Notes under the pieces: model-generated
Seen by the model: the letters and a program-made list of their open reading frames with translations, nothing else
Told to the model about the DNA's origin: nothing
Database searches by the model: none
Program-made: the position numbers and the translations under genes
Source: Candidatus Binatia bacterium
GTDB lineage: Bacteria; Desulfobacterota; Binatia; UBA9968; JAJDTQ01
Length of the DNA stretch: 64,000 nt
Reading direction: 5' to 3'
Assembly (NCBI GenBank): GCA_963666515.2
Contig: OY762897.2
Span: 4,544,001 to 4,608,000, forward strand
Shown here: positions 1-64,000 of the stretch, one piece after another
Layout of the letters: every line of letters begins with the position of its first letter
How positions within the stretch are numbered: the stretch's first letter is position 1

Positions 1-525
1 AAGGGCTTCTTGGAGGAAGCAATCTGCGCTGCGATTACACGAGAGCGGCCTTTGCTGTCCCGGGTCTCGCATTCTCGCGCATATCTCATTGCAGATTCGC
101 GTGGTGAGGTTGCAGCACTCGGTCCGCTGTCTCGCGTTGTCGGGAAGACCTCCGGTATTGTCCGCGGATTGTTTTCGACCGTCACGGACGAGCATCCGCG
201 GGTTGAACAGGTCCGCTGGTCGGAAGCCGCACGCATTTCGATCGACATGAGAAACGGAGCGGTTTGGCTATTGGTCGATCCGGATGTGTGGATCTGGCCA
301 GCCAGATGTCGGCAGGACGCGACGGAGTTTCTGGACCAGCGTCGCCGCGATCGGTTCAACAGCAAATACAACGACCTGCTGACCGCGTGGGTGCAGATCA
401 TTCTGAACACCGACAGACGCGGCGTTGACGTTGAACTCTCCGCGCCGCATGGCGCTGACGGTGCTGGGAAATCGGTCTTTCTTGTGGGCGGTCGGACGGC
501 TTTTGCACGGAGGCTTGGTTCATGA
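1..525 (+). CDS. C-terminal (APAZ-like) part of the short-pAgo partner protein, probably SIR2-APAZ; 5'-truncated by the window edge
   Basis: The frame is open from base 1. The segment '[12 protein letters not shown]...[17 protein letters not shown]' resembles APAZ C-termini, and the stop overlaps the Ago start (ATGA). The effector domain lies outside the window. Confidence 0.7.
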
Positions 526-1934
526 GCGGCGGCGCTGAAGAGTTGTCCGGCTATACCAAACTTGCAGAACCTCTCCTTCTGTTTGCCGAAAAAGGCAAAC
601 ATAAGCACCCTTTGTTGGGGCTGTTAAAGCACGGTCCGTACGGGCTGCAGTTGGGCGCGCCAACCACGCTTCGATTCGCCCTAGTCGCACTCAAGCGCGA
701 TATAGGGAGACTTCGCAGTCTTGTCGAAGAATTGGACCAGCCGGCGTCCCCCAAAGAGGCGAAGAACTACTACCCGGAGTACCCGGGCTTCACGCAGGCA
801 TTCCGCACTCCGATTGCAACTCTGGATGAACGCGTTCAGATAACTTTGCCGGAAACCCTGGACGCCTATGCGCAGAGGGGTGAGAAACACGAGCTTGGCC
901 GTGAGTTGTTCCAATGCGTCTCGCACTTGAAGGCCGTCCGGGGAAGTTTCGATCTTGCCCTCGTTTACTTGCCGCCCCACTGGTCCTCGTGCTTTGAGGG
1001 AGAGAACTTCAATTTACATGATTTCCTAAAGGCCTACTGCGCACCATCGAACATTCCCGTTCAGATCGTCAGGGAGAACAGCTTCGATCGCAAGTGTCGT
1101 GCAAACGTGATGTGGGGACTGAGCGTCGCCGCATATGCCAAGGCGGGTGGGGTGCCGTGGAAGCTGACTGGGCTAGGCCAGGACGAGGCCTTCATCGGCA
1201 TCAGCTACGCACTCAAGACCGACCACCGCGGCAACCTCTACAGCACCTGTTGCAGCCAGGTTTTCGACCCGGACGGAACCGGCTTCCGTTTCGTCGCCTA
1301 TGACGCCCGCGAGTTCACTCAGGACGCCCGGCGCAACCCCTATTTGTCCTATTACGAGATGCAGTCAGTCCTCTCGCGCAGCCTGGAAATCTATCAGAGT
1401 GGGCATTTTGGCCGAACGCCAACGAAAATCACGGTTCACAAGAACACGCCCTTCAAAGAGGAGGAGATTCTGGGAGCACTCGACAGTTTCCGAGACGGAA
1501 CTGAAGTGGAACTTGTACAGGTCGTTAAGGATACCTCTTGGAGAGCGATACGCTTCGATGTGCGAAAGCCGCCCCAGCCGTTCAACTATCCCGTTGAGCG
1601 TGGCACGTACATTCCCATAGGAGGGAATGAAGCCCTTCTATGGACGCAGGGCAGCGTCGTCGGAGTGCATGTCGATAATTCAAACTACAATGTCTACAAA
1701 GAAGGCCCGTTGAAGCCGACACCTTCCCCAATATTGCTCCGCCGTTTTACAGGCACTGGCGGCTGGCACGAAACCTGTGCAGCCATTGTTGGACTCACAA
1801 AAATGGACTGGAATAACAATACGCTTTATAAGAAGCTGCCAGCCACGCTGGTATACTCCAAGTATTTTGCTGACATTGTGCAACAGAACCCGGACATCGT
1901 CGATACAGTTTACGATTTCAGGAACTTTATGTAG
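522..1934 (+). CDS. Short prokaryotic Argonaute (MID-PIWI only, no catalytic tetrad)
   Basis: 470 aa with motifs 'EPLLLF', 'YPEYPGF', 'LHDFLK', 'IPVQIV', '[11 protein letters not shown]', 'AFIGISY', '[10 protein letters not shown]', 'VHKNTPF', 'LTKMDWN' and C-terminal 'DFRNFM'. From memory it closely resembles the Geobacter Sir2-associated Ago. Confidence 0.93.
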
Positions 1935-1995
1935 ATCACCCAAGGGTTGATGGCGTGTCGTGGCCTGGGCCGACGAAGCGAGTAGTGGTGCCTGC

Positions 1996-2835
1996 TCAGG
2001 GCGCGTGAAACGCACGCTCTATCGACACGATAAAGTCGTCGACGTCGTTCTCGTCGACAACCTTGGTTGCAAAGGGCGCATGTTCGAGGATGGTCTTGGC
2101 GATTTCGTAGGCGCCCAAGAGTGAGCTGTCCTGGGGACGGCCCAGCAGAAAGTAGAGTTCGATTTCCTCGCTCGTACCCTCGGCGACGGCCGCCAGATGG
2201 CCGCGCCACAGACGTGCCTTGTCCTTGATGCCGTCGGCATCGGCCATGTCCAGCGACACCGGCTCGTAGGCATGCCACCGTCCATTTTGCCAAGCCTTCT
2301 CGAACTTGATCTGGTCTTGGGTACCCACCACGGCCTTGGGCTTGAACGGGACATTGACGCCGCGCTCCAGAAGCTTGTCTCGGACAGGTCGCCAGACGTC
2401 CTCGTCGGACCTGCGCTTGATTGGTGTCGAGTCGTATTGAGCGACGTAACGTTTATAGAGGCGGTCCAATGTCCAGGCAGGGTCAGTCGTCAGCCCGGTG
2501 CCTGTTGGCGACCATTGCAAGGCACTGTCGTCGTCGGGCAGTACCTTCAAGGCGTGAGCGCGGGCATCGGTATGGGCGTCGAACAAGGGCATTTTACCGG
2601 CCTGCTTTGCGACGGTAGAGAAGCCGTGGCGGACCGCCCGCATGGCTTGGGCGAAGGCCTTGCGGTCAAGATCGGGGAATGCCTGTTTCAGACGCCCCAT
2701 CGTTGTGCGTGTCCTAATCTCCAGGAAGCTGGCCGCGGGCGCGTGCATTACGACGCCGACATTGAGCGCCTCTCCGGAAACCACGTCATGGACGTAGCGG
2801 AGCACGGTATAGCTGTAGGCTTGTTTCTCGGTCAT
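1996..2835 (-). CDS. DUF3037 domain protein
   Basis: N-terminus 'YSYTVLRYVHDVVSGEALNVGVVM' is typical of DUF3037; 4-bp overlap with the upstream kinase. Confidence 0.8.
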   Translation of the reverse strand: MTEKQAYSYTVLRYVHDVVSGEALNVGVVMHAPAASFLEIRTRTTMGRLKQAFPDLDRKAFAQAMRAVRHGFSTVAKQAGKMPLFDAHTDARAHALKVLPDDDSALQWSPTGTGLTTDPAWTLDRLYKRYVAQYDSTPIKRRSDEDVWRPVRDKLLERGVNVPFKPKAVVGTQDQIKFEKAWQNGRWHAYEPVSLDMADADGIKDKARLWRGHLAAVAEGTSEEIELYFLLGRPQDSSLLGAYEIAKTILEHAPFATKVVDENDVDDFIVSIERAFHAP

Positions 2836-3626
2836 TGCAGTACCCGCCTTATCTCAGCGATGACGCTGTCCAAATTGTCTCTTGCATTCCGAACCCGGTC
2901 AAGCGCCTCTTCCACGGATGGATGGGCCGCGTCCCATTCTGGCGGTATGGTTTGGCGGTATTCCAGCAGGCGGTCGTCGGAAATCCTGGCCCACAGCGTA
3001 CGGAGGGGGCCGAAGTCGAGATCGCGCTTCTTGAGTTCGTGGCAGAAGATGTGGCCATCAGCCCGTCCAAGCCAGTCCAAGGCGCCAACCTGCCAGGGCG
3101 GTCGCCAATCGAGTAGTCCGGACGTTGAAGGGAACGCCAGCTCATGGTCAATAAGGCGAAAGCGATCCTGGGCCACGAGGCAGTTTGGGTTCGATGGCCT
3201 TCTATCAAGATTGTCGATGACGGCATCAAAGACCAATGCCCCCAACGCTGACGGCAGCATGGCATCGGTTATGCGTTTACCCGAGGTCCACACACTGAAC
3301 TGATTCCCGACCTTCACGGAGCCGAACCCGACGGGTGAGCTGGTCTTGAGCCGCTCCCTGATGTCAGGGTCCGTCACCACCGAGGCCAAAGCCGAGGGTA
3401 TTTCGACGAGGTAGGGTGTCGGCACAGGTAGATTCAGATCGGTCGCAAGGCAGCTCGCCACAACTTCTCGGGCCAAATTAGTCACTCCCTCGAAACAACC
3501 TGCGGAGAGTTTGCAAAACACCTCGATGGCTCCATCAGTATCTGCCTCGCAGAGCATCAGAACCGGTTTCGTGCGTCCCGATGTTGCTTGGCGTAGGATC
3601 TCGTCGGCGGTCACGCGACTGAGCAT
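2832..3626 (-). CDS. HipA-like (HipA_2 type) kinase
   Basis: Motifs 'GRTKP', 'FCKL', 'AREVVAS.LA..LNLPVP', 'FDAVIDNLDR..NPNCL', 'LIDHELAF'. Confidence 0.85.
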   Translation of the reverse strand: MLSRVTADEILRQATSGRTKPVLMLCEADTDGAIEVFCKLSAGCFEGVTNLAREVVASCLATDLNLPVPTPYLVEIPSALASVVTDPDIRERLKTSSPVGFGSVKVGNQFSVWTSGKRITDAMLPSALGALVFDAVIDNLDRRPSNPNCLVAQDRFRLIDHELAFPSTSGLLDWRPPWQVGALDWLGRADGHIFCHELKKRDLDFGPLRTLWARISDDRLLEYRQTIPPEWDAAHPSVEEALDRVRNARDNLDSVIAEIRRVLQ

Positions 3627-4774
3627 CCGGTCTCCCTGCCGAACACTTCATACAGCATGGCCGGGATGAGTGTGTCCAATCTTGCGGCAGCCTCGTTGCG
3701 GGTCCTGCGCAACTTGCCCACTTTCGCTTGCAACTGATTGAACCAATGTTGTTTTCTGGTCGATGGCACTGGCACCGTTATCGTGGCGAGCTTCTTCAGG
3801 CCGAGGGTCCGGTTCCGTCCGGCGCCGCCGGGGGATGCCTCACGGAGGCATTGCAGACCTTCCCGACTGAGGAAGTAGTACAGCAGGAATTCGGCGTTTG
3901 GGGCGCCGGGTTTCGGGATGCAGGTCAGGAAGCGATGGGAACCAACCCTGCCTTCGTCTTGGTCCCGGGCGATCGCTACCGCGCCTTCCCATGCAAAGAC
4001 AATGTTGAACACGAGATCTCCCGGAGCGATCCGGTAGAGCTTTTTGCTGCCGACGGTCATTCCGTCCAACAGGGGTTTGTGAAAGGTGCCCCGCCCGAAT
4101 GACCGGACCCCGAGTTCCGCGTAACTCCCTCCCGGTTCAACACTGACGGGCCTCCTCACAAGCGGAGCGACTTCTGCCATCGGCAGATAGTCCGCACCCT
4201 TGACCACTCGCTGAAATGCGTTGTGAAGGAGCACGTCAACGTCTTGATCGGCAACCGCCAACGCCTTCCGTCGTTTTTCGATCAACCGCGCTACACGATC
4301 CAACCGCGCGACGATGCGTCGCTGTTCGTTAAGTGGCGGAAGGGGAGTCCTAATTGCCAGAAGGTTATCTTCCTTCAACCGAACGCGGTTGGTAGATCCC
4401 TCACTAGCTCGTCTGCACAGTTCCACGAAGCTGTTCGTCTTCGAGTACCACTCCAAGTACCGGGGATGAGCTTGAGAATGATCAACATCGAAAGCCGGAA
4501 AGTCACCACTCACAAGCGCCCCATCCAGATCGGGCGGTACAAGTCCAAAGGCTCCATGGCGTGCGTCGATACGGGACAACAAGAATTGACCCTTGCGTAC
4601 CTGCACCTGTCGGCGGGCGGCGATCTTGGAGCCGTATACCTCGCCTCTAAGCGTGAGACCCTTACCCCAAAGCCGTACCGTGATCTGCTTGTAGATTCGG
4701 TCCGGCTGGGGCTCCGTCCAGTTGTTGGATCGGGTTAGGAACCTCCCGAATGGAACCGAACGCCAAGCCATCAT
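3611..4774 (-). CDS. hsdS: Type I RM specificity subunit
   Basis: Two similar half-repeats (TRDs) with conserved 'PLPPLNEQRRIVARLD' and 'VPVPS..KQ'; follows hsdM. Confidence 0.88.
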   Translation of the reverse strand: MMAWRSVPFGRFLTRSNNWTEPQPDRIYKQITVRLWGKGLTLRGEVYGSKIAARRQVQVRKGQFLLSRIDARHGAFGLVPPDLDGALVSGDFPAFDVDHSQAHPRYLEWYSKTNSFVELCRRASEGSTNRVRLKEDNLLAIRTPLPPLNEQRRIVARLDRVARLIEKRRKALAVADQDVDVLLHNAFQRVVKGADYLPMAEVAPLVRRPVSVEPGGSYAELGVRSFGRGTFHKPLLDGMTVGSKKLYRIAPGDLVFNIVFAWEGAVAIARDQDEGRVGSHRFLTCIPKPGAPNAEFLLYYFLSREGLQCLREASPGGAGRNRTLGLKKLATITVPVPSTRKQHWFNQLQAKVGKLRRTRNEAAARLDTLIPAMLYEVFGRETGCSVA

Positions 4775-6354
4775 ACAGGCTCTGCCAACGTCGCCTTGAT
4801 CTCGTCCATGATCTCCAGGATGCGGCGTTCCTGTGAGATGATGGCCTCAACGATCTCGGTCGGCGGGCGGTGGTCTTCGATGTCTTCGGAATGCGGGTTT
4901 TTGAGGTCGAGATTACAGGCCGTTACGCGCCCGTCGTCGTCGCGTTGGACCAGCGCGGCTGCATCGACCTGCCACGCGCGCTCGTTCGTTTTCCGATCCT
5001 TCCACCAGGCGAGGCACGGTGCGAACTCCTCGAAAGTGAGCGGGGCCGTCTTCGAGTACTGCCGGCGGCCCTCCGGCCGGGGCTGCTCATAATACCAGAT
5101 CGATCGCGTTGGCCCGGACGTGTCGAAGAAGATCAGATTGGCCGGAATGTCGGTATAGGGCGCGAAGACGCCTTCTGGCAGGCGAATGATCGTGTGCAGG
5201 TTGAAACTCTCAAGGAGGTCGGCCTTGATCCGCGCGGCGATACCGTCGCCGAACAGGATTCCGTTGGGAACAACGACGGCGGCCCGACCCTGGCCGCCAC
5301 GCTTGAGCCGTCGCATGATGACCTGGAGGAACAGGAGCGCGGTTTCAGCGGTCCGTCGGTCGTCAGGAAAGTTGTTGAGGATCCCGGCCTCCTCCTCGCC
5401 ACCGAAAGGCGGGTTGGTGAGGATGACGTTGACCCGCCGGTCCTCGCCGATCTCGGTCAGGCGATGGCGGAGCGCGTTGCCGGGGTCGATTCGCGGCGCA
5501 TGGAGGCCGTGCAGAAGCAGGTTTAACTGGGCGAGCAGGTACGGCAAGGTCTTGGCCTCCTCTCCGAAGAGGCTGCGCTCCTGAACCGTCTCCCCGTCGG
5601 TTTCGGTCTTGGCTTGGCCCATCAGGTGGTCGAAGGATTCCGTCAGGAATCCCCCGGTGCCACAAGCCGGATCGAGCACGGTTTCCTGCAATCGGGGGTC
5701 CGTCACCTCTACCATGAGGCGGACCACCGGTCGCGGCGTATAGAACTCGCCAGCGTCGCCGGCGGCGTCGCGCATCTCCCGAAGCAGGGTTTCGTAGAGT
5801 CGCCCGATGGTGTGGACTTCCTCGGAGACATGGAACTGAATGCCGTCGACTAGGTTGACCACGTCACGCAGAAGGTAGCCGCTCTCCATACGGTTGGAAA
5901 AACCCTGGAAGACCGTGGCAACCACGTCGCGCCGCTCGCGTCCACTGCCATCGCCGCGCAGATTCCTCAGATAGGAAAACAGGCCCGGTCCTCTGGAGCC
6001 GTCAGGACGCTCGGCTTCCTCGTTTTCCAGGAACGCGAGAAGATCAGGACCCGTCAATCCGTCGGCTGGGGCGGCCCAGTCACGCCAGCGATAGGGCGGA
6101 CTTATGACAGCTCTGTATTCGGCTCCAGCAAGCTCCGCCTTCGTTTCTTCGAGATGCTCCATGTCGTCGAGGAACTTGAGGAACATGATCCAGGTGAGCA
6201 TGGGCAGGCGGTCCAGGTCGCCGTTCAGCCCCTTGTCCTTGCGCATGATCTTGCGCACGGATTTGATGATGCGATCAAGCCGCTGCGCCGTCGTCGGTTC
6301 CTGTGGCACCGACTTCGTACCAGTCCTTCTCGCCATAGCTCGCCCCAAGCTCAT
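4771..6354 (-). CDS. hsdM: Type I RM N6-adenine methyltransferase subunit
   Basis: Motifs 'GEFYTPR', 'VLDPACGTGGFL', 'NPPF'. The start is either 6354 (ATGA overlap with the hsdR stop) or 6336; the listed 6645 start is too long. Confidence 0.93.
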   Translation of the reverse strand: MSLGRAMARRTGTKSVPQEPTTAQRLDRIIKSVRKIMRKDKGLNGDLDRLPMLTWIMFLKFLDDMEHLEETKAELAGAEYRAVISPPYRWRDWAAPADGLTGPDLLAFLENEEAERPDGSRGPGLFSYLRNLRGDGSGRERRDVVATVFQGFSNRMESGYLLRDVVNLVDGIQFHVSEEVHTIGRLYETLLREMRDAAGDAGEFYTPRPVVRLMVEVTDPRLQETVLDPACGTGGFLTESFDHLMGQAKTETDGETVQERSLFGEEAKTLPYLLAQLNLLLHGLHAPRIDPGNALRHRLTEIGEDRRVNVILTNPPFGGEEEAGILNNFPDDRRTAETALLFLQVIMRRLKRGGQGRAAVVVPNGILFGDGIAARIKADLLESFNLHTIIRLPEGVFAPYTDIPANLIFFDTSGPTRSIWYYEQPRPEGRRQYSKTAPLTFEEFAPCLAWWKDRKTNERAWQVDAAALVQRDDDGRVTACNLDLKNPHSEDIEDHRPPTEIVEAIISQERRILEIMDEIKATLAEPV

Positions 6355-8738
6355 GCGGCGTAGAGCCGCTTCTGCATTTCGGCAACGGCTTCTCGGATGC
6401 TTTGGGCGCCGCCGAATTTCTCCGAGATCTCGATGACATTCCCCCATTCTGAAATCGGCGGAATCTCCAGAATGTCCGGCAACTTGAACTGAACGCTGCC
6501 GTGGTCGGCGTACTTGTCGAGCATCGCGTCGAGAATCCCGCGTGCGTCCGGCCCGTATTGCTCGAAGAATGCGGTTTCGTCCTGTTTCACACGGGCGACG
6601 CGTTCGCGCCGCGTCCTCAGCGGTGCATTGAACGCCAAGTGGCACAGCAGGTCGAAAGGGTCCGCTTCCGGCTTGCCGACAGCCTCCGCAAGGGTTTCCA
6701 TGTCGATCCCCTTCTCCAGGAGCCTGTCCACGATCTCTGCCCGGCGCTCGGCGTCTAGCCAGTCTTTACGAAACTCCGACGGATTAGGGAAAAGCGTTCG
6801 CACCTTGTCGGCCGTGTAGTCGGTCAGTTGGCGGCAGGCGAGCTTCCTGCCCTCCGAGTCGAGCTCGTAAACCAGGTGCTTCACGATCTCGACCTCTCCG
6901 CCGTCGACATAATATCTCCGAGGCAGGCCCTCGTCGTCATCGTCGAGTGTACCCGCAGGCAGAGCGTCGTCGACATCCGGAAATGAGCAATACAGATCAT
7001 CGGGCTCAGGCTCTCGAATCTGCGGCTCCTGGACGATCTTTCCGTCCTCGTCGATGATGTCTTCCTGTTCGTGCAGGGGGGCACCGTCAAAACCAGGGTC
7101 CGCAAATTTCTCGGTAGCGGTACCCGTGTAGTCTATGATGTTGAACGCGAGCTTGTCGTAGTCGGTTCGCAGACGTGTCCCGCGTCCGATAATCTGCTTG
7201 AACTCGGGCATGGAGCCGACCACCCGGACCAGCACGACGTTCTTGCATGTCGGGGCGTCGACGCCGGTGGTCAGCAGTTGCGACGTCGTCAGGACGACGG
7301 GGGAACGTGTCTCCACGTCCTGGAACTTGGCCCGGTGAGCGCTACCGATATCGCCCTCGTCCGCAGTCACCCGGCACACGTAGTCGGGGTATTCCTTGAC
7401 CAGATCGGTGTTGAGTTCGGCGAGAGCGCTACGCATTTCCAGCGCGTGCTCCTGGTTGACGCAGAAGATGATCGTCTTTGCGAAGCGGTCGGTCTGGCTC
7501 ATGAACCCGGCGAGGTGCTGTGCAATGGCCTTGGTTCGCGCCCTGATGGCCACCAAGCGCTCGAAGTCGGACGTGGAGTACTCAGTGTCGGGTATTTCGC
7601 GCCCGTAGCGGTCAACCTCGCCTTTGCTTGGGCGCCACCCCGTGGCGTCGTAGTCGGTGACGACACGATGCACACGGAAAGGAGCGAGGAAACCGTCGGA
7701 GATGCCTTGGGCAAGGCTGTATTCGTAGATCGGGTCGCCGAAGTAAGTGTAAGTGTCGATGTTGTCGTCGCGTCGCGGCGTGGCCGTCATTCCGATCTGC
7801 GTCGCGGAGTCAAACCACTCAAGTATTTCGCGCCAGTTGCTGTCGTCTCGGGCGCTGCCGCGGTGGCACTCGTCGACAATGATGAGGTCGAAGAAATCGT
7901 GTGGGTAGTCACGGTACAGGCCCGGCCGACTGTCGTCGCGCGCGATGCTCTGATAGGTCGAAAAGTACATATCGCGAGCCTTGGACGTGTTGCCCCTCGC
8001 GATCTTGTGACGGGCGTCTCCAAAGACGCTGAAATCCTTGGCCATCGGGTCGTCGACAAGGACGTTACGGTCGGCAAGGAACAGTATCTTCGGTTTGCGT
8101 TTGGCGCCCTTGGTGTTCCAGCGGGCGGACCAGAGCTTCCAGGCGATCTGGAACGCAATGGCGGTCTTGCCCGCTCCGGTGCACAGGGTCAGAAGGATGC
8201 GCCTGCGCCCGGAAACAACGTCCTGGACAGCCCGGTTGATGGCCGTTTCCTGGTAGTAGCGTAGCGGCCTCGCCGGGTCTGGATGCATCGGCATCAGCAG
8301 TTGCTGAACCACCGTGTCATCGATCAGGCCAGCGGCCTGCCGTTGCCGACGCCAGAGTTCTTCGGGTGACGGAAAGGTGTTGACGGACTTTTCGGCGCCG
8401 GTGATGTAGTCGATCTCGATGATTTCCCTGCCGTTGGTTGCATAGGCGAAGTTGAGTCCGAGTATCTCGGCGTAGTCTTTCGCCTGCTGCACTCCTTCGG
8501 CGGCGTGCTTGTACCGCGCCTTGGCCTCGACGACCGCGATGGGAAAATCGGGTTGGTAGCGCAGGATGTAGTCTGCGCGCTTCTGCCTTCCGCGTCGCGC
8601 CTTTCCGCCGGCGAAGACGATACGCCCGTCTGTGAAGGTCCGCTGCTCGTTGATCGCGTGAGGTGCATCGTCCCAGCCCGCTTTCTGGAGCATGGGGACG
8701 ACAAACTTGCGACAGGTGTCGGCTTCGGTTTCGGTCAT
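6351..8738 (-). CDS. hsdR: Type I RM restriction subunit (EcoAI/EcoEI-like)
   Basis: Starts at 'MTETEADTCRK'. Nuclease motif 'ADYIL...VVEAK', Walker A 'CTGAGKT', 'DECH', 'TATP', 'QIIGRGTR' and an EcoEI-type C-terminus. Confidence 0.93.
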   Translation of the reverse strand: MTETEADTCRKFVVPMLQKAGWDDAPHAINEQRTFTDGRIVFAGGKARRGRQKRADYILRYQPDFPIAVVEAKARYKHAAEGVQQAKDYAEILGLNFAYATNGREIIEIDYITGAEKSVNTFPSPEELWRRQRQAAGLIDDTVVQQLLMPMHPDPARPLRYYQETAINRAVQDVVSGRRRILLTLCTGAGKTAIAFQIAWKLWSARWNTKGAKRKPKILFLADRNVLVDDPMAKDFSVFGDARHKIARGNTSKARDMYFSTYQSIARDDSRPGLYRDYPHDFFDLIIVDECHRGSARDDSNWREILEWFDSATQIGMTATPRRDDNIDTYTYFGDPIYEYSLAQGISDGFLAPFRVHRVVTDYDATGWRPSKGEVDRYGREIPDTEYSTSDFERLVAIRARTKAIAQHLAGFMSQTDRFAKTIIFCVNQEHALEMRSALAELNTDLVKEYPDYVCRVTADEGDIGSAHRAKFQDVETRSPVVLTTSQLLTTGVDAPTCKNVVLVRVVGSMPEFKQIIGRGTRLRTDYDKLAFNIIDYTGTATEKFADPGFDGAPLHEQEDIIDEDGKIVQEPQIREPEPDDLYCSFPDVDDALPAGTLDDDDEGLPRRYYVDGGEVEIVKHLVYELDSEGRKLACRQLTDYTADKVRTLFPNPSEFRKDWLDAERRAEIVDRLLEKGIDMETLAEAVGKPEADPFDLLCHLAFNAPLRTRRERVARVKQDETAFFEQYGPDARGILDAMLDKYADHGSVQFKLPDILEIPPISEWGNVIEISEKFGGAQSIREAVAEMQKRLYAA

Positions 8739-8824
8739 CGGAGTATCCTTGTCACCGAAGCGGTCATACTTTTGGTCGCAGTCTCGTCTTACAAGCCCTG
8801 CCGCGTGGCGTAACGGCTTGGTGC

Positions 8825-9997
8825 TTACCCGGCGCCGTACACTGCCTCGATCGCCCCCACCGCATCCTCCACCGCCACGTCCGCCCCCTCCTCCCTCAGA
8901 ATCCGCCCCAGCGCCTCCACCAGCGCCACCACGTTCTCCTTCCGGCTCGACTCGCCCATGAGCCCGATGCGCCAAGTCTTGCCGGCGAGGGCGCCGAGGC
9001 CGCCGCCGATCTCGATGTTGAAGTCCAGCAGCAGGCGCTTGCGGATGGCGACGTCGTTGACGCCCTCGGGGATCTTGACGCTGTTGAGCATCCACAGGCG
9101 GTGGCCTTCCTGGGAGGCCAGGGGGATGCCGAGGACCTCCAGGCCGGCCACCAGGGCACGGTGGTTCAACTCGTGGCGTGCGAAACGGGCTTCCTCGCCC
9201 TCCTTCTCGATCTCGCTCAGGGCGGCGTGGAGGCCGTAGTTCATGGAGATGGGGGCGGTGTGGTGGTAGGCGCGATCCTCGCCCCAGTAGCGCTCGATCA
9301 TGGTCAGGTCCAGGTACCAGCTCTTGACCTTGCCCTTGCGCCGGCCCAGCTTGTCGCGGGCGGCCTGGTTGAAGGACACCGGCGACAGTCCGGGAGGGCA
9401 GCTCAGGCACTTCTGGGTGCCGCTGTAGGCGGCGTCGACGTTCCAGGCATCGAGGGTCACGGGACAGCCGCCCAGCGAGGTCACGGTGTCCAGCACCAGC
9501 AGGGCGCCGGCGTCGTGGGCGAGCCGGGAGATCTCTTCAACCGGTTGCCACACCCCGGTGGAGGTCTCGGCGTGCACCAGGGTGACGATGTCCACCTTCT
9601 GGTCCTTGAGGGCCTGCTCCACCTGCTCGGGCCGGATGATCTCGCCCCAAGGGGCCTCGACCTTCACCAAGTTCCCGCCCAGCCGCTCGACGATGTCCGC
9701 CATGCGGGTGCCGAAGACGCCGTTCACGCACACCAGCACCGTGTCGCCCTCCTCGATGAGGTTCACGAGGCAGGTCTCCATGCCGGCGCTGCCGGTGCCC
9801 GACACCGGAAAGGTCAGATCGTTCCCGGTGTGGAACAGCCGGCGCAGCATGGCCTTGCTCTCTTCCATGACCTTGAAGAATTCCGGGTCCAGATGGCCGA
9901 CCACGGGGGCCGACAGCGCCTCCAGCACGCTTGGATGCGGGGTGCTGGGGCCGGGTCCGAGGAGGATTCTCCTGGGAGGGTTCAACGGTGATGCCAT
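8825..9997 (-). CDS. Alanine-glyoxylate / serine-pyruvate aminotransferase (class V PLP)
   Basis: Motifs 'RILLGPGPS', 'GTGSAGME', 'VHAETSTG', 'SGTQKCLSCPPG', 'YHHTAP', 'WRIGLMG'. Confidence 0.92.
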   Translation of the reverse strand: MASPLNPPRRILLGPGPSTPHPSVLEALSAPVVGHLDPEFFKVMEESKAMLRRLFHTGNDLTFPVSGTGSAGMETCLVNLIEEGDTVLVCVNGVFGTRMADIVERLGGNLVKVEAPWGEIIRPEQVEQALKDQKVDIVTLVHAETSTGVWQPVEEISRLAHDAGALLVLDTVTSLGGCPVTLDAWNVDAAYSGTQKCLSCPPGLSPVSFNQAARDKLGRRKGKVKSWYLDLTMIERYWGEDRAYHHTAPISMNYGLHAALSEIEKEGEEARFARHELNHRALVAGLEVLGIPLASQEGHRLWMLNSVKIPEGVNDVAIRKRLLLDFNIEIGGGLGALAGKTWRIGLMGESSRKENVVALVEALGRILREEGADVAVEDAVGAIEAVYGAG

Positions 9998-10122
9998 GCG
10001 CTTGCTCCTGTTGGCGATTTCGCTGGGGTCTGTTGGTTTGTGAGCGGCTCGGGTGCGGTGTATCCTGATGTTTTTCAAGGTAATAGCACCCGCGGAGCGG
10101 GGCGACAAACCTTCCTGCCTCC

Positions 10123-11547
10123 ATGAGCCTCGATACACATTTGGCGGAGACCCTTGTCCGGGACGGCCTGCTGGCGCCTGGGGACGCCGTGCTCGTCGGC
10201 GTGTCCGGCGGTCTGGACTCCGTGGCGCTGCTACATCTTCTCCACGAGATCGGCCCGTCCCTCCGGCTGAGCCTGGAGGTGGCCCACGTCGACCACGGAA
10301 TCCGCGGGGACGAGAGCAGTGACGATGCCGAGTTCGTCCGGGGCATCGCCGCCGGCCTGTCGCTGCCGTTCCATCTCGCCCGCCTGGACTTGGCGCGGTC
10401 CGGCCGGGAGCGCGGTTCGGGAAACGTCGAGGCCCTGGCCCGGGAGCGGCGCTACCGGTTCTTTGCCGAGGTGGCGGCGAAACGGGGAATCGGCAAGGTG
10501 GCGGTAGGCCACAACCGCGACGACCAGGTGGAGACCATGCTCATGTGGCTGCTCCGGGGCTGTGGTCCCGAGGGGTTGCGGGGCATGCCGGCGGTGCGGC
10601 CCCTGGCCGGGGACGTGGCCGGCGCCGGAGGGGCGGTATTGATCCGCCCGTTTCTGGAGGTTTCCCGCGAGGACATCCTCTCCTTCCTGGGGAGCCGGGG
10701 CCTCACGCACCGGGAAGATCGCACCAACCGCGACACCGGCTACCTGCGGAACTGGATCCGCCTGAACCTGCTGCCGGGACTCCGGGAACGGAGCGAAGGC
10801 GGCCTGGAGGAGCGGCTCGTCCGTCTGGGCGGCATGTTGCGGTCCGACAACGCGCTGCTGGATCGGTGGGTCGCCGACGCCTACCCGCGGGTCGCCCGCG
10901 AAGACGTGCTGGACCGGGCGGCCTTTCTCCGGGTCGAACCCGAACTCCGGCCCCGGATGGTGCGTTTCTGGCTGGGCCGCGGCCTGAGGACGCTCCGGCG
11001 CCTGGGTTTCGTCCACGTGGACGCCGTCCTGAAGGTCATGGCCGCCGACCGGCCCCACGGCAGGGTTTCGCTACCGGGGGGCTGGACCGTGGTCCGGGAG
11101 TATGATTCCGTGCGGCTGGTCCGGTCGGCCAAGGGAGCCCGGACCGATATCCCGCGGACGGACGGCTACTCCTACCCGGTGCCGCTGGAGGGCGACGTGG
11201 ATATCCCCGAGGCCGGCGTCCGGTTGACCTCCTGGTGCTCTGCCGGCCGCGAGCTGCCGGAAAGCGGTCTCGAGGCGGCCTTCGACCTCGACGCCGTGAG
11301 GCGCGCCGAGGGGAGTCTCCACCTTCGCAACTTCCGCCCCGGCGACCGCTTCCGACCCCTGGGCATGGCCGGCCACAAGAAGCTGAAGGACCTCTTCATC
11401 GACCGGAAGGTCCCGCGCTCCCGGCGCCGCTCGGTGCCGCTGCTGCTGGCGGGGGGGGATATCCTGTGGGTTCCGGGCTGCGCCCGCAGCGATTTCGCCA
11501 GGGTCGAGTCCGGCACCGAGGCGGTCTGGCGGGTCAAGCTCTCGTAG
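10123..11547 (+). CDS. tilS: tRNA(Ile)-lysidine synthetase
   Basis: PP-loop 'SGGLDS', 'HVDHGIR', 'EALARERRY', 'GHNRDDQVET' and TilS C-terminal 'GDRFRPLG...KKLKDLF'. Confidence 0.95.
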   Translation: MSLDTHLAETLVRDGLLAPGDAVLVGVSGGLDSVALLHLLHEIGPSLRLSLEVAHVDHGIRGDESSDDAEFVRGIAAGLSLPFHLARLDLARSGRERGSGNVEALARERRYRFFAEVAAKRGIGKVAVGHNRDDQVETMLMWLLRGCGPEGLRGMPAVRPLAGDVAGAGGAVLIRPFLEVSREDILSFLGSRGLTHREDRTNRDTGYLRNWIRLNLLPGLRERSEGGLEERLVRLGGMLRSDNALLDRWVADAYPRVAREDVLDRAAFLRVEPELRPRMVRFWLGRGLRTLRRLGFVHVDAVLKVMAADRPHGRVSLPGGWTVVREYDSVRLVRSAKGARTDIPRTDGYSYPVPLEGDVDIPEAGVRLTSWCSAGRELPESGLEAAFDLDAVRRAEGSLHLRNFRPGDRFRPLGMAGHKKLKDLFIDRKVPRSRRRSVPLLLAGGDILWVPGCARSDFARVESGTEAVWRVKLS

Positions 11548-11695
11548 CGGCGTCTCGTAGCGGCGCGCCGAACGTTGCCCGGCGGCGCGCCGGCGGCCCT
11601 CGGTTGACTTACGCCGCTCCCGTTCTTATTGAATTGAAGTAGCCCTACCCGTGTGTTAACTTTTTCCGGGGTAAACGAGGTTGGAAAGGCCACCT

Positions 11696-13534
11696 TTGAA
11701 TCAAGCGACGAAAAACCTTGCCCTGTGGCTGGTCCTGGGGTTGATGTTCCTGCTGTTATTCAACGTCTTCACGCGGCAGCAGGGCAGGGAGCCAGAGATC
11801 ATCTACAGCGACTTCTGGTCCGCGGTGGAGCGCGGCGACGTCCAGGAGGTGACGATCCAGGGCCGGCACGTCCAGGGCAAGTACCAGAGCGGCGAGCGGT
11901 TCCGTACCTTTTCGCCCAGCGACCCGGGGCTCGTGAAGACGTTGCGGGAGAAGAACATCCGCATCGCCGCCAAGCCCGAGGACGACTCGCCCTGGTACTT
12001 CGTGCTGCTGGTGAACTGGTTCCCCATGCTGCTGCTGATCGGCGTCTGGATATTCTTCATGCGGCAGATGCAGGTGGGGGGCGGCAAGGCCATGTCCTTC
12101 GGCAAGAGTCGGGCGCGCCTCTTGAACGAGAATCAGGCGCGGGTCACGTTCAGCGACGTGGCCGGGGTGGACGAGGCCAAGGACGAGCTGCAGGAAGTCA
12201 TCGCGTTCCTCAAGGACCCCAAGAAGTTCACCCGCCTCGGCGGACGCATCCCCAAGGGCTGCCTGCTGGTGGGCCCTCCGGGCACCGGCAAGACCCTGCT
12301 GGCCCGGGCCATCGCGGGTGAGGCCGGGGTGCCGTTTTTCAGCATCAGCGGCTCGGACTTCGTCGAGATGTTCGTGGGCGTGGGCGCCTCGCGGGTGCGC
12401 GACCTGTTCGTGCAGGCCAAGAAGCAGGCGCCCTGCATCGTCTTCGTGGACGAGATCGACGCGGTCGGACGCCAGCGCGGCGCCGGACTGGGCGGCGGCC
12501 ACGACGAGCGGGAACAGACCCTCAACCAGTTGCTGGTGGAGATGGACGGCTTCGAGGCCAACGACGGCGTGATCCTCATCGCCGCCACCAACCGCCCCGA
12601 CGTGCTGGACCCGGCGCTCTTGCGGCCGGGCCGGTTCGACCGCCGGGTGGTGGTGCCGCGGCCCGACGTCAAGGGACGCGAAGGCATCCTGGCGGTGCAC
12701 AGCCGGCGGGTGCCCCTGGAGCACGACGTGGACATCCGGGTGCTGGCCCGGGGCACCCCCGGTTTCGCCGGCGCAGATCTCGAGAACCTTGTCAACGAGG
12801 CGGCTTTGCTGGCGGCGCGGAACGACAAGGAAAAGGTCAACATGAATGACTTTGAGCTGGCCAAGGACAAAGTCATGATGGGGACCGAGCGCAAGAGCAT
12901 GATCATCAGCGACGAGGAGAAGCGGAACACCGCCTATCACGAGTCCGGCCACGCGCTGGTGGCCAAGATGCTGCCGGGTGCCGACCCGGTCCACAAGGTG
13001 ACCATCATCCCGCGCGGCATGGCCCTGGGCCTGACCCAGCAGCTCCCAATGGACGAGCGCCACAGCCAGGACAGGCAGCACCTCCTGAACAACGTCACCA
13101 TCCTGTTCGGCGGGCGGGTCGCGGAGGAGCTGGTCCTCGACAACATGACCACGGGCGCCGGCAACGACATCGAGCGCGCCACCGAGATCGCCCACCGGAT
13201 GGTCTGCGAGTGGGGCATGAGCGAGAAGCTGGGCCCCATGACCTTCGGCAAGAAGGAAGAGCAGATCTTTCTCGGCCGGGATTTCACCCAGGCGCAGGAC
13301 TACTCGGAAAACACCGCGGTCGAGATCGACAGGGAAATCCGGCACATTATCCAGGAGTGTTACAGCAAGGCCAAGGAGATCCTGACCACGCATATCGAGC
13401 TCCTGCACCGGGTCTCCAAGGAGCTGCTGGACAAGGAAGTGCTGGACGGCGCGGAGATCGACGTCATCGTCAAGGAATACATGGGAGACAGCGGTCCCGA
13501 CCTGCCCACGACACCCGTTCCCGCCAGCGCCTGA
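11696..13534 (+). CDS. ftsH: ATP-dependent zinc metalloprotease FtsH
   Basis: Two TM segments, 'GPPGTGKT', 'DEIDAVG', 'RPGRFDR', 'HESGH'. Probable TTG start at 11696 ('[10 protein letters not shown]'). Confidence 0.97.
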
Positions 13535-13538
13535 CAAT

Positions 13539-13639
13539 ATGGCGTCCTTCGACTTCGCTTCGCTACGCTCAGGACGAACGGAAACAGTTTCCAAAACCGT
13601 TCGTCCTGAGCGTAGCGAAGCGAAGTCGAAGGACGCCAT
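13539..13639. repeat. Perfect 43-bp inverted repeat (REP-like doublet)
   Basis: ATGGCGTCCTTCGACTTCGCTTCGCTACGCTCAGGACGAACGG at 13539-13581 and its exact reverse complement at 13597-13639, with a 15-nt spacer. Confidence 0.9.
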
Positions 13640-13724
13640 TCTGCTTACTCGGACAGGCTCCTAGGCGGGTCCCTCGCCGTGAAGCGGCTGCCCGGTCGCG
13701 AGAGCCGTGACCTGTATCATACTG

Positions 13725-14633
13725 ATGCCTAGCAAGCGAAACCGGCCCGAACCGCTATCGTTCGACGACGCTGGTCCGCGATCTGGTTTGGTGCTGGCGA
13801 CACGCCATGGCGACGTGGACATGCGTTCCCGCACCGCGGTTATGGGCATCCTGAACGTCACCCCCGATTCCTTTTCCGACGGCGGACGGTATCCCGATGT
13901 CGAGTCCGCGGTGGCCCGGGGCGTGGAGATGGCGCGGCAGGGCGCGAGCATCGTGGACGTGGGTGGAGAATCGACGCGCCCGGGAGCGGTGCCGGTCTCG
14001 GCAGCCGAGGAGTTGGAGCGGGTCATCCCGGTCCTTCGCGAGTTGCGGCGGCGAGTCGACGTACCCATAAGCATCGACACCTGCAAGGAAGAGGTGGCCC
14101 GTGGGGCGCTGGAGGCCGGCGCGGACATGGTGAACGACGTCAGCGCCCTGCGGTTCGATCCCGCCATGGTCGGACTGGTGGCACGTGAAGGCGTTCCCGT
14201 GGTCCTGATGCACATGAAGGGCAGGCCTCGGACCATGCAGATCGCGCCGCGCTATCGCGACGTGGTCGGGGAGGTAACCGCCTTTCTTCGGGAACGCGTC
14301 ACCTTTGCCGTGGGCAACGGCGTTGCCGCAGAACGCGTCGTGGTGGATCCCGGCATCGGCTTCGGCAAGGACCTGGACCACAACCTGGCGCTGCTGCGAA
14401 GCCTGGACACGTTGGCGTCCCTGGGCCGGCCGGTCCTCGTGGGTCTCTCCCGGAAGTCGTTTCTCGGCCGTTTGCAGGAGACCGCGGGACCGGAGAGCCG
14501 TTTGGCGGGAAGCCTTGCCGGAGCGGCCGCGGCGGTGCTGGCCGGAGCCCACATGGTGCGGGCGCACGACGTGTCCGAGACCTGGAGAGCGGTGCGGGTA
14601 GCGGATGCGATCCGGGGCCCCGTGAAACCCTAA
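13725..14633 (+). CDS. folP: Dihydropteroate synthase
   Basis: Motifs '[15 protein letters not shown]', 'GGESTRPG', 'DPGIGFGK', 'SRKSF', 'VRAHDV'; start uncertain. Confidence 0.95.
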
Positions 14634-14664
14634 GGCGTGGCCGCTGTTCTCTGGAAGGGAGCCA

Positions 14665-16098
14665 ATGACGTCGGATGGACCACAAGTCGTTTCGGGCCTG
14701 CGCCGGCTGTTCGGCACCGACGGGATCCGCGGCACCGCCAACCAGGAGCCCATGACCTCGGAGACGGCCCTGAGGCTGGGCCGGGCCATCGCCCACGTGG
14801 CCGGCGGCCACGGCGGGGGAAAGGCCGCGCGCGGCGCCCTGGGACGGAAGCGCACCCACCCGCGACGCATCCTCATCGGCAAGGACACCCGCCTGTCGGG
14901 CTACATGTTCGAGACCGCGCTGGCGTCCGGGATCTGCTCCATGGGGGCGGACGTGCTGCTGGTGGGTCCGCTGCCGACCCCGGCGGTGGCGTTCCTCACC
15001 CGCAGCATGAGGGCGGACGCCGGGGTGGTGATCTCGGCGTCCCACAACCCGTACCAGGACAACGGCATCAAGTTCTTCTCCGGCGACGGCTTCAAGCTCC
15101 CCGATGCCTGGGAGCGGCGCATGGAGACGCTGGTCCGGGACGAGGAGTACGGCCCGCACCGGCCCGCGGCCATGGACATCGGCAAGGCGCACCGCATCGA
15201 CGACGCCCTGGGCAGGACTATTGCCTTCCTCAAGAGCACGTTCCCCGCGCATCTGTCCCTGGAGGGCCTGAAGATCGTCGTGGACTGCGCCAACGGCGCG
15301 GCGTACCGGGTGGCGCCGGACGTCCTGCGGGAGTTGGGGGCCGAGGTGATTCCGGTGGCGGTGGAGCCCGACGGCACCAACATCAACCTGGACTGCGGCT
15401 CGACGCACCCGGAGAAGGCGCGGGCGGCGCTCCGGGAGCACCGCGCCGACCTCGCCGTGTGCCTGGACGGCGACGCCGACCGGGCGCTCTTTATCGACGA
15501 GAAGGGCGGGCTGGTGGACGGCGACGAGGTGCTGGCCATGTGCGCCATCGGGATGAAACGCGCCGGTCTGCTGCCGTCCGGGGCCGTGGTGGCGACGGTG
15601 ATGAGCAACATGGGGCTCGACCTCGCCCTCCTAGAGCACGGCATCGAGGTTCTGAGGACGAACATCGGCGACCGCTACGTGGTGGAGCGCATGCGCGAGG
15701 GCGGGCACAACCTTGGCGGCGAGCAATCCGGCCACCTGGTGTTCCTGGACCACAACACCACGGGCGACGGTTGTCTCACGGCGCTGCAGGTGCTGGCGCT
15801 GATGATCGGGCAGGAAAAGCCCCTGAGCGAGCTGCGCCGGATCATGGGCAAGCTGCCGCAGGTGATGGTGAACGTGCCGGTCCGGGAACGGCAGCCGCTT
15901 TCCGAGCTGGATCAGGTCCAGGCGCGCATCGCCGAGAGCGAGCACCTGCTGGACGGCCGTGGCCGGGTGCTGGTGCGCTACTCCGGCACCGAGCCGCTGG
16001 CCCGGGTGATGATCGAGGGCGAGCCCGAGGACGAGATACGGCGGCTGGCCCAGGGGATCGCGGACGCGATCCGATCGAAGCTGGGGGTCGAAGGATGA
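14665..16098 (+). CDS. glmM: Phosphoglucosamine mutase
   Basis: Motifs 'LFGTDGIRG', 'SASHNP', 'DGDADR', 'GGEQSGH', 'RYSGTEP'. Confidence 0.96.
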
Positions 16099-16826
16099 TG
16101 CGTCTCGGAGTCAACGTGGACCACGTGGCCACCGTGCGCCAGGCCCGGATGATCGACATCCCGGACCCGGTGGAGGCGGCGCTCCTGGCCGAGCAGGCCG
16201 GCGCCGACGTCATCACCGTGCACCTGCGCGAGGACCGCCGCCACATCCAGGAAGACGACGTGGCCCGCCTGCGGCGGCGGCTGACCGCCGCGCTTAACCT
16301 GGAGATGGCCGGCACCCCGGAGATGACCCGGCACGCCATCGCGCTCAAGCCCGACGACGCCTGCCTGGTGCCCGAGCGGCGGGAGGAGCTGACCACCGAG
16401 GGCGGCCTCGACGTGGCCGGCCACAAGGAGCAGCTCGGGGACGTGGTGGCCCGCCTGCGGGATGCGGGGATTCGCGTGAGCCTGTTCGTGGACCCGGACC
16501 CGGCGCAGATCGAGGCCGGCCGGGAGTTGGGCGCCGACGCCGTGGAGATCCACACCGGCACCTATTGCAACGCCACCGGACCGGGGGTGGAGCAGGAGCT
16601 CGAGACGGTGCGCCGGGGTGCGGCGCTGGCCACACGCCTGGGCCTGGAGGTTCACGGCGGCCACGGCCTCAACGCCGGCAACGTCAGGCCGATTGCGGCC
16701 ATCGAGGAGATCGTCGAGTTGAACATCGGGCACAGCATCGTCGCCCGCGCCGTCATGGTCGGGATGGCCCAGGCGGTGAAGGAGATGAAGGCCCTCATCG
16801 ACGAAGCCCGGAAGGCAGGCGGCTGA
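16095..16826 (+). CDS. pdxJ: Pyridoxine 5'-phosphate synthase
   Basis: Motifs '[15 protein letters not shown]', 'HLREDRRHI', 'ELTTEGGL', 'ELNIGH'. Confidence 0.96.
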
Positions 16827-16829
16827 CCC

Positions 16830-18398
16830 ATGCACGTGGTGACCGCAGCCGAGATGCGCCGCCTGGACCATCTCACCATCCATGCCCACGGGGTGCCGAG
16901 CCTGACCCTCATGGAGCGCGCGGGGCAGGGGGTGGTGGACGTCATCCTCAAGCGCTGGACCCAGTTGGCCAAGCGCGGCGTGCTGGTGGTGGCAGGCAAG
17001 GGCAACAACGGCGGCGACGGGCTGGTGATCGCGCGGCTGCTGAGAGAGCGGGAGTTCCCGTGCGAGGTGGCCTGCGTCGCCCGGGCGCAGGAGCTGTCGC
17101 CGGACGCCGCGGCCAATCTCGACCGCTATCGGTCGGTAGGGGGGACCTTCACGGAGATCCCCCCCGGCGACGTCGAGAGCCTCGACCGGCACATCCGGGA
17201 CAAGGGGCTCCTGGTGGACGCCCTTTTGGGAACCGGCCTGCGAAGCCCGGTGGAGGGATTCCTGGCGGACGTGGTGGAGCTGATGAACGCGTCCGGCGTT
17301 CCCATCGTCGCGGTGGACACGCCGTCGGGCCTGGACTCCGACCGCGGCGTTCCCCTGGGCGCCGCGGTCCAGGCCGAGGTCACGGTGACCTTCGGCTTCC
17401 CCAAGACCGGGCAGGTGGTCTACCCCGGTGTCACCCACTGCGGCGACCTGGTGGTGGCCGACATCGGCATCCGGGAGGAAGCGGTGGCCGAGGTGGCCCC
17501 GTCGGCGGAACTGCTGGATTCGGCCGACGTGGTATGGCTCCTGCCCAGGCGGGCGGACGACTCGCACAAGGGCAGCTACGGCCACCTGCTGGTCATGGCC
17601 GGATCGCGGGGCAAGACCGGCGCCGCGGTGCTCGGTTGCCGGGCGGCCATGCGGGTGGGCACCGGCCTGGTGACCCTGGCGGCGCCCCGGGGGCTCAACG
17701 AGATCCTGGCGGGCGCGCTGGCGGAGCCCATGACCGAGCCCTTGGGGGAGCCGGGCGAGGACCGTTGGCCGGCGCTCGGCTCCAGGGATTGGGATACCCT
17801 GTCCGAGCGCAAGAGCGGGGTCCTGTTCGGGCCCGGCTTGGGCGTCCATGCGGCCGCCCAAGGGACCCTGGACATGCTGCTGGAGCATTGCAGCATGCCG
17901 TGGCTCATCGACGCCGACGGGCTCAACAACCTGGCAGCGGACGTGAGCCGGCTTCGGGACGCCCGGGTGCCGCCGGTGCTGACGCCGCACCCCGGCGAGA
18001 TGAGCCGCCTTGCCGGGATGGATACCGCGGAGGTCAACGGCGACCGCGTGGGCGTCGCCCGGGCCTTTGCCCAGGAGAACCGTTGTTACCTGGTTCTCAA
18101 GGGCGCGAGAACGGTGATGGCCACCCCCGAGGGGAGGGTGTCCATCAACCCCACCGGCAACGCCGGTATGGCCAGCGGGGGCATGGGCGACGTGCTCGCC
18201 GGCATGGTCGCGGGGTTCCTGGCCCAGGGCCTGCCGCCGGAAGATGCGGTCCGGCTGGGAGTGTACCTCCACGGCCGCGCCGGCGACCGGGTGGCGGACG
18301 ACCGCGGCGCCGTCGGGCTCATCGCCTCGGACCTGGTGGAGGATCTGCCGCGCGCCATCAAGGAGCTGGGGCAGGTCAGGGAGTTGATACGGTCGTGA
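16830..18398 (+). CDS. nnr: Bifunctional NAD(P)H-hydrate epimerase/dehydratase
   Basis: Motifs 'LMERAG', 'GKGNNGGDG', 'DALLGTG', 'HKGSYG', 'LTPHPGEM', 'GGMGDVLAG'. Confidence 0.95.
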   Translation: MHVVTAAEMRRLDHLTIHAHGVPSLTLMERAGQGVVDVILKRWTQLAKRGVLVVAGKGNNGGDGLVIARLLREREFPCEVACVARAQELSPDAAANLDRYRSVGGTFTEIPPGDVESLDRHIRDKGLLVDALLGTGLRSPVEGFLADVVELMNASGVPIVAVDTPSGLDSDRGVPLGAAVQAEVTVTFGFPKTGQVVYPGVTHCGDLVVADIGIREEAVAEVAPSAELLDSADVVWLLPRRADDSHKGSYGHLLVMAGSRGKTGAAVLGCRAAMRVGTGLVTLAAPRGLNEILAGALAEPMTEPLGEPGEDRWPALGSRDWDTLSERKSGVLFGPGLGVHAAAQGTLDMLLEHCSMPWLIDADGLNNLAADVSRLRDARVPPVLTPHPGEMSRLAGMDTAEVNGDRVGVARAFAQENRCYLVLKGARTVMATPEGRVSINPTGNAGMASGGMGDVLAGMVAGFLAQGLPPEDAVRLGVYLHGRAGDRVADDRGAVGLIASDLVEDLPRAIKELGQVRELIRS

Positions 18399-18931
18399 AC
18401 GCCCGCGAATACCATGTCACCACCGGCTCGCCGGAGGGGACCCGGGCGCTGGGACGCGCGTTGGCCGGACTGCTGCGCGGCGGAGAGGTCCTGGGGCTCT
18501 CGGGCGATCTGGGCAGCGGCAAGACCTGCTTCGTGCACGGATTGGCCGAAGGGCTCGAGGTGGGCGGAAACAGTTGGGTGCGGAGCCCCACCTTCACGCT
18601 CATCAACGAGTACGAGGGGCGGCTGCCGCTGGTGCACGCGGACCTCTTCCGCGTGGCGCCCGGACCGGAGATGGAGGACCTCCACCTGGAGGAGTACTTC
18701 GCGTCCGGCAGCGTCTGCGTGGTGGAGTGGTTCGAGCGCCTGGATGACGTGGGCGTCGACGAGTACATGGGCGTGACCTTCCGCTACGTGGACGAAGAGC
18801 GCCGGGAGCTGCGCTTCACCGCGCACGGCCGCCGCTACGAGGAGATGGTGGCCAAGCTGAAGGGTGCGACCTTCCGTCATTCCCGCGAAAGCGGGAATCC
18901 ACGCGGGGCGGCCGGCCGTGAGCAGGCGTGA
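18395..18931 (+). CDS. tsaE: tRNA threonylcarbamoyladenosine biosynthesis ATPase
   Basis: GTG start overlapping the nnr stop; motifs 'GDLGSGKT', 'SPTFTL', 'HADLFR', 'VEW'. Confidence 0.93.
18872..18901 (+). repeat. REP-like palindrome GTCATTCCCGCGAAAGCGGGAATCCA inside the 3' end of tsaE
   Basis: Hairpin ATTCCCGC-GAAA-GCGGGAAT; a second family member lies at 56851-56880 on the minus strand. Confidence 0.8.
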
Positions 18932-18935
18932 ACGT

Positions 18936-20162
18936 ATGGCGCTGATCGTGCAGAAATACGGCGGCACGTCGGTGGGCATGGTGGAGCGCATCCGCAACGT
19001 CGCCCAGCGCGTGGCGTCCACGCGCGGGCAGGGGAACGACGTGGTGGTGGTGGTGTCGGCCATGTCGGGGGAGACCAACCGGCTGCTGAACCTGGCCAAC
19101 CAGGTTTCGTCACACGTGGACGACCGGGAGATCGACGTGCTGCTGGCCTCCGGCGAGCAGGTCTCCTGCGCCCTGCTGGCGCTGGCGCTCAAGGACCTGG
19201 GACTGCCGGCGCGCTCGTTCCTCGGCCACCAGGTGCGCATCGCCACGGACAGCGCGCACGGGCGCGCGCGGATCAAGAGCATCGACTCCACCCGCGTTCG
19301 GCAGTCGCTGAAGCGGAACGAGGTGGTGGTGGTGGCGGGCTTTCAGGGGGTCGACGAGGCCGACAACATCACCACCCTGGGGCGCGGCGGCTCGGACACC
19401 AGCGCGGTGGCCATGGCCGCGGCCCTGGACGCGTCGGTGTGCGAGATATACACGGACGTGGACGGCATCTACACGGCCGATCCCTTCGTGTGCCCGAGGG
19501 CGCGCAAGCTGGACCGGGTCACCTACGACGAAATGCTGGAGATGGCCAGTCTGGGAGCCCGGGTGCTGCAGATCCGCTCGGTGGAGACGGCCAAGCGGTT
19601 CGGCGTCCGGGTGCACCTGCGCTCCAGCTTCAGCGACGGCGAGGGCACTTGGCTGGTCGAGGAGGAAGAGCAAATGGATTCGGTTCTGGTTTCGGCAGTG
19701 ACCTGCGACAACGACGAAGCCAAGATCACCATCCGCAGCGTGCCGGACCGCGCCGGGCTCGCCGCCCAGATATTCGGCCCCATCGCGGAGGCCAACATCG
19801 TGGTGGACATGATCATCCAGAACGCCGGCGCTGACGGCACCACCGACGTCACCTTCACCGTGCCCAAGAAGGACCACCCGAAGGCCATGGAATTGATTGA
19901 AAAAACCGCGCCCTTGATCCATGCTGAGGGAGTGACCTCCGACACGCACATCGCCAAGGTGTCGGTGGTGGGGGTCGGCGTGAGAACGAACGCGGGCGTG
20001 GCCGCGAAGATGTTCCAGACGCTGGCGGAACAGTCCATCAACATCGAGATGATCTCGACCTCCGAGATCAAGGTGTCGGTGGTGGTGAACGAGAAGGACA
20101 GCCGCCGGGCGGTGGATTCGCTGCACGCTTCGTTGATCGAAGGCAGGAGAGGGCATGAGTGA
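18936..20162 (+). CDS. lysC: Aspartate kinase
   Basis: Motifs '[13 protein letters not shown]', '[12 protein letters not shown]', 'YTDVDG', and two ACT domains ending 'ISTSEIK'. Confidence 0.96.
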
Positions 20163-21759
20163 CTTGTTGTTGTACGATACGACGTTACGGGACGGGTGCC
20201 AGAGCGAGGATGTCTCCTTCAGCCTGAAGGACAAGCTGCGGGTCGCGGAGAGCCTGGTGGACCTGGGCATCCACTACATCGAAGGCGGCTATCCCGGCTC
20301 CAATCCCCGGGACGCCGAGTTCTTCAAGGAAGTCCGGAACCTGAATCTCAGGAAGACACGTGTGGCGGCCTTCGGGACCACCCGCCGGCCGTCGGTCAAG
20401 CCGGCGCAGGACGCTAGCCTGAAGCTCTTGCTGGCGGCCAAGACCCCGGTGGTGACCCTGGTGGGGAAGACCTGGGACCTGCACGTGCGTGACGACCTCC
20501 GCATCAGCAAGAAGGCCAACCTGGAGGTGATCGGCGATTCCATCGCCTTCATGAAGAAGCGCGTCGACGAGGTGATGTTCGATGCCGAGCACTTCTTCGA
20601 CGGCTACCGCAGCAACCCGGAGTTCGCGCTGGAATGCCTGAAGGCGGCCGAGGCCGGCGGCGCCGACTGGATCGTGCTCTGCGACACCAACGGCGGCAAC
20701 ATGCCGGGCGACATCGGCGCGGCGGTGGCCCGTGTCAAGGAGGCAGTGAAGACGCCGCTGGGGATCCATTGCCACAACGACTGCGAGCTGGCGGTGGCCA
20801 ACACCATGGTGGCGGTGGAGAACGGCGTCCGCCAGGTGCAGGGCACCATCAACGGCTTCGGCGAGCGTTGCGGCAACCTGAACCTGTGCTCGGTGCTGCC
20901 CAACCTCCAGTTGAAGCAGGGCTACAAGTGCGTGCGCGCGTCGCAGTTGCGCCGGCTGCGGGAGATCTCGCACCTGGTCTACGAGCTGGCCAACGTGGTG
21001 CCGGCCAAGCGGCAGCCCTACGTGGGCGAGAGCGCGTTCGCGCACAAGGGCGGGCTCCACGTGTCCGGCATCATCAAGAACCGCGAGACCTACGAGCACA
21101 TCGAGCCGGAGCTGGTGGGTAGCCGCCAGCGCGTGCTGGTGTCGGACCTGTCCGGCCGCAGCAACATCGTCTACAAGGCGCGGGAGTACGACATCGACCT
21201 GAACGGCCAGGACCAGGCCGTGCACCAGATCCTCAACCGGATCAAGGAGCTGGAGAGCCAGGGCTACGAGTTCGAGGCCGCGGAGGCGTCCTTCGAGCTG
21301 CTGATCCAGGAGGCGCTGGGGAGGAAGAAGCGCAACTTCCGCCTCGACGGCTTCCGGGTCATCGACGAGAAGCGGGTGGAGGACGAGCCGCCGCTGTCCG
21401 AGGCCACCGTTAAGGTGGAGGTGAAAGGCGTGATGGAGCACGCCGCGGCCCTGGGCAGCGGGCCGGTGCACGCGCTGGACCGCGCCCTGCGCAAGGCGCT
21501 GACGGGGTTCTACCCGTCCCTGGAGGAAGTGGAGCTGCTGGACTACAAGGTCCGGGTACTGTCGTCCGGGGAGGGCACCGGCGCCTCGGTCCGGGTGCTC
21601 ATCGAGTCGGGCGACGGCCACAGCCAGTGGGGCACGGTGGGAGTGTCCCACAACGTCATAGAGGCGAGCTGGCAGGCGCTCGTGGACAGCATCGACTACA
21701 AGCTCTACAAGGACAGGAAGAGGAGGGGGCACGCGGCCAAGGCGCAGGCCGCGTCCTGA
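20155..21759 (+). CDS. cimA: Citramalate synthase
   Basis: Motifs 'YDTTLRDG.Q', 'EGGYPGSNP', 'DAEHFFDG', 'AFAHKGGLH' and a LeuA-type C-terminal domain. Confidence 0.92.
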
Positions 21760-21798
21760 CCGCGGCGTCAGCCGCGTCTTCCTGCGAGCCGGCCGCCC

Positions 21799-22512
21799 AT
21801 GTGGAGTATTCTGAAAGAAGACGTCCGGGTGGCGTTCGAGCGGGACCCCGCGGCGCGGAACCTGTTCGAGATCCTGGTCAGCTATCCGGGGGTGCACGCG
21901 CTCCTGTTCCACCGCTTCGCCCACCGGCTGTGGCGCCGCGGCTGGAAGAACTTCGCGCGTTTCTTGAGCCACCTGAGCCGCTTCCTTACCGGCGTCGAGA
22001 TCCATCCCGGTGTCACCGTGGGACGGCGGTTCTTCATCGACCACGGCATGGGAGTGGTCATCGGCGAGACCGCGCAGATCGGCGATGACGTGACCCTGTA
22101 CCAGGGCGTGACCCTGGGCGGCATCAGCCTGCGCAGGGAGAAGCGCCACCCCACGGTGGAGGACTGCGTCATCATCGGCGCCGGCGCCACCGTGCTGGGC
22201 CCGGTGGTGCTGGGGCGGAACAGCAAGATCGGGTCCGGATCGGTGGTGGTGAAGGACGTGCCGGCGAACTCCACGGTGGTGGGCGTGCCGGGAAAGGTGG
22301 TGGAAGGGGACGGCGTGCACCGGGACCCGGTGGAGCACCAGATCGCCCTGGACCACGACCGGCTCCCCGACCCCATGGCCAAGTCCCTCAACAACCTGGC
22401 GGAATACATTCAGCGGCTCGAGAAGCGGGTGAACGAGCTGGACGCCAAGCAGGGCGGCCTGGAGGCGCGCCATCGCGAAGAGGTGGAGGAGACCCGCCGA
22501 TACAAGAACTGA
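21799..22512 (+). CDS. cysE: Serine O-acetyltransferase
   Basis: Motifs 'ERDPAAR', 'TGVEIHPG', '[13 protein letters not shown]', 'KRHPT'. Confidence 0.96.
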
Positions 22513-22521
22513 GCCGAAACG

Positions 22522-23661
22522 GTGAGGGCAGCAGCGGAAAACAGAGTGGTGGTGGCCATGAGCGGCGGGGTGGACAGCTCGGTGGCGGCCGGTCTCCTGG
22601 TGGAGCAGGGGTACGAGGTCGTGGGGGTGTCGTTGCGCCTGTGGGAGGGCCGGAACCTGGGGCCGCGCAACTGCTCGGATCACAGGGGAGCCGCGGAGGT
22701 GGCGGCGCTGCTGGGCATCCCGCACACGGTGCTGGACGAGCGGGACGCTTTCCGCAAGGCGGTGGTGACGCCCTTCGCCCAAAGCTACCTGGACGGGACC
22801 ACGCCCAATCCGTGCGTCGCCTGCAACCGCCAGTTCAAGATCGAGAAGCTGCTGGCCTGGGCCGAGGCCCGGGGCATCCCCCGCGTGGCCACCGGCCACT
22901 ACGCCCGCATCGGGTGCGGCGGCCACTCGCTGCTGCGCGGATCGGACCGCAACAAGGACCAGTCGTATTTCCTCTTCGCGCTGTCACGGCGCCAGCTAGA
23001 GCGCACCGTCTTCCCCCTGGGGGAGCTTCACAAGGATGCCGTTCGCGCCAAGGCCCGGGAGATGGGGCTTCCGGTGGCCGAGCGGCCGGAGAGCCAGGAC
23101 ATCTGCCTCGGCGATCACCGCGCGGTGGTCGCGTCATTGGCCGGGCCGGACCAGCTCGGCGCAGGGGAGATCGTGGACACCCGCGGGAAGGTCCTGGGGC
23201 GTCACAACGGGGTGCATGGCTTCACCGTGGGGCAGAGAAAGGGCCTGGGGATCGCGGCGTCGAGGCCGCTGTACGTGCTCCGCATCGACGCGGAACGGAG
23301 ACGGGTGGTGGTGGGCCCGCGCGAAGAGCTGGCCATGCCTTCCTTTACGGCGAGTCGCCTGCACTGGATCGAGCCGCCGCTTGGCGAGGAAAGCGCCGCC
23401 GAGGTGCAGATACGTTACCGGTCGCGACCGGTGCCCTGCACCTTGCGGCCCCTGAACGGCCACGGCGTCGAGGTCCGACCCGACGAGCCGCTGGCGTCGG
23501 TGACTCCGGGGCAGGCCGCGGTGTTCTATCGTGGTGATCGGGTCCTGGGCGGCGGCTGGATCGACCGGCAAGGAAGCGTCCGTCCAACCTCCTTGACCCC
23601 ACCCTACGTGGAAGAGGCACGTACTCCGACCCTCTCTCCCTCTGGTAGAGGGTTGGGTTGA
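22522..23661 (+). CDS. mnmA: tRNA 2-thiouridylase
   Basis: Motifs 'AMSGGVDSS', 'TPNPCVACN', 'ATGHYA', 'KDQSYFL', 'ESQDIC', 'TPGQAAV'. Confidence 0.95.
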   Translation: MRAAAENRVVVAMSGGVDSSVAAGLLVEQGYEVVGVSLRLWEGRNLGPRNCSDHRGAAEVAALLGIPHTVLDERDAFRKAVVTPFAQSYLDGTTPNPCVACNRQFKIEKLLAWAEARGIPRVATGHYARIGCGGHSLLRGSDRNKDQSYFLFALSRRQLERTVFPLGELHKDAVRAKAREMGLPVAERPESQDICLGDHRAVVASLAGPDQLGAGEIVDTRGKVLGRHNGVHGFTVGQRKGLGIAASRPLYVLRIDAERRRVVVGPREELAMPSFTASRLHWIEPPLGEESAAEVQIRYRSRPVPCTLRPLNGHGVEVRPDEPLASVTPGQAAVFYRGDRVLGGGWIDRQGSVRPTSLTPPYVEEARTPTLSPSGRGLG

Positions 23662-23665
23662 GGGT
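23630..23665 (-). repeat. REP-like element of the CCCTCACCCCAACCCTCTCCC...GGGAGAGGG type at the mnmA 3' end
   Basis: The minus strand reads ACCCTCAACCCAACCCTCTACCAGAGGGAGAGAGGG. Confidence 0.55.
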
Positions 23666-23672
23666 CTCCCGA

Positions 23673-25049
23673 ATGTCCATGCGCGTCGCCATCAAGACCC
23701 TGGGTTGCAAGATCAACCAGTACGACTCCGCGGTGATCCAGGAACGTCTGGCGCGGGAGTCGTGCTCCTTCGTCCCCTTCGAGGACCCGGCCGACGTCTA
23801 TGTCCTCAACACCTGCACCGTGACGGACCGGGCGGACTGGGAAGCGCGGCAACTCGTGCGCAAGGCCCGGCGGCGGAGCCCGGCGGCGCGGGTGGTGGTG
23901 ACCGGCTGCTACGCGCAGGTGAGTCCGGAGGAAGTATCGCGGGTTCCCGGCGTCGATTTCGTGGTCGGCCTGAACCGCATGGACGAGCTGGTCCGTTACG
24001 TCGGCGACGGGGAAGCCGGCGCCACACCCGCGGTGCCGGCGGGCAATCCCCGGGACGCTCGCGCGGGAGGCCGTCGAGCCGGATCGGGAGGCGCCGCGGT
24101 GTCCGTCGGCAACCCCCGGGACGAGCGCGGCGTGGCCGTCCTGGGCGCGCGGCGTTTCCTGGGCCGCACCCGGGCGTTCCTCAAGGTGCAGGAAGGGTGC
24201 AACTTCGCCTGCAGCTACTGCATCATCCCCACCGCTCGCGGCCGCAGCCGCAGCGTGCCGCCGGAGCGGGTGCTGGAACAGGTGCGCGGACTGGCGGACG
24301 CGGGCTTCTCGGAGATCGTCCTCACCGGCATCCACCTCGGCGGCTACGGCTACGACCTCTCGCCCCGGCTGCCCCTCAGCGGACTCGTGCGGCGGATCGC
24401 CGAGAGCGGACTGGTCTCCCGCCTGCGGCTCAGCTCCCTGGACCCGCGGGAGGTGACGGACGAGCTGCTGGCGGTGATGGCCGGCTCGGAGGTGATCTGC
24501 CCGCACCTGCACGTGTGCGTCCAGGCCGGCGAGGACGGCATCCTCAGGAAGATGCGCCGCAACTACGACACCGCCTACTTCGCCCGGTTGATGGCTCGCG
24601 CGCGAGGGAAGCTGCCCCGGGCCGCCCTGGGCACGGACGTCATCGTGGGATTCCCGGGGGAGACGGAACAGGCTTTCGGGGCGTCGCTGGATTTCCTGGC
24701 GGACCTGCCGCTGACCTACTTCCACGTGTTCCCGTACTCGGTCCGCCGCGGGACCCCGGCCGCGGACATGGCCGATCAGGTGGCGTCGGCCGAGAAGAAG
24801 GAACGCTCGCGCCGGGCGCGCGACCTCGGAGCCCGGAAGAAGCACGAGTTCTACGCGAGCCAGGTGGGACGCCGGGTGTCGGTCCTGGTGGAAGAGCCGG
24901 CCGCGGGTGAGCCGGGCGGGCTCAAGGGCTACAGCCGCAACTACCTGCCCGTGCTCCTTTCAGGCGGCCCCGACCTCGTCCACCGCGAGGTGTCCGTGAG
25001 GCTCCAGGAGTGGTCGGGCGGACGGCTGTGGGGGGAGGTCGAATGCTGA
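23673..25049 (+). CDS. mtaB: tRNA t6A37 methylthiotransferase (radical SAM)
   Basis: Motifs 'TLGCKINQYDS', 'NTCTVT', 'KVQEGCNFACSYC', 'IVLTGIHLG', 'HVFPYS'. Confidence 0.94.
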   Translation: MSMRVAIKTLGCKINQYDSAVIQERLARESCSFVPFEDPADVYVLNTCTVTDRADWEARQLVRKARRRSPAARVVVTGCYAQVSPEEVSRVPGVDFVVGLNRMDELVRYVGDGEAGATPAVPAGNPRDARAGGRRAGSGGAAVSVGNPRDERGVAVLGARRFLGRTRAFLKVQEGCNFACSYCIIPTARGRSRSVPPERVLEQVRGLADAGFSEIVLTGIHLGGYGYDLSPRLPLSGLVRRIAESGLVSRLRLSSLDPREVTDELLAVMAGSEVICPHLHVCVQAGEDGILRKMRRNYDTAYFARLMARARGKLPRAALGTDVIVGFPGETEQAFGASLDFLADLPLTYFHVFPYSVRRGTPAADMADQVASAEKKERSRRARDLGARKKHEFYASQVGRRVSVLVEEPAAGEPGGLKGYSRNYLPVLLSGGPDLVHREVSVRLQEWSGGRLWGEVEC

Positions 25050-25747
25050 CCGGAGCCCCCTCCGAACTGGAACGGCTCCAGCACGCTCTCGGCTACCGCT
25101 TCCAGGACGCCGCGCTGCTGGAGCGCTGCCTGACCCACGTATCGTGCGGCGGCGGCATGGACGCACACAACGAATCCCTGGAGTTTCTCGGCGACGCGGT
25201 GCTGAGCCTCGCCATCAGCGACCTGCTCATGCGCCGGTTCCCCGAGCGGAGCGAGGGCGACCTCTCGCGCATGCGGGCGTCGCTGGTGAACGGCCGGGTG
25301 CTGGCGGAAAAGGCGCGCCTGCTGCGGGTCGGCGAAGTGCTGCGGGTGGGGAAGGGCGAGGAGCGCACCGGCGGCCGGCACAAGGAGTCGATCCTGGCGG
25401 CGGCGCTGGAGGCGTTGCTGGGCGGCATCTACTGGGAGGCCGGGTACGACGCGGCGCGGCCCGTGGTGGAGGCCCATTTCGCCGCCGACCTGGACCACGG
25501 CGGACTGGGGCGCGACGACTACAAGACCCGTCTCCAGGAGGTGACCCAGCGTCTCTACCGCGTTCCGCCCACCTACCGGCTGATTCGGGAGTCGGGTCCC
25601 AGCCACGACAAGTATTTCGAGACCGAGATCCGGGTGGACGGCAACCTGGTGGGCCAGGGAGAGGGCCGGAGCAAGAAGCAGTCCGAGCAGGAAGCGGCGC
25701 GGCGCGCCCTGGAGATGCTCCAGGGGCAACTTCAGGGTCAGCAGTAG
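25043..25747 (+). CDS. rnc: Ribonuclease III
   Basis: Signature 'NESLEFLGDAVL'; dsRBD 'DYKTRLQE...GPSH...SKKQSEQEAA'. Confidence 0.95.
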   Translation: MLTGAPSELERLQHALGYRFQDAALLERCLTHVSCGGGMDAHNESLEFLGDAVLSLAISDLLMRRFPERSEGDLSRMRASLVNGRVLAEKARLLRVGEVLRVGKGEERTGGRHKESILAAALEALLGGIYWEAGYDAARPVVEAHFAADLDHGGLGRDDYKTRLQEVTQRLYRVPPTYRLIRESGPSHDKYFETEIRVDGNLVGQGEGRSKKQSEQEAARRALEMLQGQLQGQQ

Positions 25748-25831
25748 CGTTCGAGCCCGCGGTCCTGTCCCGGGAACCTGCTTGCGGGACGGGCTGTCGG
25801 CGGCTCGTGTTTCAGTCATCTTCAGTCATCC

Positions 25832-26866
25832 ATGGCGAAGCTCACGTACAAGGACGCCGGCGTGGACGTGGAGGGGGCGAGCCGGCTGGTCCGCTCGGTG
25901 GCGTCGCTGGCCCGCGGAACCGCGCGGCCCGGCCTCCTGGGCGGCATCGGCGGGTTCGGCGGGCTCTTCGACCTCACCCGCATCCGCGCCCGCCGGCCCG
26001 TGCTGGTGTCGTCCACGGACGGCGTGGGCACCAAGCTCAGGATCGCGTTCATGGCCGGCCGCCATGACACCGTCGGCATCGACCTGGTGGCCATGGGCGT
26101 CAACGACATCGTCACCCAGGGCGCAGAGCCGCTGTTCTTCCTCGACTACTTCGCCACCGGCAAGCTGGAGCCCGCCACCTTCAAGGCGGTGGTAGCCGGG
26201 GTCGCGGAAGGCTGCCGCCAGGCCGGGTGCGCGCTCCTGGGCGGAGAGACCGCGGAGATGCCGTCCTTCTACCGGGACGGCGAGTACGACCTGGCGGGTT
26301 TTTGTGTCGGCGTCGTCGAGAAGGACCGCATCCCCGATGCCCGCAACGTACGCGCCGGCGACGTGATCATCGGCCTGCCGTCCAGCGGGCTCCACAGCAA
26401 CGGCTATTCGCTGGCGCGGAAGGTGCTGCTGGAGACCGCGAAGCTCAGGTTGAAGTCCCGGATGGCGGAACTGGGAAGGCCCCTGGCCGACGAGCTGCTG
26501 GAGCCCACCCGGATCTACGCCAGCCTGATCAAGGGGCTGACGGCGCGCCACCGCATCAAGGGCATCGCCCACATCACCGGCGGCGGCATCGTGGAGAACC
26601 TGCCGCGGGTGCTGCCGCCCGGTCTGCGGGCGTGGGTGCGCCGGGGAAGCTGGCCCGTGCCGCCGATCTTCGATCTCATCGCGCGGCTGGGAGGCGTCGC
26701 CCAAGGGGAGATGGACCGCACCTTCAACACCGGCATCGGCATGGCGCTGGTGGTAGGGGCGGATGCGGTGGACGGGGTCCGGCGGGCGCTGCGCCGCCGG
26801 CGCGAGCCCCATGCCGTCATCGGCGAGGTCCGCAAGGGCCGCCGCGGCGTCTCGTTCATCAAGTAG
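25832..26866 (+). CDS. purM: Phosphoribosylformylglycinamidine cyclo-ligase
   Basis: Motifs 'YKDAGVD', 'TDGVGTK', 'GGETAEMP', 'SSGLHSNGYSL', 'HITGGG'. Confidence 0.97.
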   Translation: MAKLTYKDAGVDVEGASRLVRSVASLARGTARPGLLGGIGGFGGLFDLTRIRARRPVLVSSTDGVGTKLRIAFMAGRHDTVGIDLVAMGVNDIVTQGAEPLFFLDYFATGKLEPATFKAVVAGVAEGCRQAGCALLGGETAEMPSFYRDGEYDLAGFCVGVVEKDRIPDARNVRAGDVIIGLPSSGLHSNGYSLARKVLLETAKLRLKSRMAELGRPLADELLEPTRIYASLIKGLTARHRIKGIAHITGGGIVENLPRVLPPGLRAWVRRGSWPVPPIFDLIARLGGVAQGEMDRTFNTGIGMALVVGADAVDGVRRALRRRREPHAVIGEVRKGRRGVSFIK

Positions 26867-26925
26867 CGGCGGGTTTCAATATCTGCCGGCGCCCGTCATC
26901 GCGGCGCAGAAAAAGTGAGTCTCCT

Positions 26926-27609
26926 ATGAACCGCAAAATCCCCATCGGCGTCCTGCTCTCGGGCGGAGGCACCAACCTCCAGGCGATCATCGACGCCATC
27001 GAAAGCGGCAACCTGGACGCAGACATCCGCACCGTCGTCAGCAACCGCGAGAACGCCTACGGCCTCACCCGCGCCCGCAACCACGGCATCCCCGCCACCG
27101 TCATCGACCACCGCGGCCACCCGTCACGGGAAGCATACGACCGGGTGGTGGTGGAGCACCTCAAGGGACAGGGCGTGGATCTCGTGGTGCTGGCGGGCTT
27201 CATGCGCTTGCTGTCGCCGCTCTTCATCCAGAGCTTCCCCGACCGCATCATGAACATCCACCCCGCGCTGTCGCCCTCCTTCGCCGGCCTCCACGGCCAG
27301 CGCCAAGCCTTCGAGTACGGCGTCAAGTTCTCCGGCTGCACCGTCCACTTCGTCAGCGAGGGCTGCGACGAAGGCCCCATCATCATCCAGGCCGTCGTCC
27401 CTGTCCTGCCAGATGACACAGAGGAAACCCTCGCGCACCGCATCCTGGTCCAGGAACACCGCATCTACCCCCAGGCCATCCAGCTCTACGGCGAAGGCCG
27501 GCTCGTGATCGAGGGCAGGAAGGTGAAGGTGACGGGGGAGAATGGGGCTGCCGACGAGGATAGTGCGCTGGTGAATCCGCCCATTCCTGGACGGTCCGAG
27601 ACGCGTTGA
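26926..27609 (+). CDS. purN: Phosphoribosylglycinamide formyltransferase
   Basis: Motifs 'SGGGTNLQA', 'LAGFMRLL', 'NIHPAL', 'GCTVHFV', 'DEGPII'. Confidence 0.96.
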   Translation: MNRKIPIGVLLSGGGTNLQAIIDAIESGNLDADIRTVVSNRENAYGLTRARNHGIPATVIDHRGHPSREAYDRVVVEHLKGQGVDLVVLAGFMRLLSPLFIQSFPDRIMNIHPALSPSFAGLHGQRQAFEYGVKFSGCTVHFVSEGCDEGPIIIQAVVPVLPDDTEETLAHRILVQEHRIYPQAIQLYGEGRLVIEGRKVKVTGENGAADEDSALVNPPIPGRSETR

Positions 27610-27671
27610 TCCGGTACTTGACCGAGACCCACGATCCGGGTATATCCCGGTAACGTTTCCGAGGAGGTGCA

Positions 27672-27992
27672 ATGGCTAGCCAACCGGAACAAGAAGGATC
27701 GAACCGGCGGGTCATCCGACACCGTGTACGGGTGTCCGCCGAAGGGTTGAGGCGGGTTGAGGTGACCGTGCCGGCAAACGACTCTCAACTCGTAAAGGCA
27801 TTGGCAGGCGTGCTTCGTGCGGGGGGCGATGAGGCGATGAGGGTGCGCGAGGCCTTCATGTCAATGACGGCTACGGAACCCGTGCGCACTGGCGCCGAGC
27901 TCCTGGTTTTCCTACGCACCTCGCCGCTGGTGGGTGAAGACCTGACAATCGAGCGTGACAAAACCACGGGCCGCACGGTCGACCTCGGATAA
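27672..27992 (+). CDS. Antitoxin (VapB-like, RHH-type N-terminus)
   Basis: 106 aa with a GAGGAGG RBS; 'RRVEVTVP', C-terminal 'SPLVGEDL.IERD...GRTVDL'; coupled to the PIN gene by TAATG. Confidence 0.75.
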   Translation: MASQPEQEGSNRRVIRHRVRVSAEGLRRVEVTVPANDSQLVKALAGVLRAGGDEAMRVREAFMSMTATEPVRTGAELLVFLRTSPLVGEDLTIERDKTTGRTVDLG

Positions 27993-28417
27993 TGGCTTAC
28001 CTGATCGACACGAACGTGATCAGTGAGACTTTCAAGCCGCGACCCGAACGTCGCGTGGTCGATTGGATTGGTCGCCAGATGGCAAGTGATCTGTTCCTTG
28101 CGTCGATCAGCCTTGGTGAACTGGTGCGCGGCGTCCGCCGCATGAGGGAGCAGGCCAGGAGAGAACGCTTTGAACGGTGGATTGATCACGATCTGGCCGC
28201 CCAGTTTCAGGGGCGCATCCTTCCCTTCGACCATGAAGCAGCGGTGATTTGGGGTGAGATCATGGGCGACGGCGACCGGACCGGGCGGCCGAGACCCATG
28301 GCCGACGCGCAAATTGCCGCCGTCGCCCGACGGCATGGTCTGACGCTTGTCACCCGCAATATCCGCGACTTCGCAAAGATGGAAGTGGAGATGTTCGACC
28401 CTTGGGGGTCAGCCTGA
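27992..28417 (+). CDS. vapC: PIN-domain toxin (VapC family)
   Basis: Motifs 'YLIDTNVISE', 'SLGEL', 'LPFD', 'DAQIAA', 'LVTRN..DF'. Confidence 0.92.
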   Translation: MAYLIDTNVISETFKPRPERRVVDWIGRQMASDLFLASISLGELVRGVRRMREQARRERFERWIDHDLAAQFQGRILPFDHEAAVIWGEIMGDGDRTGRPRPMADAQIAAVARRHGLTLVTRNIRDFAKMEVEMFDPWGSA

Positions 28418-28440
28418 CTTCGTGAACGAACTGGTGCCAC

Positions 28441-29313
28441 ATGCCAAAACTTGACGGCGATGGGAACTTGGCAACGAAGCCGGTATTGCCGTTCCTCAAA
28501 TGGCCAGGTGGTAAACGGTGGCTCGTTCCCATCCTACTGACAACTATTCAGCCGACGAAGTTTAAGACGTATTACGAGCCATTTCTCGGTGGTGGTGCGT
28601 TCTTTTTCGCGCTGAATCCCGCAAGTGCTGTTCTTTCAGATGTTAACTCGGACCTAATTAACACCTACCGACAAGTCAGGTACCGTCCTTCCGTCTTGAT
28701 TCGTCAACTCCAAATGTTACCCGTGACAAGGCAGACCTACGAGTCACAGCGCAGACACTCGCCCAAGCGATCTCTCGACCGAGCAGTCCGTTTCCTGTAT
28801 TTGAACCGCACCGCTTTCGGTGGTATCCATCGCCTTAACCAGAGGGGCGAATTCAACGTCCCGTTTGGCGGCGGCGAGCGAACTCCGAAACCCCTTTGGC
28901 AGTCTGGTTTGTTACAAAGAGCCGCACGAGCTCTTCGATCAAGCACCCTTAAAGTTTGCGACTTTGAGCTCGCGATTTCTGAAGCTGATTGTGGCGATCT
29001 GGTCTACTGCGATCCAACGTATACTGTCGCGCACAACAACAACGGCTTCGTTCGATACAACGAGAACAATTTTTCCTGGGCGGATCAGCGGCGACTTGCC
29101 AAGTGCTGTCGTCAGGCGTCGCGAAGGGGTGCGACGGTCATCGTCAGTAACGCGGCTAGTCCGGATGTTCTTGAGCTATTCGATCCCCCACGGCATTTTA
29201 CTGTGAGTCGATCTAGCAACCTCTGTCCCAGAGTAGAGTATCGGCGTGCAACAGAGGAATACTTGTTCGTTTTCTCCTCGGACACGACAGCCCGAGTTGG
29301 ATCGACCGAGTGA
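28441..29313 (+). CDS. Dam-family (D12 class) DNA adenine methyltransferase
   Basis: Motifs 'PFLKWPGGKRWL', 'YYEPFLGGGA', 'SDVN.DLIN', 'FLYLNRT.FGG', 'FNVPFG'; motif IV reads DPTY instead of DPPY. Confidence 0.9.
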   Translation: MPKLDGDGNLATKPVLPFLKWPGGKRWLVPILLTTIQPTKFKTYYEPFLGGGAFFFALNPASAVLSDVNSDLINTYRQVRYRPSVLIRQLQMLPVTRQTYESQRRHSPKRSLDRAVRFLYLNRTAFGGIHRLNQRGEFNVPFGGGERTPKPLWQSGLLQRAARALRSSTLKVCDFELAISEADCGDLVYCDPTYTVAHNNNGFVRYNENNFSWADQRRLAKCCRQASRRGATVIVSNAASPDVLELFDPPRHFTVSRSSNLCPRVEYRRATEEYLFVFSSDTTARVGSTE

Positions 29314-30869
29314 GCTTGACGATGAAGAGCGAGTTTCTAGTTGTGGCCAAGAAGCTCATGGAGAGTGAGAGGCACCCGATGTCGGCTCGAGAGTTGGTTA
29401 AACTGGGAATGGATCGGCAACTCTTCTCGGATAAGATCGCGGGAGAAACTCCTCACCAAACGATGAAGGCCAAGTTGAGTGTTCACATCCGCCGGTTGGG
29501 TGAAAACAGTCTCTTCATCCGTACAGAACCAGGACGGTTCTTTCTGCGACACCTACTTGATAGTAACAGGGAACCGTTTGACGCCAAACCGATCGCACCT
29601 GTCGCGAGCACAGAGCGTGTCTGGGTTTACCGAACCACGGAACTCGACGGGCTAACGACATGGCAGGGGTTGTCGTCAGCTTGGAAGAAGGTAACCCTTG
29701 CCATGTTTTCTACGCTTCGGTGTGATGTTCGAGAGCGCCTTGAGGTTGAGGAAGACAACGATTACACACAGCTTCTGACATATGTCTTGGTCACAAGAGG
29801 TGAGGCCGTTTTGGCATACAGGCGAGGGACCTACAACCGAACTGAACGATATCTGAGAGGGTCGTTTTGCGTCGGTTTTGGGGGTCATGTGATAGAGGGC
29901 GACTTTGATCTCTTTCATGCGGGAGTTGAAGGGATACTTGAGAGTGCATCACGGGAGTTAATGGAGGAGCTGTCTCTTCCACCAACCGACATCGGACGAC
30001 TACGGCGACACGATGACTTGAAGATTGTAGGGATCATCAACGACGATTCTTCGGAGGTGGGCAGACGGCATCTAGCGTTCGTCGTCAACTACGAGGTTAG
30101 CGGTGATAGGTACTGGGACCGTCCCGAGAGAGGGGAGAAGGCGGTCACACAGTTACACTGGATTTCCACCACCGGAACGGCTCAGGTTTCCTTGTGGAAC
30201 TTTGAATACTGGTCACAGCTTTGTCTCCGGCAGTTCAGGCCACGTTTGGTGCGGGAGCGTGCAGCATACCGGCTACTCCGGCGGCGGTCACTGCGGCCTC
30301 CGCACATCTTGTGCATGATTGGCCCGGTTGGCAGCGGGAAGACGATCGCCACAGAGGTCTTGAGAAAGGACTTTGGTTACCGTGAGATCAATTCGGGGAA
30401 GGTCCTAGCAGGTATACTCAAGATTAAGCCGGTATCTGCCGCTCGTAGGCGACAGTTTCAACAGCGGGCGTGGCAATTCATCTCGCAGGAGAGTGGTCCC
30501 ATGCAACTTGCGAAGAGGATCGTCGAGATCGCAAATGGTTTGAACTCGGACAGAATCGTCGTCGATGGAATACGACAAGGACGCACTGTCGAGTCATTGA
30601 AGTTCCTCCTTGGAAGTAGACGACTTGGAGTTGTATTCGTGCAGACGCCTGTGGATTTGGCCTTCAAGTTTTTCGTCGATCGTTTTCCAGAGAATGCGAC
30701 GATGGCCGACTTCTTGGCTGCTAGAGACGCACTGGTCGAACAAGAAGTCGAAGAACTCATCTCAAAGGCCGACGCGGTCCTGTACAACTGGACCGGAACC
30801 CCTCAATATCGTGAAACCATTCGCGCCATGATGAGACAACTCGGAGTTTCCCGGGGGATTGGACGATGA
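29310..30869 (+). CDS. HARE-HTH + NUDIX hydrolase + P-loop nucleotide kinase fusion
   Basis: About aa 5-80: winged HTH 'PMSAREL...GETPHQTM...FIRTEPGRFFL'. Middle: YmaB/COG4112-like NUDIX 'QLLTYV...Y.R...GFGGHV...RELMEEL...GIINDDSSEVGRRHL'. C-terminal: NMP-kinase-like 'GPVGSGKT...VVDGIR...EQEVE...AD.VL.N'. Confidence 0.8.
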   Translation: MSLTMKSEFLVVAKKLMESERHPMSARELVKLGMDRQLFSDKIAGETPHQTMKAKLSVHIRRLGENSLFIRTEPGRFFLRHLLDSNREPFDAKPIAPVASTERVWVYRTTELDGLTTWQGLSSAWKKVTLAMFSTLRCDVRERLEVEEDNDYTQLLTYVLVTRGEAVLAYRRGTYNRTERYLRGSFCVGFGGHVIEGDFDLFHAGVEGILESASRELMEELSLPPTDIGRLRRHDDLKIVGIINDDSSEVGRRHLAFVVNYEVSGDRYWDRPERGEKAVTQLHWISTTGTAQVSLWNFEYWSQLCLRQFRPRLVRERAAYRLLRRRSLRPPHILCMIGPVGSGKTIATEVLRKDFGYREINSGKVLAGILKIKPVSAARRRQFQQRAWQFISQESGPMQLAKRIVEIANGLNSDRIVVDGIRQGRTVESLKFLLGSRRLGVVFVQTPVDLAFKFFVDRFPENATMADFLAARDALVEQEVEELISKADAVLYNWTGTPQYRETIRAMMRQLGVSRGIGR

Positions 30870-31489
30870 GCGGGGGTTACGACGAAGGATATCGACGCTG
30901 CCCTTGTTTTTGGGGCACTAGTCCAGGTAGTTATGTTAAGATTTTAACTCGTTATGTCCGTTCGTTTGACGGTCTCAAGGTCCTCGATGTGGGGTGTGGC
31001 GAGGGGAAGAACGCCGTTTTTTTGGCTGGCCTCGGTGCCGTGGTTGACGCGGTTGACGTTTCACCAGCAGCAATCGAGAACGGTACCAGGATGTGGGGGA
31101 AAGTGAGCAAGGTTTGCTGGATGGTCGCGGACATCCGTGAGTTAGAGTTGAGTCAGGAGTACGACATAGTAGTAGCGTATGGTCTCTGCCACTGTCTTAA
31201 CGACTCTACGGAGGTGTCAACTGTGGTGGCAAAACTGCAGGCCGCAACTGCAAGGGGAGGGTACAACGTACTGTGCGCCTTCAACGACCGTGGTCAGGAC
31301 CTCCTTTCTGCACACGCTGGTTTTGAGCCATGCCTATTAGGACACAGCGACTATCTGTCACAATATGCATCGTGGACAGTCCTTGCGGCGTCTGATTCGG
31401 ACCTAACAGAGAGGCACCCGCATAATGGAATCGACCACACACACTCGCTAACGCGCATTTTAGCAAAAAGAAGACATGATGTCGGTTGA
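30866..31489 (+). CDS. Class I SAM-dependent methyltransferase, TehB-like
   Basis: Motifs 'KVLDVGCGEGKNAVFLA', 'AVDVS', 'ADI', 'YDIVVAYG..H', 'LQAAT..GGYN'. Confidence 0.88.
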   Translation: MSGGYDEGYRRCPCFWGTSPGSYVKILTRYVRSFDGLKVLDVGCGEGKNAVFLAGLGAVVDAVDVSPAAIENGTRMWGKVSKVCWMVADIRELELSQEYDIVVAYGLCHCLNDSTEVSTVVAKLQAATARGGYNVLCAFNDRGQDLLSAHAGFEPCLLGHSDYLSQYASWTVLAASDSDLTERHPHNGIDHTHSLTRILAKRRHDVG

Positions 31490-32303
31490 GGATCTAAAGA
31501 GGTTGTATCGCGACGGACGGCTACTACCGTTCATTGGCGCCGGTGTGTCAGCGTCCGTGGAGTGGAGCGATGCGATGGGTTTACATCGCGGACCGACATG
31601 GGACGAAGTCGTGAGGCACGCGACGCATGAGCTAGGATTTGAAAATGCGACGTTACTCCGTGCAAGGGGGACTGATCTGCAGATACTAGAGTACTTTAAG
31701 CTACAGCATGGCTATGCTCCACTAACGAACTGGTTGGTTCGAGAAATGAACCCGCCAGACGACATTCTTAATAGGTCCATGATTCATAGCGAGCTTGCGA
31801 GGATGACTAAATGTTCAGTCTTTTATACCACAAATTTTGACGACTTTATCGAACGGAGCTTTAAGCTCCACGGGCGCAAGCATAAGAGGGTTGCGGTCGA
31901 GAGAGACATGGGGTCTCAAGAGGGAGTGGCGGAGGTCGTGAAATTCCACGGAGATTGGGGCCATCCGGAGCAAATGGTCCTGACGGAGTCAGACTACGAA
32001 AGACGGATGGAATTTAATGCACCCATGGACATGCGATTGTGGAGTGACCTACTAAATCGGACGATTCTCTTTATTGGGTACAGTTTTCGTGACCCAAACG
32101 TGGCCTACCTTTTTCGACGCGTTAAGGAGCGATTCGCGGAACTGCCGGATACGGTCGATGGCTACCGGGCACACATAGTAGTGCAAGAACCGTCTAGGTT
32201 TGAGCGGAGGTTGTTTCAAGAACGCAATATTCAGGTGATCCCTATAGACAGTGGTGACCTTACGCAACAGGTAGCGGCGCTGCTGGACGAAATCCGGAGT
32301 TAG
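31476..32303 (+). CDS. SIR2-like (SIR2_2) NADase-type protein
   Basis: Motifs 'PFIGAGVS', 'PTW', 'YTTNFD', 'KFHGD', 'VLTESDY', 'LFIGYSFRDPN'. Confidence 0.92.
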   Translation: MMSVEDLKRLYRDGRLLPFIGAGVSASVEWSDAMGLHRGPTWDEVVRHATHELGFENATLLRARGTDLQILEYFKLQHGYAPLTNWLVREMNPPDDILNRSMIHSELARMTKCSVFYTTNFDDFIERSFKLHGRKHKRVAVERDMGSQEGVAEVVKFHGDWGHPEQMVLTESDYERRMEFNAPMDMRLWSDLLNRTILFIGYSFRDPNVAYLFRRVKERFAELPDTVDGYRAHIVVQEPSRFERRLFQERNIQVIPIDSGDLTQQVAALLDEIRS

Positions 32304-32306
32304 GCT

Positions 32307-32963
32307 ATGGCACAGGCAAAGAAGACACGTGTTGTTTATGTAACCAGCAGTGCATTTAAGCAGGAAGAGAACGCAGTATTCGTTGAACACTGCCGGTTGG
32401 ATGACGGCAGGGTCGTTGGTGACGTTTTTGAGTTCGACATTCGGAGAGTGCCGATACAGGAAATCCTAAACGTGGACCTTAGGGTGATGGTCGCGGCTGA
32501 GGTTGTGAGTGCGTACAGTCAGCTTAAGGTGCCCTGTATCGTCGAGCACGCCGGTCTCATATTTGAGGAGTACCTCGATGCGTCTTACCCAGGCGGGCTA
32601 ACGAAACCGATGTGGGACACGCTGAAACAGGGTTTTGTGGATGAGACCAACTCGGCGAATAGAAAGGCTATCGCAAGGGCCGTTGTTGCATACTGCGACG
32701 GAATGACTGTCAAGACGTTCGTCGGGGAGACGAGGGGGACCATTGCGGAGCAGCCTCGTGGTGACCGGGAATTCTATTGGGATACAGTATTTGTTCCGGA
32801 TGATCCGTCCGGCAAGGCAACGGGGATGACGTACGCCGAAATCGCTCAGACTCGGTCACTGGGGCTACAGTATAAGGTGACGGAACTCTCGCAGTCGTCG
32901 GTGGCGATGAAGAGCTTTCTTCGCCACCGTATCGAAGTGGGTGATCCCGCGCTCTGGCGGTAG
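32307..32963 (+). CDS. HAM1/ITPase-fold protein with altered active site
   Basis: Motifs 'YVTSSAFK..E', 'IQE', 'VEHAGL', 'YPGGLTK', 'F.GET.GTI..PRG..FYWD.VF.P', 'TYAE'. Confidence 0.88.
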   Translation: MAQAKKTRVVYVTSSAFKQEENAVFVEHCRLDDGRVVGDVFEFDIRRVPIQEILNVDLRVMVAAEVVSAYSQLKVPCIVEHAGLIFEEYLDASYPGGLTKPMWDTLKQGFVDETNSANRKAIARAVVAYCDGMTVKTFVGETRGTIAEQPRGDREFYWDTVFVPDDPSGKATGMTYAEIAQTRSLGLQYKVTELSQSSVAMKSFLRHRIEVGDPALWR

Positions 32964-33003
32964 CGTTGAGTTGGTCGTCACAAGTGCCAGCGGCGACTGT
33001 CGC

Positions 33004-33178
33004 CTAGTCCACCTTGCCGTTCAGCAGGCTCGAGAGTGTCCCGTGTTTGCAGCCCAAGCGGGGCCGCCTCAGGGACATTTCAGCCGGTCTCTTCCGTGCC
33101 CTCGTGGATCAGTTCGCCCAAATGTGGTAGATTCAGCATAGGGCTTACACGTTTGATATCGTGGGCGCTCATCGTCAT
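33004..33178 (-). pseudogene. HigA-like antitoxin remnant
   Basis: The minus strand reads MTMSAHDIKRVSPMLNLPHLGELIHEGTEETG*NVPEAA, then after a frameshift LGCKHGTLSSLLNGK*. This is a HigA HTH with a nonsense codon and a frameshift. Confidence 0.7.
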
Positions 33179-33191
33179 TACTCCCTTCCCG

Positions 33192-33345
33192 TCAGTGATA
33201 GTCGATCAGGTCCAGGTCCACGGCTTCGCCGCCCACGAACCTGAACACTGCACGCCAGTTGCCGGATACACGAACACTTTGACGGCCAGCCCGGTCCCCC
33301 TTCAAGATGAAGCCGGGCGCGTCGCCACTACTTGGATGTGTTGCC
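33192..33345 (-). pseudogene. HigB/RelE (plasmid-killer family) toxin 3' remnant
   Basis: 'LKGDRAGRQSVRVSGNWRAVFRFVGGEAVDLDLIDYH*' is the canonical HigB C-terminus; the N-terminal half is missing. Confidence 0.75.
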
Positions 33346-33358
33346 TCTTGCAATAGGA

Positions 33359-33399
33359 TTCCTTGAAAATTGACCATTGACAGCGTAATATTCAAGGAA
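33359..33399. promoter_or_regulatory. Inverted repeat, putative operator of the AAA gene
   Basis: TTCCTTGAAAATT-N15-AATATTCAAGGAA (12/13 match) ending next to the ATG at 33400; TTGACA lies in the spacer. Confidence 0.45.
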
Positions 33400-34545
33400 A
33401 TGCCTTTCATCGAGCGAGACGCAATAGAATTCCAGGTCACCCGTGCGTTGCGACGCAGCAGGGGTGTGGTGCTACTGGGTCCCCGCCAGTCGGGCAAGAC
33501 TACCGTGGCGCGCCGCATCGCCAGCGGTCAGCAGGGCGAGTATTTCGATCTTGAGGATCCGTCCGATGTGGCTCGTCTGGAGGCTCCCAGGCTGGTGCTG
33601 GAACGCGCGCAGGGTCTCGTCGTCCTGGACGAGATCCAGTTGCGGGTGGATCTTCTGCCTTTGCTGCGCGTGCTCCTGGACCGGCAGCCGCTTCCGGCCA
33701 AGTTTCTGCTCCTGGGCAGCGCGGCGCCTGAAATCGTGCGGGGCGCTTCCGAGACCCTCGCAGGCAGGGTAGAGATGGTCGCCATGGCGGGTTTCCGCTT
33801 GGCCGAGGTCGGCGCTACCGGTCGTGACAGGCTGTGGCTGCGCGGAGGCTTCCCGCCGTCGTTCCTCGCCGATTCCGACGAGGACAGCTTCGCTTGGCGC
33901 GACAGCTTCGTACAGACGTTCGTCGAGCGCGACCTCCGTCGCTGGGGTTTCGAGATGGCGCCCGCGGCCATGCGCCGCTTCCTGACGATGACCGCCCATC
34001 TCCACGGGCAGCGCTGGAACGCCTCGGCCGTAGGCTCTTCGCTTGGAATCTCGCAGAATACGGTGCGGCGCTACCTGGACCTTCTCACGGGCGCCTATCT
34101 GACCCGCCAACTGCACCCGTGGTTCGAAAATGTCGGCAAGCGGCTTGTCAAATCACCGAAGGTCTACGTCCGTGACAGCGGTGTGCTGCATGCCCTGCTG
34201 GGCCTGGAGCGTCAACGCGAGGTGGAGTCCCATCCCGGGCACGGCGCTTCGTGGGAGGGCCTCTGCGTCGAGGAGATCGTCGCCGTTCACGGCGAGCGGA
34301 ACTGCTGGTTCTGGGCCACTCACGGCGGAGCCGAACTGGACGTGCTGGTGCTCGACCGCGGACGGCGCATAGGCTACGAGTGCAAATTGACGGACACCCC
34401 GAGAATGACCAAGTCGATGCACGTGGTGCTGGCCGATCTCAAGCTCGACCATCTGTTCGTCGTCTATCCCGGGGAGCTACGGTTCCCGCTCGCGGAGCAT
34501 GTGACTGCAATCGGGCTGGCTGACATCGGGCGCGACCCGGCCTGA
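33400..34545 (+). CDS. AAA_14 ATPase with DUF4143 / C-terminal nuclease-like fold
   Basis: Motifs 'GPRQSGKTT', 'LDEIQ', 'LLGSA', 'SETLAGR', 'GGFP', 'KSPKVY.RDSG', 'ELD.L...GYECK'. Confidence 0.9.
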   Translation: MPFIERDAIEFQVTRALRRSRGVVLLGPRQSGKTTVARRIASGQQGEYFDLEDPSDVARLEAPRLVLERAQGLVVLDEIQLRVDLLPLLRVLLDRQPLPAKFLLLGSAAPEIVRGASETLAGRVEMVAMAGFRLAEVGATGRDRLWLRGGFPPSFLADSDEDSFAWRDSFVQTFVERDLRRWGFEMAPAAMRRFLTMTAHLHGQRWNASAVGSSLGISQNTVRRYLDLLTGAYLTRQLHPWFENVGKRLVKSPKVYVRDSGVLHALLGLERQREVESHPGHGASWEGLCVEEIVAVHGERNCWFWATHGGAELDVLVLDRGRRIGYECKLTDTPRMTKSMHVVLADLKLDHLFVVYPGELRFPLAEHVTAIGLADIGRDPA

Positions 34546-34570
34546 ACTGTGTTCAGGACGCCGCCCGCTC

Positions 34571-35200
34571 CTATGCCTTGTGGTTGGTCCCCTTCACTAC
34601 CGTGTAGAGCGAGAAGCGGGAGAAGCGGTAGGACGTGCACTCGGTGAAGCCGGTTTCCTGGAGGAAGGGCCTGAGCTTGAGGTTGGTGCTCCAGCCCAGC
34701 CGGCGGGTGATGGGGTCGAGGGACTTGGTGATGGGACCCCAGAAGCGGGACTCGGTGGTGAAGTGGTTGACGATGACGATGGTGCCGCCCGGGCGGCAGA
34801 CCCGGCGCATCTCCGCCATCATCCGGACCGGATCGGGCACCACCGTGACCACGTGGAACGCCATCACGTAGTCGAAGGCGTTGTCGGCGAAGGTGAGGTT
34901 CAGGGCGTCCATCTCCATGACTTCGAGATGGCGCCAGCCGTTCTTGGCGATCTTTTCACGGGCCTGGGCCAGCATGAGGGGCGCCTGGTCGATGCCGACG
35001 ACGTGGCAATCACGCGGGTAGGCCGGGAACGACGCGCCGGTGCCGACGCCCACTTCCAGAATCTCCGCCCCCGCGGCAATATCCACGTCCTGGATGACGT
35101 TGCGTTCGCGCGAGTAGAAGAACTTCGCGAACGTCTTGTCGTAAAGCGGGGCCAGATCCGAGTACAGCCTGCTCTGGTGTGGCGCTTCAAGCTCGGCCAT
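34571..35200 (-). CDS. Class I SAM methyltransferase, PmtA (phospholipid N-methyltransferase)-like
   Basis: Motifs 'LEVGVGTG', 'GID....ML', 'MDALNL.F.DN.FD', 'VVPDP...E..RVC.PGG...VNHF'. Confidence 0.8.
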   Translation of the reverse strand: MAELEAPHQSRLYSDLAPLYDKTFAKFFYSRERNVIQDVDIAAGAEILEVGVGTGASFPAYPRDCHVVGIDQAPLMLAQAREKIAKNGWRHLEVMEMDALNLTFADNAFDYVMAFHVVTVVPDPVRMMAEMRRVCRPGGTIVIVNHFTTESRFWGPITKSLDPITRRLGWSTNLKLRPFLQETGFTECTSYRFSRFSLYTVVKGTNHKA

Positions 35201-35491
35201 GTTCGTGGTCCTGCTCGTGCTCTTTCGTCCGCCGCTGTCCGGCGGTGGCGCGTCTGTCATGGAACTGAGAAAAAAGCTATCGATTTCAAGGGAAAAACCG
35301 AACGGACAATGCAATTCGGATATCAATTCAAGGTGGAACTGTCAAGGTGAAGCCCCCTCCCTGGCGGTCGGGGACGCGATTGGAAATCCGGCCGCGCCTT
35401 GGCTAAATTGGGATGGAGCGCCTTTGCGGCGGCCCACCTCCCGCAAGACGTACAACTACCCGAATTATCAGGGGGTCCGTTTCTTCCCATC

Positions 35492-37228
35492 ATGGCCGGC
35501 ATCGGACGGTTGATTGACTACCTGTGGCGCTACTGGCGCCGTTACGCGGTGGGTGGAGTGTGTCTGATCGGCACCACCAGCCTGCTCATGCTGGTTCCCT
35601 GGTGGGTGCGGGCGGCCATCGACGTCATCGAGCGCGGCGACCCCGACTCCGAACTGGGCGGCTACGTGCTGCTGATCGCCCTGGCCGCGGCCGGCGGCGG
35701 GCTCCTGCGGGGGGTCTCCCGCTCCATCATCTTCAACGCCGGCCGCAACGTCGAGTACGACCTCCGCAACGACCTCTTCGCGCACCTGGAGAAGCTCCCT
35801 CTGGGCTACTACCAGTCCCAGAAGACCGGCGACCTCATGTCGCGGGCGGTCAACGACATCAACGCCGTGCGCATGCTGCTGGGCCCCGGCTTCCTCAACC
35901 TGGTGAACACCCCGCTCTACCTGGTCTACGCCGCGGTGTTCATGTTCGCCATGAACTGGCAGTTGACGCTGGCGGTGGGCGCGTGCCTGACGCTGCTGGC
36001 GCTGGTGTTCCGCCAGTTCCGCGGGCGCATCCAGCGGGCGTCGCTGCGGGTCCAGCGGCAGATGTCGCGCATGAGCGCCCACGTGCAGGAGAACCTGAGC
36101 GGCATGCACGTGGTCAAGGCGTACGTGCAGGCGGAGCCCCAGACCGCCGGCTTCGCCGCGATGAACGACGAGTACCAGGTGCGGAGCCTCGACCTCGCCC
36201 GCTGCCGCGGCCTCATCAACCCCATAATGGTGGCGCTGCACGGCCTCACGGTGCTGGTGGTGCTGTGGTACGGCGGCTGGCTCATCATGCGCGAGCAGAG
36301 CGGCGTGGCCGACCTGGTGGCGTTCATCCTCTACCTGAACGTGCTGGCGTGGCCCATGGCGGCCTTCGGCTGGATGCTCTCGCTGCTGGAGCGCGGGCGC
36401 GCGGCCATGGAACGGCTGGAGGAGATCTTCGAGGTGGAGCCGGCCATCGCCGACCCCGAGCATCCGGCGCCGCTGGCGGACAAGGCGCGTGGCATCGAGT
36501 TCGACCGCGTATCCTTCGCCTACAACGGCGACGCGGTGCTCAAGGACATCAGCTTCGAGGTGCCGCCGGGGCGCAAGGTGGCCATCGTCGGGCGCACGGG
36601 TTCGGGCAAGAGCACGTTGACGCACCTGATCCCGCGTCTCTACGACGTCACCTCCGGCGCCATCCGCATGGGCGGCGTCGACGTTCGGGCGCTGTCCCTG
36701 GAAGAGCTGCGCGGCGCCATCGGCTACGCGCCGCAGGACCCGTTTCTCTTCTCCACCTCCATCCAGGACAACCTCAAGTTCGGCGACGCCGGCGCCAGCG
36801 AGCAGGAGGTGCGCCGGGTGCTCGGGGTGGCCGACCTGGAGAGCGAGGTGGAGGTCTTCCCGGACGGTCTCGACACCCGGGTGGGGGAGCGGGGCATCAC
36901 CCTCTCCGGCGGCCAGAAGCAGCGGGCGACCCTGGCCCGCGCCATCCTGGCGAATCCCGATTACCTGATCCTGGACGACTGCCTGTCGAGCGTGGACGCC
37001 CACACCGAGCAGCGCATCCTCGACAGCTTCGAGAGCGTGCTCAAGGGCAAGACCTGCATCATCATCTCGCACCGCATGGCGGTCATCAGGCAGGCCGACG
37101 AGATCCTGGTGCTGGACGACGGCCGCATCGTCGAGCGCGGCGACCACGAGTCGCTGCTGCGCGCCGGCGGACTGTACGCGCAGATGTACCGCCGGCAGCA
37201 GATGTCGGACGAGCTGGAGGAGCTGTAG
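35492..37228 (+). CDS. ABC exporter subunit A (fused TMD+NBD; MdlA/YheI-like)
   Basis: Six TM segments; 'TGDLMSR', 'GRTGSGKS', 'LSGGQKQR', 'LILDDCLS'. Confidence 0.92.
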   Translation: MAGIGRLIDYLWRYWRRYAVGGVCLIGTTSLLMLVPWWVRAAIDVIERGDPDSELGGYVLLIALAAAGGGLLRGVSRSIIFNAGRNVEYDLRNDLFAHLEKLPLGYYQSQKTGDLMSRAVNDINAVRMLLGPGFLNLVNTPLYLVYAAVFMFAMNWQLTLAVGACLTLLALVFRQFRGRIQRASLRVQRQMSRMSAHVQENLSGMHVVKAYVQAEPQTAGFAAMNDEYQVRSLDLARCRGLINPIMVALHGLTVLVVLWYGGWLIMREQSGVADLVAFILYLNVLAWPMAAFGWMLSLLERGRAAMERLEEIFEVEPAIADPEHPAPLADKARGIEFDRVSFAYNGDAVLKDISFEVPPGRKVAIVGRTGSGKSTLTHLIPRLYDVTSGAIRMGGVDVRALSLEELRGAIGYAPQDPFLFSTSIQDNLKFGDAGASEQEVRRVLGVADLESEVEVFPDGLDTRVGERGITLSGGQKQRATLARAILANPDYLILDDCLSSVDAHTEQRILDSFESVLKGKTCIIISHRMAVIRQADEILVLDDGRIVERGDHESLLRAGGLYAQMYRRQQMSDELEEL

Positions 37229-37267
37229 GACATGCGCGCCGGCGGAGGTTTCAGGAACAGCGCGGCC

Positions 37268-39169
37268 ATGAACGCGCCGGAAGAACAGGAGAACATCTCC
37301 GGCAAGGCCTACGACCTGGCGCTGGCGCTGCGCCTGTGGCGGTTCCTGCGCCCGCACCGGAGGGTCTTCTTCCTGTCGCTGCTGCTCCTGCCCGTGCACC
37401 AGTGCTTCAACCTGATCCAGCCGCTGCTCCTGAAGGCCGGCATCGACGCAATCAGTGCGGGCGACGGCCTCACGCTCATGACCACCGGCCTGCTGTTCGC
37501 CGGCGCGCTGGCGGCGGAGGCCGGGGCGTTCTTCTTCCAGTACTACCTGGCCATGCTGGTGGCGCAGCGCTGCCTCGCCGACCTGCGCGTCGCGCTGTTC
37601 TCCCACGTGCAGCGCCTGCCCATGAGCTACTTCGACCGCAACCCCGTGGGCCGGCTCATGACTCGCATGACCACCGACGTGGAGGTGCTCCAGGAGATGT
37701 TCGTCGCCGGCGCCATGAACCTGGTGGCCGACCTGGTCCTCATTGCGGCTATCGTGGCCATCATGATGTCGCTGCACCTGGAGATGGCGCTGGTGTCGCT
37801 GGCGCTGATCCCGTTCCTGCTGGTGGGCATCAACGTCTTCCGCCTCAAGGCGCGGCAGACCTACCGCCTGATCCGCACCCGCATCGCCCGGGTCAACGCC
37901 TACCTCGGCGAGGCCATTCCGGGCATGGCCGTGATCCAGCTCTTCAACCGGCAGGCGCGGAGCTTCGAGGAGTTCGACGGCCTCAACCGGGACCACCGTG
38001 ACGCCATCAAGCGCTCCAACATCTACGAGGCGTCGCTGTTCTCCATGGTGGAGGCCGCGGGCTCCCTCAGCATCGCGTTGCTGCTCTGGTTCGGCGGCGG
38101 CGAGGTGCTGCAAGGCGTGGTGGGCATCGGCACCTTCGTGGCCTTCAGCGAGTACATCCGCCGGCTGTTCGTGCCGCTGCGCGACTTCAGCAACAAGTAC
38201 GCCGTGATCCAGGCGGCCATGACCGCGGCCGAGCGGATCTTCGAGCTGCTGGACACGCCGGTGGAGGCGCCGGGGCGGGTCGCTGCGGCGACTGCTTCCG
38301 CCGCTGATTCGGCCGTGGCCGCGCCTGAGGCCGCGATGCCGCAGGCCGCCACTTCGTCGGCCGCGGCGCCCCCGGTGATTGATCGGGCTCGCGGCGCGGT
38401 GGAGTTCGACGACGTCTGGTTCAGCTACCGGCCCGGCGACCCCGTGCTCAAGGGCGTGTCCTTCAGGATCGAGCCGGGCGAGCGGGTGGCGGTGATCGGC
38501 GCCACCGGCTCCGGCAAGACCACCACCATCAAGCTCATGAGCCGGTTCTACGACGTGGATAGCGGGGTGGTGCGCGTGGGCGGCCGGGACGTGCGCGACT
38601 GGGACCTCGACGCCCTGCGGCGCCACATGGGGGTGGTGCTCCAGGACGTGTTCCTGTTCTCCGGGGACATCCTTTCCAACCTCAAGCTCGGCAACCCGGA
38701 CGTTCCCGAGGACCGCATCCGCGCGGCGCTGCGCAGCGCCAACGCCGAGGGTTTCATCCGGCGCATGCCCGGCGGTTTGCAGGCCGCGGTGCGCGAGCGG
38801 GGCAACAACCTGTCCGCGGGACAGCGGCAACTCCTGGCGCTGGTGCGGATGTTCGTCGTTGATCCGGAGATATTGGTGCTGGACGAGGCCACCTCCAGCG
38901 TCGACACCGAGACCGAGTTCCTGGTGCAGGGCGCCTTCGAGAAGATCATGGCCAACCGCACGTGCCTGGTCATCGCCCACCGCCTCTCCACCATACGGAA
39001 CGCCGACCGCATCGTGGTCTTCCACCGGGGGGTGATCCGCGAGATGGGCTCCCACACCGAGTTGATGGAGAAGCGCGGGGTCTACTACCGGCTTCACCAG
39101 TTGCAGTTCCAGGGGGAGGGCGGCGTCGCGGCGTCGCCGGGCGCCCGGGAGTTGGCCGCAGAGCGCTAG
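37268..39169 (+). CDS. ABC exporter subunit B (MdlB/YheH-like)
   Basis: Motifs 'GRLMTR', 'GATGSGKT', 'LSAGQRQ', 'LDEATSS', 'IAHRLST'. Confidence 0.92.
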   Translation: MNAPEEQENISGKAYDLALALRLWRFLRPHRRVFFLSLLLLPVHQCFNLIQPLLLKAGIDAISAGDGLTLMTTGLLFAGALAAEAGAFFFQYYLAMLVAQRCLADLRVALFSHVQRLPMSYFDRNPVGRLMTRMTTDVEVLQEMFVAGAMNLVADLVLIAAIVAIMMSLHLEMALVSLALIPFLLVGINVFRLKARQTYRLIRTRIARVNAYLGEAIPGMAVIQLFNRQARSFEEFDGLNRDHRDAIKRSNIYEASLFSMVEAAGSLSIALLLWFGGGEVLQGVVGIGTFVAFSEYIRRLFVPLRDFSNKYAVIQAAMTAAERIFELLDTPVEAPGRVAAATASAADSAVAAPEAAMPQAATSSAAAPPVIDRARGAVEFDDVWFSYRPGDPVLKGVSFRIEPGERVAVIGATGSGKTTTIKLMSRFYDVDSGVVRVGGRDVRDWDLDALRRHMGVVLQDVFLFSGDILSNLKLGNPDVPEDRIRAALRSANAEGFIRRMPGGLQAAVRERGNNLSAGQRQLLALVRMFVVDPEILVLDEATSSVDTETEFLVQGAFEKIMANRTCLVIAHRLSTIRNADRIVVFHRGVIREMGSHTELMEKRGVYYRLHQLQFQGEGGVAASPGARELAAER

Positions 39170-39206
39170 GCCCCCGGCTCTTGCGCCGCCGGCAAGAGGA
39201 ACAACC

Positions 39207-40256
39207 GTGCTCGTTGCCTTCAAGACATTGCTATGCGGCCTGCTGTTGCTGGTCCTGTCCGGCTGCTCGGCGGAGTACTACCTCCGGGCCGCGTGGGAGG
39301 AGGGCCGCATCCTGTGGCGGCGCACGCCCATCGAGGCCATGCTGGCCGGCGACGCCCTCGCGCCGGACGTCCGCCGGAAGCTCGAGATGGTGCTGCAGGT
39401 CCGCGACTTCGCCAGGGACGAGCTTCGGCTGAACGTCGGCGGCAGCTACGCCGCCCATTCCTACGTGGACCGGCGGGTGCTCCTCCACGTGCTGACCGCG
39501 GTGCCCAAGACCTCCTTCGAACCCCACACCTGGTGGTTCCCGTTCGTGGGGCGGGTCCCCTACAAGGGCTACTTCGACCGTAACGACGCCCAAAGGGAGG
39601 CCGACTCCCTGGCCGCCCAGGGATACGACACCAACATCCGTCCGGCAGGCGCCTTCAGCACCCTGGGGTGGTTCGACGACCCGTTGCTCGATCACCTCCT
39701 GCAACTCGACCGGGTGACCCTGGCCGACGTCGTGCTGCACGAGCTGCTCCACAACACGCTGTACGTGCCCGGCTCCGTGGCCTTCAACGAAAGCCTCGCC
39801 AACTTCGTCGGCAAGCGCGGCGCCATCGATTTCTTCACCCGGCGGTACGGCCCGCAAAGCCCGGAAGCCGGGGCCGCGCGCCGGGCGTGGCGGGAAGAGG
39901 TCGAGTTCTCCGGTCTGATGATGGAGCTGGTAAACTGCCTGCGCGAATTGTACGGCGGACAGCTCCCCGAGGCGGAGAAGCTGCGCCGCCGCGAGCAGGT
40001 GTTCGCCCGAAGCCGGCGGCAGTGGGGGGAGGCGCTGCAGAACAGGCCGGACCACCGGTACGCCTTCTTCAGCCAGCGACCCCTCGACAACGCCGTGATC
40101 CTGCAGAGTCTGCTCTACGTCACGGACTTGGCGCAGTTCGAGGAACTGTACCGGCGCGAGGGCGGGCAGTTGACAAGGACCATCGAGGCCGTGCGCGCCG
40201 CCGCGAAGGACGGGGGCGATCCGTTCGACATTCTGCCTTCGGCCGCCGCTCCGTGA
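39207..40256 (+). CDS. Predicted zinc aminopeptidase (lipoprotein)
   Basis: Lipobox 'LSGC'; 'WWFPFVGRVPYKGYF', 'AFSTLGWFDDP', 'HELLH', 'FNESLANFV'. Confidence 0.85.
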   Translation: MLVAFKTLLCGLLLLVLSGCSAEYYLRAAWEEGRILWRRTPIEAMLAGDALAPDVRRKLEMVLQVRDFARDELRLNVGGSYAAHSYVDRRVLLHVLTAVPKTSFEPHTWWFPFVGRVPYKGYFDRNDAQREADSLAAQGYDTNIRPAGAFSTLGWFDDPLLDHLLQLDRVTLADVVLHELLHNTLYVPGSVAFNESLANFVGKRGAIDFFTRRYGPQSPEAGAARRAWREEVEFSGLMMELVNCLRELYGGQLPEAEKLRRREQVFARSRRQWGEALQNRPDHRYAFFSQRPLDNAVILQSLLYVTDLAQFEELYRREGGQLTRTIEAVRAAAKDGGDPFDILPSAAAP

Positions 40257-40262
40257 GGGCGC

Positions 40263-40595
40263 ATGAGAAAGCTCCTATCCATCATCCGGCTCCGTTGCCC
40301 CCGTTGCGCCGCCGGCCCGATCTTCGCGAGCCTCTTGCGGATGAATCCCCGGTGCCCGGTCTGCGGCCTTGAGTTCGAGCGTGAGCAGGGTTACTTTGTC
40401 GGCGCCATGTACTTCAGCTACGCTTTGGCCCTCGCCGCGGTCCTGCCCGTCGTCGTTGCCATGCTGCTGCTCGGCTTCGGGGCCGCCCCCATCTATGTCG
40501 TGTCGTGCTTGGTGCTGGTCGTTCTCGCGCCGTTCCTGTTCCGGTACTCCCGGGTCATCTGGATACATCTCGACCAGGTGATCGATCCGAGGTAG
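40263..40595 (+). CDS. DUF983 family membrane zinc-ribbon protein
   Basis: 'RCPRC...CPVCG.EFEREQGYF.GAMY' followed by two TM segments. Confidence 0.8.
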   Translation: MRKLLSIIRLRCPRCAAGPIFASLLRMNPRCPVCGLEFEREQGYFVGAMYFSYALALAAVLPVVVAMLLLGFGAAPIYVVSCLVLVVLAPFLFRYSRVIWIHLDQVIDPR

Positions 40596-40612
40596 GAGGC
40601 GAAGAGAGGAAC

Positions 40613-41107
40613 ATGGCAATGGTTGAGCCCGCGAACGGCCCGCTGAGATTCGCCGCCGACAAGATGCTCGGCCGCTTGGCCAAGTGGCTCCGTATCATCG
40701 GGCAGGACGTCATCTACGGGCACCACCTCTCCGGACAGGGCTTGGTGCGGGCGGCGGCGCGCGAGCGGCGTGTCATGCTCACCCGGGACCGCAGGATCTG
40801 GCGCTGGAACCGGGAGCAGAGCATCTTCATCCGGGACGATCACTTCCGGGGACAGTTGAGACAGGTGGTGGCGGAATGCGGGCTGGACCCTTTCGAGGGT
40901 CTCCTGACCCGGTGCGTCGAGTGCAACGAGGCGCTCCAGCCCATCGCCCGGGAGCAGGTCAAGGAGACCGTCCCTCCGTACGTCTTCGAGACGCAGGAGG
41001 TCTTCTCCAGTTGTCCGGGCTGTAGCCGGCTCTTCTGGCCCGCCACGCACCAGAAGCTCATGATGGAGGAGCTTGAGCGCCTGGGATTCGCCGCTCCTGG
41101 AAATTGA
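40613..41107 (+). CDS. Mut7-C RNase domain protein
   Basis: Motifs 'DKMLGRLAKWLR..G.D', 'LTRDR', 'RC..CN', 'C..C....W'. Confidence 0.88.
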   Translation: MAMVEPANGPLRFAADKMLGRLAKWLRIIGQDVIYGHHLSGQGLVRAAARERRVMLTRDRRIWRWNREQSIFIRDDHFRGQLRQVVAECGLDPFEGLLTRCVECNEALQPIAREQVKETVPPYVFETQEVFSSCPGCSRLFWPATHQKLMMEELERLGFAAPGN

Positions 41108-41160
41108 AGCGGCCGTGTGCTAGGTTCCGTGTGTCAGGTCTGTCAGGTCTTACCAGCCGT

Positions 41161-41236
<76 letters not shown>

Positions 41237-41277
41237 TTCTTCTACCGCCAGACTGCTCCAACTCCAGGAGACGCGAT

Positions 41278-42042
41278 ATGGCGGAAACAACAGTATTCGA
41301 ATCGGGCGGGTATCGTTTCGTGCGGGGACGGTTTCAGTACTCCGGGGGCGTCTCCGCGGAGCCGGGATTCGTCATCGAACGCGCCCGGTTCCTGCGACCC
41401 GTGCCGCTCGACGAGGGGTTCCGACGGATCGAGGCCTATCTCGGCGCTCTCGGGCGGCCGCCCACCGCGTTCTGCGCTTGTGAGCTGCGCTCGCCCGGCC
41501 AGTTCACCGAGGAAGGCTTCGTTGCCTTCAATCGGCGCTATGTGGGCACGCTCGAACGCTGGGGCATCTTCAGGGACGAGGAGAACCCCGTCGCGCGATC
41601 CAACGTATGTCCCGAAATCGATCCTCCCGCCGAGCCCAGCTTCCATGCCTTCTCGTACACCGTGCCGGCCGAGGCGGGCCATGCCGCGGGAGTGAAGAGC
41701 TTCGTCATAGCGGGCTCCGGCGAAGCGCCCGAGGGACCCGGAGGGTATCGGGACCGGATCATCCGTCTCGGTGACACTGCGCCCGATGCCATGCGGGAGA
41801 AGGCGCAGTTCGTCCTCGGCGCGCTGGAGCTTCGGATGGCTGCGCTGGGCCTGACGTGGGCGGACGCCACCACCAGCCAGGTCTACGCGGTACATGATTT
41901 CCATGGGCTGCTCGCCGACGAGATCGTCCGCCGGGGCGCGGCGCCCGACGGTGTCACATGGACCTACGCCCTGCCGCCGGTGGAAGGATTGGCTTTTGAA
42001 ATGGACGTACGAAGCGTGCCGGTGGAGCGGGTGATCGGCTGA
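41278..42042 (+). CDS. CnbZ-like (2-amino-5-chloromuconate deaminase family) protein
   Basis: Motifs 'GGYRF...FQYSGGV.A.PGF', 'GRP.TAFCACELRSP', 'NPVARSNVCP', 'SFVIAGSGE'; CAGGAG RBS. Confidence 0.7.
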   Translation: MAETTVFESGGYRFVRGRFQYSGGVSAEPGFVIERARFLRPVPLDEGFRRIEAYLGALGRPPTAFCACELRSPGQFTEEGFVAFNRRYVGTLERWGIFRDEENPVARSNVCPEIDPPAEPSFHAFSYTVPAEAGHAAGVKSFVIAGSGEAPEGPGGYRDRIIRLGDTAPDAMREKAQFVLGALELRMAALGLTWADATTSQVYAVHDFHGLLADEIVRRGAAPDGVTWTYALPPVEGLAFEMDVRSVPVERVIG

Positions 42043-42091
42043 TGCCGGGGTCCTGATGTCCCGGTTTCGCGCCGCCGGAATCCCCGGTCAA

Positions 42092-42129
42092 GACAAGACC
42101 CCGATGGGAGAACCCATCGGGGTCTTGTC
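42092..42129. terminator. Hairpin between convergent genes
   Basis: GACAAGACCCCGATGGG-AGAA-CCCATCGGGGTCTTGTC, a perfect 17-bp stem with no clear U-tract. Confidence 0.55.
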
Positions 42130-42159
42130 GTCTCCGGCGTCGTGGAACGGGTGTCTGTT

Positions 42160-42591
42160 TCAGGACCCTTCGGGCCAGACGAAGTCCGGGCGAAGCCCTT
42201 CACAGACCGGGCGGCCGTCGTCCGGTCTCGGCACGCCGGTGGCCGGATCGTAGAAGGCGTGATAGGTCGCCGGCATGCTTTCCGGGTCAAAGCCCATCAG
42301 GTTCGGCGCGACCGCGCGAATGCGCTTCTGCTTGTCATCGAGCATGATGGGCGCGTCGCAGTTCTTGCAGGTGCAGAGCTCCAGGGGGCCGTCCGGGTTT
42401 TGATCGTTGAACGGCTGGCGGTTCAAAAGGTCGGGGTTGTCCACGCTGAGGTCGCCGTGATTGAAAAATGCGACATGGGTCGTGGGTTGTCCCGTAACGC
42501 GCTTGCACACGGAGCAGTGACAGGTGTGGACGTCGATCGGATCGGCCTCCGAGCTAGTGCGTATACACTTGCATCCTCCGGAATAAGCCAT
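42160..42591 (-). CDS. GFA/CENP-V family protein
   Basis: Motifs 'YSGGCKC', 'CHCSVCKR.TG', 'C.NC', 'H.FY'; GGAGGGG RBS. Confidence 0.82.
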   Translation of the reverse strand: MAYSGGCKCIRTSSEADPIDVHTCHCSVCKRVTGQPTTHVAFFNHGDLSVDNPDLLNRQPFNDQNPDGPLELCTCKNCDAPIMLDDKQKRIRAVAPNLMGFDPESMPATYHAFYDPATGVPRPDDGRPVCEGLRPDFVWPEGS

Positions 42592-42724
42592 GATTCCCCC
42601 TCCTTGTTTGCGCCCGCCAGTGTCGCCCACGATGAGCCCCTTCACCGTGTACATGCCCTCGATCGCGCCGAATATTATCCCAAGCGGCCCTTCCAATGCA
42701 ATAAATATCTTGACTTTGTGTCAG

Positions 42725-42764
42725 GGTTATATCAAATGATAAGTCATTATCATTTGATATAACC
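42725..42764. promoter_or_regulatory. AT-rich perfect 18-bp inverted repeat (operator-like)
   Basis: GGTTATATCAAATGATAA-GTCA-TTATCATTTGATATAACC. Confidence 0.6.
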
Positions 42765-42906
42765 ATTTGATATGGCGTTATCATTTAATATGATACAGCC
42801 CGAGAGCGGCGGCAAGGGCGTGCTGTACCCGTCGGCCCGCTAGTCGTTACGGCCGCTTTTGCTCGTTTGTCGAACGGGGTACAAATAGCTGACCGACGAA
42901 GGGCGA

Positions 42907-45681
42907 GTGACCGGAATGCCGACCCCCAACCAGACCCCCGAGCAGGCCGCGCGGGACAGGATCGACGAGATGCTGTCCCGCGCGGGATGGGTGGTTCAGG
43001 ACAACAGGAAGATCGATTTCAGCGCCAGCCCGGGGGTCGCGGTCCGCGAGTACCAGACCGATGTCGGCCCGGCCGACTATGTTCTGTTCGTGGACAAGAA
43101 ACCGGTCGGGGTCGTCGAGGCCAAGCCGGAGGATTGGGGCCAGAAGATCACCACGGTCGAGGAGCAGTCCTCGGCCTATGCCGCGGCCAAGCTCAAGTGG
43201 GTGAACAACCGGGAGCCGCTGCCGTTCGTCTACGAGTCCACCGGCGTGTTGACCCGCTTCACCGACGGTCGCGATCCCAAGCCCCGATCCCGCGAAGTGT
43301 TCGGCTTCCCCCGGCCGGATACGGTGCAGCACTGGCGCGCCCAGCCGGCTTCGCTCCGCAGGCGGCTCCAGGGGCTTCCGGCATTGGATACGGCAGGCCT
43401 CCGGGCGTGCCAAGTCAACGCCATCGAGAAGCTGGAGACATCCTTCAGGGATGACCGTCCGCGCGCCCTCATCCAGATGGCCACGGGTTCGGGCAAGACC
43501 TATACCGCCATCACGTCGATCTACCGGCTCCTCAAGCACGCCGACGCCAAGCGGGTCCTCTTCCTGGTGGACACCAGGAACCTGGGCGAACAGGCCGAGC
43601 AGGAGTTCATGGCCTACCTGCCCTGCGACGAGAACCGCAAGTTCACCGAGTTGTACAACGTCCAGCGCCTCAGGTCGTCCTTCGTGGCCAGGGACAGCCA
43701 GGTCTGCATCAGCACCATCCAGCGCGTGTATTCGCTCCTGAAGGGCCAGGAGATGGACGAGTCCGCGGAGGAGATCAATCCCGCGGAGATGGTTCAGCCC
43801 AGACAACCCATGCCGGTGGTCTACAACGACAGGATTCCGCCCGAGTTCTTCGACTTCGTCATCATCGACGAGTGCCACCGGTCGATCTACAACCTCTGGA
43901 GCCAGGTCCTGGAGTACTTCGACGCCTATCTCATCGGCCTCACCGCCACGCCGGACAGCCGCACCTACGGGTTCTTCAGGAAGAACGTCGTCAGCGAATA
44001 CGACCACGAGCAGGCCGTGGCCGACGGCGTCAACGTGGGCAATGAAATCTACATCATCGACACGGAGAAGACGCGCCAGGGCGGCCAACTCAGGGCGGAC
44101 CAGCAGATCGAGAAGCGCGAACGCCTGACGCGCCGGAGGCGCTGGACGGTGCAGGACGAAGACACCACCTATGCCGCCAACCAGCTCGACCGTAGCGTCG
44201 TCAACCCGGACCAGATCCGCACCGTCGTCCGCGCCTTCCGCGAAAAGCTGCCGGAGATATTCCCCGGCCGCGGGGAAGTCCCGAAGACGCTGGTCTTCGC
44301 CAAGACCGACAGCCACGCCGACGACATCATCCAGACCGTGCGCGAGGAGTTCGGCGAGGGCAACGAGTTCTGCAAGAAGATCACCTACCGGGTCGAGGAA
44401 GACCCGAAGTCCCTCCTCGCCCAGTTCCGCAACGACTACTACCCGCGCATCGCCGTGACCGTGGACATGATCGCCACGGGCACCGACGTGAAGCCATTGG
44501 AATGCCTGCTTTTCATGCGTGACGTGCGGAGCCGCAACTACTTCGAGCAGATGAAGGGCCGCGGCACCCGCACCCTGGGCCACGACGATCTCAGGAAGGT
44601 CACCCCATCCGCTCTCACCGCCAAGACCCACTACGTGATCGTGGACGCCGTGGGAGTCACGAAGTCGCTCAAGACCGCCAGCCGGCCGCTCATCACCCAG
44701 CCGTCGGTCCCGCTCAAGGACCTCGCCATGGGCGTGATGATGGGCGCCCGGGACGAGGACACGGTGGCGTCCCTGGCCGGCCGCCTCGCCCGGCTCGATC
44801 GACAGCTCGACCACGCCGAGAAGGAGCGGATCAAGGCGAAGGCCGGGGGCACGGAACTGACGCAGATCGTCGGCGATCTCCTGGCGGCCATCGACCCGGA
44901 CCGCATCGACGAGAAGGCGCGCGAGATCGAGCCCGTGTCCGAAGGCGCGAAACCGTCGCCGGTGGCCTACGACAAGGCACGGGAAAAGTTGGTCGGCGAC
45001 GCCGCGGCCGTCTTCAACGGCGAGTTGATCGAGCTGATCGACTCGATCCGCCGCGACAAGGAACAGACCATCGACCACGAAAGCCTGGACAAGGTCCTCC
45101 GCGCCGAATGGGAAGGCGACGCTCAAGAGAACGCCGAGGCCATGGTCCAGGACTTCCGGAGCTACCTGGAAGCCCACCGCGACGAGATCGAAGCCCTCAC
45201 AATCTTCTACGCCCAGCCGCATCGCCGCCGGGAGCTGACCTACGCCATGATCCGCGAGGTGTTCGACAGGCTCAAGAGCGACCGGCCACTGCTGTCCCCC
45301 TTGCGGGTGTGGCAAGCCTACGCCCTGCTGGATGAATACAAGGGCGGCCAACCGGCCAGCGAGTTGACGGCGCTGGTCGCCCTGATCCGCAGGGTGTGCG
45401 GCATCGACGCGACCCTGTCGCCCTACGCCGAAACCGTGCGCCGCAACTTCCAGAACTGGATCATGACTCACCACAGCGGCGGCGGCGAGAAGTTCAACGA
45501 GGACCAGATGGAGTGGCTCCGCATGATCCGGGACCACATCACCCACTCCTTCCACCTGGAACGCGGCGACCTCGACATGGCGCCATTCGACGGCAAGGGC
45601 GGGTTGGGCAGGATGTACCAGTTGTTCGGGGAGCGGATGGACGGCGTGATTGATGAGTTGAATGGGGTGTTGGCGGGATGA
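42907..45681 (+). CDS. hsdR: Type I RM restriction subunit
   Basis: Motifs 'PEQAARDRID', 'ADYVLF...VVEAK', 'MATGSGKT', 'DECHRS', 'TATP', 'QMKGRGTR', and an EcoEI-type C-terminus. Confidence 0.93.
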   Translation: MTGMPTPNQTPEQAARDRIDEMLSRAGWVVQDNRKIDFSASPGVAVREYQTDVGPADYVLFVDKKPVGVVEAKPEDWGQKITTVEEQSSAYAAAKLKWVNNREPLPFVYESTGVLTRFTDGRDPKPRSREVFGFPRPDTVQHWRAQPASLRRRLQGLPALDTAGLRACQVNAIEKLETSFRDDRPRALIQMATGSGKTYTAITSIYRLLKHADAKRVLFLVDTRNLGEQAEQEFMAYLPCDENRKFTELYNVQRLRSSFVARDSQVCISTIQRVYSLLKGQEMDESAEEINPAEMVQPRQPMPVVYNDRIPPEFFDFVIIDECHRSIYNLWSQVLEYFDAYLIGLTATPDSRTYGFFRKNVVSEYDHEQAVADGVNVGNEIYIIDTEKTRQGGQLRADQQIEKRERLTRRRRWTVQDEDTTYAANQLDRSVVNPDQIRTVVRAFREKLPEIFPGRGEVPKTLVFAKTDSHADDIIQTVREEFGEGNEFCKKITYRVEEDPKSLLAQFRNDYYPRIAVTVDMIATGTDVKPLECLLFMRDVRSRNYFEQMKGRGTRTLGHDDLRKVTPSALTAKTHYVIVDAVGVTKSLKTASRPLITQPSVPLKDLAMGVMMGARDEDTVASLAGRLARLDRQLDHAEKERIKAKAGGTELTQIVGDLLAAIDPDRIDEKAREIEPVSEGAKPSPVAYDKAREKLVGDAAAVFNGELIELIDSIRRDKEQTIDHESLDKVLRAEWEGDAQENAEAMVQDFRSYLEAHRDEIEALTIFYAQPHRRRELTYAMIREVFDRLKSDRPLLSPLRVWQAYALLDEYKGGQPASELTALVALIRRVCGIDATLSPYAETVRRNFQNWIMTHHSGGGEKFNEDQMEWLRMIRDHITHSFHLERGDLDMAPFDGKGGLGRMYQLFGERMDGVIDELNGVLAG

Positions 45682-47261
45682 AAGACCAGCCAACACCGGA
45701 CGTGCCCATCGGTTGGGAATGGGCGAGCCTTGACGCGGTCACGGAACTGAACCCACGATTCGAAATCGCCACCCGCACGGACAATCCGAATGTGTCGTTT
45801 GTACCTATGCCTGCCGTGGAGGCCGGTACGGGCATCGTTGATGTCAGTCGTACACGACGCCTTGAAGAGGTGAGAAAGGGCTACACTCATTTCAGAGAGG
45901 GCGACGTGCTTTTCGCCAAGATCACGCCGTGCATGGAAAACGGCAAGATGGCGGTCGTCCCGCCTCTGGAGAACGATCTTGGTTTCGGATCGACCGAGTT
46001 CCATGTGCTGAGGCCATACCGAGGAATTAGTCCACAGTACATCTACCACTATGTCTCGTCGCAACAGTTCCGCAGCCGAGCGCAACACAACATGACCGGC
46101 GCCGTCGGTCAGCGTCGTGTTCCGGCTTCCTATGTGGCGGATCAATCTGTGCCGATTCCACCGAGTTGTGAGCAACTACGCATCGTCGCCAAGATCGAAG
46201 AACTCTTCTCGGAACTCGACAGGGGCATCGAGAGTCTGAAGACAGCGCGCAGGCAGCTTGATGTCTATCGACAATCTGTCCTGAAGCACGCCTTCGAGGG
46301 GAAGCTCACGACACAATGGCGCGAAGAGAACAAGGACAAGCTTGAGACGCCAGACCAGTTGCGCGCCCGCATCAGGCGGGAGCGGAAAGAACACTACGAG
46401 CGGCAGCTTCAGAAGTGGAAACAAGCTATCAGCGGGTGGGAGGAGGCTGGCCAAGCAGGTAAGAAGCCGAGGAGGCCTGTGACTGTCGAGAGACTAACGG
46501 AAGAGGCCAATGCTAGATCGGAAGGACTTCCTGTCAACTGGACGTCGTTTTGCGCTGATTCACTGGGAGTCATTCAACTTGGTCGACAGCGGTCTCCCAA
46601 GAACAGATCGCGGGACTATCCAACGAAGTACATCAGGGCGGCAAACATCACGGAACGGGGTTTGGACTTGGACGATGTCCTTGACATGGATTTTCGTCCC
46701 GATGAAGTCGACGCATACCGGCTTGAGAAAGCGGATTTAGTGCTTTCGGAAGCCTCGGGGAGCCCAGCGCAGGTTGGAAAGCCGGCGATTTGGGCTGACC
46801 AAATCCCGAATTGTTGTTTCCAGAACACGGTTATAAGACATCAACCGCATCGTCGAGAACACGCTCCATATCTTTATTGGGTGTATCGCTTCTTCTACTT
46901 GAACGGGAAGTTCGCACAAGTTGCTGGGGGTGTTGGGATCAACCACTTGAGTGCATCCAAGTTTAGCCGGATGGTCGTTCCTCTGTGTTCCCTTCCAGAG
47001 CAAAGACAAGTGGTCGGTCTATTGGAGCAGCTATTCTCCGAGATAGAGCAGAACGAGCGCGAGATCATTACCGTCTTGGAGCAGGCCGAGGTGCTTCGCC
47101 AGTCGATTCTCAGGAAAGCATTCTCCGGCCAACTGGTCCCCCAGGACCCGGATGACGAGCCCGCTTCCATCCTGCTGGAGAAGATCAGGCTCGATAGGGA
47201 GAAGGCTGTTAGAGGCGCTCCAACCGCCAGACGAAAAAGGAAAACAACGCCTGTGGAATGA
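45678..47261 (+). CDS. hsdS: Type I RM specificity subunit
   Basis: Motifs 'P.GWEW', 'GDVLFAKITPCMENGK', 'PIPP..EQ.RIV.KIEELFS', 'LRQSILRKAFSGQL.PQDP.DEPA'. Confidence 0.92.
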   Translation: MKDQPTPDVPIGWEWASLDAVTELNPRFEIATRTDNPNVSFVPMPAVEAGTGIVDVSRTRRLEEVRKGYTHFREGDVLFAKITPCMENGKMAVVPPLENDLGFGSTEFHVLRPYRGISPQYIYHYVSSQQFRSRAQHNMTGAVGQRRVPASYVADQSVPIPPSCEQLRIVAKIEELFSELDRGIESLKTARRQLDVYRQSVLKHAFEGKLTTQWREENKDKLETPDQLRARIRRERKEHYERQLQKWKQAISGWEEAGQAGKKPRRPVTVERLTEEANARSEGLPVNWTSFCADSLGVIQLGRQRSPKNRSRDYPTKYIRAANITERGLDLDDVLDMDFRPDEVDAYRLEKADLVLSEASGSPAQVGKPAIWADQIPNCCFQNTVIRHQPHRREHAPYLYWVYRFFYLNGKFAQVAGGVGINHLSASKFSRMVVPLCSLPEQRQVVGLLEQLFSEIEQNEREIITVLEQAEVLRQSILRKAFSGQLVPQDPDDEPASILLEKIRLDREKAVRGAPTARRKRKTTPVE

Positions 47262-47282
47262 ACACCGTCGTCCGGTGGCGGG

Positions 47283-47624
47283 TTGAACTATCTTCGACTA
47301 TTCTTGGTCTACGTGATGGCGACACAGGAAGAAGCGGCGGCGCAGGCTTTCGACGCAGCGTTGCGCAGCCACGGCCGGGAACACGGAGGAGAGATCATGT
47401 CCTATGCCCAGCAACTCCTGGAGGAAGGCCGGAAGAAAGGTCGGAACCAAGGTCGAGTGGAGGGCGCACGACAAGGAAAGGTAGGAGTGGTTGAAGGTCT
47501 TCTGAGGGTCGGAGTGTCGTGGGAAGTGATCGAGTCGGCGACAGGGCTGAACGAAGCCGGTTTCCATGCCCTCAAGGAGCAGTTGTCGGCGTCCGACCGG
47601 TCCGACGGGCAGGGGGTGGAGTAG
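47283..47624 (+). pseudogene. C-terminal fragment of an Rpn/YhgA-family protein (possible 75-aa mini-ORF from ATG 47397)
   Basis: 'MSYAQQLLEEGRKKG..QG..EG..QG...LLRVG....IESATGL' matches Rpn C-termini; GGAGGA RBS before ATG 47397. Confidence 0.65.
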
Positions 47625-47653
47625 AGGCCGTAGCGGGGCCACGGCATGACCGG
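47379..47653 (+). repeat. Diverged direct repeat, copy 1 (copy 2 at 52023-52280)
   Basis: Both copies start GAACACGGAGGAGAGATCATGTCCTATGC and end CACGGCATGACCGG. Confidence 0.9.
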
Positions 47654-47730
47654 CGAGCTTCCCATTAACCTCCACGAGCTGCTGCGCCAGCGGACCATCG
47701 AGGGTGAACGGGTAGAGTAAAAGGCCGGCT
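47646..47730 (+). pseudogene. N-terminal remnant of an AlbA_2/ATP-binding protein gene
   Basis: Reads MTGELPINLHELLRQRTIEGERVE*KAG, with the stop at 47718 inside an 'EYKAGW'-like motif. Confidence 0.55.
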
Positions 47731-47765
47731 GTCCCATCGGCTTAACCAGGAGTTTCTGCGGGATA

Positions 47766-48257
47766 TCAGCAGCGATCTGGCTTCTGAAGCAGCCGGCCGT
47801 TTCGGGAAGAAGGGCTAGCCAGAGATGTCTCGAACTCCCGTTCAGTTCCTCGTAGCCACTGATCAAACATCCGCGCGGTCCGTTCTGTCCGATTCCCACC
47901 CAGTGCACATTCCCAAATTATCGCCACTCGCCACCCGCCTTCCAACAGCTTCTGTCGTACGATTCGGTCGCGCTCCACATTGACCATGAACTTTGCCTGC
48001 CAGTATTCCCAGCGAGTAGACGGGTCCGTCGTGCGACGGCAACCGGCATGGCGGTGCCAAAAGCAACCATGAACGAAACACACCGCCCGGAATTGTCGGA
48101 ATGTGAGATCGGGCGTGCCGGGGAGGCTCGCAACATGAACGCGGTACCTGAGGCCACGCCCGTGTAGAGCCCTTCGCAACGTAAGCTCTGGTTTCGTGTT
48201 CCTTGTACCGATCCGCGCCATGCGCAGCCGGGTTGCTTGATCTACGGAATCAATCAT
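47766..48257 (-). CDS. vsr: Very short patch repair endonuclease
   Basis: Motifs 'MARI..RNTKPE', 'G.RYR', 'LPGTPD', 'FVHGCFWH.H', 'N.ERD', 'GWRV..IWEC'. Confidence 0.93.
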   Translation of the reverse strand: MIDSVDQATRLRMARIGTRNTKPELTLRRALHGRGLRYRVHVASLPGTPDLTFRQFRAVCFVHGCFWHRHAGCRRTTDPSTRWEYWQAKFMVNVERDRIVRQKLLEGGWRVAIIWECALGGNRTERTARMFDQWLRGTEREFETSLASPSSRNGRLLQKPDRC

Positions 48258-48505
48258 CCTAGCTTGTGCCAAAATTTTGACGTGCGACGAGGCGAAGCTA
48301 TTGATTTTTTGGGAGAAATGCAAGGAGATGGGGCGGCTAATGGGCATGGCCCAGATGGAAGCCGAGGAGGCGGCAAGCTCAGGCATGCGACCCGCCGGTC
48401 GAGCCGTGATCGGCCCCCTCCGATTTCCCGCCCGCCCGCAACCCGTCTACCGCTGAACCACTAATCATGATATCCTGGTTTCATCATTGTCGAAGGGAGC
48501 CGTTG

Positions 48506-48727
48506 GTGGAAGCGACAAAGGGCGAGATCTCTGACCTAGATTCTGAAGAGGTGCCACTCCAGGTCACCGTCCCGCCTCGGATCAAGCGCGAGCTCGACAT
48601 CCTCGCTGCTGGCGCCGGCCGTACAAAACGATCCATGGTCCTGGAAGCGCTTCGGGCCGTGGGGGTGAACGCTACCGACGCGGAAATCGCCGGTCGCCGA
48701 CCACGACGCAGCCCAAAGAGCATGTAG
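48506..48727 (+). CDS. Small ribbon-helix-helix-like regulator
   Basis: 'VPLQVTVPPRIKRELDILAA...TKRSMVLEAL' has a beta-alpha-alpha pattern; GTG start after GAAGGGAG. Confidence 0.55.
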   Translation: MEATKGEISDLDSEEVPLQVTVPPRIKRELDILAAGAGRTKRSMVLEALRAVGVNATDAEIAGRRPRRSPKSM

Positions 48728-48734
48728 GCCGCTG

Positions 48735-50858
48735 ATGGCTGACGACAAGTACAAGATGACCATCTCCCGCCTGACCGTCGACAAGTTGGGGGTCAAACTC
48801 TATGACCGCGTGTCGGCAGTGATTGCGGAGCTTGTTGCCAACGGATACGACGCCGACGCTGAAACGGTAACGGTTGAGGCCCCTATGGGAACGTATCTCG
48901 CGACGGTCTCGCAAGGGCAGATTCAGGACGCCGGCCATCGAATCGTCGTGCAAGACGACGGGTGCGGAATGTCTCCTGACGTCATAAACCCGTTTTATCT
49001 CAAGGTTGGCGCAGAAAGGCGCAATGATCCCGAGCGTGGCAACAAAAGCGCTAAACATGGACGCTTGGTAATGGGCCGTAAGGGTGTGGGTAAACTCGCC
49101 CCCTTCGGCATTTGTAACCAAATTGAAGTCATCTCCACTGGAGGCGACCTGACAGAGCGTTCTGAAAGCGGCAACGTCATTAGCGGCTACCGTACCGCCC
49201 ATCTCATCATGAGGAGGGACGCGATCCTCTCTGATGTTGACGAGGAGTATGCACCAACATTGGGTGACTTGGATGAGACCCTTCAGCCTGATCCGGGCAC
49301 ACGCATCATAATGACGGAGTTCATCAATCGTATGGTACCGGAACTGGAGACTTTTAACCGGCAACTGGCACAAAGATTTGGAGTTAAATCAGAAAATTGG
49401 CAGATAAGGCTCGTTGATACCAACCTTGTCTCCGGCACGACGGGCCGAGAAGTGGTAGTCGGAGATTTTGCGATACCGACGATGCCGAGTACGCGTATCT
49501 CACTTCAAGGCCCTACATCTGAAGTTGTCGGTCACTCCCGTAAGGGAGAATTCCGCGCAATCGACGAGGATGGCAACGAAGTACCTGGTGCTGAGGCCGG
49601 GTTCACGTTCCACGACGGCAGATTCTATCCTGTCGTCGGTTGGGTTGCCTACGCGAGAGAGTCCTATCGCGACGAGTTGATGGCCGGTGTGCGCATTTAC
49701 TGTCGCGGAAAAATCGCCGCGCAGACGAGCGTCTTCAATCGAAGATCAGGCTTCACCGGCGAATTCAACATACGAAGCTATCTTGTTGGCGAACTGCATG
49801 TAGATTGGTTGGATGAGGACGAGGACCTCATCCAAACAGACCGTCGCGACATCCTGTGGTCCGATCCTCTCGGCCAAGCATTTGAAAAGTGGGGCCAGAA
49901 TATCGTCACGCTCATTGGCACAAAGTCCCGAGAACCGATGAAAAAGAGGATCTGGGAGCAGTTCCTTGAAGTCGGGGACGTTGCGGAGCGAATCGACGAG
50001 GCCTATCCCGGCGAACGTTGGAAACCTGTTCGGGAAACAACATTTCGGTTAGCCAAACTAATGGGCGAACGGTTGCGAGAGGACGAGGTCAAGGACGCAG
50101 AACATGTAGAATCTCTTGTCCAGCTTAGCCTCATGTTGGGACCGCACGTCCAGCTTGACGAAGCGTTGCGCGACGCCGCAAATGAGGAAAAGGCACCGAT
50201 AGGCGTGATGGCCGCCATTCTTAGGACAGCCCGTGTCGCCGAACTCTCCTCTTATGGAATGATCGCTGAAAAGCGTGTCCAGGTAATCGGAAGGATCCTC
50301 GGACTTACGGGCACAGATCAAACTGATGAACAACAACTCCAGGACGCGCTTTTCGAAGCACCTTGGCTAATCAATCCACTTTGGTCCCCCATCACCGCAA
50401 ACCAATCCCTCTCAACCCTTCGCGACAGATTCGAGACGTTCTTCAAGGAGCAGACTGGTCAGGACATTTCGCTGGCCAGGTTTTCTGAAAGCAAGAAGCG
50501 ACCGGACTTCGTTTTGTCGAGTGACGATTTTGGGTTGCAAATCTTTGAAATCAAAAAGCCCAAGCATAAGCTAACGAACACTGAGTGGGAAAGGGTGCAG
50601 GTCTACATCGACCAAATGCAGGCGTTCCTGGACGCTCAGGGCAATCAGGAATTCAAGGAGATATTCAAACGTTTCACGGTGACGATAGTATGTGACCAGA
50701 TCGGGTTGTCAGGGTCCCAACTAAAAGCATTCCGGGCTTTTGAAGGAGAAAAGCAAGTCGAACACATTACGTGGGATGGTTTTCTGCTTCGGACGCGTCG
50801 GATGCACCAGGAGTTTCTCGAGGAAGCTGAGCGTCAGCGAGCGCTGGAGATTCAATGA
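48735..50858 (+). CDS. GHKL (MORC/HATPase_c_3) ATPase with C-terminal PD-(D/E)xK nuclease-like domain
   Basis: GHKL motifs 'LYD...ELVANGYDADA', 'DDGCGM', 'GRKGVGKLA', 'GT.I'; C-terminal 'PWLI.P...RPDF...IFEIKKP...QVY'. Confidence 0.85.
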   Translation: MADDKYKMTISRLTVDKLGVKLYDRVSAVIAELVANGYDADAETVTVEAPMGTYLATVSQGQIQDAGHRIVVQDDGCGMSPDVINPFYLKVGAERRNDPERGNKSAKHGRLVMGRKGVGKLAPFGICNQIEVISTGGDLTERSESGNVISGYRTAHLIMRRDAILSDVDEEYAPTLGDLDETLQPDPGTRIIMTEFINRMVPELETFNRQLAQRFGVKSENWQIRLVDTNLVSGTTGREVVVGDFAIPTMPSTRISLQGPTSEVVGHSRKGEFRAIDEDGNEVPGAEAGFTFHDGRFYPVVGWVAYARESYRDELMAGVRIYCRGKIAAQTSVFNRRSGFTGEFNIRSYLVGELHVDWLDEDEDLIQTDRRDILWSDPLGQAFEKWGQNIVTLIGTKSREPMKKRIWEQFLEVGDVAERIDEAYPGERWKPVRETTFRLAKLMGERLREDEVKDAEHVESLVQLSLMLGPHVQLDEALRDAANEEKAPIGVMAAILRTARVAELSSYGMIAEKRVQVIGRILGLTGTDQTDEQQLQDALFEAPWLINPLWSPITANQSLSTLRDRFETFFKEQTGQDISLARFSESKKRPDFVLSSDDFGLQIFEIKKPKHKLTNTEWERVQVYIDQMQAFLDAQGNQEFKEIFKRFTVTIVCDQIGLSGSQLKAFRAFEGEKQVEHITWDGFLLRTRRMHQEFLEEAERQRALEIQ

Positions 50859-51931
50859 TGCCGGCACCGCAGTTGCTCGCAGTCGAGGCATTCGCAGGGG
50901 GGGGCGGTCTGGCCGTTGGTCTGCGAGAGGCCGGCATTCGGACGGTTGCGGCAATAGAGATTGAGCCACATGCGGCCGCGACGTTCAAGGCCAATCATCC
51001 TCATGTACACGTATTTCGGCAAGATGTTCGGGAGGTCTCCGGCAAGGAGTTACTGAAGTTGGCCTCGGGGGGAGTCCATGTACTTGCAGCCTGCCCGCCG
51101 TGCCAGGGGTTCTCAAGCCTTACGTCAAAATGGCGACGAGACGATTCGCGAAACGAACTCGTGTCCGAAGTAGGTCGGTTGGCCCGGGAAATGCGGCCGC
51201 AAGCGATCATGATGGAAAATGTTCCCGGGTTGGGACAGAAGGGCAAGTCTTTGCTTGATGCCCTGATCTCAGAATTGAAAGTGCTAGGTTACATGTTGAA
51301 CTGTGATGTGCTCCAGGTCGCAGACTACGGTGTTCCGCAACGCCGTCGCCGACTCGTGCTTCTGGCCGGACTGGGCTTCCACATTGACATGCCGGAACCC
51401 ACGCACTCCAGGACCGGAGCCAACGGCCTTGAAAAATGGAGGACCTTACGCGACGCAATCCACGGGATGGAGGGACCTCTCACATTTCGCGAAGCCAAGA
51501 GTCGCGGTGGCGCTCAACTGTTCGGCTGGCATGTAGTACGCGACCTCGCTCCGCAGAATCGCCGTCGATTGCAAGCGGCGAAGCCGGGTGGTACGTGGTC
51601 AGACTTTTCGGAGGACCTGCGGGTTGACTGCCACCGAGGCGAATACAGAGGATTCTCCAATGTTTACGGACGGATGGTGTGGGATGAGCCATCGGTAACG
51701 ATTACCGCCGGTTGTACGACCTTAAGCAAGGGACGTTTTGGTCATCCAGATGAAGACCGAACCATTTCGTTGCGGGAGGCCGCCACGCTGCAGACGTTCC
51801 CATCAAGTTACATTTTCGAGACCCCGTACTTTGAACGCGCATGCGAAATTGTTGGAAACGCACTCCCCTGCCTATTCGCTAAGGCGATCGCGCGACGCGT
51901 CAAAGAAGCAATGTTGGATGCGAGCGCTTGA
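50855..51931 (+). CDS. dcm: DNA (cytosine-5)-methyltransferase
   Basis: Motifs 'FAGGGG', 'PPCQGFS', 'ENVPG', 'YGVPQRRRR', 'REAA.LQTFP', 'GNA'. Confidence 0.95.
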   Translation: MMPAPQLLAVEAFAGGGGLAVGLREAGIRTVAAIEIEPHAAATFKANHPHVHVFRQDVREVSGKELLKLASGGVHVLAACPPCQGFSSLTSKWRRDDSRNELVSEVGRLAREMRPQAIMMENVPGLGQKGKSLLDALISELKVLGYMLNCDVLQVADYGVPQRRRRLVLLAGLGFHIDMPEPTHSRTGANGLEKWRTLRDAIHGMEGPLTFREAKSRGGAQLFGWHVVRDLAPQNRRRLQAAKPGGTWSDFSEDLRVDCHRGEYRGFSNVYGRMVWDEPSVTITAGCTTLSKGRFGHPDEDRTISLREAATLQTFPSSYIFETPYFERACEIVGNALPCLFAKAIARRVKEAMLDASA

Positions 51932-52022
51932 CGCTCCGCATCATCAACGCAAGGCCACCTGAGCCGGAAGGCGGGGGCGTCGCGTTCCACCTGCCCTTAG
52001 CGCCCCGCCGGCGTCTCAAACT

Positions 52023-52280
52023 GAACACGGAGGAGAGATCATGTCCTATGCTCAGCAACTCCTGGAGGCAGGTCGGAGCCAAGGCCGAGAGGAGGGCGCA
52101 AGACAAGGAAAGGTAGAAACCGTTGAAGGTCTTCTGAGGGTCGGAGTGTCGTGGGACGTGATCGAGTCGGCGACAGGGTTGAATGAAGCCCGGTTCCACG
52201 CTCTCAAGGAGCAGTTGTCGGCGTCCGACCGGTCCGACGGGCAGGGGGTAGATAGAGTAGAGGTCGCACGGCATGACCGG
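52023..52280 (+). repeat. Diverged direct repeat, copy 2 (contains the Rpn C-terminal mini-ORF from ATG 52041)
   Basis: Matches 47379-47653 with scattered substitutions and small indels. Confidence 0.9.
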
Positions 52281-53142
52281 AAACTTCACGGTCCGCACCA
52301 AGGGCCAAGACGAGCGCGAGTTGCTAAGCTTGACAGCCACCGTGTCCTTTGATGATCGATATCGCCAAACGGCTTCGCTCGATGACCTGTCCCATCGCCT
52401 TATCCGGGAATTTCTGCGGGATATTGGCAGCGACCTCGCGTTCGAAGCGGCGGAGCTTTCCGTCGAGGACTTGGGCAAGCGCCTTAACATCGTCGGCGGT
52501 CCACCCGAGGCGTTGTTTCCGAAGAACGTCGGGCTGCTGTTCTTCAATGACAGCCCGCACGACTTCTTCCCCGCAACACAGATCGACGTCGTGTGGTTCC
52601 CGGACGGCCCGGGTGGGGACCAATTCGAGGAGAAAGAGTTTCGAGGTCCCCTGTCGATCATACTCCGCGAGGCCCTCGGCTTCATCGAGAGGAACTATCT
52701 GAAGGTGACGGTCGTCAAGTATCCTCACAAGCCGGAAGCGGAGCGATTTTGGAACTTTCCCATAGAGGCCATCGAAGAAGCGGTGGTCAACGCCATCTAT
52801 CACCGCTCATACGAGGAGCGGGAACCCGTGGAGGTACGCATTACCCCGGAAGAGATGGTGGTCCTGAGCTTCCCCGGCCCCGACCGATCCATCCGCATGG
52901 AAGATTTCAAGACAGGGCAAGCCGTCAGCCGCCGCTACCGCAATCGCCGGATTGGAGAGTTTCTCAAGGAACTCGATCTGGCCAAAGGCAGGTCAACCGG
53001 AGTACCCAAGATTCTGCGGGCCATGCGGGGAAACGGCTCTCCGGCCCCGGTTTTCGAGAGCGACGAAGATCGCACTTGGTTCCTGGTCCGGCTTCCGGTG
53101 CACGAGCCACCGGCAATCAAGAGGAAGAACGCCCCTAAATGA
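52273..53142 (+). pseudogene. ATP-binding (HATPase_c_4/RecG-C-like) protein with the N-terminal AlbA domain deleted
   Basis: Motifs 'FDDR', 'PKNVGLLFF', 'FP..AIEEAVVNAIYHRSY', 'RYRNRRIGEFLKEL...GRSTG.PKI'. Confidence 0.7.
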
Positions 53143-54632
53143 ACACCGCCCCCATCGTCTCCAAAGTCTGGAGCTTTTGCACGACCCTGCGCGACGACGG
53201 CGTCAGCTATGGCGACTACCTGGAGCAGCTTACCTACCTGATCTTCCTCAAGATGGCCGACGAGTACGGGAAGCCGTTGCGCAACCGTGACGTGGGCATC
53301 CCGGCCGAGTACAACTGGTCGAGCCTGAGGTCGAAGCGGGGCGCGGAACTGGAAAGCCACTACGTCACGCTGCTTCGCGAGCTTGGCGCCAAGACCGGCA
53401 TGCTGGGGCAGATCTTCACCAAGGCGCAGAACAAGATCCAGGACCCGGCGAAACTGTACCGTCTCATCGACATGGTGGACGACACCGAGTGGGTCACCAT
53501 GGGCGCCGACGTCAAGGGGGACATCTACGAGGGTCTGCTTGAGAGGAACGCCGAGGACACGAAGTCGGGCGCCGGGCAGTATTTCACGCCTCGCGCCCTC
53601 ATCCGCGCCATGGTGGAATGCTTGCGGCCGGAACCGGGAAAGCTCATCGCCGACCCGGCCTGCGGCACCGGCGGGTTCTTTCTCGCGGCCTACGACTTCC
53701 TCAACAACCGGGACAACTTCAACCTGGATCGGCAGCAGAACGCCTTCCTCAAGCACGAGACGTTTCACGGCAACGAGATCGTCGCCAATACCCGGCGCCT
53801 GTGCCTGATGAACATGCTCCTCCACAACATCGGCGAGATTGACGGCAGCGCGCCCATATCGCCCAATGACGCGCTGGTGGCCGATTCCGGGCAGCGCTTC
53901 GACTACGTGTTCGCCAACCCGCCGTTCGGCAAGAAGAGCTCCATGAGCTTCACCAACGAGGAAGGGGAGCAGGAGACGGACGAGCTGACCTACAACCGGC
54001 AGGATTTCTGGGCTGCCACCTCCAACAAGCAGCTCAATTTCGTGCAGCACATCCGTACCATGCTCAAGACCGACGGCCGCGCCGCGGTCGTGGTGCCGGA
54101 CAACGTGCTGTTCGAGGGCGGCGCCGGCGAGACCATACGCAAGAAGCTGCTGGACAGCACGGACCTGCACACGATCCTGCGCCTTCCCACCGGCGTGTTC
54201 TACGCCCAGGGGGTCAAGGCCAACGTGATCTTCTTCGACAACCGCGAAGCCAGCCCCGATCCCTGGACGAAGCGGGTCTGGTACTACGACTACCGCACCA
54301 ACATTCACCACACGCTCAAGAAGAAGCCCATGCGCTACGAGGACCTGTCGGATTTCGTGAAGTGCTACAACCCGCGGAACCGGCATCGGCGCAAGCCCAC
54401 CTGGGACGAGAACGCCGCGCCGGAGGGCCGCTGGCGCAGCTACAGCTACGAGGAACTCACCGCCCGCGACAAGACCAGCCTCGACATCTTCTGGCTCAAG
54501 GACAAGAGCCTGACCGACCTGGACAACCTGCCCGAACCCGACGACTTGGCCGAGGAGATCATCGAGAACATCGAAGCCGGCCTCAACAGTTTCCGCGAGG
54601 TGCTTGCCGGGTTGCGGCAGGCGGGCGGTTAA
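53139..54632 (+). CDS. hsdM: Type I RM N6-adenine methyltransferase subunit
   Basis: Motifs 'LRDDGVSYGDYLEQLTYL', 'GAGQYFTPR', 'DPACGTGGF', 'NPPFG'. Confidence 0.95.
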   Translation: MNTAPIVSKVWSFCTTLRDDGVSYGDYLEQLTYLIFLKMADEYGKPLRNRDVGIPAEYNWSSLRSKRGAELESHYVTLLRELGAKTGMLGQIFTKAQNKIQDPAKLYRLIDMVDDTEWVTMGADVKGDIYEGLLERNAEDTKSGAGQYFTPRALIRAMVECLRPEPGKLIADPACGTGGFFLAAYDFLNNRDNFNLDRQQNAFLKHETFHGNEIVANTRRLCLMNMLLHNIGEIDGSAPISPNDALVADSGQRFDYVFANPPFGKKSSMSFTNEEGEQETDELTYNRQDFWAATSNKQLNFVQHIRTMLKTDGRAAVVVPDNVLFEGGAGETIRKKLLDSTDLHTILRLPTGVFYAQGVKANVIFFDNREASPDPWTKRVWYYDYRTNIHHTLKKKPMRYEDLSDFVKCYNPRNRHRRKPTWDENAAPEGRWRSYSYEELTARDKTSLDIFWLKDKSLTDLDNLPEPDDLAEEIIENIEAGLNSFREVLAGLRQAGG

Positions 54633-54815
54633 GCAGCCAAACGTGCCTACTATAGGCCGCGAACACCATCAGAGGTGCCCGGGTTGGAGTGGGGCTACGT
54701 GTTTCGATGGGGCTCTCACTGGCCCCTGGCTTTTGCAATCCACCTCCCGGTATTGTATGCTTGATTCCTACCTTCGGCCACCCCGGCTATACTGTATATA
54801 GGGGGGCCGAACTAC

Positions 54816-54839
54816 AGAAGGCCCCTGCGGGGGCCTTCT
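54816..54839. terminator. GC hairpin upstream of the NYN remnant
   Basis: AGAAGGCCCC-TGCG-GGGGCCTTCT followed by CACTTT. Confidence 0.45.
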
Positions 54840-54859
54840 CACTTTGGGGGGAGAAGCGT

Positions 54860-55202
54860 ATGTCACGGGCGGCGATATTTGTCGATGCCGGGTACCTGTT
54901 TGCCCAGGGCTCCACGGCATCAGGACTCACCAGGAATGAGTACCAGTGAACCCGATCATGATGACCGGAGGATGCTGACGGACTTCATCGAGCGATTCGT
55001 CAATGAGCTCAGCGATGACCAGATCACCAAGCTGAGGGAACACTGGGCCAGGGCAGATGACGTTCCTCCAGAATATGACGGCAAGTTGCTGGCGACAGGG
55101 CGTTCCATTCTAGGGCGCAAGTTGGATCAGGAGGAACGACGGTTTCTCCGAGGCACATTCAGAGAGAAAGTGAGTTCGCCTGTGTCGAGCGGGGCGAGTT
55201 GA
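54860..55202 (+). pseudogene. NYN/LabA-domain gene with a large internal deletion
   Basis: The NYN start motif 'MSRAAIFVDAGYLFAQGS' is joined out of frame to a C-terminal helical part, 'VPPEYDGKLLA...GRKLD..ERR.LR..F'. Confidence 0.6.
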
Positions 55203-55384
55203 CGCCTGCTTCAGGAGGTCAGCGTGAGATGGAGACCGCACGGCATGCGGCCCGCTATACGTTCAATAAGACCCGGAGAGTCAACCTGCCGCTCACCGAG
55301 AACAGATAACTGGCGTCAATCCCGTGAAGGATTGGCAGCAGGAAGTCGGTAGCGCATTGGCGCTAGCGCCAGCCTTCCTCCAGC

Positions 55385-56875
55385 ATGGACTCACCTGCAA
55401 CAGTCCTCGTCACCGGCGCCACCGGCTACATCGGCGGTCGTCTGACTCCGCACCTCCTTCGAGAAGGCCATCACGTACGCGTCCTGGCTCGCAGTGCCGC
55501 CCGTGTCCGCTCGCGTTCCTGGGCGGAGCGGGTTGAGATCGTCGAGGGCGACGCGCTCGACCGGGACACGCTGTCGCGCGCTCTGGCGGGCGTCGATTGC
55601 GCCTTCTACCTGATCCACAGCATGGGCAGCGGCGCGGGGTTCCACGAGATGGACCTGGAGGCGGCGCGGCTTTTCGGACAGGTTGCCCGCGAAGTCGGCG
55701 TCCGCCGGATCGTCTATCTGGGAGGATTGGGCGACCCCAAGGCCGACCTGTCGCAACACCTGCGCTCCAGGCAAGAGACGGGGCGGGCGCTTCGCGAAGC
55801 GGGCGTTCCGGTGACGGAGTTCCGGGCGGCGGTGATCGTGGGCTCCGGCAGCATCTCCTTCGAGATGATCCGCTACTTGGTGGAGCGGCTGCCGGTGATG
55901 GTCTGTCCCCGCTGGATCTACTCGCGCGTCCAGCCCATCGCGGTGAACGACGTGCTGGACTATCTTGCCGCGGCAGTGACCAACGCCGCGTGCGGCGACA
56001 AGGAGATCGAGATCGGCGGCGAAGGGGTGACCACGTACAAGGGAATGATGCTGGGGTATGCCAGGGCCAGGGGTCTCCGGCGCTGGCTCGTGCCGGTGCC
56101 GGTGCTCACGCCGCGCCTCTCGTCGTACTGGGTGCACTGGATCACGCCGATCCCGTCCAGGGTGAGCGGCCCGCTCATCGAGGGGCTTCGGAACGAGGTG
56201 ATGGTGACCGGCCGTCTGGCGCGGGAGCTGTTCCCGCAAATCCAGCCGCGGGACTACGCTGCGGCCATCGCGGAGGTGATCGAGGACCTGGAGCACGGAC
56301 GCATCGAGACCGCCTGGAGCGACGCCCACGGCGCGCCCGCGTCAGCGGATTCGTTCTCCCGCGTGGAGTCCCACGAGGGGATGATCTTCGAGCGCCGCGC
56401 ACGACAGGTGGCGGCGCCGCCCAGCGAAGTGTACCGGGTGTTCACCGGCATCGGCGGCGACCGGGGCTGGTTCCATGCCGACTGGATGTGGCGCGTCCGG
56501 GGCAGGTTCGACCGCCTGCTGGGCGGCGTGGGGCTGCGCCGGGGACGCCGGCACCCAGACGAGTTGCGCGTGGGCGACGCGCTGGATTTCTGGCGGGTGG
56601 AGGCGCTTGAGCCGGACAGGCTGGTTCGCCTGAGGGCGGAGATGAAGCTGCCTGGCCGCGCTTGGCTCCAGTTCCGGGTGTCGGCGACCGGGGACGGGAA
56701 AACCCGGCTGGAGCAGACCGCGGCCTTCCTTCCCAAGGGCCTGGGCGGCCTGCTTTACTGGTACGGCCTGTACCCGGTCCACGCTCGCATCTTCGACGGA
56801 ATGGCGCGGGAGATCGCAAGGCGCGCCGAGGCGGGCGGGGAACGGACGCCTGGATTCCGGCTTTCGCCGGAATGA
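55385..56875 (+). CDS. Atypical SDR oxidoreductase with DUF2867 (YbjT-like)
   Basis: Motifs 'VTGATGYIGG', 'YLIHSM', 'HLRSR', 'GDALDFWRVE', 'AEMKLPG.AWL', 'YWY..YP.H..IF'. Confidence 0.88.
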   Translation: MDSPATVLVTGATGYIGGRLTPHLLREGHHVRVLARSAARVRSRSWAERVEIVEGDALDRDTLSRALAGVDCAFYLIHSMGSGAGFHEMDLEAARLFGQVAREVGVRRIVYLGGLGDPKADLSQHLRSRQETGRALREAGVPVTEFRAAVIVGSGSISFEMIRYLVERLPVMVCPRWIYSRVQPIAVNDVLDYLAAAVTNAACGDKEIEIGGEGVTTYKGMMLGYARARGLRRWLVPVPVLTPRLSSYWVHWITPIPSRVSGPLIEGLRNEVMVTGRLARELFPQIQPRDYAAAIAEVIEDLEHGRIETAWSDAHGAPASADSFSRVESHEGMIFERRARQVAAPPSEVYRVFTGIGGDRGWFHADWMWRVRGRFDRLLGGVGLRRGRRHPDELRVGDALDFWRVEALEPDRLVRLRAEMKLPGRAWLQFRVSATGDGKTRLEQTAAFLPKGLGGLLYWYGLYPVHARIFDGMAREIARRAEAGGERTPGFRLSPE

Positions 56876-56880
56876 CGGAA
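56851..56880 (-). repeat. REP-like palindrome, same family as 18872-18901
   Basis: The minus strand reads TTCCGTCATTCCGGCGAAAGCCGGAATCCA. Confidence 0.8.
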
Positions 56881-56899
56881 AGATCGGAGGTTGAGTAAA

Positions 56900-57913
56900 A
56901 TGCGTTTTGGTATTGCGTTCGGGAGCTACCCTTCCGACCTGGACCGGGCGGGCGTCGTCCGCGACTTCACGGCCCGGGCGCGGGTGGCCCACGCCAGCAA
57001 CTACGAGGCGCTGTTCGTGGCCCAGCATTACTCCACCGGGCCGGACGCGGCCATGCTGCAGTCCCTGCCGCTGCTGTCCTACTTCGCCGGTCTGACACCG
57101 GGCATGTACCTCGGGACGGCGATATTTCTGCTGCCCATGCACCAGCCGCTGATGGTGGCGGAGTACACGGCCACCCTCGACAACCTGTGCGACGGCAAGT
57201 TCCTGTTCGGCATCGGCCAGGGTTATCGCGACGTCGAATTCACCTCCATGGGCGTGCCCATGCGGGAGAAGCGTCCGCGGCTTGAGGAGAGCATCGAGGT
57301 GGTGAAGCGGCTGTGGACCGAGGACGAGGTGCGCCACCAGGGCGGTTTCTACCGCATCGACGGCGTCACCATCCACCCCAAGCCCTTGCAGAAGCCCCGG
57401 CCGCCTATCCTGCTGGGCGCTGACACGGTTCCCACTGTGGAACGGGTGCCGGAGGTGGCCGACCACTGGATAGCCAGCCGCCGTCACACCAAGACGTTCC
57501 TGCGCGAAGCCGTGCCCGCCTACAAGCGCGCCTTGGATGCCCACGGCAGGCCCTTCGAGGGCCTCTACATCTTCCGCGACCTCTGCGTCGCCGACAGCCG
57601 CAAGCAGGCGGAAGACCGCATCCGCGAGGGTTACGAGCGGCGCTACGAACGTTACCAGCGCTGGGGCCAGCCCGGCGAGCGCTACGACCTGCCCTTCGAG
57701 CAGTTGCAGCAGGACCGCCTCGTCCTCGGCAGCCCCGCGGAGGTGGCCGAGCAGGTGCTCTCCTACCACCAGGAGTTCGGCGCCGAGATCATGTGGTTCA
57801 TGGTGGACTGGCCCGGCATGGATTCCGCCATCACCCTCGAAACCATCCAGCGCTTCGGCGAGGAGGTGATACCGGAGTTGAAGCGGCTGACGCCGGAGTG
57901 CCGGTTGCCGTAG
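56900..57913 (+). CDS. LLM-class flavin-dependent oxidoreductase
   Basis: Motifs 'MRFG', 'QHY', 'LGTAI.LLP...P..VAE..ATLD', 'G.GQGYR..EF', 'PKP.Q.PRPPI', 'GSP.EV', 'FGEEV.P'. An alternative TTG start lies at 56891. Confidence 0.9.
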   Translation: MRFGIAFGSYPSDLDRAGVVRDFTARARVAHASNYEALFVAQHYSTGPDAAMLQSLPLLSYFAGLTPGMYLGTAIFLLPMHQPLMVAEYTATLDNLCDGKFLFGIGQGYRDVEFTSMGVPMREKRPRLEESIEVVKRLWTEDEVRHQGGFYRIDGVTIHPKPLQKPRPPILLGADTVPTVERVPEVADHWIASRRHTKTFLREAVPAYKRALDAHGRPFEGLYIFRDLCVADSRKQAEDRIREGYERRYERYQRWGQPGERYDLPFEQLQQDRLVLGSPAEVAEQVLSYHQEFGAEIMWFMVDWPGMDSAITLETIQRFGEEVIPELKRLTPECRLP

Positions 57914-58046
57914 TGGTCGCAGGCTTCCCGGTGTAGAGCTCGACTTCACGCATGGGATGGAATCTGCCACGGCCGGGCCGGACAGGGAAGGCCATTCACT
58001 CCAGGACAGACAGGAGGTGTGATTGGGGTATTTGCAGGACGGCGGC

Positions 58047-58111
58047 CGTTATTGTAGATTGGGGCTATAAAATACAATAGCGAGCGTCGTTATTGTAATT
58101 GCGTTCAATAG
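58047..58111. promoter_or_regulatory. Array of alternating CGTTATTGTA-like motifs upstream of fic
   Basis: CGTTATTGTA (58047), TACAATAGCG (58073), CGTTATTGTA (58088), TTCAATAG (58104). Confidence 0.4.
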
Positions 58112-58123
58112 GGAAGCCCTGCC

Positions 58124-59284
58124 ATGGAGCGCGGAGAATGCGGGCGCTATCAGGTGACTCGCGTCGGCGAGGAGAGCGTTCGCGCCTTCGTGCCGGCGCC
58201 ACTGCCGCCTCAACCGCCTTTGGTCCTGGACGCTTCGTTGCAACAGGCTTTGGAATCGGCGGTCTTGGCTCTTGGCCGTCTCGACGGTGTCGCGACGCTC
58301 TTGCCGGACCACGAACTGTTCCTGTACGCCTACGTCCGCAAGGAAGCGGTGCTCTCGTCTCAAATCGAAGGTACGCAATCGTCGTTCTCCGATCTTCTTC
58401 TCTTCGAATTGGAGGAAGCCCCGGGAGTGCCGGTCGACGACGTGGTTGAGGTCTCGAACTACGTGGCGGCACTCCACTACGGGTTGAGCCGCCTTGGGGA
58501 CCAGTTTCCGCTCTCGAATCGCCTCATCCGCGAGATCCACGCCGTCCTGTTGTCAGGGGAACGGAACCGCTCCATGACGCCCGGTGAGTTTCGTCGTTCA
58601 CAGAACTGGATCGGCGGCTCCCGGCCGGGCAACGCTGTCTTTGTTCCGCCACCACACCAGGCCGTTCCCGGCTGCATGTCGGCGCTTGAACGTTTCCTCT
58701 ACTCCGAGGAGTTGCCGGTCCTGCTGCGGGCCGCGCTCTCGCACGTGCAGTTCGAAACCATTCATCCTTTTCTGGACGGGAACGGTCGTGTGGGGCGTTT
58801 GCTGATCACCCTGCTGCTGTGCGACGCCGGTGTGCTGCGCCAGCCGCTCCTGTATCTCAGCCTTTTCCTGAAGCAAAACCGGAGTACGTACTACGATCTT
58901 CTAAGTCGCGTGCGCAGCACCGGCGACTGGGAAGCATGGCTTGACTTCTTCCTTGAAGGGGTGAAACTGACGGCCGACGGCGCGGTAGGCACCGCTCGAC
59001 GCCTGTCCCGGATGTTTCAGGATGACCGGGATCGGGTCCAGACCGTTGGAGGTCGGAGAGCGGGCACGGCGCTACGCGTTCACGAGGCGCTCAAGTCCCG
59101 GCCGATCCTGTCGCTGCCCGGCGTGTGCCGTGATACCGACCTTACTTTTCACACCGTCGCTTCGGCCATGGCGCTTCTCGTGAGCCAGGGAATCGCCCGG
59201 GAGATTACCGGGAAGCGGCGTCACCGGCTGTTCGCCTACGATCAGTATCTCTCCATTCTCAACGAAGGGACCGAGGCGCCGTGA
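58124..59284 (+). CDS. Fic family protein
   Basis: Active site 'HPFLDGNGRVGR'; N-terminal inhibitory motif 'SSQIEG'; C-terminal wHTH-like 'EITGKRR.R.F.Y..YL'. Confidence 0.93.
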   Translation: MERGECGRYQVTRVGEESVRAFVPAPLPPQPPLVLDASLQQALESAVLALGRLDGVATLLPDHELFLYAYVRKEAVLSSQIEGTQSSFSDLLLFELEEAPGVPVDDVVEVSNYVAALHYGLSRLGDQFPLSNRLIREIHAVLLSGERNRSMTPGEFRRSQNWIGGSRPGNAVFVPPPHQAVPGCMSALERFLYSEELPVLLRAALSHVQFETIHPFLDGNGRVGRLLITLLLCDAGVLRQPLLYLSLFLKQNRSTYYDLLSRVRSTGDWEAWLDFFLEGVKLTADGAVGTARRLSRMFQDDRDRVQTVGGRRAGTALRVHEALKSRPILSLPGVCRDTDLTFHTVASAMALLVSQGIAREITGKRRHRLFAYDQYLSILNEGTEAP

Positions 59285-59310
59285 CAGCGGCGCGGACGGA
59301 GCGAGACGTC

Positions 59311-60156
59311 ATGAGCAAAGACTCCCCATTCCACGACCACGCGCACGCCGCCGAGTTCGACAGGCGCGCGGCCATGTCGGACATCCGCGGGCGGCTGGCC
59401 GAGCGGCTGATCGAGGCCATGGAGTTGCGCGGCGACGAGACCGTGCTGGACGTTGCCACCGGCACCGGGCGGTTTGCCCGGCCGGTTTCGCGGCGGCTGG
59501 CCGGCGGCAACATCGTCGGCATCGACGAGGCGCTGGCCATGCTGCGGGTGTCGCGGGAGCCGGACGCGGCGCCGATCTCCCGCTATGAGAGGATCGCCGC
59601 CACCGCGGAGCGCCTGCCGTTGCGGGCCGGCACCTTCGATCGCGCGTGGGTGGCGTTCAGTCTCCATCACTTCGTCAGCGCGCGGGACATGGTCAAGGAG
59701 GCGAGGCGCGTGCTCAAGCCCGGCGGCCGTCTGCTGATACTCGATCCGGTGATCCTGGCGGCGGACGACGCGCTGGACGCCGAGGTCGGCGGACTCATCA
59801 ACGAGGTCTTTCAGCGTTCCCACGGCGCGGGATTCCGTTTCTTCACGGTGGAGGAGGTCCGCGCGTTGATGACGGACGGCGGGCTGGAGGTGGTGCGCGC
59901 AGACTGCCACACCTACAGCGTGGACCAGGACGGCACCGAGGGCATCCCCACGGGCCGCCATTGGCTTGAGGTGGCGGACCAGTTGGAACAGCGGCCGGCG
60001 GAGTTGCGGGAACGCTTCGCCGAAAGGTACTTTCGCTACGAGAAGGCCGGCGACCGGCTTCACATCAGCGGCGGCTTCCACTATGGTCTCATCGCCGGAG
60101 AGAAGCGGCCCGGCGCCGCCGGCCGGCAAAGGATTCGCGGAAGGAGCACCCCATGA
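59311..60156 (+). CDS. UbiE-like class I SAM methyltransferase
   Basis: Motifs 'VLDVATGTG', 'GID....ML', 'AERLP', 'EARRVLKPGG'. An alternative GTG start lies at 59281. Confidence 0.85.
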   Translation: MSKDSPFHDHAHAAEFDRRAAMSDIRGRLAERLIEAMELRGDETVLDVATGTGRFARPVSRRLAGGNIVGIDEALAMLRVSREPDAAPISRYERIAATAERLPLRAGTFDRAWVAFSLHHFVSARDMVKEARRVLKPGGRLLILDPVILAADDALDAEVGGLINEVFQRSHGAGFRFFTVEEVRALMTDGGLEVVRADCHTYSVDQDGTEGIPTGRHWLEVADQLEQRPAELRERFAERYFRYEKAGDRLHISGGFHYGLIAGEKRPGAAGRQRIRGRSTP

Positions 60157-61049
60157 AAACGCCATCGTCACTCATCACTCTGGGCACGTCGGGCGGGCCG
60201 TCGCTCACGCCGCATCGAGCACAGACGTCCCATCTGCTCACGGTCAACGGCACCTACTACGTGGTGGACGCAGGCGACGGCGTGGCCCGGCGCATGGCCC
60301 GTGCCGGGGCCGACGTGCGCAGGGTGGGGATCATCTTCCTCACCCACCATCACGACGACCATACCGCGGGCCTCGCCACCCTCATGGCCCTGGCCTGGGA
60401 CGGCCAGCGCACCGAGCCCATCAACGTCTACGGCCCGCCTCGGACGCAGGAACTGGTGGACGCCACGGTGAAGTACTGCAGCATCAGCGCCGACATCCGC
60501 ATCGCCGACGGCGGCCGCAGCGTCCCGCTCGACAAGGTGTTCTTCGGCCACGACGTGGGCATCGGCGAGGTTTACCAGGACGGCAACGTGCGCGTGAGCG
60601 CGGTGGAGAACACCCACTTCAGCTTCCACCGCGGCGTCGCCGAAGGCCGCTACAAGTCCTACTCCTACCGCTTCGAGACCCCCGACCGGGTCATCGTGTT
60701 CACCGGCGATACCGGCGCCAGCGCCGCGGTCACCGCGCTGGCCAGGGACGCGGACGTGCTGGTTACCGAGACCTCCTCCTGCGACGAGCGCAAGAACGCC
60801 ATGATCAAGGACGGCCGCTGGGAGGCCATGAGCACGGCCGAGCAGGAAGGCATCATGCGCCAAGCCACCCAGGGGCACATGGGCCTGGAGAACATCGCCA
60901 CGCTGGCGACGCAGGCCGGCGTCAAAAAGGTGGTGCTGTCCCACCTCACCCGCCGCGTGGACTCCACGGACTACGAGCCCTTCGCCGAAGAGGTGCGCAA
61001 GGGCTACGCCGGCGAGGTGGTCATCGCAGAGGACTGTATGGAGTTCTAG
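60153..61049 (+). CDS. MBL-fold metallohydrolase (RNase Z/arylsulfatase-like)
   Basis: Motifs 'TLGTSGGP', 'VDAG.G', 'THHHDDH', 'FTGDT', 'DVLV.E', 'VLSH'. Confidence 0.88.
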   Translation: MKTPSSLITLGTSGGPSLTPHRAQTSHLLTVNGTYYVVDAGDGVARRMARAGADVRRVGIIFLTHHHDDHTAGLATLMALAWDGQRTEPINVYGPPRTQELVDATVKYCSISADIRIADGGRSVPLDKVFFGHDVGIGEVYQDGNVRVSAVENTHFSFHRGVAEGRYKSYSYRFETPDRVIVFTGDTGASAAVTALARDADVLVTETSSCDERKNAMIKDGRWEAMSTAEQEGIMRQATQGHMGLENIATLATQAGVKKVVLSHLTRRVDSTDYEPFAEEVRKGYAGEVVIAEDCMEF

Positions 61050-61074
61050 GACCCGTCCGAGTAGTCGAATTTCA

Positions 61075-61148
61075 GGGGGCGACCGCGGGTCGCCCCTACA
61101 AATGCCCTAGCGATGAACCCCATGTAGGGGCGACCGGCCGGTCGCCCT
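61075..61148. repeat. Inverted pair of GTAG-type REP elements
   Basis: GGGGCGACCGCGGGTCGCCCCTACA and TGTAGGGGCGACCGGCCGGTCGCCCT. Confidence 0.75.
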
Positions 61149-61175
61149 CTGGACAACGAGTTTCACAAAGCAGCC

Positions 61176-63383
61176 ATGAACATCATCGGCACCGCTGCCG
61201 CCCGCGTGGACGGCGTGGCCAAGGTCACCGGCCAGGCCGAATACGCTTCGGACATCACCGTGCCGGGCATGCTGTGCGGCAAGATACTTCGCAGCCCCCA
61301 CGCCCACGCACGCATTCTTTCCATCGACGCGAGCGCGGCGGAGCGGATTCCCGGGGTTCGCGCCGTCCTCACCCGGAAAGACTTCCGCGACCGGAACCCC
61401 TGGTTCAGCGGCAGGATTCAGGACCATCCCATCGTGGCGCTCGACCGTGCGCTCTTCGCCGGCCAGCCGGTGGCCGCGGTGGCGGCGGACGACGAGGCGG
61501 TGGCAGAGGATGCGCTCCGGGCGCTGGCGGTGGAGTACGAGCCCCTGCCCGCGGTGGTGGGCATCGAGGAGGCCATCGCCGGCGGCGCGCCGCAAGTCCA
61601 CGAGTCCGCGCCCGGCAACATCTGCTTCAGCGACCGCCTGGAGAAGGGCGACGTGGCGGCCGGGTTCGCCGAGGCCGACACCGTGGTCGAGGACACCTTC
61701 ACCTTTCCCATGGTGTACCACTACGCCATGGAGCCCCACGTGGCCATCGCCAAGGTGGACGCCGACGGCGTCACTGTGTGGAGTTCCTGCGCCCATCCCT
61801 TCGGCGTGCAGCTAGAACTGGCGCACATCTTCGACCTGCCGCTGTCCGCGGTGCGCGTGATCATCCCCTACGTGGGCGGCGCCTACGGCAGCAAGTCCGG
61901 CGCCAAGATCGAGCCCCTGACGGTGGCGCTGGCGCAGAAGTGCGGGCGGCCGGTGCGGATCGCGCAGAACGTCTCCGAGGCCATGATGACCGTGAGGCGC
62001 CACTCGGCGCTGTGCCGCGTGCGCACCGGCGCCAGACGCGACGGCACGCTGGTGGCGAAGCAGGCCGAGGTCTTCCTCAACACCGGCGCCTTCGCCGAGC
62101 TGGGCCCGGTGGTGACCAGCCGTACGCTCACCCGCATCCTCGGGCCGTACCGCATTCCGCACATCCGGGTCGAGTCCCACTGCGTCTACACCAACACGGT
62201 ATCCGCGGCGTCGTTCCGCTCCATCGGCGGCCCGCAGACCGCCTGGGCCAACGAGTCCCAGATGGACATGCTCGCCGACCGCCTCGGCATGGACCCGCTG
62301 GAGTTCCGCCTGAAGAACCTGCTGCACCGGGGCGAGGAGCTGAAGCCCGGCGGCAAGCCCCTGGACGCCGACCTCCGGGAAGGCCTTGGGCACGTCACCC
62401 GGCGCATCGGCTGGGACGGACCCGTGTCCCGCTCCGGCGCCGGCCGGGGACTGGCCTTCGGCGTCACCGACCCGGGGGCGCCGCTGGCCTCCACCTCCAC
62501 CGTGCACGCCCTTTCCGACGGCAGCGTCGTGCTGCTCATCGGCACCTCGGAGATCGGCCAAGGCTCCCGTACGGTCATGAGCCAGATCGTGGCCGAGGAG
62601 CTGCGCGTGCCCCTGGACAAGGTGCGGGTGCGCCCGCCGGACACCGCCTACACCCCCTACGACCGCTCCACCGGGTCGAGCCGCTCCACCACGGTGATGG
62701 GCAAGGCCACCCAGTTGGCCGCGGCCGACGCCCGCGAGCAGATCCTGGAGCTGGCCATGGAGCACTTCGAGGCCCCGCGCGAGGCCGTGGAGCTGGCCGA
62801 CGGCGAGGCCCGTGCGGGCGGCCAGGGCGTCCCCTACGGCGAGTTGATCCGCCGCCACTTCGCCATGCAGGGAGGCGAGATCGTGGGCCGCGGCTACGCC
62901 CACAGCGGCATGGCCGCGACCCCTTCCAACCCGCTCTTCTGGGAAATCGGCATCGGCGCGGTGGAGTTGGACGTGGACCGGGACACGGGCGAGGTGCGGC
63001 TCCAGCGCTACATCATGGCCGCCGACGTGGGCAAGGCCCTGAACCCGCTCCAGTGCGAAGGCCAGGACGAGGGCGCCGCCATGATGGGCATCGGCCACGC
63101 ATTGATGGAGTCCATCGAATACGGCGACGGCCAGATCCTCAACCCGAACCTCGTGGACTACCGCGTGCCCGGCTTCGAGAACCTGCCCGCCACCTTCGAA
63201 TCGATCCTGGTGGAAAACGGCGACGGCCCCGGCCCCTACGGCGCCAAGGGCATGGGAGAGGGCGGCATCATCCCGGTGGCGCCTGCCGTGGCCAACGCGG
63301 TGTTCCGCTGCACCGGCGCCCGCGTCAAGGACCTGCCGCTGACCCCCGAGAAGGTCTGGCGGGCCATGCGCCGGTCGGGGTGA
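61176..63383 (+). CDS. Xanthine dehydrogenase family molybdopterin-binding subunit
   Basis: Motifs 'RVDG.AKVTG.A.Y', 'RSPHAHA', 'MEPH', 'GGAYGSK', 'FRS.G.PQ', 'EIGQG', 'GAKGMGE'. Confidence 0.93.
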   Translation: MNIIGTAAARVDGVAKVTGQAEYASDITVPGMLCGKILRSPHAHARILSIDASAAERIPGVRAVLTRKDFRDRNPWFSGRIQDHPIVALDRALFAGQPVAAVAADDEAVAEDALRALAVEYEPLPAVVGIEEAIAGGAPQVHESAPGNICFSDRLEKGDVAAGFAEADTVVEDTFTFPMVYHYAMEPHVAIAKVDADGVTVWSSCAHPFGVQLELAHIFDLPLSAVRVIIPYVGGAYGSKSGAKIEPLTVALAQKCGRPVRIAQNVSEAMMTVRRHSALCRVRTGARRDGTLVAKQAEVFLNTGAFAELGPVVTSRTLTRILGPYRIPHIRVESHCVYTNTVSAASFRSIGGPQTAWANESQMDMLADRLGMDPLEFRLKNLLHRGEELKPGGKPLDADLREGLGHVTRRIGWDGPVSRSGAGRGLAFGVTDPGAPLASTSTVHALSDGSVVLLIGTSEIGQGSRTVMSQIVAEELRVPLDKVRVRPPDTAYTPYDRSTGSSRSTTVMGKATQLAAADAREQILELAMEHFEAPREAVELADGEARAGGQGVPYGELIRRHFAMQGGEIVGRGYAHSGMAATPSNPLFWEIGIGAVELDVDRDTGEVRLQRYIMAADVGKALNPLQCEGQDEGAAMMGIGHALMESIEYGDGQILNPNLVDYRVPGFENLPATFESILVENGDGPGPYGAKGMGEGGIIPVAPAVANAVFRCTGARVKDLPLTPEKVWRAMRRSG

Positions 63384-63393
63384 GCCAAAAACA

Positions 63394-63419
63394 AAGGGCA
63401 GGTCCGGAGACCCGCCCTT
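63394..63419. terminator. Hairpin between convergent genes
   Basis: AAGGGCAGGTC-CGGA-GACCCGCCCTT, preceded by an A-rich tract that would be a U-tract on the minus strand. Confidence 0.5.
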
Positions 63420-63447
63420 GCTCATTCAAGCGACGTAACCCCGGCCC

Positions 63448-64000
63448 CTACAACCCGTAAAACACCCGCGAATTGGTATTCAGGATCTTCTCGGCCTGCT
63501 CGGTGTCGATCCGCCCCTGGTCCACCCAGTTGTGCACCTCGTTGAGTCCGCTCAGGTTGGCGGAGATGTCGGTGTGACTGTAGTCCGTGCCGATGATCAG
63601 GTTGTCCTCGGTGTGGAACTTCAGGAGCGCCTCCACGTCGTCGATGGGGTCGATGGTGATGTAGGTGCGGTTCTTGCGGAAGATCTCGGGGTCGAGGTCG
63701 CACAGTTGCGGCAGGGTGGTTCCCGTGCCGCGGAGCGCCGCGCGCTTGGTCGCGCCCAGTTGCGACAACACGTAGGGTATCCACGACGCCCCCGACTCGA
63801 TGAACCCGAACCGCAGGTTGGGGAACATCTCCGGCACCTTGGAGGTCACCAGTTCGGCGAAGGCGTACATGATGGGGAAGCCACGGTCCCACTCGCGCGA
63901 CGGCAGCGGATGGCCCGTGTGGAAGCACAGCGGCATGTCCAGCCGGTTGGCCTCCTCGTACACCGGAAAGAAATGCGGGTCGGTGACCTTGCGGCCGATG
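63448..64000 (-). CDS. Amidohydrolase_2 family protein; 5' end beyond the window
   Basis: Motifs 'P.CFH.G', 'FPNLRFGFIESGASW.P', 'GTDYSH.D', 'KIL..N...Y.L'. Confidence 0.85.
   Translation of the reverse strand, partial: IGRKVTDPHFFPVYEEANRLDMPLCFHTGHPLPSREWDRGFPIMYAFAELVTSKVPEMFPNLRFGFIESGASWIPYVLSQLGATKRAALRGTGTTLPQLCDLDPEIFRKNRTYITIDPIDDVEALLKFHTEDNLIIGTDYSHTDISANLSGLNEVHNWVDQGRIDTEQAEKILNTNSRVFYGL

Follow-up and report, generated by a model that had tools for sequence, protein, structure and literature searches.

Which signal would switch on a Kongming-like pair of SIR2 and HAM1 proteins in the absence of a deaminase? The question is raised by five genes in the window, the 64,000-nucleotide stretch of Candidatus Binatia bacterium DNA analysed here (contig OY762897.2). 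As outlined by Zeng et al., Kongming comprises the adenosine deaminase KomA, the HAM1-like sensor KomB and the SIR2 NADase KomC (bioRxiv 10.1101/2024.12.20.629578, Science 2025); the system is also treated by Li et al. (Nat Commun 2026, PMC13454610).

Layout and genomic setting of the operon

The five genes (Table 1) are tightly packed. The first two, encoding a Dam-family methyltransferase and the HARE-HTH/Nudix-like/NMP-kinase-like protein HNK, share a GTGA at 29310-29313; HNK meets the TehB-like gene at an ATGA at 30866, the TehB-like and SIR2 ORFs overlap by 14 nt (31476-31489), and a gap of 3 nt precedes HAM1 at 32307. A sequence-only reading of this DNA had described the same co-directional packing, every coordinate and junction of which we reproduced, and its gene identities (Dam-like, HARE-HTH-NUDIX-kinase, TehB-like, SIR2 and HAM1) were matched by domain, profile and Foldseek searches. 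Since HNK homologues begin with MKSEF, the true start of HNK is likely the ATG at 29322, which lies 8 nt downstream of the Dam stop codon and leaves the genes tightly packed.

Table 1 Features of the operon and its neighbours, in window positions; the five operon genes are given as in the ORF listing
Feature	Position	Strand	Evidence
Small ORF and PIN-domain protein (probable toxin-antitoxin pair)	27672..28417	+	PIN PF01850 3.3e-18; weak MazE-like match 0.019
Dam-family (D12 class) DNA adenine-N6 methyltransferase	28441..29313	+	TIGR00571 1.7e-57; PF02086 2.4e-40; PADLOC MTase_II 6.8e-69
HNK, three-domain protein	29310..30869	+	Full-length homologues, alignment, AlphaFold model
HARE-HTH winged-helix DNA-binding domain, HNK aa 12-81	29343..29552	+	PF05066 4.6e-9
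Nudix-like domain, HNK ~aa 100-310	29607..30239	+	Invariant GFGGH...RELxEE box
P-loop NMP-kinase-like domain, HNK ~aa 328-510	30291..30839	+	Walker A GPVGSGKT
TehB-like class I SAM-dependent methyltransferase	30866..31489	+	PF03848 3.4e-15
KomC-like SIR2, predicted NADase effector	31476..32303	+	Best PDB match KomC 8zsf 1.8e-38
KomB-like HAM1, predicted catalytically dead sensor	32307..32963	+	Best PDB matches KomB 9v0g and 8zsg ~1e-22
AAA_14/DUF4143 ATPase	33370..34545	+	PF13635 2.7e-40; PF13173 3.6e-19; PADLOC candidate PDC-S01 2.7e-78

The operon has a GC content of 0.51-0.54 against 0.68-0.72 in its flanks, forming an island of about 53% in a genome of 69% GC. This contrast, together with the recurrence of the gene set in many unrelated genomes, indicates more than a chance assembly. 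The system is patchily spread across phyla, its insertion sites vary, its flanking genes are not conserved, and an integrase or TrbI gene adjoins it in other hosts. At the sequence level it is a horizontally acquired, widely conserved and mobile operon with a predicted anti-phage function. The small ORF/PIN pair upstream adjoins the system elsewhere only in locus L001 (73% and 84% identity), where a fragment of the downstream ATPase is also found, the only one among the related loci; we treat both as context outside the conserved system.

The SIR2 and HAM1 proteins are relatives of KomC and KomB

The match of the SIR2 protein to KomC spans residues 5-258 and is accompanied by a SIR2_2 domain (2.1e-29). 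Its N120, H158 and D206 are conserved in 53/53 loci, and the KomC equivalents are H146 and D194, whose roles are described in PMC13454610. The HAM1 protein (Ham1p_like domain, 3.5e-15) matched the structure of a housekeeping enzyme at 4e-10, against ~1e-22 for KomB, and the family profile gave the same order (3e-19 against 3.7e-34). Its catalytic Asp is replaced by His81 in all 53 loci, the same change as in KomB, while the housekeeping RdgB encoded elsewhere in the genome keeps the Asp. The pairwise identities of SIR2 and HAM1 were correlated (Spearman 0.69; this and all Spearman values below are from plain pairwise identities and include shared ancestry). The top KomC and KomB matches, the Asp to His replacement and the N/H/D triad all bear out the Kongming-like assignment made in the sequence-only reading, and we regard the pair as a genuine relative of KomC and KomB.

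That reading had also called HAM1 altered, and its pocket does differ from the dITP-binding KomB at the published contacts Q141, H11, T66 and K49. In KomB these residues and N9 contact dITP, with Q141, K49 and T66 tested by mutation (PMC13454610). Within the window's clade, Q141 is changed to Y and T66 to A in 50/50 loci, N9 to S in 47/49 and H11 to F, Y or W in 47/49, and K49 is E in 26/26 non-alphaproteobacterial loci. The pocket of the window protein contains F17, E65, A82, F156, Y157 and W158; K12, E15, F140 and W142 of KomB are kept. In three loci (L008, L036 and L049) the HNK-TehB module is paired with a short HAM1 retaining Q141, N9 and K49 of KomB, so the pocket changes are not obligatory for a HAM1 that works with this module.

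A four-gene core without a deaminase

HNK, the TehB-like gene, SIR2 and HAM1 occurred together in 49 of 64 genome loci from many phyla, and a metagenome search seeded with HAM1 found SIR2 adjoining it in 59/59, the TehB-like gene in 45/46 and HNK in 34/36 evaluable loci. The TehB-like and HNK genes are the only others conserved around the KomBC pair; antisense shadows aside, no further neighbour cluster was shared by more than 3 of the 64 loci. The proposed conservation of five genes thus stands for this core but not for Dam, which is present in only 22 of the 49 complete loci. The reported absence of a deaminase was confirmed: domain searches found none in the operon or in the flanks that were scanned, PF00962 had 0 matches in the organism's own genome (98.35% complete), and tblastn with canonical KomA against 144 related loci and the window gave one weak partial match (L036, 8e-6).

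The TehB-like methyltransferase, a member of the core, was present in 56/64 HNK loci, and SIR2-HAM1 always lay directly downstream of it, including in the 13 of 49 loci where the block is on the strand opposite to HNK. Its identities were correlated with those of HNK (Spearman 0.60), and this co-variation, with the tight TehB-SIR2-HAM1 block, argues for a methyltransferase that acts in the signal path. The protein has the family-specific motifs GGYDxGY..CxCFWG and HPHNxIxHxHS, and the family profile matched the TehB structures 4dq0 and 2xva (~3e-17) and ToxA (2.4e-13). It scored 68.8 bits against the NCBIfam TehB equivalog, far below the cut-off of 218. The TehB family is known for methylation of small molecules such as tellurite rather than of nucleotides, which together with this score counts against methylation of a nucleotide.

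Full-length homologues of HNK (500-520 aa) number more than 300; the mean column identity is 62% in alignment A1, and the AlphaFold model has a pLDDT of 81.7. PF05066 and AAA_17 each matched 24/24 homologues. For the Nudix-like domain, the window protein scored 14.5 bits, under the Pfam threshold of 21.1, and PF00293 matched 18/24 homologues at E<=0.1; the family profile matched PDB 3e57 (TM1382, a putative Nudix hydrolase) at 1.9e-11, and Foldseek aligned this region to the same structure (E 2.9e-9, TM 0.75). The kinase domain was matched to 3lw7/3h0k (adenylate-kinase-related, AMP-bound) by the family profile at 1e-8 and by Foldseek to 3lw7 with a TM of 0.80, the next matches being adenylate, UMP/CMP and thymidylate kinases. 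Both the Nudix box (columns G189-H193, R215, E216, E219 and E220) and the P-loop are invariant. The recognition region of the HARE-HTH domain differs between the Dam-linked and alphaproteobacterial clades, which may be plain divergence. According to PMC6591016, operons shared with adenine methyltransferases led to the proposal that HARE-HTH reads adenine methylation in DNA, and pull-downs showed binding of the ASXL1 domain to 6mA DNA; according to a passage in a review, cytosine modifications may be the more likely target (PMC11037411).

Dam is an accessory gene outside the core. It scored 195 bits with TIGR00571, above the cut-off of 115, and has DPTY instead of DPPY as motif IV, a form found with close variants in 9/25 homologues; the genome encodes no other full-length D12 methyltransferase. 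It usually lies directly upstream of HNK, as in 4/4 loci with a detached TehB-SIR2-HAM1 block, and its identities correlated with those of HNK (Spearman 0.52) but barely with those of SIR2 (0.14) or HAM1 (0.16). Since Dam stays beside the HARE-HTH protein and not the sensor, a role in providing a DNA mark to be read would suit it just as well.

A possible methyltransferase-based signal and its alternatives

As the deaminase gives way here to a methyltransferase plus a hydrolase-kinase with a DNA-binding domain, the signal is probably a different modified nucleotide, and the methylated one proposed in the sequence-only reading is plausible. Tentatively, and at a little under an even chance, we read the operon as a KomA-less Kongming subtype for abortive infection with a methyltransferase-based signal module, its substrate, product and trigger being inferred. 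Going by its close homology to KomB, the catalytically dead HAM1 would bind a non-canonical purine nucleoside triphosphate and turn on SIR2, which would destroy NAD+ and stop phage growth. The TehB-like enzyme, in the place of KomA, would modify the base of a purine (deoxy)nucleoside monophosphate whose level increases on infection. The HNK kinase domain would phosphorylate the methylated product in place of the phage kinase hijacked by Kongming, and host nucleoside-diphosphate kinase would complete the triphosphate, while the Nudix domain may hydrolyse stray signal or precursor and so prevent activation in uninfected, healthy cells. The aromatic HAM1 pocket (F17, F156, Y157 and W158), having lost the hydrogen bonding of KomB H11 and Q141, might then read the methylated base. 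As an accessory layer, Dam would mark host DNA and HNK would read DNA through its HARE-HTH domain, its activity being gated either by encounters with DNA that is foreign or lacks the mark or by lost contact with the marked chromosome. Fused kinase and Nudix domains could form a futile cycle, and their regulatory logic is guesswork.

It is unlikely that the signal comes from the methylome instead, the option that the sequence-only reading named first: phage nucleases would release m6-dAMP from the Dam-marked chromosome, the HNK kinase and host NDK would convert it into m6-dATP for HAM1 and SIR2, and the TehB-like enzyme would have a secondary role. Such release has an experimental precedent as a danger signal in PUA-Cal-HAD (bioRxiv 10.64898/2026.01.15.699771), the aromatic pocket would suit an N6-methyl group, and Dam is in the operon here and in 22 of the 49 complete loci. 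Where Dam is missing, m6A could come in trans: the 5/5 Dam-less alphaproteobacterial host genomes tested gave no D12-class match but carry a CcrM-like N6_N4 enzyme (369-401 aa, ~1e-65), and among five other Dam-less hosts a D12 enzyme was adjacent (L005), on the same contig (G004) or elsewhere (G005). However, one such host (G002, whose genome may be incomplete) had no D12 match, and the argument is weak because m6A methyltransferases are common in control genomes (D12 in 6/14, N6_N4 in 10/14). It also leaves the conserved TehB-like gene unexplained, and Dam tracks HNK, not the sensor.

Quite improbable is a signal that is still (d)ITP, in which the operon's own kinase, once switched on, would phosphorylate IMP or dIMP supplied by ordinary purine metabolism, making a deaminase unneeded, and the methyltransferase would have another target, for instance a protein, the DNA or a phage countermeasure. 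IMP is plentiful as a metabolic intermediate, HAM1 keeps K12, E15, F140 and W142 of KomB, and three loci pair the HNK-TehB module with a HAM1 in which Q141, N9 and K49 are kept. As far as described by Zeng et al., Kongming is limited at the step of a dIMP-accepting kinase (bioRxiv 10.1101/2024.12.20.629578). Against this, the window's clade has replaced the O6-contacting H11 and Q141 and the phosphate-contacting K49, gene order and co-variation argue for a methyltransferase within the signal path, and the housekeeping RdgB would degrade ITP and dITP.

A non-immune operon, serving housekeeping or stress needs in nucleotide-pool sanitation or NAD/ADP-ribose metabolism and on its island by chance, is very improbable: HAM1, Nudix and NMP kinases are classical enzymes of nucleotide metabolism, but HAM1 lacks its catalytic Asp beside a normal RdgB, SIR2 belongs with KomC-type immune NADases and has the D194 equivalent, and the patchy phyla, low GC, variable insertion sites and mobile-element genes beside some copies argue otherwise.

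Comparison with known systems

Thoeris ThsA, DSR1/2, SIR2-HerA and short pAgo-SIR2 share the SIR2 NADase domain and NAD+ depletion as the outcome, and PADLOC matched the SIR2 protein to ThsA (1.2e-27), LmuA, Dsr2 and others. However, this 275-aa SIR2 is without SLOG, TIR, pAgo or HerA partner domains or genes, and it matches KomC far better than ThsA (1.8e-38 versus 8e-15). PUA-Cal-HAD resembles the operon in its linkage to Dam and in a methylated-nucleotide trigger, m6-dAMP from the Dam-marked chromosome (bioRxiv 10.64898/2026.01.15.699771), but it consists of unrelated proteins (a PUA sensor and calcineurin-like and HAD phosphatases), depletes dNTPs rather than NAD+, and uses the monophosphate directly, without a kinase or small-molecule methyltransferase.

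The closest relative is Kongming, with which the operon shares an adjacent, co-varying pair of KomC-type SIR2 and KomB-type HAM1, the Asp to His change, the SIR2 catalytic His and D194 equivalent, and a nucleobase-modifying enzyme (here predicted) directly beside the pair. Unlike Kongming, it has a TehB-like SAM methyltransferase in the position of KomA, its own NMP-kinase-like domain fused to Nudix and HARE-HTH instead of a phage kinase, the gene order SIR2 then HAM1, an optional Dam gene, and a HAM1 about 35 aa longer with two insertions and with Q141, H11, T66, R8 and, in this clade, K49 replaced. The architecture had been thought undescribed, which was too strong, as KomBC with a methyltransferase and an NTPase but no KomA already appears in Zeng et al. 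The text of that study gives such KomA-less "candidate types" one sentence, uncharacterised, naming a SAM-dependent methyltransferase and an NTPase among the associated proteins, which it proposes may make dITP or other nucleotide signals. The passage on these types mentions no HARE-HTH/Nudix/kinase fusion, Dam or pocket changes; compared with that description, the operon is probably one of these types or close to them.

A five-gene operon within a small island of lower GC content

The sequence-only reading had called five co-directional genes, encoding a Dam-like methyltransferase (gene 1), HNK (a HARE-HTH, Nudix-like and NMP-kinase-like protein), a TehB-like methyltransferase, SIR2 and HAM1, and these gene calls proved right. 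All five open reading frames have exactly the boundaries it predicted and lie on the + strand. Genes 1 and 2 adjoin at GTGA (29310) and genes 2 and 3 at ATGA (30866), genes 3 and 4 overlap by 14 nt from 31476, and genes 4 and 5 are 3 nt apart, ahead of 32307. The Dam stop codon and the GTG of the HNK frame can be read directly in the sequence, while HNK probably starts at the ATG at 29322, 8 nt past the Dam stop, since its homologues begin with MKSEF. The database copy of HNK from the same genome (P0006) has 496 aa and begins within the HARE-HTH domain (window 29310-29390); homologues have 512-515 aa, and the public annotation probably cuts the protein short.

The GC content of the five genes is 0.51-0.54, compared with 0.68-0.72 on both sides. 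Upstream lie genes for a MiaB-like radical SAM enzyme, RNase III, an AIR-synthase-family protein and a formyltransferase-family protein (the last two probably PurM and PurN), and downstream a UbiE-like methyltransferase gene on the opposite strand and two ABC transporters. Such ordinary chromosomal flanks around five genes of lower GC indicate a small foreign island, which also holds, upstream of the operon, a PIN-type pair and, downstream, the gene for a DUF4143 ATPase. No tRNA gene borders the island, the only one found being at 41161, and no direct repeats marking an integration site flank it. Promoter and terminator scans gave no excess over shuffled sequences and no site at the operon ends. 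When viral contigs were scanned with the HNK profile, a single 46-residue fragment was returned, which indicates that the phages of that collection do not typically carry the system.

Features of the island around the operon, in window coordinates
Feature	Position	Strand	Remark
Small ORF and PIN-domain gene	27672-28417	+	23 nt upstream of Dam
Five-gene operon	28441-32963	+	
32-aa ORF	33080-33178	-	Same strand, after the HigB-like ORF
HigB-like ORF	33192-33518	-	Last 37 residues match PF05015 positions 56-91 of 91, E 3.2e-4
AAA_14/DUF4143 ATPase	33370-34545	+	PADLOC candidate defence family PDC-S01, 2.7e-78

The PIN pair also precedes the operon in a Bryobacterales MAG (locus L001; 73% and 84% identity) and is absent from the other 63 loci of the HNK search described below; it may have travelled with the window's copy of the island. 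A DUF4143 fragment, 90% identical, follows the operon in L001. The PF05015 match falls at the C-terminus of the HigB toxin family, and the HAM1 and DUF4143 genes seem to flank what is left of a toxin-antitoxin pair of the higBA type. This HigB-like remnant is enclosed by a 20-nt inverted repeat (95% complementary), with one arm in the 3' part of the HAM1 gene (32760-32779) and the other in the 5' part of the DUF4143 gene (33422-33441).

A four-gene core is conserved and mobile

Searching contigs from one genome per species with a profile built on HNK homologues gave 64 loci, which by record title belong to Acidobacteriota, Actinomycetota, Alpha- and Gammaproteobacteria, Bacteroidota, Chloroflexota and Verrucomicrobia. 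Further hosts, also by record title, are Nitrospira, Chthonomonas, Ignavibacteria, a Sericytochromatia MAG and Polyangiales. Record titles also name cultured carriers (Rhodopseudomonas palustris BisB18, Granulicella sp. L46, Lysobacteraceae bacterium 2PB, Microvirga guangxiensis and Sulfitobacter dubius), and experiments on the system are therefore feasible.

The idea of a conserved five-gene order held for four of the genes. With presence defined as at least 75% query coverage, the core of HNK, TehB-like enzyme, SIR2 and HAM1 was complete in 49 of the 64 loci, but Dam accompanied it in only 22 of these 49 (21 by BLAST, with a divergent D12 gene upstream of HNK in L005 added by Pfam) and is an accessory gene. 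The remaining 15 loci comprise seven that are cut off by a contig end within or next to the cluster (L018, L041, L051, L056, L058, L061, L062), three loci with one split or truncated gene (L028, L030, L040) and five with HNK or a fragment of it and no SIR2 or HAM1 within 7 kb (L024, L042, L059, L063, L064). The commonest arrangement among the 49 was HNK-TehB-SIR2-HAM1 (19 loci), followed by the window order with Dam in front (15), HNK convergent with HAM1-SIR2-TehB (9), Dam-HNK detached from a TehB-SIR2-HAM1 block (4) and Dam downstream (2). When every ORF of 100 aa or more in these loci (all 64) was clustered, no other conserved neighbour emerged: further clusters spanned at most three loci, and the larger extra ones were antisense shadows within core genes (nine and five loci). 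By Pfam, the ORFs just upstream of HNK in nine loci without a Dam match had unrelated functions (AAA_25, Rieske, integrase, histidine kinase, TrbI) or no match, apart from the D12 gene of L005.

A reverse search from HAM1 in metagenome contigs used the best 80 of 207 relatives and is thus biased towards the window's close kin; among these best 80 of 207, the loci with enough flank had SIR2 adjacent in 59/59, the TehB-like gene in 45/46, HNK in 34/36 and Dam in 23/29. Spearman correlations of pairwise identities, taken without ancestry correction, were 0.69 for SIR2-HAM1 (52 loci), 0.60 for HNK-TehB, 0.52 for Dam-HNK, 0.14 for Dam-SIR2 and 0.16 for Dam-HAM1, which suggest two modules plus an accessory gene. 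Where clusters are split, Dam stays with HNK (4/4), a linkage that suits a reader-writer pair. Overall, the system is conserved and mobile.

Some metagenome copies are interrupted. In one (L100:3724-5161), a stretch of about 1.4 kb separates SIR2 from a truncated TehB-like gene, and in two others (L117, L118) the match to HNK stops at residue 340 and some 0.5 kb of DNA without matches comes next; insertion or decay is a possible cause.

SIR2 and HAM1 are related to the Kongming effector and sensor

Kongming consists of the deaminase KomA, the HAM1 sensor KomB and the SIR2 NADase KomC. The best PDB match of the window's SIR2 was KomC (8zsf; 1.8e-38 over residues 5-258), with ThsA next (8e-15). 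Its H158 and D206 align to KomC H146 and D194 and, together with N120, are conserved in 53/53 sequences; D194 is essential for the NADase activity of KomC (Li et al., PMC13454610). Carrying both the catalytic His and the immune-clade Asp, SIR2 is by homology of the KomC type. For HAM1, the best PDB matches were two KomB proteins (about 1e-22 versus 4e-10 for a housekeeping enzyme), and its profile likewise scored 3.7e-34 against KomB versus 3e-19 against housekeeping enzymes. The catalytic Asp position is occupied by His81 (VEHAGL) in 53/53 sequences, whereas the ordinary RdgB of the same genome, 2.96 Mb away, has Asp there. K18 and E21 (KomB K12 and E15) are invariant, and with Asp replaced by His and the nucleotide-binding Lys and Glu kept, HAM1 is predicted to fall in the "defensive" clade. 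By homology, the pair is a putatively dead HAM1 sensor coupled to a SIR2 NADase, as in Kongming, and from this coupling the outcome would be NAD+ depletion and abortive infection. We consider it highly probable that the operon is a KomBC-type defence system.

The deaminase noted as missing by the sequence-only reading is indeed absent: none was found among the ORFs of the operon or its flanks, and PF00962 had no match in the whole genome (98.35% complete). A tblastn search with canonical KomA over 145 sequences gave one weak, partial match (L036:3739-4068, - strand; 29% identity over 112 residues, 8e-6), about 2 kb upstream of Dam in one of three loci with a KomB-like pocket. PADLOC gave no match for HAM1 and generic matches only for the other four genes (ThsA-type SIR2, MTase_II, a mad2 methyltransferase domain and a weak IetA P-loop), an outcome that says little because its 2023 models predate Kongming.

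The HAM1 pocket departs from that of KomB

In KomB, the O6 carbonyl of dITP is contacted by H11, the F140 backbone and Q141, while Q141 and W142 lie near C2', K49 and R8 reach the phosphates and T66 the ribose; mutation of K49, F140, Q141, W142 or R8 abolished defence (Li et al., PMC13454610). The HAM1s associated with HNK were compared by alignment with canonical plasmid-borne KomB genes, namely a Zymomonas gene beside an adenosine deaminase gene and KomBC-only genes of Pantoea and Acinetobacter. F140, W142, K12 and E15 are retained, Q141 is replaced by Tyr and T66 by Ala (each 50/50), and K49 is Glu in 26/26 non-alphaproteobacterial HAM1s, including that of the window, and Lys or Arg in 24/24 alphaproteobacterial ones. 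N9 is Ser in 47/49, H11 is Phe, Tyr or Trp in 47/49 and R8 is mostly S or W, the mapping of these three positions resting on a MAFFT alignment (A2) anchored on the invariant K..E because HMMER local alignments stop short of the HAM1 N-terminus. By this alignment, the KomB set of dITP-contact residues (R8, H11, K49, T66, F140, Q141, W142) is kept only in part. With H11 and Q141 replaced, two hydrogen-bond partners of the hypoxanthine O6 have become aromatic, and a pocket of F17, F156, Y157 and W158 would suit a methylated base.

Against a methylated base count three loci from Acidobacteriaceae or Granulicella (L008, L036, L049), which have the same HNK-TehB genes and a different, shorter SIR2/HAM1 pair (e.g. 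L036:9168-10543; 30-39% identical to the window's), with a HAM1 that retains Q141, N9 and K49. Either a KomB-like pocket is compatible with the signal module, or another signal is read in these three loci; the arrangement looks like effector-module swapping.

KomB-KomC pairs were also seen beside a YebG-family gene on large plasmids of Pantoea ananatis (L066) and Acinetobacter venetianus (L067), and no gene annotated as a deaminase, methyltransferase or kinase lies within 4 kb of them. Pantoea accounts for 95 of the 99 records with a HAM1 match in the plasmid collection.

Three further proteins could make and process the signal

Gene 3 encodes a class I SAM methyltransferase whose nearest solved relatives are TehB proteins (about 3e-17 by profile). 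It scores 56.4 bits against PF03848 (cut-off 20.4) and falls short of the TehB equivalog NF008405 (68.8 bits, cut-off 218), and it carries Cys/His-rich motifs of its own. Its likeness to the tellurite-resistance methyltransferase is thus one of family and fold only, and the protein is not a TehB.

The HARE-HTH domain of HNK was matched by PF05066 in the window protein (4.6e-9) and in 24/24 homologues. Its presumed recognition region (HNK residues ~40-62, window 29427-29495) differs consistently by clade, with the consensus TP.QTmK.KlSV in Dam-linked loci and TPqKSMQaRLS in alphaproteobacterial Dam-less loci, which can be read either as adaptation to another DNA mark or as plain divergence. In the accessible text of PMC6591016, HARE-HTH was proposed to read adenine-methylated DNA because of its operon links to adenine methyltransferases, and the ASXL1 domain bound 6mA DNA in pull-downs; the accessible text of PMC11037411 deems cytosine marks the likelier target.

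The middle domain of HNK scores 14.5 versus 21.1 bits against Pfam Nudix in the window protein, and 18/24 homologues match at E<=0.1. The family profile matches the putative Nudix hydrolase TM1382 (3e57) at 1.9e-11, and an AlphaFold model (pLDDT 81.7) was superimposed on TM1382 by Foldseek with a TM of 0.75. The GFGGH...RELxEE motif, including R215, E216, E219 and E220, is invariant, its spacer being longer than in the textbook pattern. Judged by modelled fold and box glutamates, the domain belongs to the Nudix hydrolase superfamily. A role in destroying ADP-ribose to block phage NAD+ rebuilding was provisionally set aside, since the nearest relatives are of the TM1382 type, proteins of unassigned substrate, and not ADP-ribose pyrophosphatases. 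The C-terminal P-loop domain is closest to the AMP-bound, adenylate-kinase-related 3lw7 (1e-8; TM 0.80); adenylate, UMP/CMP and thymidylate kinases rank next.

The product of gene 1 belongs to the D12 methyltransferases of the Dam family: it clears TIGR00571 (195.2 bits, cut-off 114.85) and scores 127 where the equivalog for E. coli Dam requires 441. It has the motifs FLKWPGGKR and EPFLGGGA, comprising a SAM motif, and a DPPY-type motif IV in the form DPTY, a variant common to 8/25 homologues, with one further DPAY. Among five tested alphaproteobacterial host genomes, none had a D12 enzyme and all had a CcrM-like N6_N4 enzyme; among five other Dam-less hosts, four had some D12 match, two of them substantial. 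Hosts may thus commonly have an adenine-methylated chromosome, a pattern that is only suggestive because such enzymes are also frequent in control genomes (D12 in 6/14, N6_N4 in 10/14).

A methylated nucleotide as the candidate signal

Taking all routes together, we lean towards some methylated nucleotide as the signal, a messenger for which gene linkage and pocket residues provide a moderate basis. The TehB-like enzyme would stand in KomA's place beside the sensor-effector pair, and it most likely makes the modified base, being the only base-modifying enzyme that is always present. The HNK kinase would give the phosphorylation step, which Kongming takes from the phage according to the accessible text of bioRxiv 10.1101/2024.12.20.629578, and the Nudix domain, of chemically reverse activity, is most readily taken for an off-switch or a precursor supplier. 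HAM1 would read the product and SIR2 deplete NAD+. A host-encoded kinase implies a trigger other than that of Kongming; candidates are a rise in free dNMP on chromosome degradation and DNA sensing by HARE-HTH. For this full scheme, in which the TehB-like enzyme puts the methyl group on a free nucleotide, we put the chances slightly below even.

The methyl group could instead come from Dam-marked DNA, as m6-dAMP released from the chromosome, an alternative raised by the sequence-only reading. It accounts for Dam and the kinase and has a precedent in PUA-Cal-HAD, which is triggered by m6-dAMP in dependence on host dam and the phage nuclease denA (bioRxiv 10.64898/2026.01.15.699771), but it leaves the universally present TehB-like enzyme unexplained, and we judge it unlikely. 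Rather less likely still is a signal that remains dITP or ITP, for which the changed dITP contacts have to be set beside the three loci with a KomB-like pocket. That an operon with this sensor-effector pair is not a defence system at all is very improbable.

The pieces can also be joined into a methylome-coupled nucleotide alarm with a private messenger, whose steps are unlikely to hold all together. The in-operon Dam (CcrM in alphaproteobacteria) would mark the chromosome; phage-induced chromosome breakdown, or contact of HARE-HTH with unmarked phage DNA, would free HNK from a Nudix "off" state; HNK and the TehB-like enzyme would make a methylated purine dNTP, e.g. m6-dATP or a doubly modified derivative, which would resist host RdgB and phage anti-Kongming enzymes; and the aromatic-cage HAM1 would read it and fire SIR2. 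If true, immunity would have its first example of a second messenger that is a methylated, non-cyclic nucleotide, with HAM1 as a re-programmable reader of modified bases.

Relation to known systems

To our knowledge, Kongming is so far the only defence system that signals with a base-modified, non-cyclic nucleotide. A widespread sister with a methyltransferase for the deaminase and its own kinase would make KomBC a general plug-in effector serving different modified-nucleotide signals; it would probably reveal a second messenger chemistry, methylation, and would show an escape from dependence on a phage-encoded kinase. The link of Dam and HARE-HTH offers a direct route to ask whether bacterial HARE-HTH reads DNA adenine methylation, an idea that has so far rested on gene-neighbourhood arguments and one eukaryotic pull-down.

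The view that the architecture is undescribed stands for its details and not for its existence. Our literature search, to which the supplement of Zeng et al. (Science 2025) was external, found neither experiments on the operon nor any account of its HARE-HTH/Nudix/kinase fusion, its link to Dam or the changes in the pocket, while the accessible text of Zeng et al. hints at the variant, and their fig. S19 may already show this operon type.

With Thoeris, the likeness ends at one domain: only the SIR2 part of the ThsA models was matched, the 275-aa SIR2 has no further Pfam domain, and no ThsB TIR gene was found in the operon or its flanks. PUA-Cal-HAD is an unrelated system that shares the idea of m6-dAMP from a Dam-marked chromosome. 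With Kongming, the operon has in common a SIR2 of the KomC type and, linked to it, a HAM1 with the Asp-to-His change; it lacks KomA and several dITP-contact residues. It is not a KomABC system, but it is Kongming-like at its effector end.

Follow-up and report, generated by a model that had tools for sequence, protein, structure and literature searches.

A HARE-HTH, NUDIX and NMP-kinase fusion protein as the candidate nucleotide-processing enzyme of a Kongming-type defence cassette

The window, the whole stretch of 64,000 nucleotides of a Candidatus Binatia genome that was analyzed here, contains a low-GC island (GC 0.53-0.58 over 28-34 kb versus 0.66-0.72 in the flanks) that harbors a five-gene operon on the + strand. 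The first gene (28441..29313, + strand) encodes a Dam-family (D12) N6-adenine DNA methyltransferase, and its stop codon overlaps the GTG of an ORF encoding a fusion of HARE-HTH, NUDIX and NMP-kinase domains (29310..30869, + strand). The stop codon of the fusion gene is in turn overlapped by the start of a gene for a predicted TehB-like class I SAM-dependent small-molecule methyltransferase, referred to as MT2 (30866..31489, + strand), followed by the genes of a KomC-like SIR2 NADase, the predicted effector (31476..32303, + strand), and of a KomB-like "defensive" Ham1, the predicted signal sensor (32307..32963, + strand). A scan of positions 27400-33600 showed nothing resembling a terminator inside the operon on the + strand, and promoter matches in the same interval were at chance level only. 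Defence-type genes adjoin the operon. A flanking VapBC-like pair made of a 106-aa ORF and a PIN-domain protein (27672..28417, + strand; Pfam PIN, 3.3e-18) marks the start of the low-GC island. This pair probably lies outside the system, as it is kept beside it in only one of 64 genome loci, that of the nearest relative (L001).

The fusion ORF is present as the sequence-only reading had described it, with 519 amino acids from the GTG at 29310, and the three domains that this reading had assigned to its product proved to be real, the HARE-HTH by Pfam and the NUDIX and kinase folds by superposition of an AlphaFold model (pLDDT 87.3, pTM 0.74). Translation probably starts at the ATG at 29322, yielding a protein of 515 amino acids, because most relatives begin with MKSEFL. 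The winged-helix HARE-HTH domain (aa 12-81; 29343..29552, + strand) matches Pfam PF05066 with an E-value of 4.6e-9 and a score of 37 bits versus a gathering score cut-off of 25.9; the model displays a helix-strand pattern over this region, and a precomputed Pfam HARE-HTH match exists for most relatives of the protein. Neither PADLOC nor NCBIfam assigned the fusion protein to a named system, the sole PADLOC match being a weak one to the P-loop of IetA (E 5.6e-4).

The central domain (aa 102-313; 29613..30248, + strand) has a NUDIX fold of the TM1382 type. Its best match by sequence (phmmer, E 1.2e-8) as well as by structure is TM1382 (PDB 3e57), a putative NUDIX hydrolase from Thermotoga maritima, model residues 102-313 superposing on 178 of 180 residues of 3e57 with a Z-score of 19.5 and an rmsd of 2.7 (Foldseek, E 2.6e-11, TMt 0.74); NUDT15 (5bon) is among the further structure matches. 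TM1382, to which no function has been assigned, stands alone with a length of about 180-210 residues, whereas the domain of the fusion protein is flanked by the HARE-HTH and the kinase. The canonical NUDIX box follows the consensus GX5EX7REUXEEXGU. The box of the fusion protein (about aa 189-223; nt 29874-29978, + strand) keeps E-x7-RE-L-x-EE, with an insertion of 8-9 residues between GGH and the first Glu and a Ser in place of the final Gly, and its residues R215, E216, E219 and E220 (REx2EE) are invariant in all 52 aligned relatives. The Pfam NUDIX family (PF00293) remained below threshold on the fusion protein itself; some of its relatives reach that threshold.

The C-terminal domain (aa 330-514; 30297..30851, + strand) is a P-loop domain of the NMP-kinase fold. 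The sequence-only reading would have been overturned by any fold other than that of a nucleotide kinase at this place, and structure superposition returned the adenylate-kinase-related Sulfolobus protein SSO1041 (3h0k and 3lw7, Z 19.0 and 18.8), UMP/CMP kinase (Z 16.5) and adenylate kinases (Z 14-16), that is, a range of 14-16.5 for the latter two; viral dNMP kinases match the domain as well, with TMt values of up to 0.74. The P-loop GPVGSGKT, residues 338-345, lies at nt 30321-30344, in agreement with the earlier assignment. All 52 aligned relatives share S342, G343, K344, R380, D419, G420, R422 and R458, and in a sequence alignment R380 and DGIR419-422 fall on the Arg and the DGVR of the AMP-bound 3lw7 chain. 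Together with R458, the third invariant arginine, R380 and R422 are candidate NMP-phosphate/LID arginines. SSO1041 has its fold and P-loop in common with the fusion protein, along with the DGxR motif and the aligned arginines; the identity to SSO1041 and NMP kinases is about 20%, however, and the kinase domain of the fusion protein is joined to a NUDIX domain.

The architecture had been called unusual, which overstated its rarity: it occurs in at least 134 clusters (50% identity; E<=1e-30) and at 144 loci, 64 from genomes and 80 from metagenomes, and is that of a conserved family, a chance ORF being excluded. The fusion gene is accompanied by MT2, SIR2 and Ham1 genes at 53 of the 64 genome loci and 56 of the 80 metagenome loci, those without the full gene set being mostly contig ends. 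The linkage is kept at 13 genome loci where the block of MT2, SIR2 and Ham1 has been flipped or relocated with respect to the fusion gene. Hosts belong to the Acidobacteriota, Nitrospirota, Actinomycetota, Verrucomicrobiota, Chloroflexota, Myxococcota, Bacteroidota, and Alpha- and Gammaproteobacteria, and the tree of the fusion protein is incongruent with host taxonomy. Full-length relatives were found neither in a plasmid collection, which yielded 12 partial matches, nor in a phage collection, which yielded four NUDIX-only matches; one phage relative of the NUDIX domain has a dUTPase on one side and a thioredoxin/guanylate kinase pair on the other. In a distant plasmid-borne HARE-HTH and NUDIX-like relative that is paired with CHAT proteases, the NUDIX box is degenerate, suggesting that the module serves as a non-enzymatic sensor in some contexts.

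Seven clusters of 738-753 aa carry, after the same NUDIX-kinase core, a C-terminal class I SAM methyltransferase, with the REx2EE residues, the P-loop Lys and the NMP/LID arginines invariant across all seven four-domain relatives; one further cluster, of 668 aa, combines the NUDIX-kinase core with a C-terminal SAM methyltransferase and has no HARE-HTH match. The likeness of the fused methylase to MT2 is confined to the part that binds SAM (29-30% over 76-90 residues), and the two enzymes may therefore differ in chemistry. In a sister clade, the NUDIX-kinase enzyme is fused to or paired with another SAM methyltransferase. Four loci (L063, L066, L068 and L070) encode the methylase and NUDIX-kinase pair followed by a conserved protein (about 270 aa) with two TM helices and a soluble domain of PLD-like fold, and have no SIR2-Ham1. 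The association of one putative generator with two unrelated effectors would be the modular pattern expected of signal-generator/effector systems. We note that an N6_N4 methylase with a RAMA domain adjoins the L066 locus.

MT2 matches Pfam TehB (3.4e-15) as well as Methyltransf_25/11/12, and its motifs are conserved among 41 homologues. The best PDB matches of the family profile are small-molecule methylases (6mro, 1.1e-18; TehB 2xva/4dq0, about 5e-17), among them phosphoethanolamine N-MTases and ToxA, such that MT2 resembles enzymes acting on small molecules rather than those that methylate DNA, RNA or protein. Where loci are rearranged, MT2 always moves with SIR2-Ham1 and not with the fusion gene, from which it might belong to the effector side of the system.

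The two genes downstream of MT2 are adjacent, as are those of KomC and KomB. The SIR2 protein (Pfam SIR2_2, 2.1e-29; PADLOC ThsA SIR2, 1.2e-27) aligns with KomC (8zsf) over residues 5-258 with an E-value of 1.8e-38, and displays the FHGD histidine as well as an Asp aligned to KomC D194, a residue used as a KomC criterion (PMC13454610). The Ham1 protein (Pfam Ham1p_like, 3.5e-15) matches 9v0g (E 6.9e-23) and KomB (8zsg, E 1.4e-22), and its VEH motif, with His at the position of the catalytic Asp, is shared by 105 of 105 homologues from the system. The same Asp-to-His change is described as invariant in defensive HAM1s in the Kongming preprint (10.1101/2024.12.20.629578). A separate housekeeping Ham1 is encoded elsewhere in the genome.

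The Dam protein (Pfam MethyltransfD12, 2.4e-40; NCBIfam TIGR00571 dam, 1.7e-57) has DPTY as motif IV, a variant found in 26 of 60 homologues, the others having DPPY (30), DPAY (3) or DPPF (1), and is the only full-length D12 methylase of this genome. A Dam gene is found at 22 of the 53 core genome loci, in 20 of these 22 directly upstream of the fusion gene. None of the 23 alphaproteobacterial rows has it, which a single deep change on the tree would suffice to explain. Dam is an accessory partner found in one of the two clades of the system. The proposal that Dam is needed in trans where the operon does not provide it was not upheld, five other Dam-less host genomes giving a mixed answer: a Dam gene elsewhere was full-length in one, partial in one, reduced to weak fragments in two and absent from one. 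CcrM is an alphaproteobacterial methylase; its substituting for Dam in these hosts was not upheld either, as it is inseparable on the tree from a single ancestral loss. A role for Dam or m6A in the system is weakly indicated. GATC is not avoided in the 64-kb window (368 observed versus 331 +/- 16 expected), a count that says little either way. The HARE-HTH domain of ASXL1 binds 6mA DNA in pull-downs (PMC6591016), and knowledge of the HARE-HTH family together with the adjoining Dam gene suggests that the HARE-HTH domain of the fusion protein may sense DNA.

The gene neighborhood recalls Kongming, a system composed of the adenosine deaminase KomA, the HAM1-like dITP sensor KomB and the SIR2 NADase KomC (Zeng et al., 10.1101/2024.12.20.629578; Science 2025; structures 8zsf-8zsi and 9v0g), in which base-modified dITP is the immune messenger and a phage dNMP kinase, the trigger, is needed for its synthesis. 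The Kongming-like setting claimed on sequence grounds holds: the next genes encode a SIR2 and a Ham1 that are most similar to KomC and KomB, the latter with the His for the catalytic Asp, and no match to KomA (PF00962) was found among the operon proteins or in the whole genome (98.35% complete). The low-GC island with its defence-type genes is a further likeness, as is the expected logic, in which a base-modified purine nucleotide would lead to NAD+ depletion. Where Kongming uses KomA, however, the present cassette has a SAM methyltransferase and the HARE-HTH-NUDIX-NMP-kinase protein, often with Dam. The kinase borrowed from the phage in Kongming is predicted to be self-encoded here, and the messenger, deaminated in Kongming, would presumably be methylated. 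With KomB- and KomC-like neighbors and no adenosine deaminase, the earlier suggestion that a self-encoded NMP kinase replaces the phage kinase is a fair hypothesis; the infection trigger would then have to differ from that of Kongming, the kinase step being encoded by the cassette itself. The preprint mentions KomBC associated with an "NTPase" and a "SAM-dependent methyltransferase" when KomA is absent (10.1101/2024.12.20.629578); its main text contains neither "NUDIX" nor "HARE". What our literature search on the cassette brought up was limited to papers on classical Kongming and reviews; Aravind and Iyer 2012 (HARE-HTH) may describe the architecture.

On balance, we think it somewhat more likely than not that the fusion protein processes nucleotides for an abortive-infection system of the Kongming type, four to five genes in size, in which it replaces KomA together with MT2. 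The folds and catalytic residues, the gene linkage, the methylase fusions, the exchangeable effector, the kinship of SIR2 and Ham1 to KomC and KomB and the phage NUDIX relative beside nucleotide enzymes speak for this reading. Against it weigh the non-canonical NUDIX box that the Pfam family misses, the movement of MT2 with SIR2-Ham1, the limited likeness of the fused methylase to MT2, the weakness of the Dam role and the degenerate box of the plasmid-borne relative. For such a system we infer a pathway in which the NUDIX domain would cleave pyrophosphate from a purine (d)NTP to leave the (d)NMP, MT2 would methylate the base at the monophosphate level, and the NMP-kinase domain would convert the methylated (d)NMP into the diphosphate, which host NDK would raise to the triphosphate. 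Homology to KomBC suggests that Ham1, catalytically dead and carrying the His substitution, would bind this non-canonical purine triphosphate and activate the SIR2 NADase, and the ensuing NAD+ depletion would halt the infected cell. The trigger would most plausibly act through the N-terminal HARE-HTH domain: speculatively, this domain may gate the enzyme according to the methylation state or presence of DNA, because its type reads 6mA DNA and Dam is co-encoded. The most elaborate form of this scheme, an autonomous system whose messenger is a methylated purine (d)NTP, a so far undescribed kind of second messenger, gated through HARE-HTH by Dam-set adenine methylation and read by a NADase or a membrane effector with a PLD-like fold, strikes us as rather unlikely in all its parts and is put forward tentatively.

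CBASS, Pycsar and Thoeris are similarly built, in that the methylase and the NUDIX-kinase protein would form a generator that is combined with SIR2-Ham1 or with the 2TM/PLD-like-fold protein. The generator is neither a cyclase nor a TIR here, however, and its product is predicted to be linear, a nucleotide with a modified base. A comparison by chemistry alone further relates the proposed pathway to phage pathways for modified dNTPs, where a triphosphate is taken to the monophosphate, modified on the base and re-phosphorylated, in T4 by the dCTPase gp56, the dCMP hydroxymethylase gp42 and the dNMP kinase gp1; the phage product enters DNA, whereas the product proposed here would be read by a sensor protein.

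The nearest competitor, which we view as unlikely yet deserving of serious consideration, is a make-and-break switch in which the kinase builds the messenger from a (methylated) NMP and the NUDIX domain hydrolyses that same messenger to the NMP, keeping it low until DNA that is foreign or unmethylated is sensed by the HARE-HTH domain, which then tips the balance. With the catalytic residues invariant, the two domains are both predicted to be active, and a built-in off-switch would avert self-killing by the NADase; the 6mA-reading ability of the domain type and the position of Dam directly upstream in most Dam-bearing core loci would also suit such a switch. NUDIX enzymes, moreover, sanitise methylated purine dNTPs, as exemplified by the hydrolysis of N6-methyl-dATP by MTH1 (PMC7152754). 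Opposed activities would, however, amount to a futile ATP-burning cycle if they were not reciprocally regulated, and the recurrent fusion to or pairing with a methylase is simpler to understand if the NUDIX domain supplies the NMP substrate of the methylase. Enzymes that are fused more often catalyse consecutive steps. In the sequence-only reading, one protein would make the signal and destroy it as well; the recurrence of a SAM methyltransferase as partner or fusion domain fits at least equally well a sequential pathway, from NTP to NMP, through methylation, to re-phosphorylation.

The succession of a DNA-binding domain, a NUDIX domain and a P-loop kinase is also reminiscent of NrtR, which joins a NUDIX domain to a winged helix, and of NadR, which joins an HTH to an enzyme and a P-loop kinase. 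With a NADase gene in the neighborhood of the fusion gene, the protein could be a NAD/ADP-ribose factor of housekeeping or immunity that senses or recycles the products of the SIR2 NADase and regulates the operon, with no part in signal synthesis. The NUDIX domain of NrtR binds ADP-ribose and its box is mostly degenerate, and NadR combines an NMN adenylyltransferase with a ribosylnicotinamide kinase. The box of the fusion protein appears catalytically intact, unlike that of most NrtRs, its nearest structures are TM1382 and NMP kinases, and the NUDIX-kinase enzyme pairs with the 2TM/PLD-like effector in NADase-free loci, all of which makes this reading improbable; that neither PDB search returned an ADP-ribose pyrophosphatase or ribosylnicotinamide kinase among the best 50 matches adds slightly to the case against it. 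Least probable of all is a DNA-modification pathway that places a methylated dNTP in host DNA as a self mark, much as phages handle hypermodified bases, while SIR2-Ham1 monitors the nucleotide pool, for despite the parallel with the T4 enzyme trio and the DNA methylases that accompany the system (Dam here, the RAMA-containing N6_N4 methylase beside L066), the conserved core comprises no dedicated polymerase or mark-reading restriction nuclease, and the partners conserved there, a sensor with an effector that kills the cell, are those of a signalling system.

The sequential, Kongming-type reading that we prefer describes a cassette that keeps the sensor and the effector of Kongming, exchanges the deaminase for a methylase and, as proposed here, brings its own NTP-to-NMP and NMP-to-NDP steps. 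If true, it would add a second class of base-modified messenger, make the KomBC module a general reader of non-canonical purine nucleotides and give a concrete role to the widespread and unexplained pairing of HARE-HTH with Dam. If Dam and HARE-HTH indeed gate the synthesis of the messenger, self-marking in the style of restriction-modification would be joined to abortive infection by a nucleotide second messenger. The cassette is compact with its four core genes, is present in many phyla and has a sister system that employs another effector, which makes it amenable to a direct test by reconstitution.

The + strand open reading frame at 29310-30869 translates without stops into 519 residues, with the P-loop GPVGSGKT at residues 338-345 (nt 30321-30344), exactly where the sequence-only reading had placed it. 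Its GTG start codon (29310) shares bases with the stop of the gene before it; because nearly all relatives begin with MKSEFL, whose equivalent codon in the window is ATG 29322, the protein probably starts there and is 515 aa long. A Pfam search of the protein recognized an N-terminal HARE-HTH domain (residues 12-81, E 4.6e-9, 37 bits vs a cut-off of 25.9) and a weak AAA_17 match in the P-loop region, and returned no NUDIX match. Searches of PDB sequences matched residues 140-257 to TM1382, a putative NUDIX hydrolase (3e57, E 1.2e-8), and residues 334-501 to a Sulfolobus adenylate-kinase-related protein (3lw7/3h0k, E about 1e-5). An AlphaFold2 model built from 52 relatives (mean pLDDT 87.3, pTM 0.74) was compared with solved structures by Foldseek and VIA-align. 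Its residues 102-313 superpose on 3e57 with E 2.6e-11, a Z of 19.5 and an rmsd of 2.7 over 178/180 residues. For residues 330-514, Z was 19.0 and 18.8 against 3h0k and 3lw7, 16.5 against UMP/CMP kinase and 14-16 against many adenylate kinases. Among viral proteins, dNMP kinases and the NUDIX proteins of phages are further structural matches. The three-domain composition proposed earlier from the sequence therefore holds, as does the C-terminal nucleotide-kinase fold on which that proposal depended, since residues 330-514 superpose on NMP kinases.

In a 52-sequence alignment whose rows are 32-77% identical to the window protein, the NUDIX-box residues R215, E216, E219 and E220, the P-loop residues S342, G343 and K344, and R380, D419-G420-x-R422, R458 and E477 are all invariant, R380 and the DGIR motif aligning with an Arg and the DGVR of the AMP-bound 3lw7 chain. 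Relative to the canonical consensus, the NUDIX box is unusual in its 8-9 residue insertion past GGH and in the replacement of its last Gly by Ser. Judged by conservation, both domains look catalytically competent. In P0184, a four-domain relative, the kinase domain (residues 305-499) is matched by the PADLOC model dCTPase (PDLC02373, E 1.9e-11), which gave no match to the window protein at E<=0.01.

The fusion gene is the second in a run of five overlapping or tightly packed + strand genes. It follows the gene for a DNA adenine methylase of the Dam family (28441-29313; Pfam 2.4e-40, TIGR00571 1.7e-57) and precedes that for MT2, a class I SAM methyltransferase resembling TehB (30866-31489). Next come a SIR2_2 protein (31476-32303) closest to KomC (8zsf, E 1.8e-38) and a Ham1-like protein (32307-32963) closest to two chains of Kongming type, 9v0g (6.9e-23) and KomB (8zsg, 1.4e-22). 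KomB and KomC are the HAM1-like dITP sensor and SIR2 NADase of the Kongming anti-phage system. In the window SIR2 the FHGD histidine is retained, as is an Asp at the position of KomC D194 (PMC13454610), and the protein is KomC-like by this measure; Ham1 carries VEH at the site of the catalytic Asp of housekeeping enzymes, a substitution given as invariant in 'defensive HAM1s' by the Kongming preprint (10.1101/2024.12.20.629578), and is KomB-like accordingly. The E-H and W-D pairs of Ham1 are invariant in 105/105 homologues, and a second, housekeeping Ham1 with a strong score is located elsewhere in the same genome. The likeness does not extend to KomA, in that the whole genome (98.35% complete) yielded no adenosine deaminase.

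The operon occupies a low-GC island (GC 0.53-0.58 at 28-34 kb vs 0.66-0.72 on both sides). At its upstream edge lies a VapBC-like pair (106-aa ORF and PIN protein, 27672-28417) that accompanies the system elsewhere only in the closest relative, locus L001, and directly downstream of the operon an AAA_14 + DUF4143 ATPase (33370-34545; PADLOC candidate PDC-S01, 2.7e-78), a fragment of which also follows the system in L001. A second low-GC stretch of the window (45678-51931, GC 0.55-0.57) is a further probable defence cluster, with genes for the specificity subunit of a type I restriction system, a 707-aa HATPase_c_3 (GHKL/MORC-like) protein and a C5 methylase of DNA cytosine. Elsewhere, a Fic/DOC gene (58124-59284) adjoins a 107-aa ORF followed by a 1164-aa ORF (59646-63460; low third-position GC of 0.42-0.50, no Pfam match), and a Mut7-C RNase domain gene precedes the sole tRNA of the window (Asn, 41161-41236) in the stretch 40505-41236.

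When the window's neighbour proteins were searched by tblastn against the loci of relatives (64 genome, 80 metagenome), MT2, SIR2 and Ham1 were found together with the fusion gene in 53 genome and 56 metagenome loci, hereafter core loci. Partial sets occurred in four genome loci (two contig ends, one contig start, one broken by IS elements) and 15 metagenome loci, mostly contig ends. None of the three partners was detected in seven genome loci, three of them contig-limited and two with a truncated fusion gene, or in nine metagenome loci, six of which are of a sister type; L036 and L063 have full flanks yet lack all three. The order MT2-SIR2-Ham1 is constant in all loci, the block being moved or inverted relative to the fusion gene in 13 genome loci. 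In the IS-disrupted system (L061, 6343-11414, from an alphaproteobacterial MAG), rve transposases flank the fusion gene and only a fragment of the methylase is left.

The fusion is less unusual than the sequence-only reading had suggested. A word-indexed search retrieved 329 relatives, the best 120 of which are almost all 490-530 aa with query coverage of at least 94%, several of those listed bearing the JGI name 'predicted NUDIX family phosphoesterase/dephospho-CoA kinase'. An exhaustive search of 1.84 billion cluster representatives returned 2279 proteins at E<=1e-3, and a family of 134 clusters at E<=1e-30. The hosts belong to at least nine different phyla or classes. Fifty fusion proteins (the window's and those of 49 of the 53 core genome loci, limited to loci with one unbroken match segment of >420 residues) were placed on a quick maximum-likelihood tree. 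It resolves two clades, one alphaproteobacterial (23 rows), the other of mixed phyla (27 rows) and incongruent with taxonomy; the window protein clusters with Bryobacterales (Acidobacteriota).

In seven clusters (738-753 aa) a class I SAM methyltransferase is attached C-terminally to the NUDIX-kinase core, and one further methylase-fused cluster (668 aa) has no HARE-HTH hit; in the seven, no catalytic residue of either the NUDIX or the kinase domain varies. Since the likeness of the fused methylase to MT2 is limited to the SAM-binding region (29-30% identity), the two may be different enzymes. The sister system, in which a class I SAM methyltransferase is fused or adjacent to (HARE-HTH-)NUDIX-kinase, was located in L066 (943-4058), L068 (2335-5417), L070 (6977-10091) and L063 (7043-10178), and in part in L067 (3833-6791). 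In the first four, SIR2 and Ham1 are absent, and what comes after methylase and NUDIX-kinase is a conserved 267-296 aa protein with two N-terminal hydrophobic (TM) helices (31-42% identity; L063 vs L066 E 2e-39); the next gene in L067 encodes a 220-aa protein with N-terminal hydrophobic helices and no detectable similarity to these. A PLD-like fold is predicted for the soluble part of the conserved protein (pLDDT 81), matching Nuc (1byr, TMt 0.63), Zucchini, the TrmB sugar-binding domain and FAM83 (E 1e-5 to 1e-3); its consensus lacks an HxK motif. A 5.8-billion-protein collection contains just 20 relatives of this protein, which matched nothing in Pfam or PADLOC. 

More distantly, a two-gene operon on alphaproteobacterial plasmids (pTi, L146:6013-8630; Leisingera, L147:5992-8600) couples a 308-aa HARE-HTH + NUDIX-like protein, whose NUDIX box is degenerate, to a CHAT-domain protease gene that overlaps it by 4 bases and is translationally coupled; on pTi its neighbours are more CHAT genes and a TIR + caspase pair. 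The operon resembles a further conflict system that uses this sensor module, and these relatives show that the module can apparently also act without catalysis. In Geobacillus phage GR1 (L149:3137-5368), a NUDIX-domain homologue lies within a nucleotide-metabolism block (dUTPase, NUDIX, thioredoxin, guanylate kinase).

Among the core loci, 22/53 from genomes and 29/56 from metagenomes include Dam, whose motif IV is DPPY or DPTY. In 20 of the 22 genome loci that have it, Dam immediately precedes the fusion gene, and it does so even after relocation of MT2-SIR2-Ham1. It is missing from all 23 alphaproteobacterial tree rows; its distribution on the tree needs six changes and, as the deep split is one of these, the alphaproteobacterial absence could be one old event. 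Among five Dam-less hosts outside that clade, Dam elsewhere in the genome is clear in one, partial in one, present as weak fragments in two and not found in one. In L066, an N6_N4 DNA methylase with a fused RAMA domain (4087-5187) directly follows the 2TM effector and is a second, independent link of this enzyme family to DNA methylation. The link to DNA adenine methylation is therefore recurrent, not universal.

The MT2 family has strongly conserved family-specific motifs, and its profile best matches, among solved structures, 6mro/8gdu (about 1e-18) and TehB (about 5e-17), followed by phosphoethanolamine N-methyltransferases and ToxA; as these are small-molecule methylases, its substrate is likely a small molecule. 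The simplest scheme using every conserved part would have the NUDIX domain convert a purine (d)NTP to (d)NMP, the methylase modify the base at the monophosphate level, the NMP kinase raise the methylated (d)NMP to the diphosphate and host NDK to the triphosphate, and the dead Ham1 bind the modified triphosphate and switch on the SIR2 NADase, as in KomBC. Such a scheme would explain the NUDIX-kinase fusion and, in some lineages, the added methylase fusion. Many base-modifying enzymes act at the monophosphate level, and phage routes to modified dNTPs mirror the proposed order. KomA is most active on dAMP, according to the Kongming preprint. Alternatively, as the sequence-only reading had it, the kinase may build and the NUDIX domain destroy the same messenger; the clearance of methylated purine dNTPs by NUDIX enzymes (PMC7152754) is consistent with this. 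That reading's observations (ORF, three domains, kinase fold) stand, and its interpretation in part only.

The kinase is self-encoded, whereas classical Kongming uses that of the phage; the trigger cannot, for this reason, be the phage kinase. The obvious candidate sensor is the HARE-HTH domain; such domains are predicted readers of N6-methyladenine (PMC4738411), and that of ASXL1 bound 6mA DNA selectively in pull-downs (PMC6591016). We note that the association seen here was already glimpsed in the Kongming preprint, which names 'NTPase' and 'SAM-dependent methyltransferase' among the genes that accompany KomBC where KomA is missing, and the main text of which does not use the words NUDIX or HARE; full-text searches of the literature returned no description of the system. 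One generator with two unrelated effectors is a hallmark of signalling defence systems, and the fusion protein is apparently the conserved, active nucleotide-processing core of an uncharacterised system of the Kongming type.

Follow-up and report, generated by a model that had tools for sequence, protein, structure and literature searches.

The window analysed here is a 64,000-nt stretch of a Candidatus Binatia bacterium genome (contig OY762897.2, GCA_963666515.2, positions 4,544,001 to 4,608,000). A low-GC island in the window (GC 0.531 vs 0.647) holds an operon with genes for a Dam-family DNA methyltransferase, the protein HNK519, a SAM-dependent methyltransferase (MT207), a SIR2 protein and a HAM1 protein (Table 1). 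The Dam and HNK519 genes overlap by 4 nt, and SIR2 and HAM1 are separated by 3 nt. Across the loci, median intergenic gaps were −4 to −1 nt; neighbours overlap or abut.

Table 1. Genes of the operon and motifs within them (columns: feature; position in the window; strand; basis)
Dam-family (D12) N6-adenine DNA methyltransferase	28441..29313	+	PF02086, TIGR00571
HNK519, 519 aa, HARE-HTH/Nudix-like/NMP-kinase	29310..30869	+	Pfam, PDB, AF2/Foldseek
HNK519: RELMEE (Nudix-like)	29952-29969		
HNK519: P-loop GPVGSGKT (kinase)	30321-30344		
MT207, TehB-like class I SAM-dependent methyltransferase, small-molecule type, 207 aa	30866..31489	+	Pfam TehB
MT207: SAM motif LDVGCGEG	30983-31006		
KomC-like SIR2 NADase effector (activity predicted by homology)	31476..32303	+	Pfam SIR2_2
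SIR2: GAGVS, aa 21-25	31536-31550		
SIR2: TTNFD, aa 118-122	31827-31841		
SIR2: H158 (= KomC H146)	31947-31949		
SIR2: D206 (= KomC D194)	32091-32093		
KomB-like HAM1/ITPase-fold nucleotide receptor, predicted inactive, 'FYWD/SQS' clade	32307..32963	+	Pfam Ham1p_like
HAM1: TSSAFK, aa 13-18, replacing TGNxxK, phosphate/ribose loop (KomB T7-R8-N9-R10-H11-K12)	32343..32360	+	alignment
HAM1: Glu65 where the phosphate-binding Lys sits (KomB K49)	32499..32501	+	offset-16 alignment to KomB
HAM1: EHAGL, aa 80-84; His81 for catalytic Asp (= KomB H65), Ala82 for KomB T66	32544..32558	+	alignment
HAM1: FYWDT, aa 156-160; Tyr157 at the KomB Q141 position (Gly in ITPases), F156 and W158 kept	32772..32786	+	alignment
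HAM1: SQS, aa 195-197, for SHR (ITPases) or SMR (KomB); Ser197 at the KomB R168 position	32889..32897	+	alignment

The SIR2 protein matched Pfam SIR2_2 (2.1e-29), and its best solved relative was KomC (8zsf, 1.8e-38, aa 5-258). GAGVS, TTNFD, H158 and D206 were all present, in agreement with a preliminary description of this DNA, which had read the SIR2 motif set as kept. G21, G23, T118, T119, N120, D122, H158 and D206 were invariant in an alignment of 33 sequences. In the Kongming papers, KomC H146 and D194 are both reported as essential to defence, and the latter to NADase activity. Judged by its motifs, the SIR2 protein appears to be intact, with the full set retained. It shares the SIR2_2 domain, the catalytic His and the immune-clade Asp with KomC, ThsA and DSR2. 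It differs from KomC by an insertion of 8-10 residues after the GAGVS loop and shows ~30% identity to KomC-type sequences.

HAM1 scored 56.8 bits against PF01725 (Ham1p_like; gathering cut-off 22.5) over aa 10-180. Its scores were far under every NCBIfam RdgB/HAM1 equivalog cut-off: NF011396 gave 60.4 (cut-off 203) and TIGR00042 gave 46.6 (cut-off 145.35). The best PDB sequence matches were KomB structures (9v0g, 6.9e-23; 8zsg, 1.4e-22). When the AF2 model (pLDDT 89.6) was searched with Foldseek, the top three matches were KomB chains (TMt 0.80-0.85), and in VIA-align KomB and the ITPases tied, with Z 17-20.6 overall (19-20.6 in the entry for the gene) over 174-183 aligned residues. According to the model, HAM1 carries the three-dimensional fold of the ITPases. 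It thereby resembles the housekeeping ITPase/RdgB references (human ITPA 2j4e, M. jannaschii 1b78 and E. coli RdgB 2q16), but it lacks their catalytic Asp, and its TGN, FGWDP and SHR motifs are altered. A role of HAM1 as the housekeeping ITPase of this genome was ruled out, because a canonical copy with ED and SHR motifs is encoded separately, elsewhere in the genome.

Translation confirmed the four strings that had been picked out beforehand as departures from the ITPase consensus (TSSAFK, EHAGL, FYWDT and SQS). Alignment to ITPases and to KomB of E. coli NCTC13216 (PDB 8zsg/8zsh/9xvc; homologue 9v0g) placed them on TGNxxK, ED(T/S)GL, FG(W/Y)DP and SHR, respectively. An alignment with RdgB, ITPA and KomB had been proposed as a check. 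The motif positions stood; however, KomB also has His for the catalytic Asp and has lost the Pro of FGWDP (KomB FQWDC), so two of the four changes do not distinguish HAM1 from KomB. The Asp-to-His part is not new. It has been reported for catalytically inactive KomB in the Kongming papers, whose authors tie H65 to the loss of hydrolysis, and the Kongming preprint (Zeng et al.) gives it as the hallmark of all 'defensive HAM1s'. Because His81 replaces the catalytic Asp, as H65 does in KomB, HAM1 is by analogy probably a non-hydrolysing receptor. The earlier proposal of such a receptor paired with an intact SIR2 gains support from this His and from the best matches of the two proteins, KomB and KomC.

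Eleven KomB residues are reported to contact dITP or to be needed for its binding. With residue equivalences taken from sequence alignment and the predicted fold, not from a liganded structure, four of the 11 are kept in HAM1 (K12, E15, F140 and W142; here K18, E21, F156 and W158) and seven are changed. The dITP-reading residues Q141, R168 and H11 of KomB are Y157, S197 and F17 here; in addition, K49, R8 and T66 are E65, S14 and A82, and N9 is S15. The K49→E65 change did not appear in the preliminary description. E52 is likewise kept in the pocket. Since F156, W158, K18, E21 and E52 are kept, the pocket for a purine nucleotide persists, which leaves some room for dITP. These findings agree with the remodelled base pocket proposed earlier and show that this pocket differs from that of KomB as well as from that of the ITPases. 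HAM1 also differs from KomB (~27-31% identity) by clade-specific insertions at aa ~27-40, 166-174 and 182-189 and by a C-terminal extension.

The substitutions were then compared among 102 distinct members of the clade from 127 loci. H81 and S195-Q196-S197 were found in 102 of 102 sequences, and A82 and Y157 in 101 each. Of the positions of N9, K12 and E15 of KomB (the ITPase nucleotide-binding residues, which the Kongming preprint describes as 'retained' in defensive HAM1s), K18 was present in all 102 sequences, E21 is kept, and the N9 position was Ser15 in 92, with Asn in the other 10. Position 65 was Glu in 72/102 and Lys in 30/102, and positions 14 and 17 (KomB R8 and H11) also vary inside the clade; because of this variation, positions 14, 17 and 65 may not define the ligand. 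A pocket set of K18, E21, E52, F156, Y157, W158, D159 and SQS was invariant down to ~45% identity. The two scans that collected the sequences used peptide patterns, FYWDT[VI]F and PC[IL]VEHAG among them, so part of this invariance is a product of the search; no pattern covered SQS or S15. A pattern-free HMMER search of cluster representatives found the same clade, whose 9 rows form a group of their own (SH-aLRT 99, stem length 0.67) in a tree built from 75 representatives. The substitutions are fixed features of the family and reflect neither chance nor decay. HAM1 as a decaying pseudo-enzyme was ruled out by the invariance of its substitutions in 101-102 of the 102 sequences.

The island Dam protein matched PF02086 (2.4e-40) and TIGR00571 (195 bits; cut-off 114.85). 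Its motif IV is DPTY, and its best solved relatives were DpnM (3.8e-45) and E. coli Dam (1e-29). HNK519 comprises three domains: HARE-HTH at aa 12-81, a Nudix-like domain of the TM1382 type at aa ~140-300 and, at aa ~330-510, an NMP-kinase domain resembling AdkA. Pfam detected HARE-HTH (4.6e-09) and AAA_17, PDB sequence matches were 3e57 (1.2e-08) and 3lw7 (1.2e-05), and NCBIfam held no family for the protein. Foldseek with the AF2 model (pLDDT 86.4) recovered 3e57 (TMt 0.71) and the AMP-bound AdkA-like kinase 3lw7 (TMt 0.82). Residues E216, E219, E220, G343, K344, G420 and R422, which include the Nudix catalytic Glu and the P-loop, were invariant in 33 homologues. MT207 matched Pfam TehB (3.4e-15) and TehB 4dq0 in PDB (9e-12), and 73 distinct homologues have an invariant core in common. 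In the ESM Atlas it fell only into generic TehB-like clusters. No TehB-like enzyme is known to methylate nucleotides.

Of the 48 loci whose flanks reach 3.8 kb or more upstream and 1.8 kb or more downstream, 46 had SIR2, MT and HNK genes together with HAM1; the two exceptions were truncations beside integrases. Full-length SIR2 and HAM1 co-occurred in 96 loci. Wherever an MT was present in the gene-order table, it lay upstream and the order MT-SIR2-HAM1 was kept. Two KomB-type loci with FQWD/SMR (L130 and L135) showed the order A_deaminase-HAM1-SIR2 instead. Only five gene families recurred in 47 genome loci, and the KomA deaminase was not among them. The four-gene core was present in at least eight bacterial phyla, and RM, DndB, Mrr, integrase and transposase genes surrounded the relatives. 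No relative of the FYWD/SQS clade was found in IMG/VR viral contigs, and PADLOC-DB 2023 had no model for the HAM1. The clade is distinct and widely transferred, and its system is without the KomA deaminase. Homology and gene context suggest a defence role for the operon.

HAM1 shares with KomB the ITPase fold, the exchange of the catalytic Asp for His and an adjacent, co-inherited KomC-like SIR2, and presumably also the role of a nucleotide-binding receptor through which an NADase is activated. The gene order differs (SIR2-HAM1 here, HAM1-SIR2 in Kongming), and the partners here are MT207 and HNK519, where Kongming has the KomA deaminase. In Kongming, dITP, a base-modified nucleotide, acts as an immune messenger, and the system depends on a phage dNMP kinase; the present operon brings an NMP-kinase domain of its own.

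SIR2 and HAM1 very likely constitute a sensor-effector pair. HAM1 would bind a nucleotide as a signal through its ITPase fold, without hydrolysis, and, by homology to the solved KomBC filament, would assemble with the adjacent SIR2. Ligand binding would turn on NAD+ hydrolysis by SIR2, and the phage infection would be aborted. We propose that MT207 takes the place of KomA as the enzyme that modifies the base of the signal. The NMP kinase of HNK519 would stand in for the phage dNMP kinase, its Nudix domain could supply or clear nucleotides, and its HARE-HTH domain, with or without Dam, might couple the making of the signal to the state of the DNA. Along with these enzymes, the pocket of the receptor has changed: Tyr, Ser and Phe replace the O6-reading Q141, R168 and H11, and three contacts to phosphate or ribose differ as well. 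On account of these replacements, a methylated purine (deoxy)nucleotide, not dITP, would be the most likely ligand; this identification is tentative. The earlier idea that Tyr157 could stack a methylated purine would fit a SAM methyltransferase that is invariably linked and a Dam that is often present. On balance, we favour a KomB-type receptor with a SIR2 NADase in a deaminase-free system whose ligand is probably other than dITP.

A methylated signal might also be harvested, not synthesised, in a manner similar to Metis: the system's own Dam would mark host DNA, phage nucleases would free m6dAMP, and the NMP kinase would phosphorylate it or the receptor would bind it directly. For Metis (MisA/MisB) and PUA-Cal-HAD, which both depend on Dam, m6dAMP has been demonstrated to signal danger, and the Metis authors predict systems with their own DNA adenine methylase. 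The likeness is one of concept only, consisting of a methylated mononucleotide danger signal that leads to metabolite depletion and the link to Dam. The proteins are not common to the systems: fusions of PUA-like and calcineurin-like phosphoesterase domains operate there, in contrast to an ITPase fold and SIR2 here, and a Pfam scan of nine ORFs (27672-35326) gave no PUA-like sensor, calcineurin-like phosphoesterase or HAD phosphatase domain. The island Dam is the sole strong D12 match in the genome. Of the 68 loci in which every one of the four core genes is full-length, 40 had a Dam match (many contigs end early), and the identity of this Dam to the protein of the window co-varied with that of the other genes (rho 0.61-0.79). 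The pocket, with O6 donors lost, more aromatic character and fewer phosphate contacts, would suit an N6-methyladenine mono- or diphosphate. However, Dam was missing in 28 of the 68 loci, some on contigs that end early, and at least five loci with long flanks had no adjacent DNA methylase. A D12 or N6_N4 methylase was found elsewhere in five of five Dam-less genomes; this does not discriminate, because controls were also positive (6 and 10 of 14). Harvesting would also leave the small-molecule MT, found in 46/48 loci, without a role. We consider this source of the signal unlikely.

It is quite unlikely that dITP (or ITP/XTP) is still read as in Kongming, with the substitutions as neutral drift and the MT and Nudix-kinase proteins as regulatory or self-protective. 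Conservation of the stacking pair F156/W158 and of K18, E21 and E52 is consistent with this reading. The KomBC homologue 9v0g is itself unlike E. coli KomB in that it reads FHWDP and lacks SMR, so the pocket varies somewhat among entries titled KomBC. The Kongming preprint suggests that partner enzymes might make 'dITP or other' signals. However, Q141 has been reported as critical for dITP recognition, its mutation having abolished defence and in vitro activity, and its position is Tyr, and that of R168 Ser, almost without exception in the clade. The changed residues are fixed rather than drifting. Pfam revealed no adenosine deaminase of the KomA type among the island genes, and no PF00962 match was obtained in the genome, which is 98.35% complete. 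The evidence argues that the ligand is probably not dITP.

It is highly improbable that HAM1 is a ligand-free adaptor that only scaffolds the SIR2 filament while the HARE-HTH protein senses phage DNA and activates by protein contact: the change of 7 of 11 ligand contacts and the capacity of a HARE-HTH domain to sense DNA directly would fit, but pocket residues invariant at such low identity argue for a conserved binding site, and a scaffold needs no linked methyltransferase, Nudix domain or kinase.

Returning to the deaminase-free receptor-NADase system, it is conceivable, though short of probable, that the locus represents a second alarm pathway of bacteria based on a base-modified nucleotide. 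In such a four-to-five-gene system, a methylated purine (deoxy)nucleotide would be made by its own MT, NMP kinase and Nudix domain or salvaged from Dam-marked DNA, with no need for a phage kinase; an ITPase-fold receptor rebuilt around Tyr157/Ser197 would read it and fire the SIR2 NADase. The literature search found neither this architecture nor a methylated-nucleotide signal for KomBC; it yielded only a general remark in the Kongming preprint, whose authors go no further than to name as candidates KomBC modules that have different partner enzymes. This relative of Kongming provides a concrete, testable case in which the deaminase is exchanged for a methyltransferase, the kinase is built in and the pocket is changed at the hypoxanthine-reading residues. 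If the ligand is dITP after all, the locus would be only a divergent subtype of Kongming. A methylated nucleotide as ligand would broaden the known chemistry of nucleotide signals in immunity and link Kongming-type signalling to the newly described m6dAMP sensing, and Q141/R168 versus Y157/S197 would offer a natural receptor pair for studying how ITPase pockets are retuned.

A profile of a third HAM1 clade (A6) was also searched. It gave one weak locus in viral contigs, which was left out of the analysis. In the phylum of the window, too few of 401 genomes matched it strongly to give context for this clade: three only, the window's own genome included.

KomB and KomC, the HAM1 and SIR2 parts of the Kongming effector, were the nearest solved structures of the HAM1 and SIR2 pair. 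HAM1 matched KomB chains 9v0g (6.9e-23) and 8zsg (1.4e-22) ahead of ITPases (4e-10 and weaker), and SIR2 matched KomC (8zsf, 1.8e-38) over aa 5-258. Foldseek of the AlphaFold2 model of HAM1 (pLDDT 89.6) also placed KomB chains first (8zsg_E, TMt 0.85, then 9xvc_A and 9v0g_A). In VIA-align, the model tied with ITPases at Z 19-20.6, and the top identity (30-31%) was to KomB. HAM1 scored far under every RdgB/HAM1 equivalog cut-off of NCBIfam (60.4 vs 203), and the same genome encodes a canonical HAM1 elsewhere (156 bits; SNxxK, ED, WGYDP, and SHR). These findings indicate that the window HAM1 is an accessory, KomB-like copy.

The four altered HAM1 motifs named in the preliminary description were present, at positions that agree with the ITPase and KomB alignment, and SIR2 retained its full set (GAGVS, TTNFD, H158, and D206). 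The loss of the catalytic Asp in EHAGL is not new. According to the accessible text of the Kongming preprint, His65 replaces the catalytic Asp in KomB, which is probably inactive, and all "defensive HAM1s", tightly linked to KomC, carry the same His (10.1101/2024.12.20.629578); EHAGL is thus an already known hallmark. The loss of Pro from FGWDP is likewise real but common to KomB (FQWDC), and does not mark the window HAM1.

Features of the system and its surroundings (window coordinates)
Feature	Coordinates	Strand	Basis
VapB-like ORF (106 aa, without Pfam match) and VapC-like PIN-domain toxin	27672-28417	+	PF01850, 3.3e-18 (toxin)
Island	28441-32963		GC content
Dam-family D12 methylase	28441-29313	+	Pfam
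Dam motif IV, DPTY (aa 191-194)	29011-29022		
HNK519 (519 aa)	29310-30869	+	Pfam
MT207, TehB-like SAM methyltransferase (207 aa)	30866-31489	+	Pfam
SIR2_2 protein	31476-32303	+	Pfam
Ham1p_like protein	32307-32963	+	Pfam
TSSAFK, aligned on TGNxxK (ITPases, KomB)	32343-32360	+	translation
EHAGL, aligned on ED(T/S)GL	32544-32558	+	translation
FYWDT, aligned on FG(W/Y)DP	32772-32786	+	translation
SQS, aligned on SHR	32889-32897	+	translation
Possible toxin-antitoxin remnant (by eye)	~32990-33300	-	
ORF with RelE/HigB-like C-terminus, then truncated ~32-aa ORF	33192-33518	-	by eye
AAA_14 + DUF4143 ATPase	33370-34545	+	PADLOC candidate system PDC-S01, 2.7e-78

The available text of PMC13454610 describes the dITP contacts of KomB: the O6 carbonyl receives hydrogen bonds from F140, H11, and Q141, the base is stabilised by R168, the deoxyribose is read by Q141, W142, and T66, and phosphate is bound by K49 and R8. 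Mutation of K49, F140, Q141, W142, or R8 abolished defence, and Q141 is termed critical and unique to KomB. The Kongming preprint, in the part available, adds N9, K12, and E15 (10.1101/2024.12.20.629578). We mapped these residues by a profile alignment spanning KomB end to end, the central part of which agrees with the KomB structure sequence match; the equivalences rest on sequence alignment and predicted fold. Four of the 11 contacts were kept (K12 as K18, E15 as E21, F140 as F156, and W142 as W158) and seven were changed (R8 to S14, N9 to S15, H11 to F17, K49 to E65, T66 to A82, Q141 to Y157, and R168 to S197). The hallmark His, outside the 11 contacts, was kept (H65 as H81). As aligned, the side chains reported to read hypoxanthine O6 are replaced by ones that should be unable to do so in the same way, and the pocket appears more aromatic (F17, F156, Y157, and W158), with less positive charge near the phosphates. 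The earlier proposal of a non-hydrolysing receptor with a remodelled pocket is partly supported: the pocket does differ from that of KomB, but KomB shares two of the changes cited.

Of 1536 candidates from a word-indexed search with the window HAM1, 1162 proteins reached E ≤ 1e-5; identity was 64-100% in the best 120 of these. The family pool (47 genome and 80 metagenome loci) yielded 120 full-length HAM1 copies, 102 of them distinct. H81, K18, E21, E52, and S195-Q196-S197 occurred in all 102, A82 and Y157 in 101 each, and S15 in 92 (Asn in 10). Variation occurs at positions 14, 17, and 65 (the last with Glu in 72 and Lys in 30), which leaves S15, A82, Y157, and S197 as the firm clade-defining changes in the alignment. 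Loci were scanned by peptide patterns including FYWDT[VI]F and PC[IL]VEHAG, so the invariance is partly a product of the search; no pattern covered the SQS or S15 columns. Pattern-free HMMER against 1.84 billion cluster representatives gave 842 matches at E ≤ 0.001, and the group again formed a clade of its own (9/75 tree rows, SH-aLRT 99, stem 0.67). Chance or decay as the source of the substitutions is ruled out by near-invariance in the 102 distinct relatives.

Compared with KomB and ITPases, the clade has insertions at HAM1 aa ~27-40, 166-174, and 182-189, and a C-terminal extension (aa 212-218) that closes with a conserved LW(R/K). Within the tree's KomB-like section (FQWD/SMR), the catalytic position was Gln, not His, as EQ in 8 of 75 rows and DQ in one (cluster representatives P0179, P0191, P0206, P0209, P0211, P0219, P0235, P0236, and P0199); the accessible preprint text calls this His invariable (10.1101/2024.12.20.629578).

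The pair belongs to an island of five overlapping or abutting plus-strand genes with a GC content of 0.531, vs 0.647 in the flanks. When all ORFs of the 47 genome loci were clustered, just five families recurred: HAM1 (45 loci), SIR2 (40), HNK519 (39), MT207 (37), and Dam (24); the remaining clusters were antisense shadows or local. The four core genes were full-length in 68 of 127 loci, 40 of which had a Dam match. SIR2, MT207, and HNK519 all accompanied HAM1 in 46 of the 48 loci whose flanks reach 3.8 kb or more on the upstream side and 1.8 kb or more on the downstream side; both exceptions (L005 and L059) had a truncated SIR2 beside integrase genes or fragments. The order MT-SIR2-HAM1 was constant, HNK519 lay upstream, downstream, or convergent, and Dam was usually beside HNK519. 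Median intergenic gaps were -4 to -1 nt (approximate starts), and identity to the window co-varied across all five genes (rho 0.61-0.86, a crude, non-independent measure). Hosts included Acidobacteriota, Nitrospirota, Myxococcota, Verrucomicrobiota, Actinomycetota, Bacteroidota, Alphaproteobacteria, Gammaproteobacteria, and others, and a strong defensive-HAM1 match was rare in the window's phylum (3 of the 401 genomes sampled). Genes near the system in relatives include RM, DndB, Mrr, integrase, resolvase, and transposase. The KomB-type loci examined (FQWD/SMR motifs) had the gene arrangement A_deaminase-HAM1-SIR2; no PF00962 match was found in the window's genome (98.35% complete).

HNK519 (model pLDDT 86.4) joins a HARE-HTH domain to a Nudix-like fold of the TM1382 type (3e57, TMt 0.71) and to an NMP-kinase fold that is AdkA-like (3lw7, a structure solved with AMP; TMt 0.82). 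Its Nudix RExxEE glutamates and P-loop Gly-Lys were invariant in 33 homologues. MT207 belongs with the TehB-like small-molecule methyltransferases; its SAM motif is invariant, and a C-terminal segment is rich in His. The island Dam, the only strong D12 match in the genome, passed the NCBIfam Dam-family model; its nearest structures were DpnM and E. coli Dam, both of which methylate GATC. Its motif IV is DPTY, not DPPY; among 48 system-linked Dam HSPs we counted DPPY in 24, DPTY in 18, DPAY in 2, DPPF in 3, and one spurious match.

Sequence, modelled structure, and gene context point to a Kongming-like system in which the putative signal-making module differs and the receptor pocket is rebuilt to match. 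By analogy with Kongming, we infer that a base-modifying enzyme would act on a nucleoside monophosphate, here a methyltransferase in place of the deaminase. A kinase would then phosphorylate the product on the way to a di- or triphosphate; Kongming borrows a phage dNMP kinase, whereas this system encodes its own NMP-kinase domain. The presumably inactive ITPase (HAM1) would bind the product, and a SIR2 filament would hydrolyse NAD+. The Nudix domain may supply the monophosphate substrate or remove basal signal, and the HARE-HTH, with or without Dam, may couple signal production to foreign or degraded DNA. Alternatively, genome marking may be the role of the operon Dam, and a methyl-adenine nucleotide, once released, could be read by the kinase and HAM1. 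In the accessible text of two preprints, m6dAMP is shown to act as a danger signal when freed from host DNA that Dam has methylated (10.1101/2025.11.05.686725; 10.64898/2026.01.15.699771), and Osterman et al. predict systems encoding their own methylase (10.1101/2025.11.05.686725). This variant would account for the presence of Dam and the reduced phosphate contact set; however, it leaves MT207 without a role, though MT207 was found wherever the flank allowed (46/48 loci). Our literature search found no characterisation of this operon type, which Fig. S18/S19 of the Kongming preprint may already show.

The VapB-like/VapC-like pair lies directly upstream of the island, 23 nt ahead of Dam. A relative (L001) also has this pair in front of the system, with a fragment 90% identical to the AAA_14 + DUF4143 ATPase behind it. 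By eye, the minus-strand stretch between HAM1 and the next gene resembles a degenerate HigB/HigA-type toxin-antitoxin remnant. GATC occurred 368 times in the whole window against 213 expected by base composition (ratio 1.73), and 23 times in the island against 17.3. Of the two truncated copies, L005 (5717-7995) has its SIR2 fragment directly next to an integrase gene and an HTH gene; in L059 (6157-7998), a T4SS coupling protein gene neighbours a single 613-aa ORF in which pieces of an integrase and of DndB are joined to SIR2 starting at its residue ~36. Core genes fell into at least two in-frame pieces by tblastn in L012, L044, L111, L112, L117, and L121, likely through frameshifts or assembly errors. 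In Sulfitobacter (L042:9912-12047), a 711-aa phosphoribosyltransferase + NADAR protein, which could link to NAD/ADP-ribose metabolism, is encoded ~1.3 kb past the system on its downstream side, with a resolvase in between.
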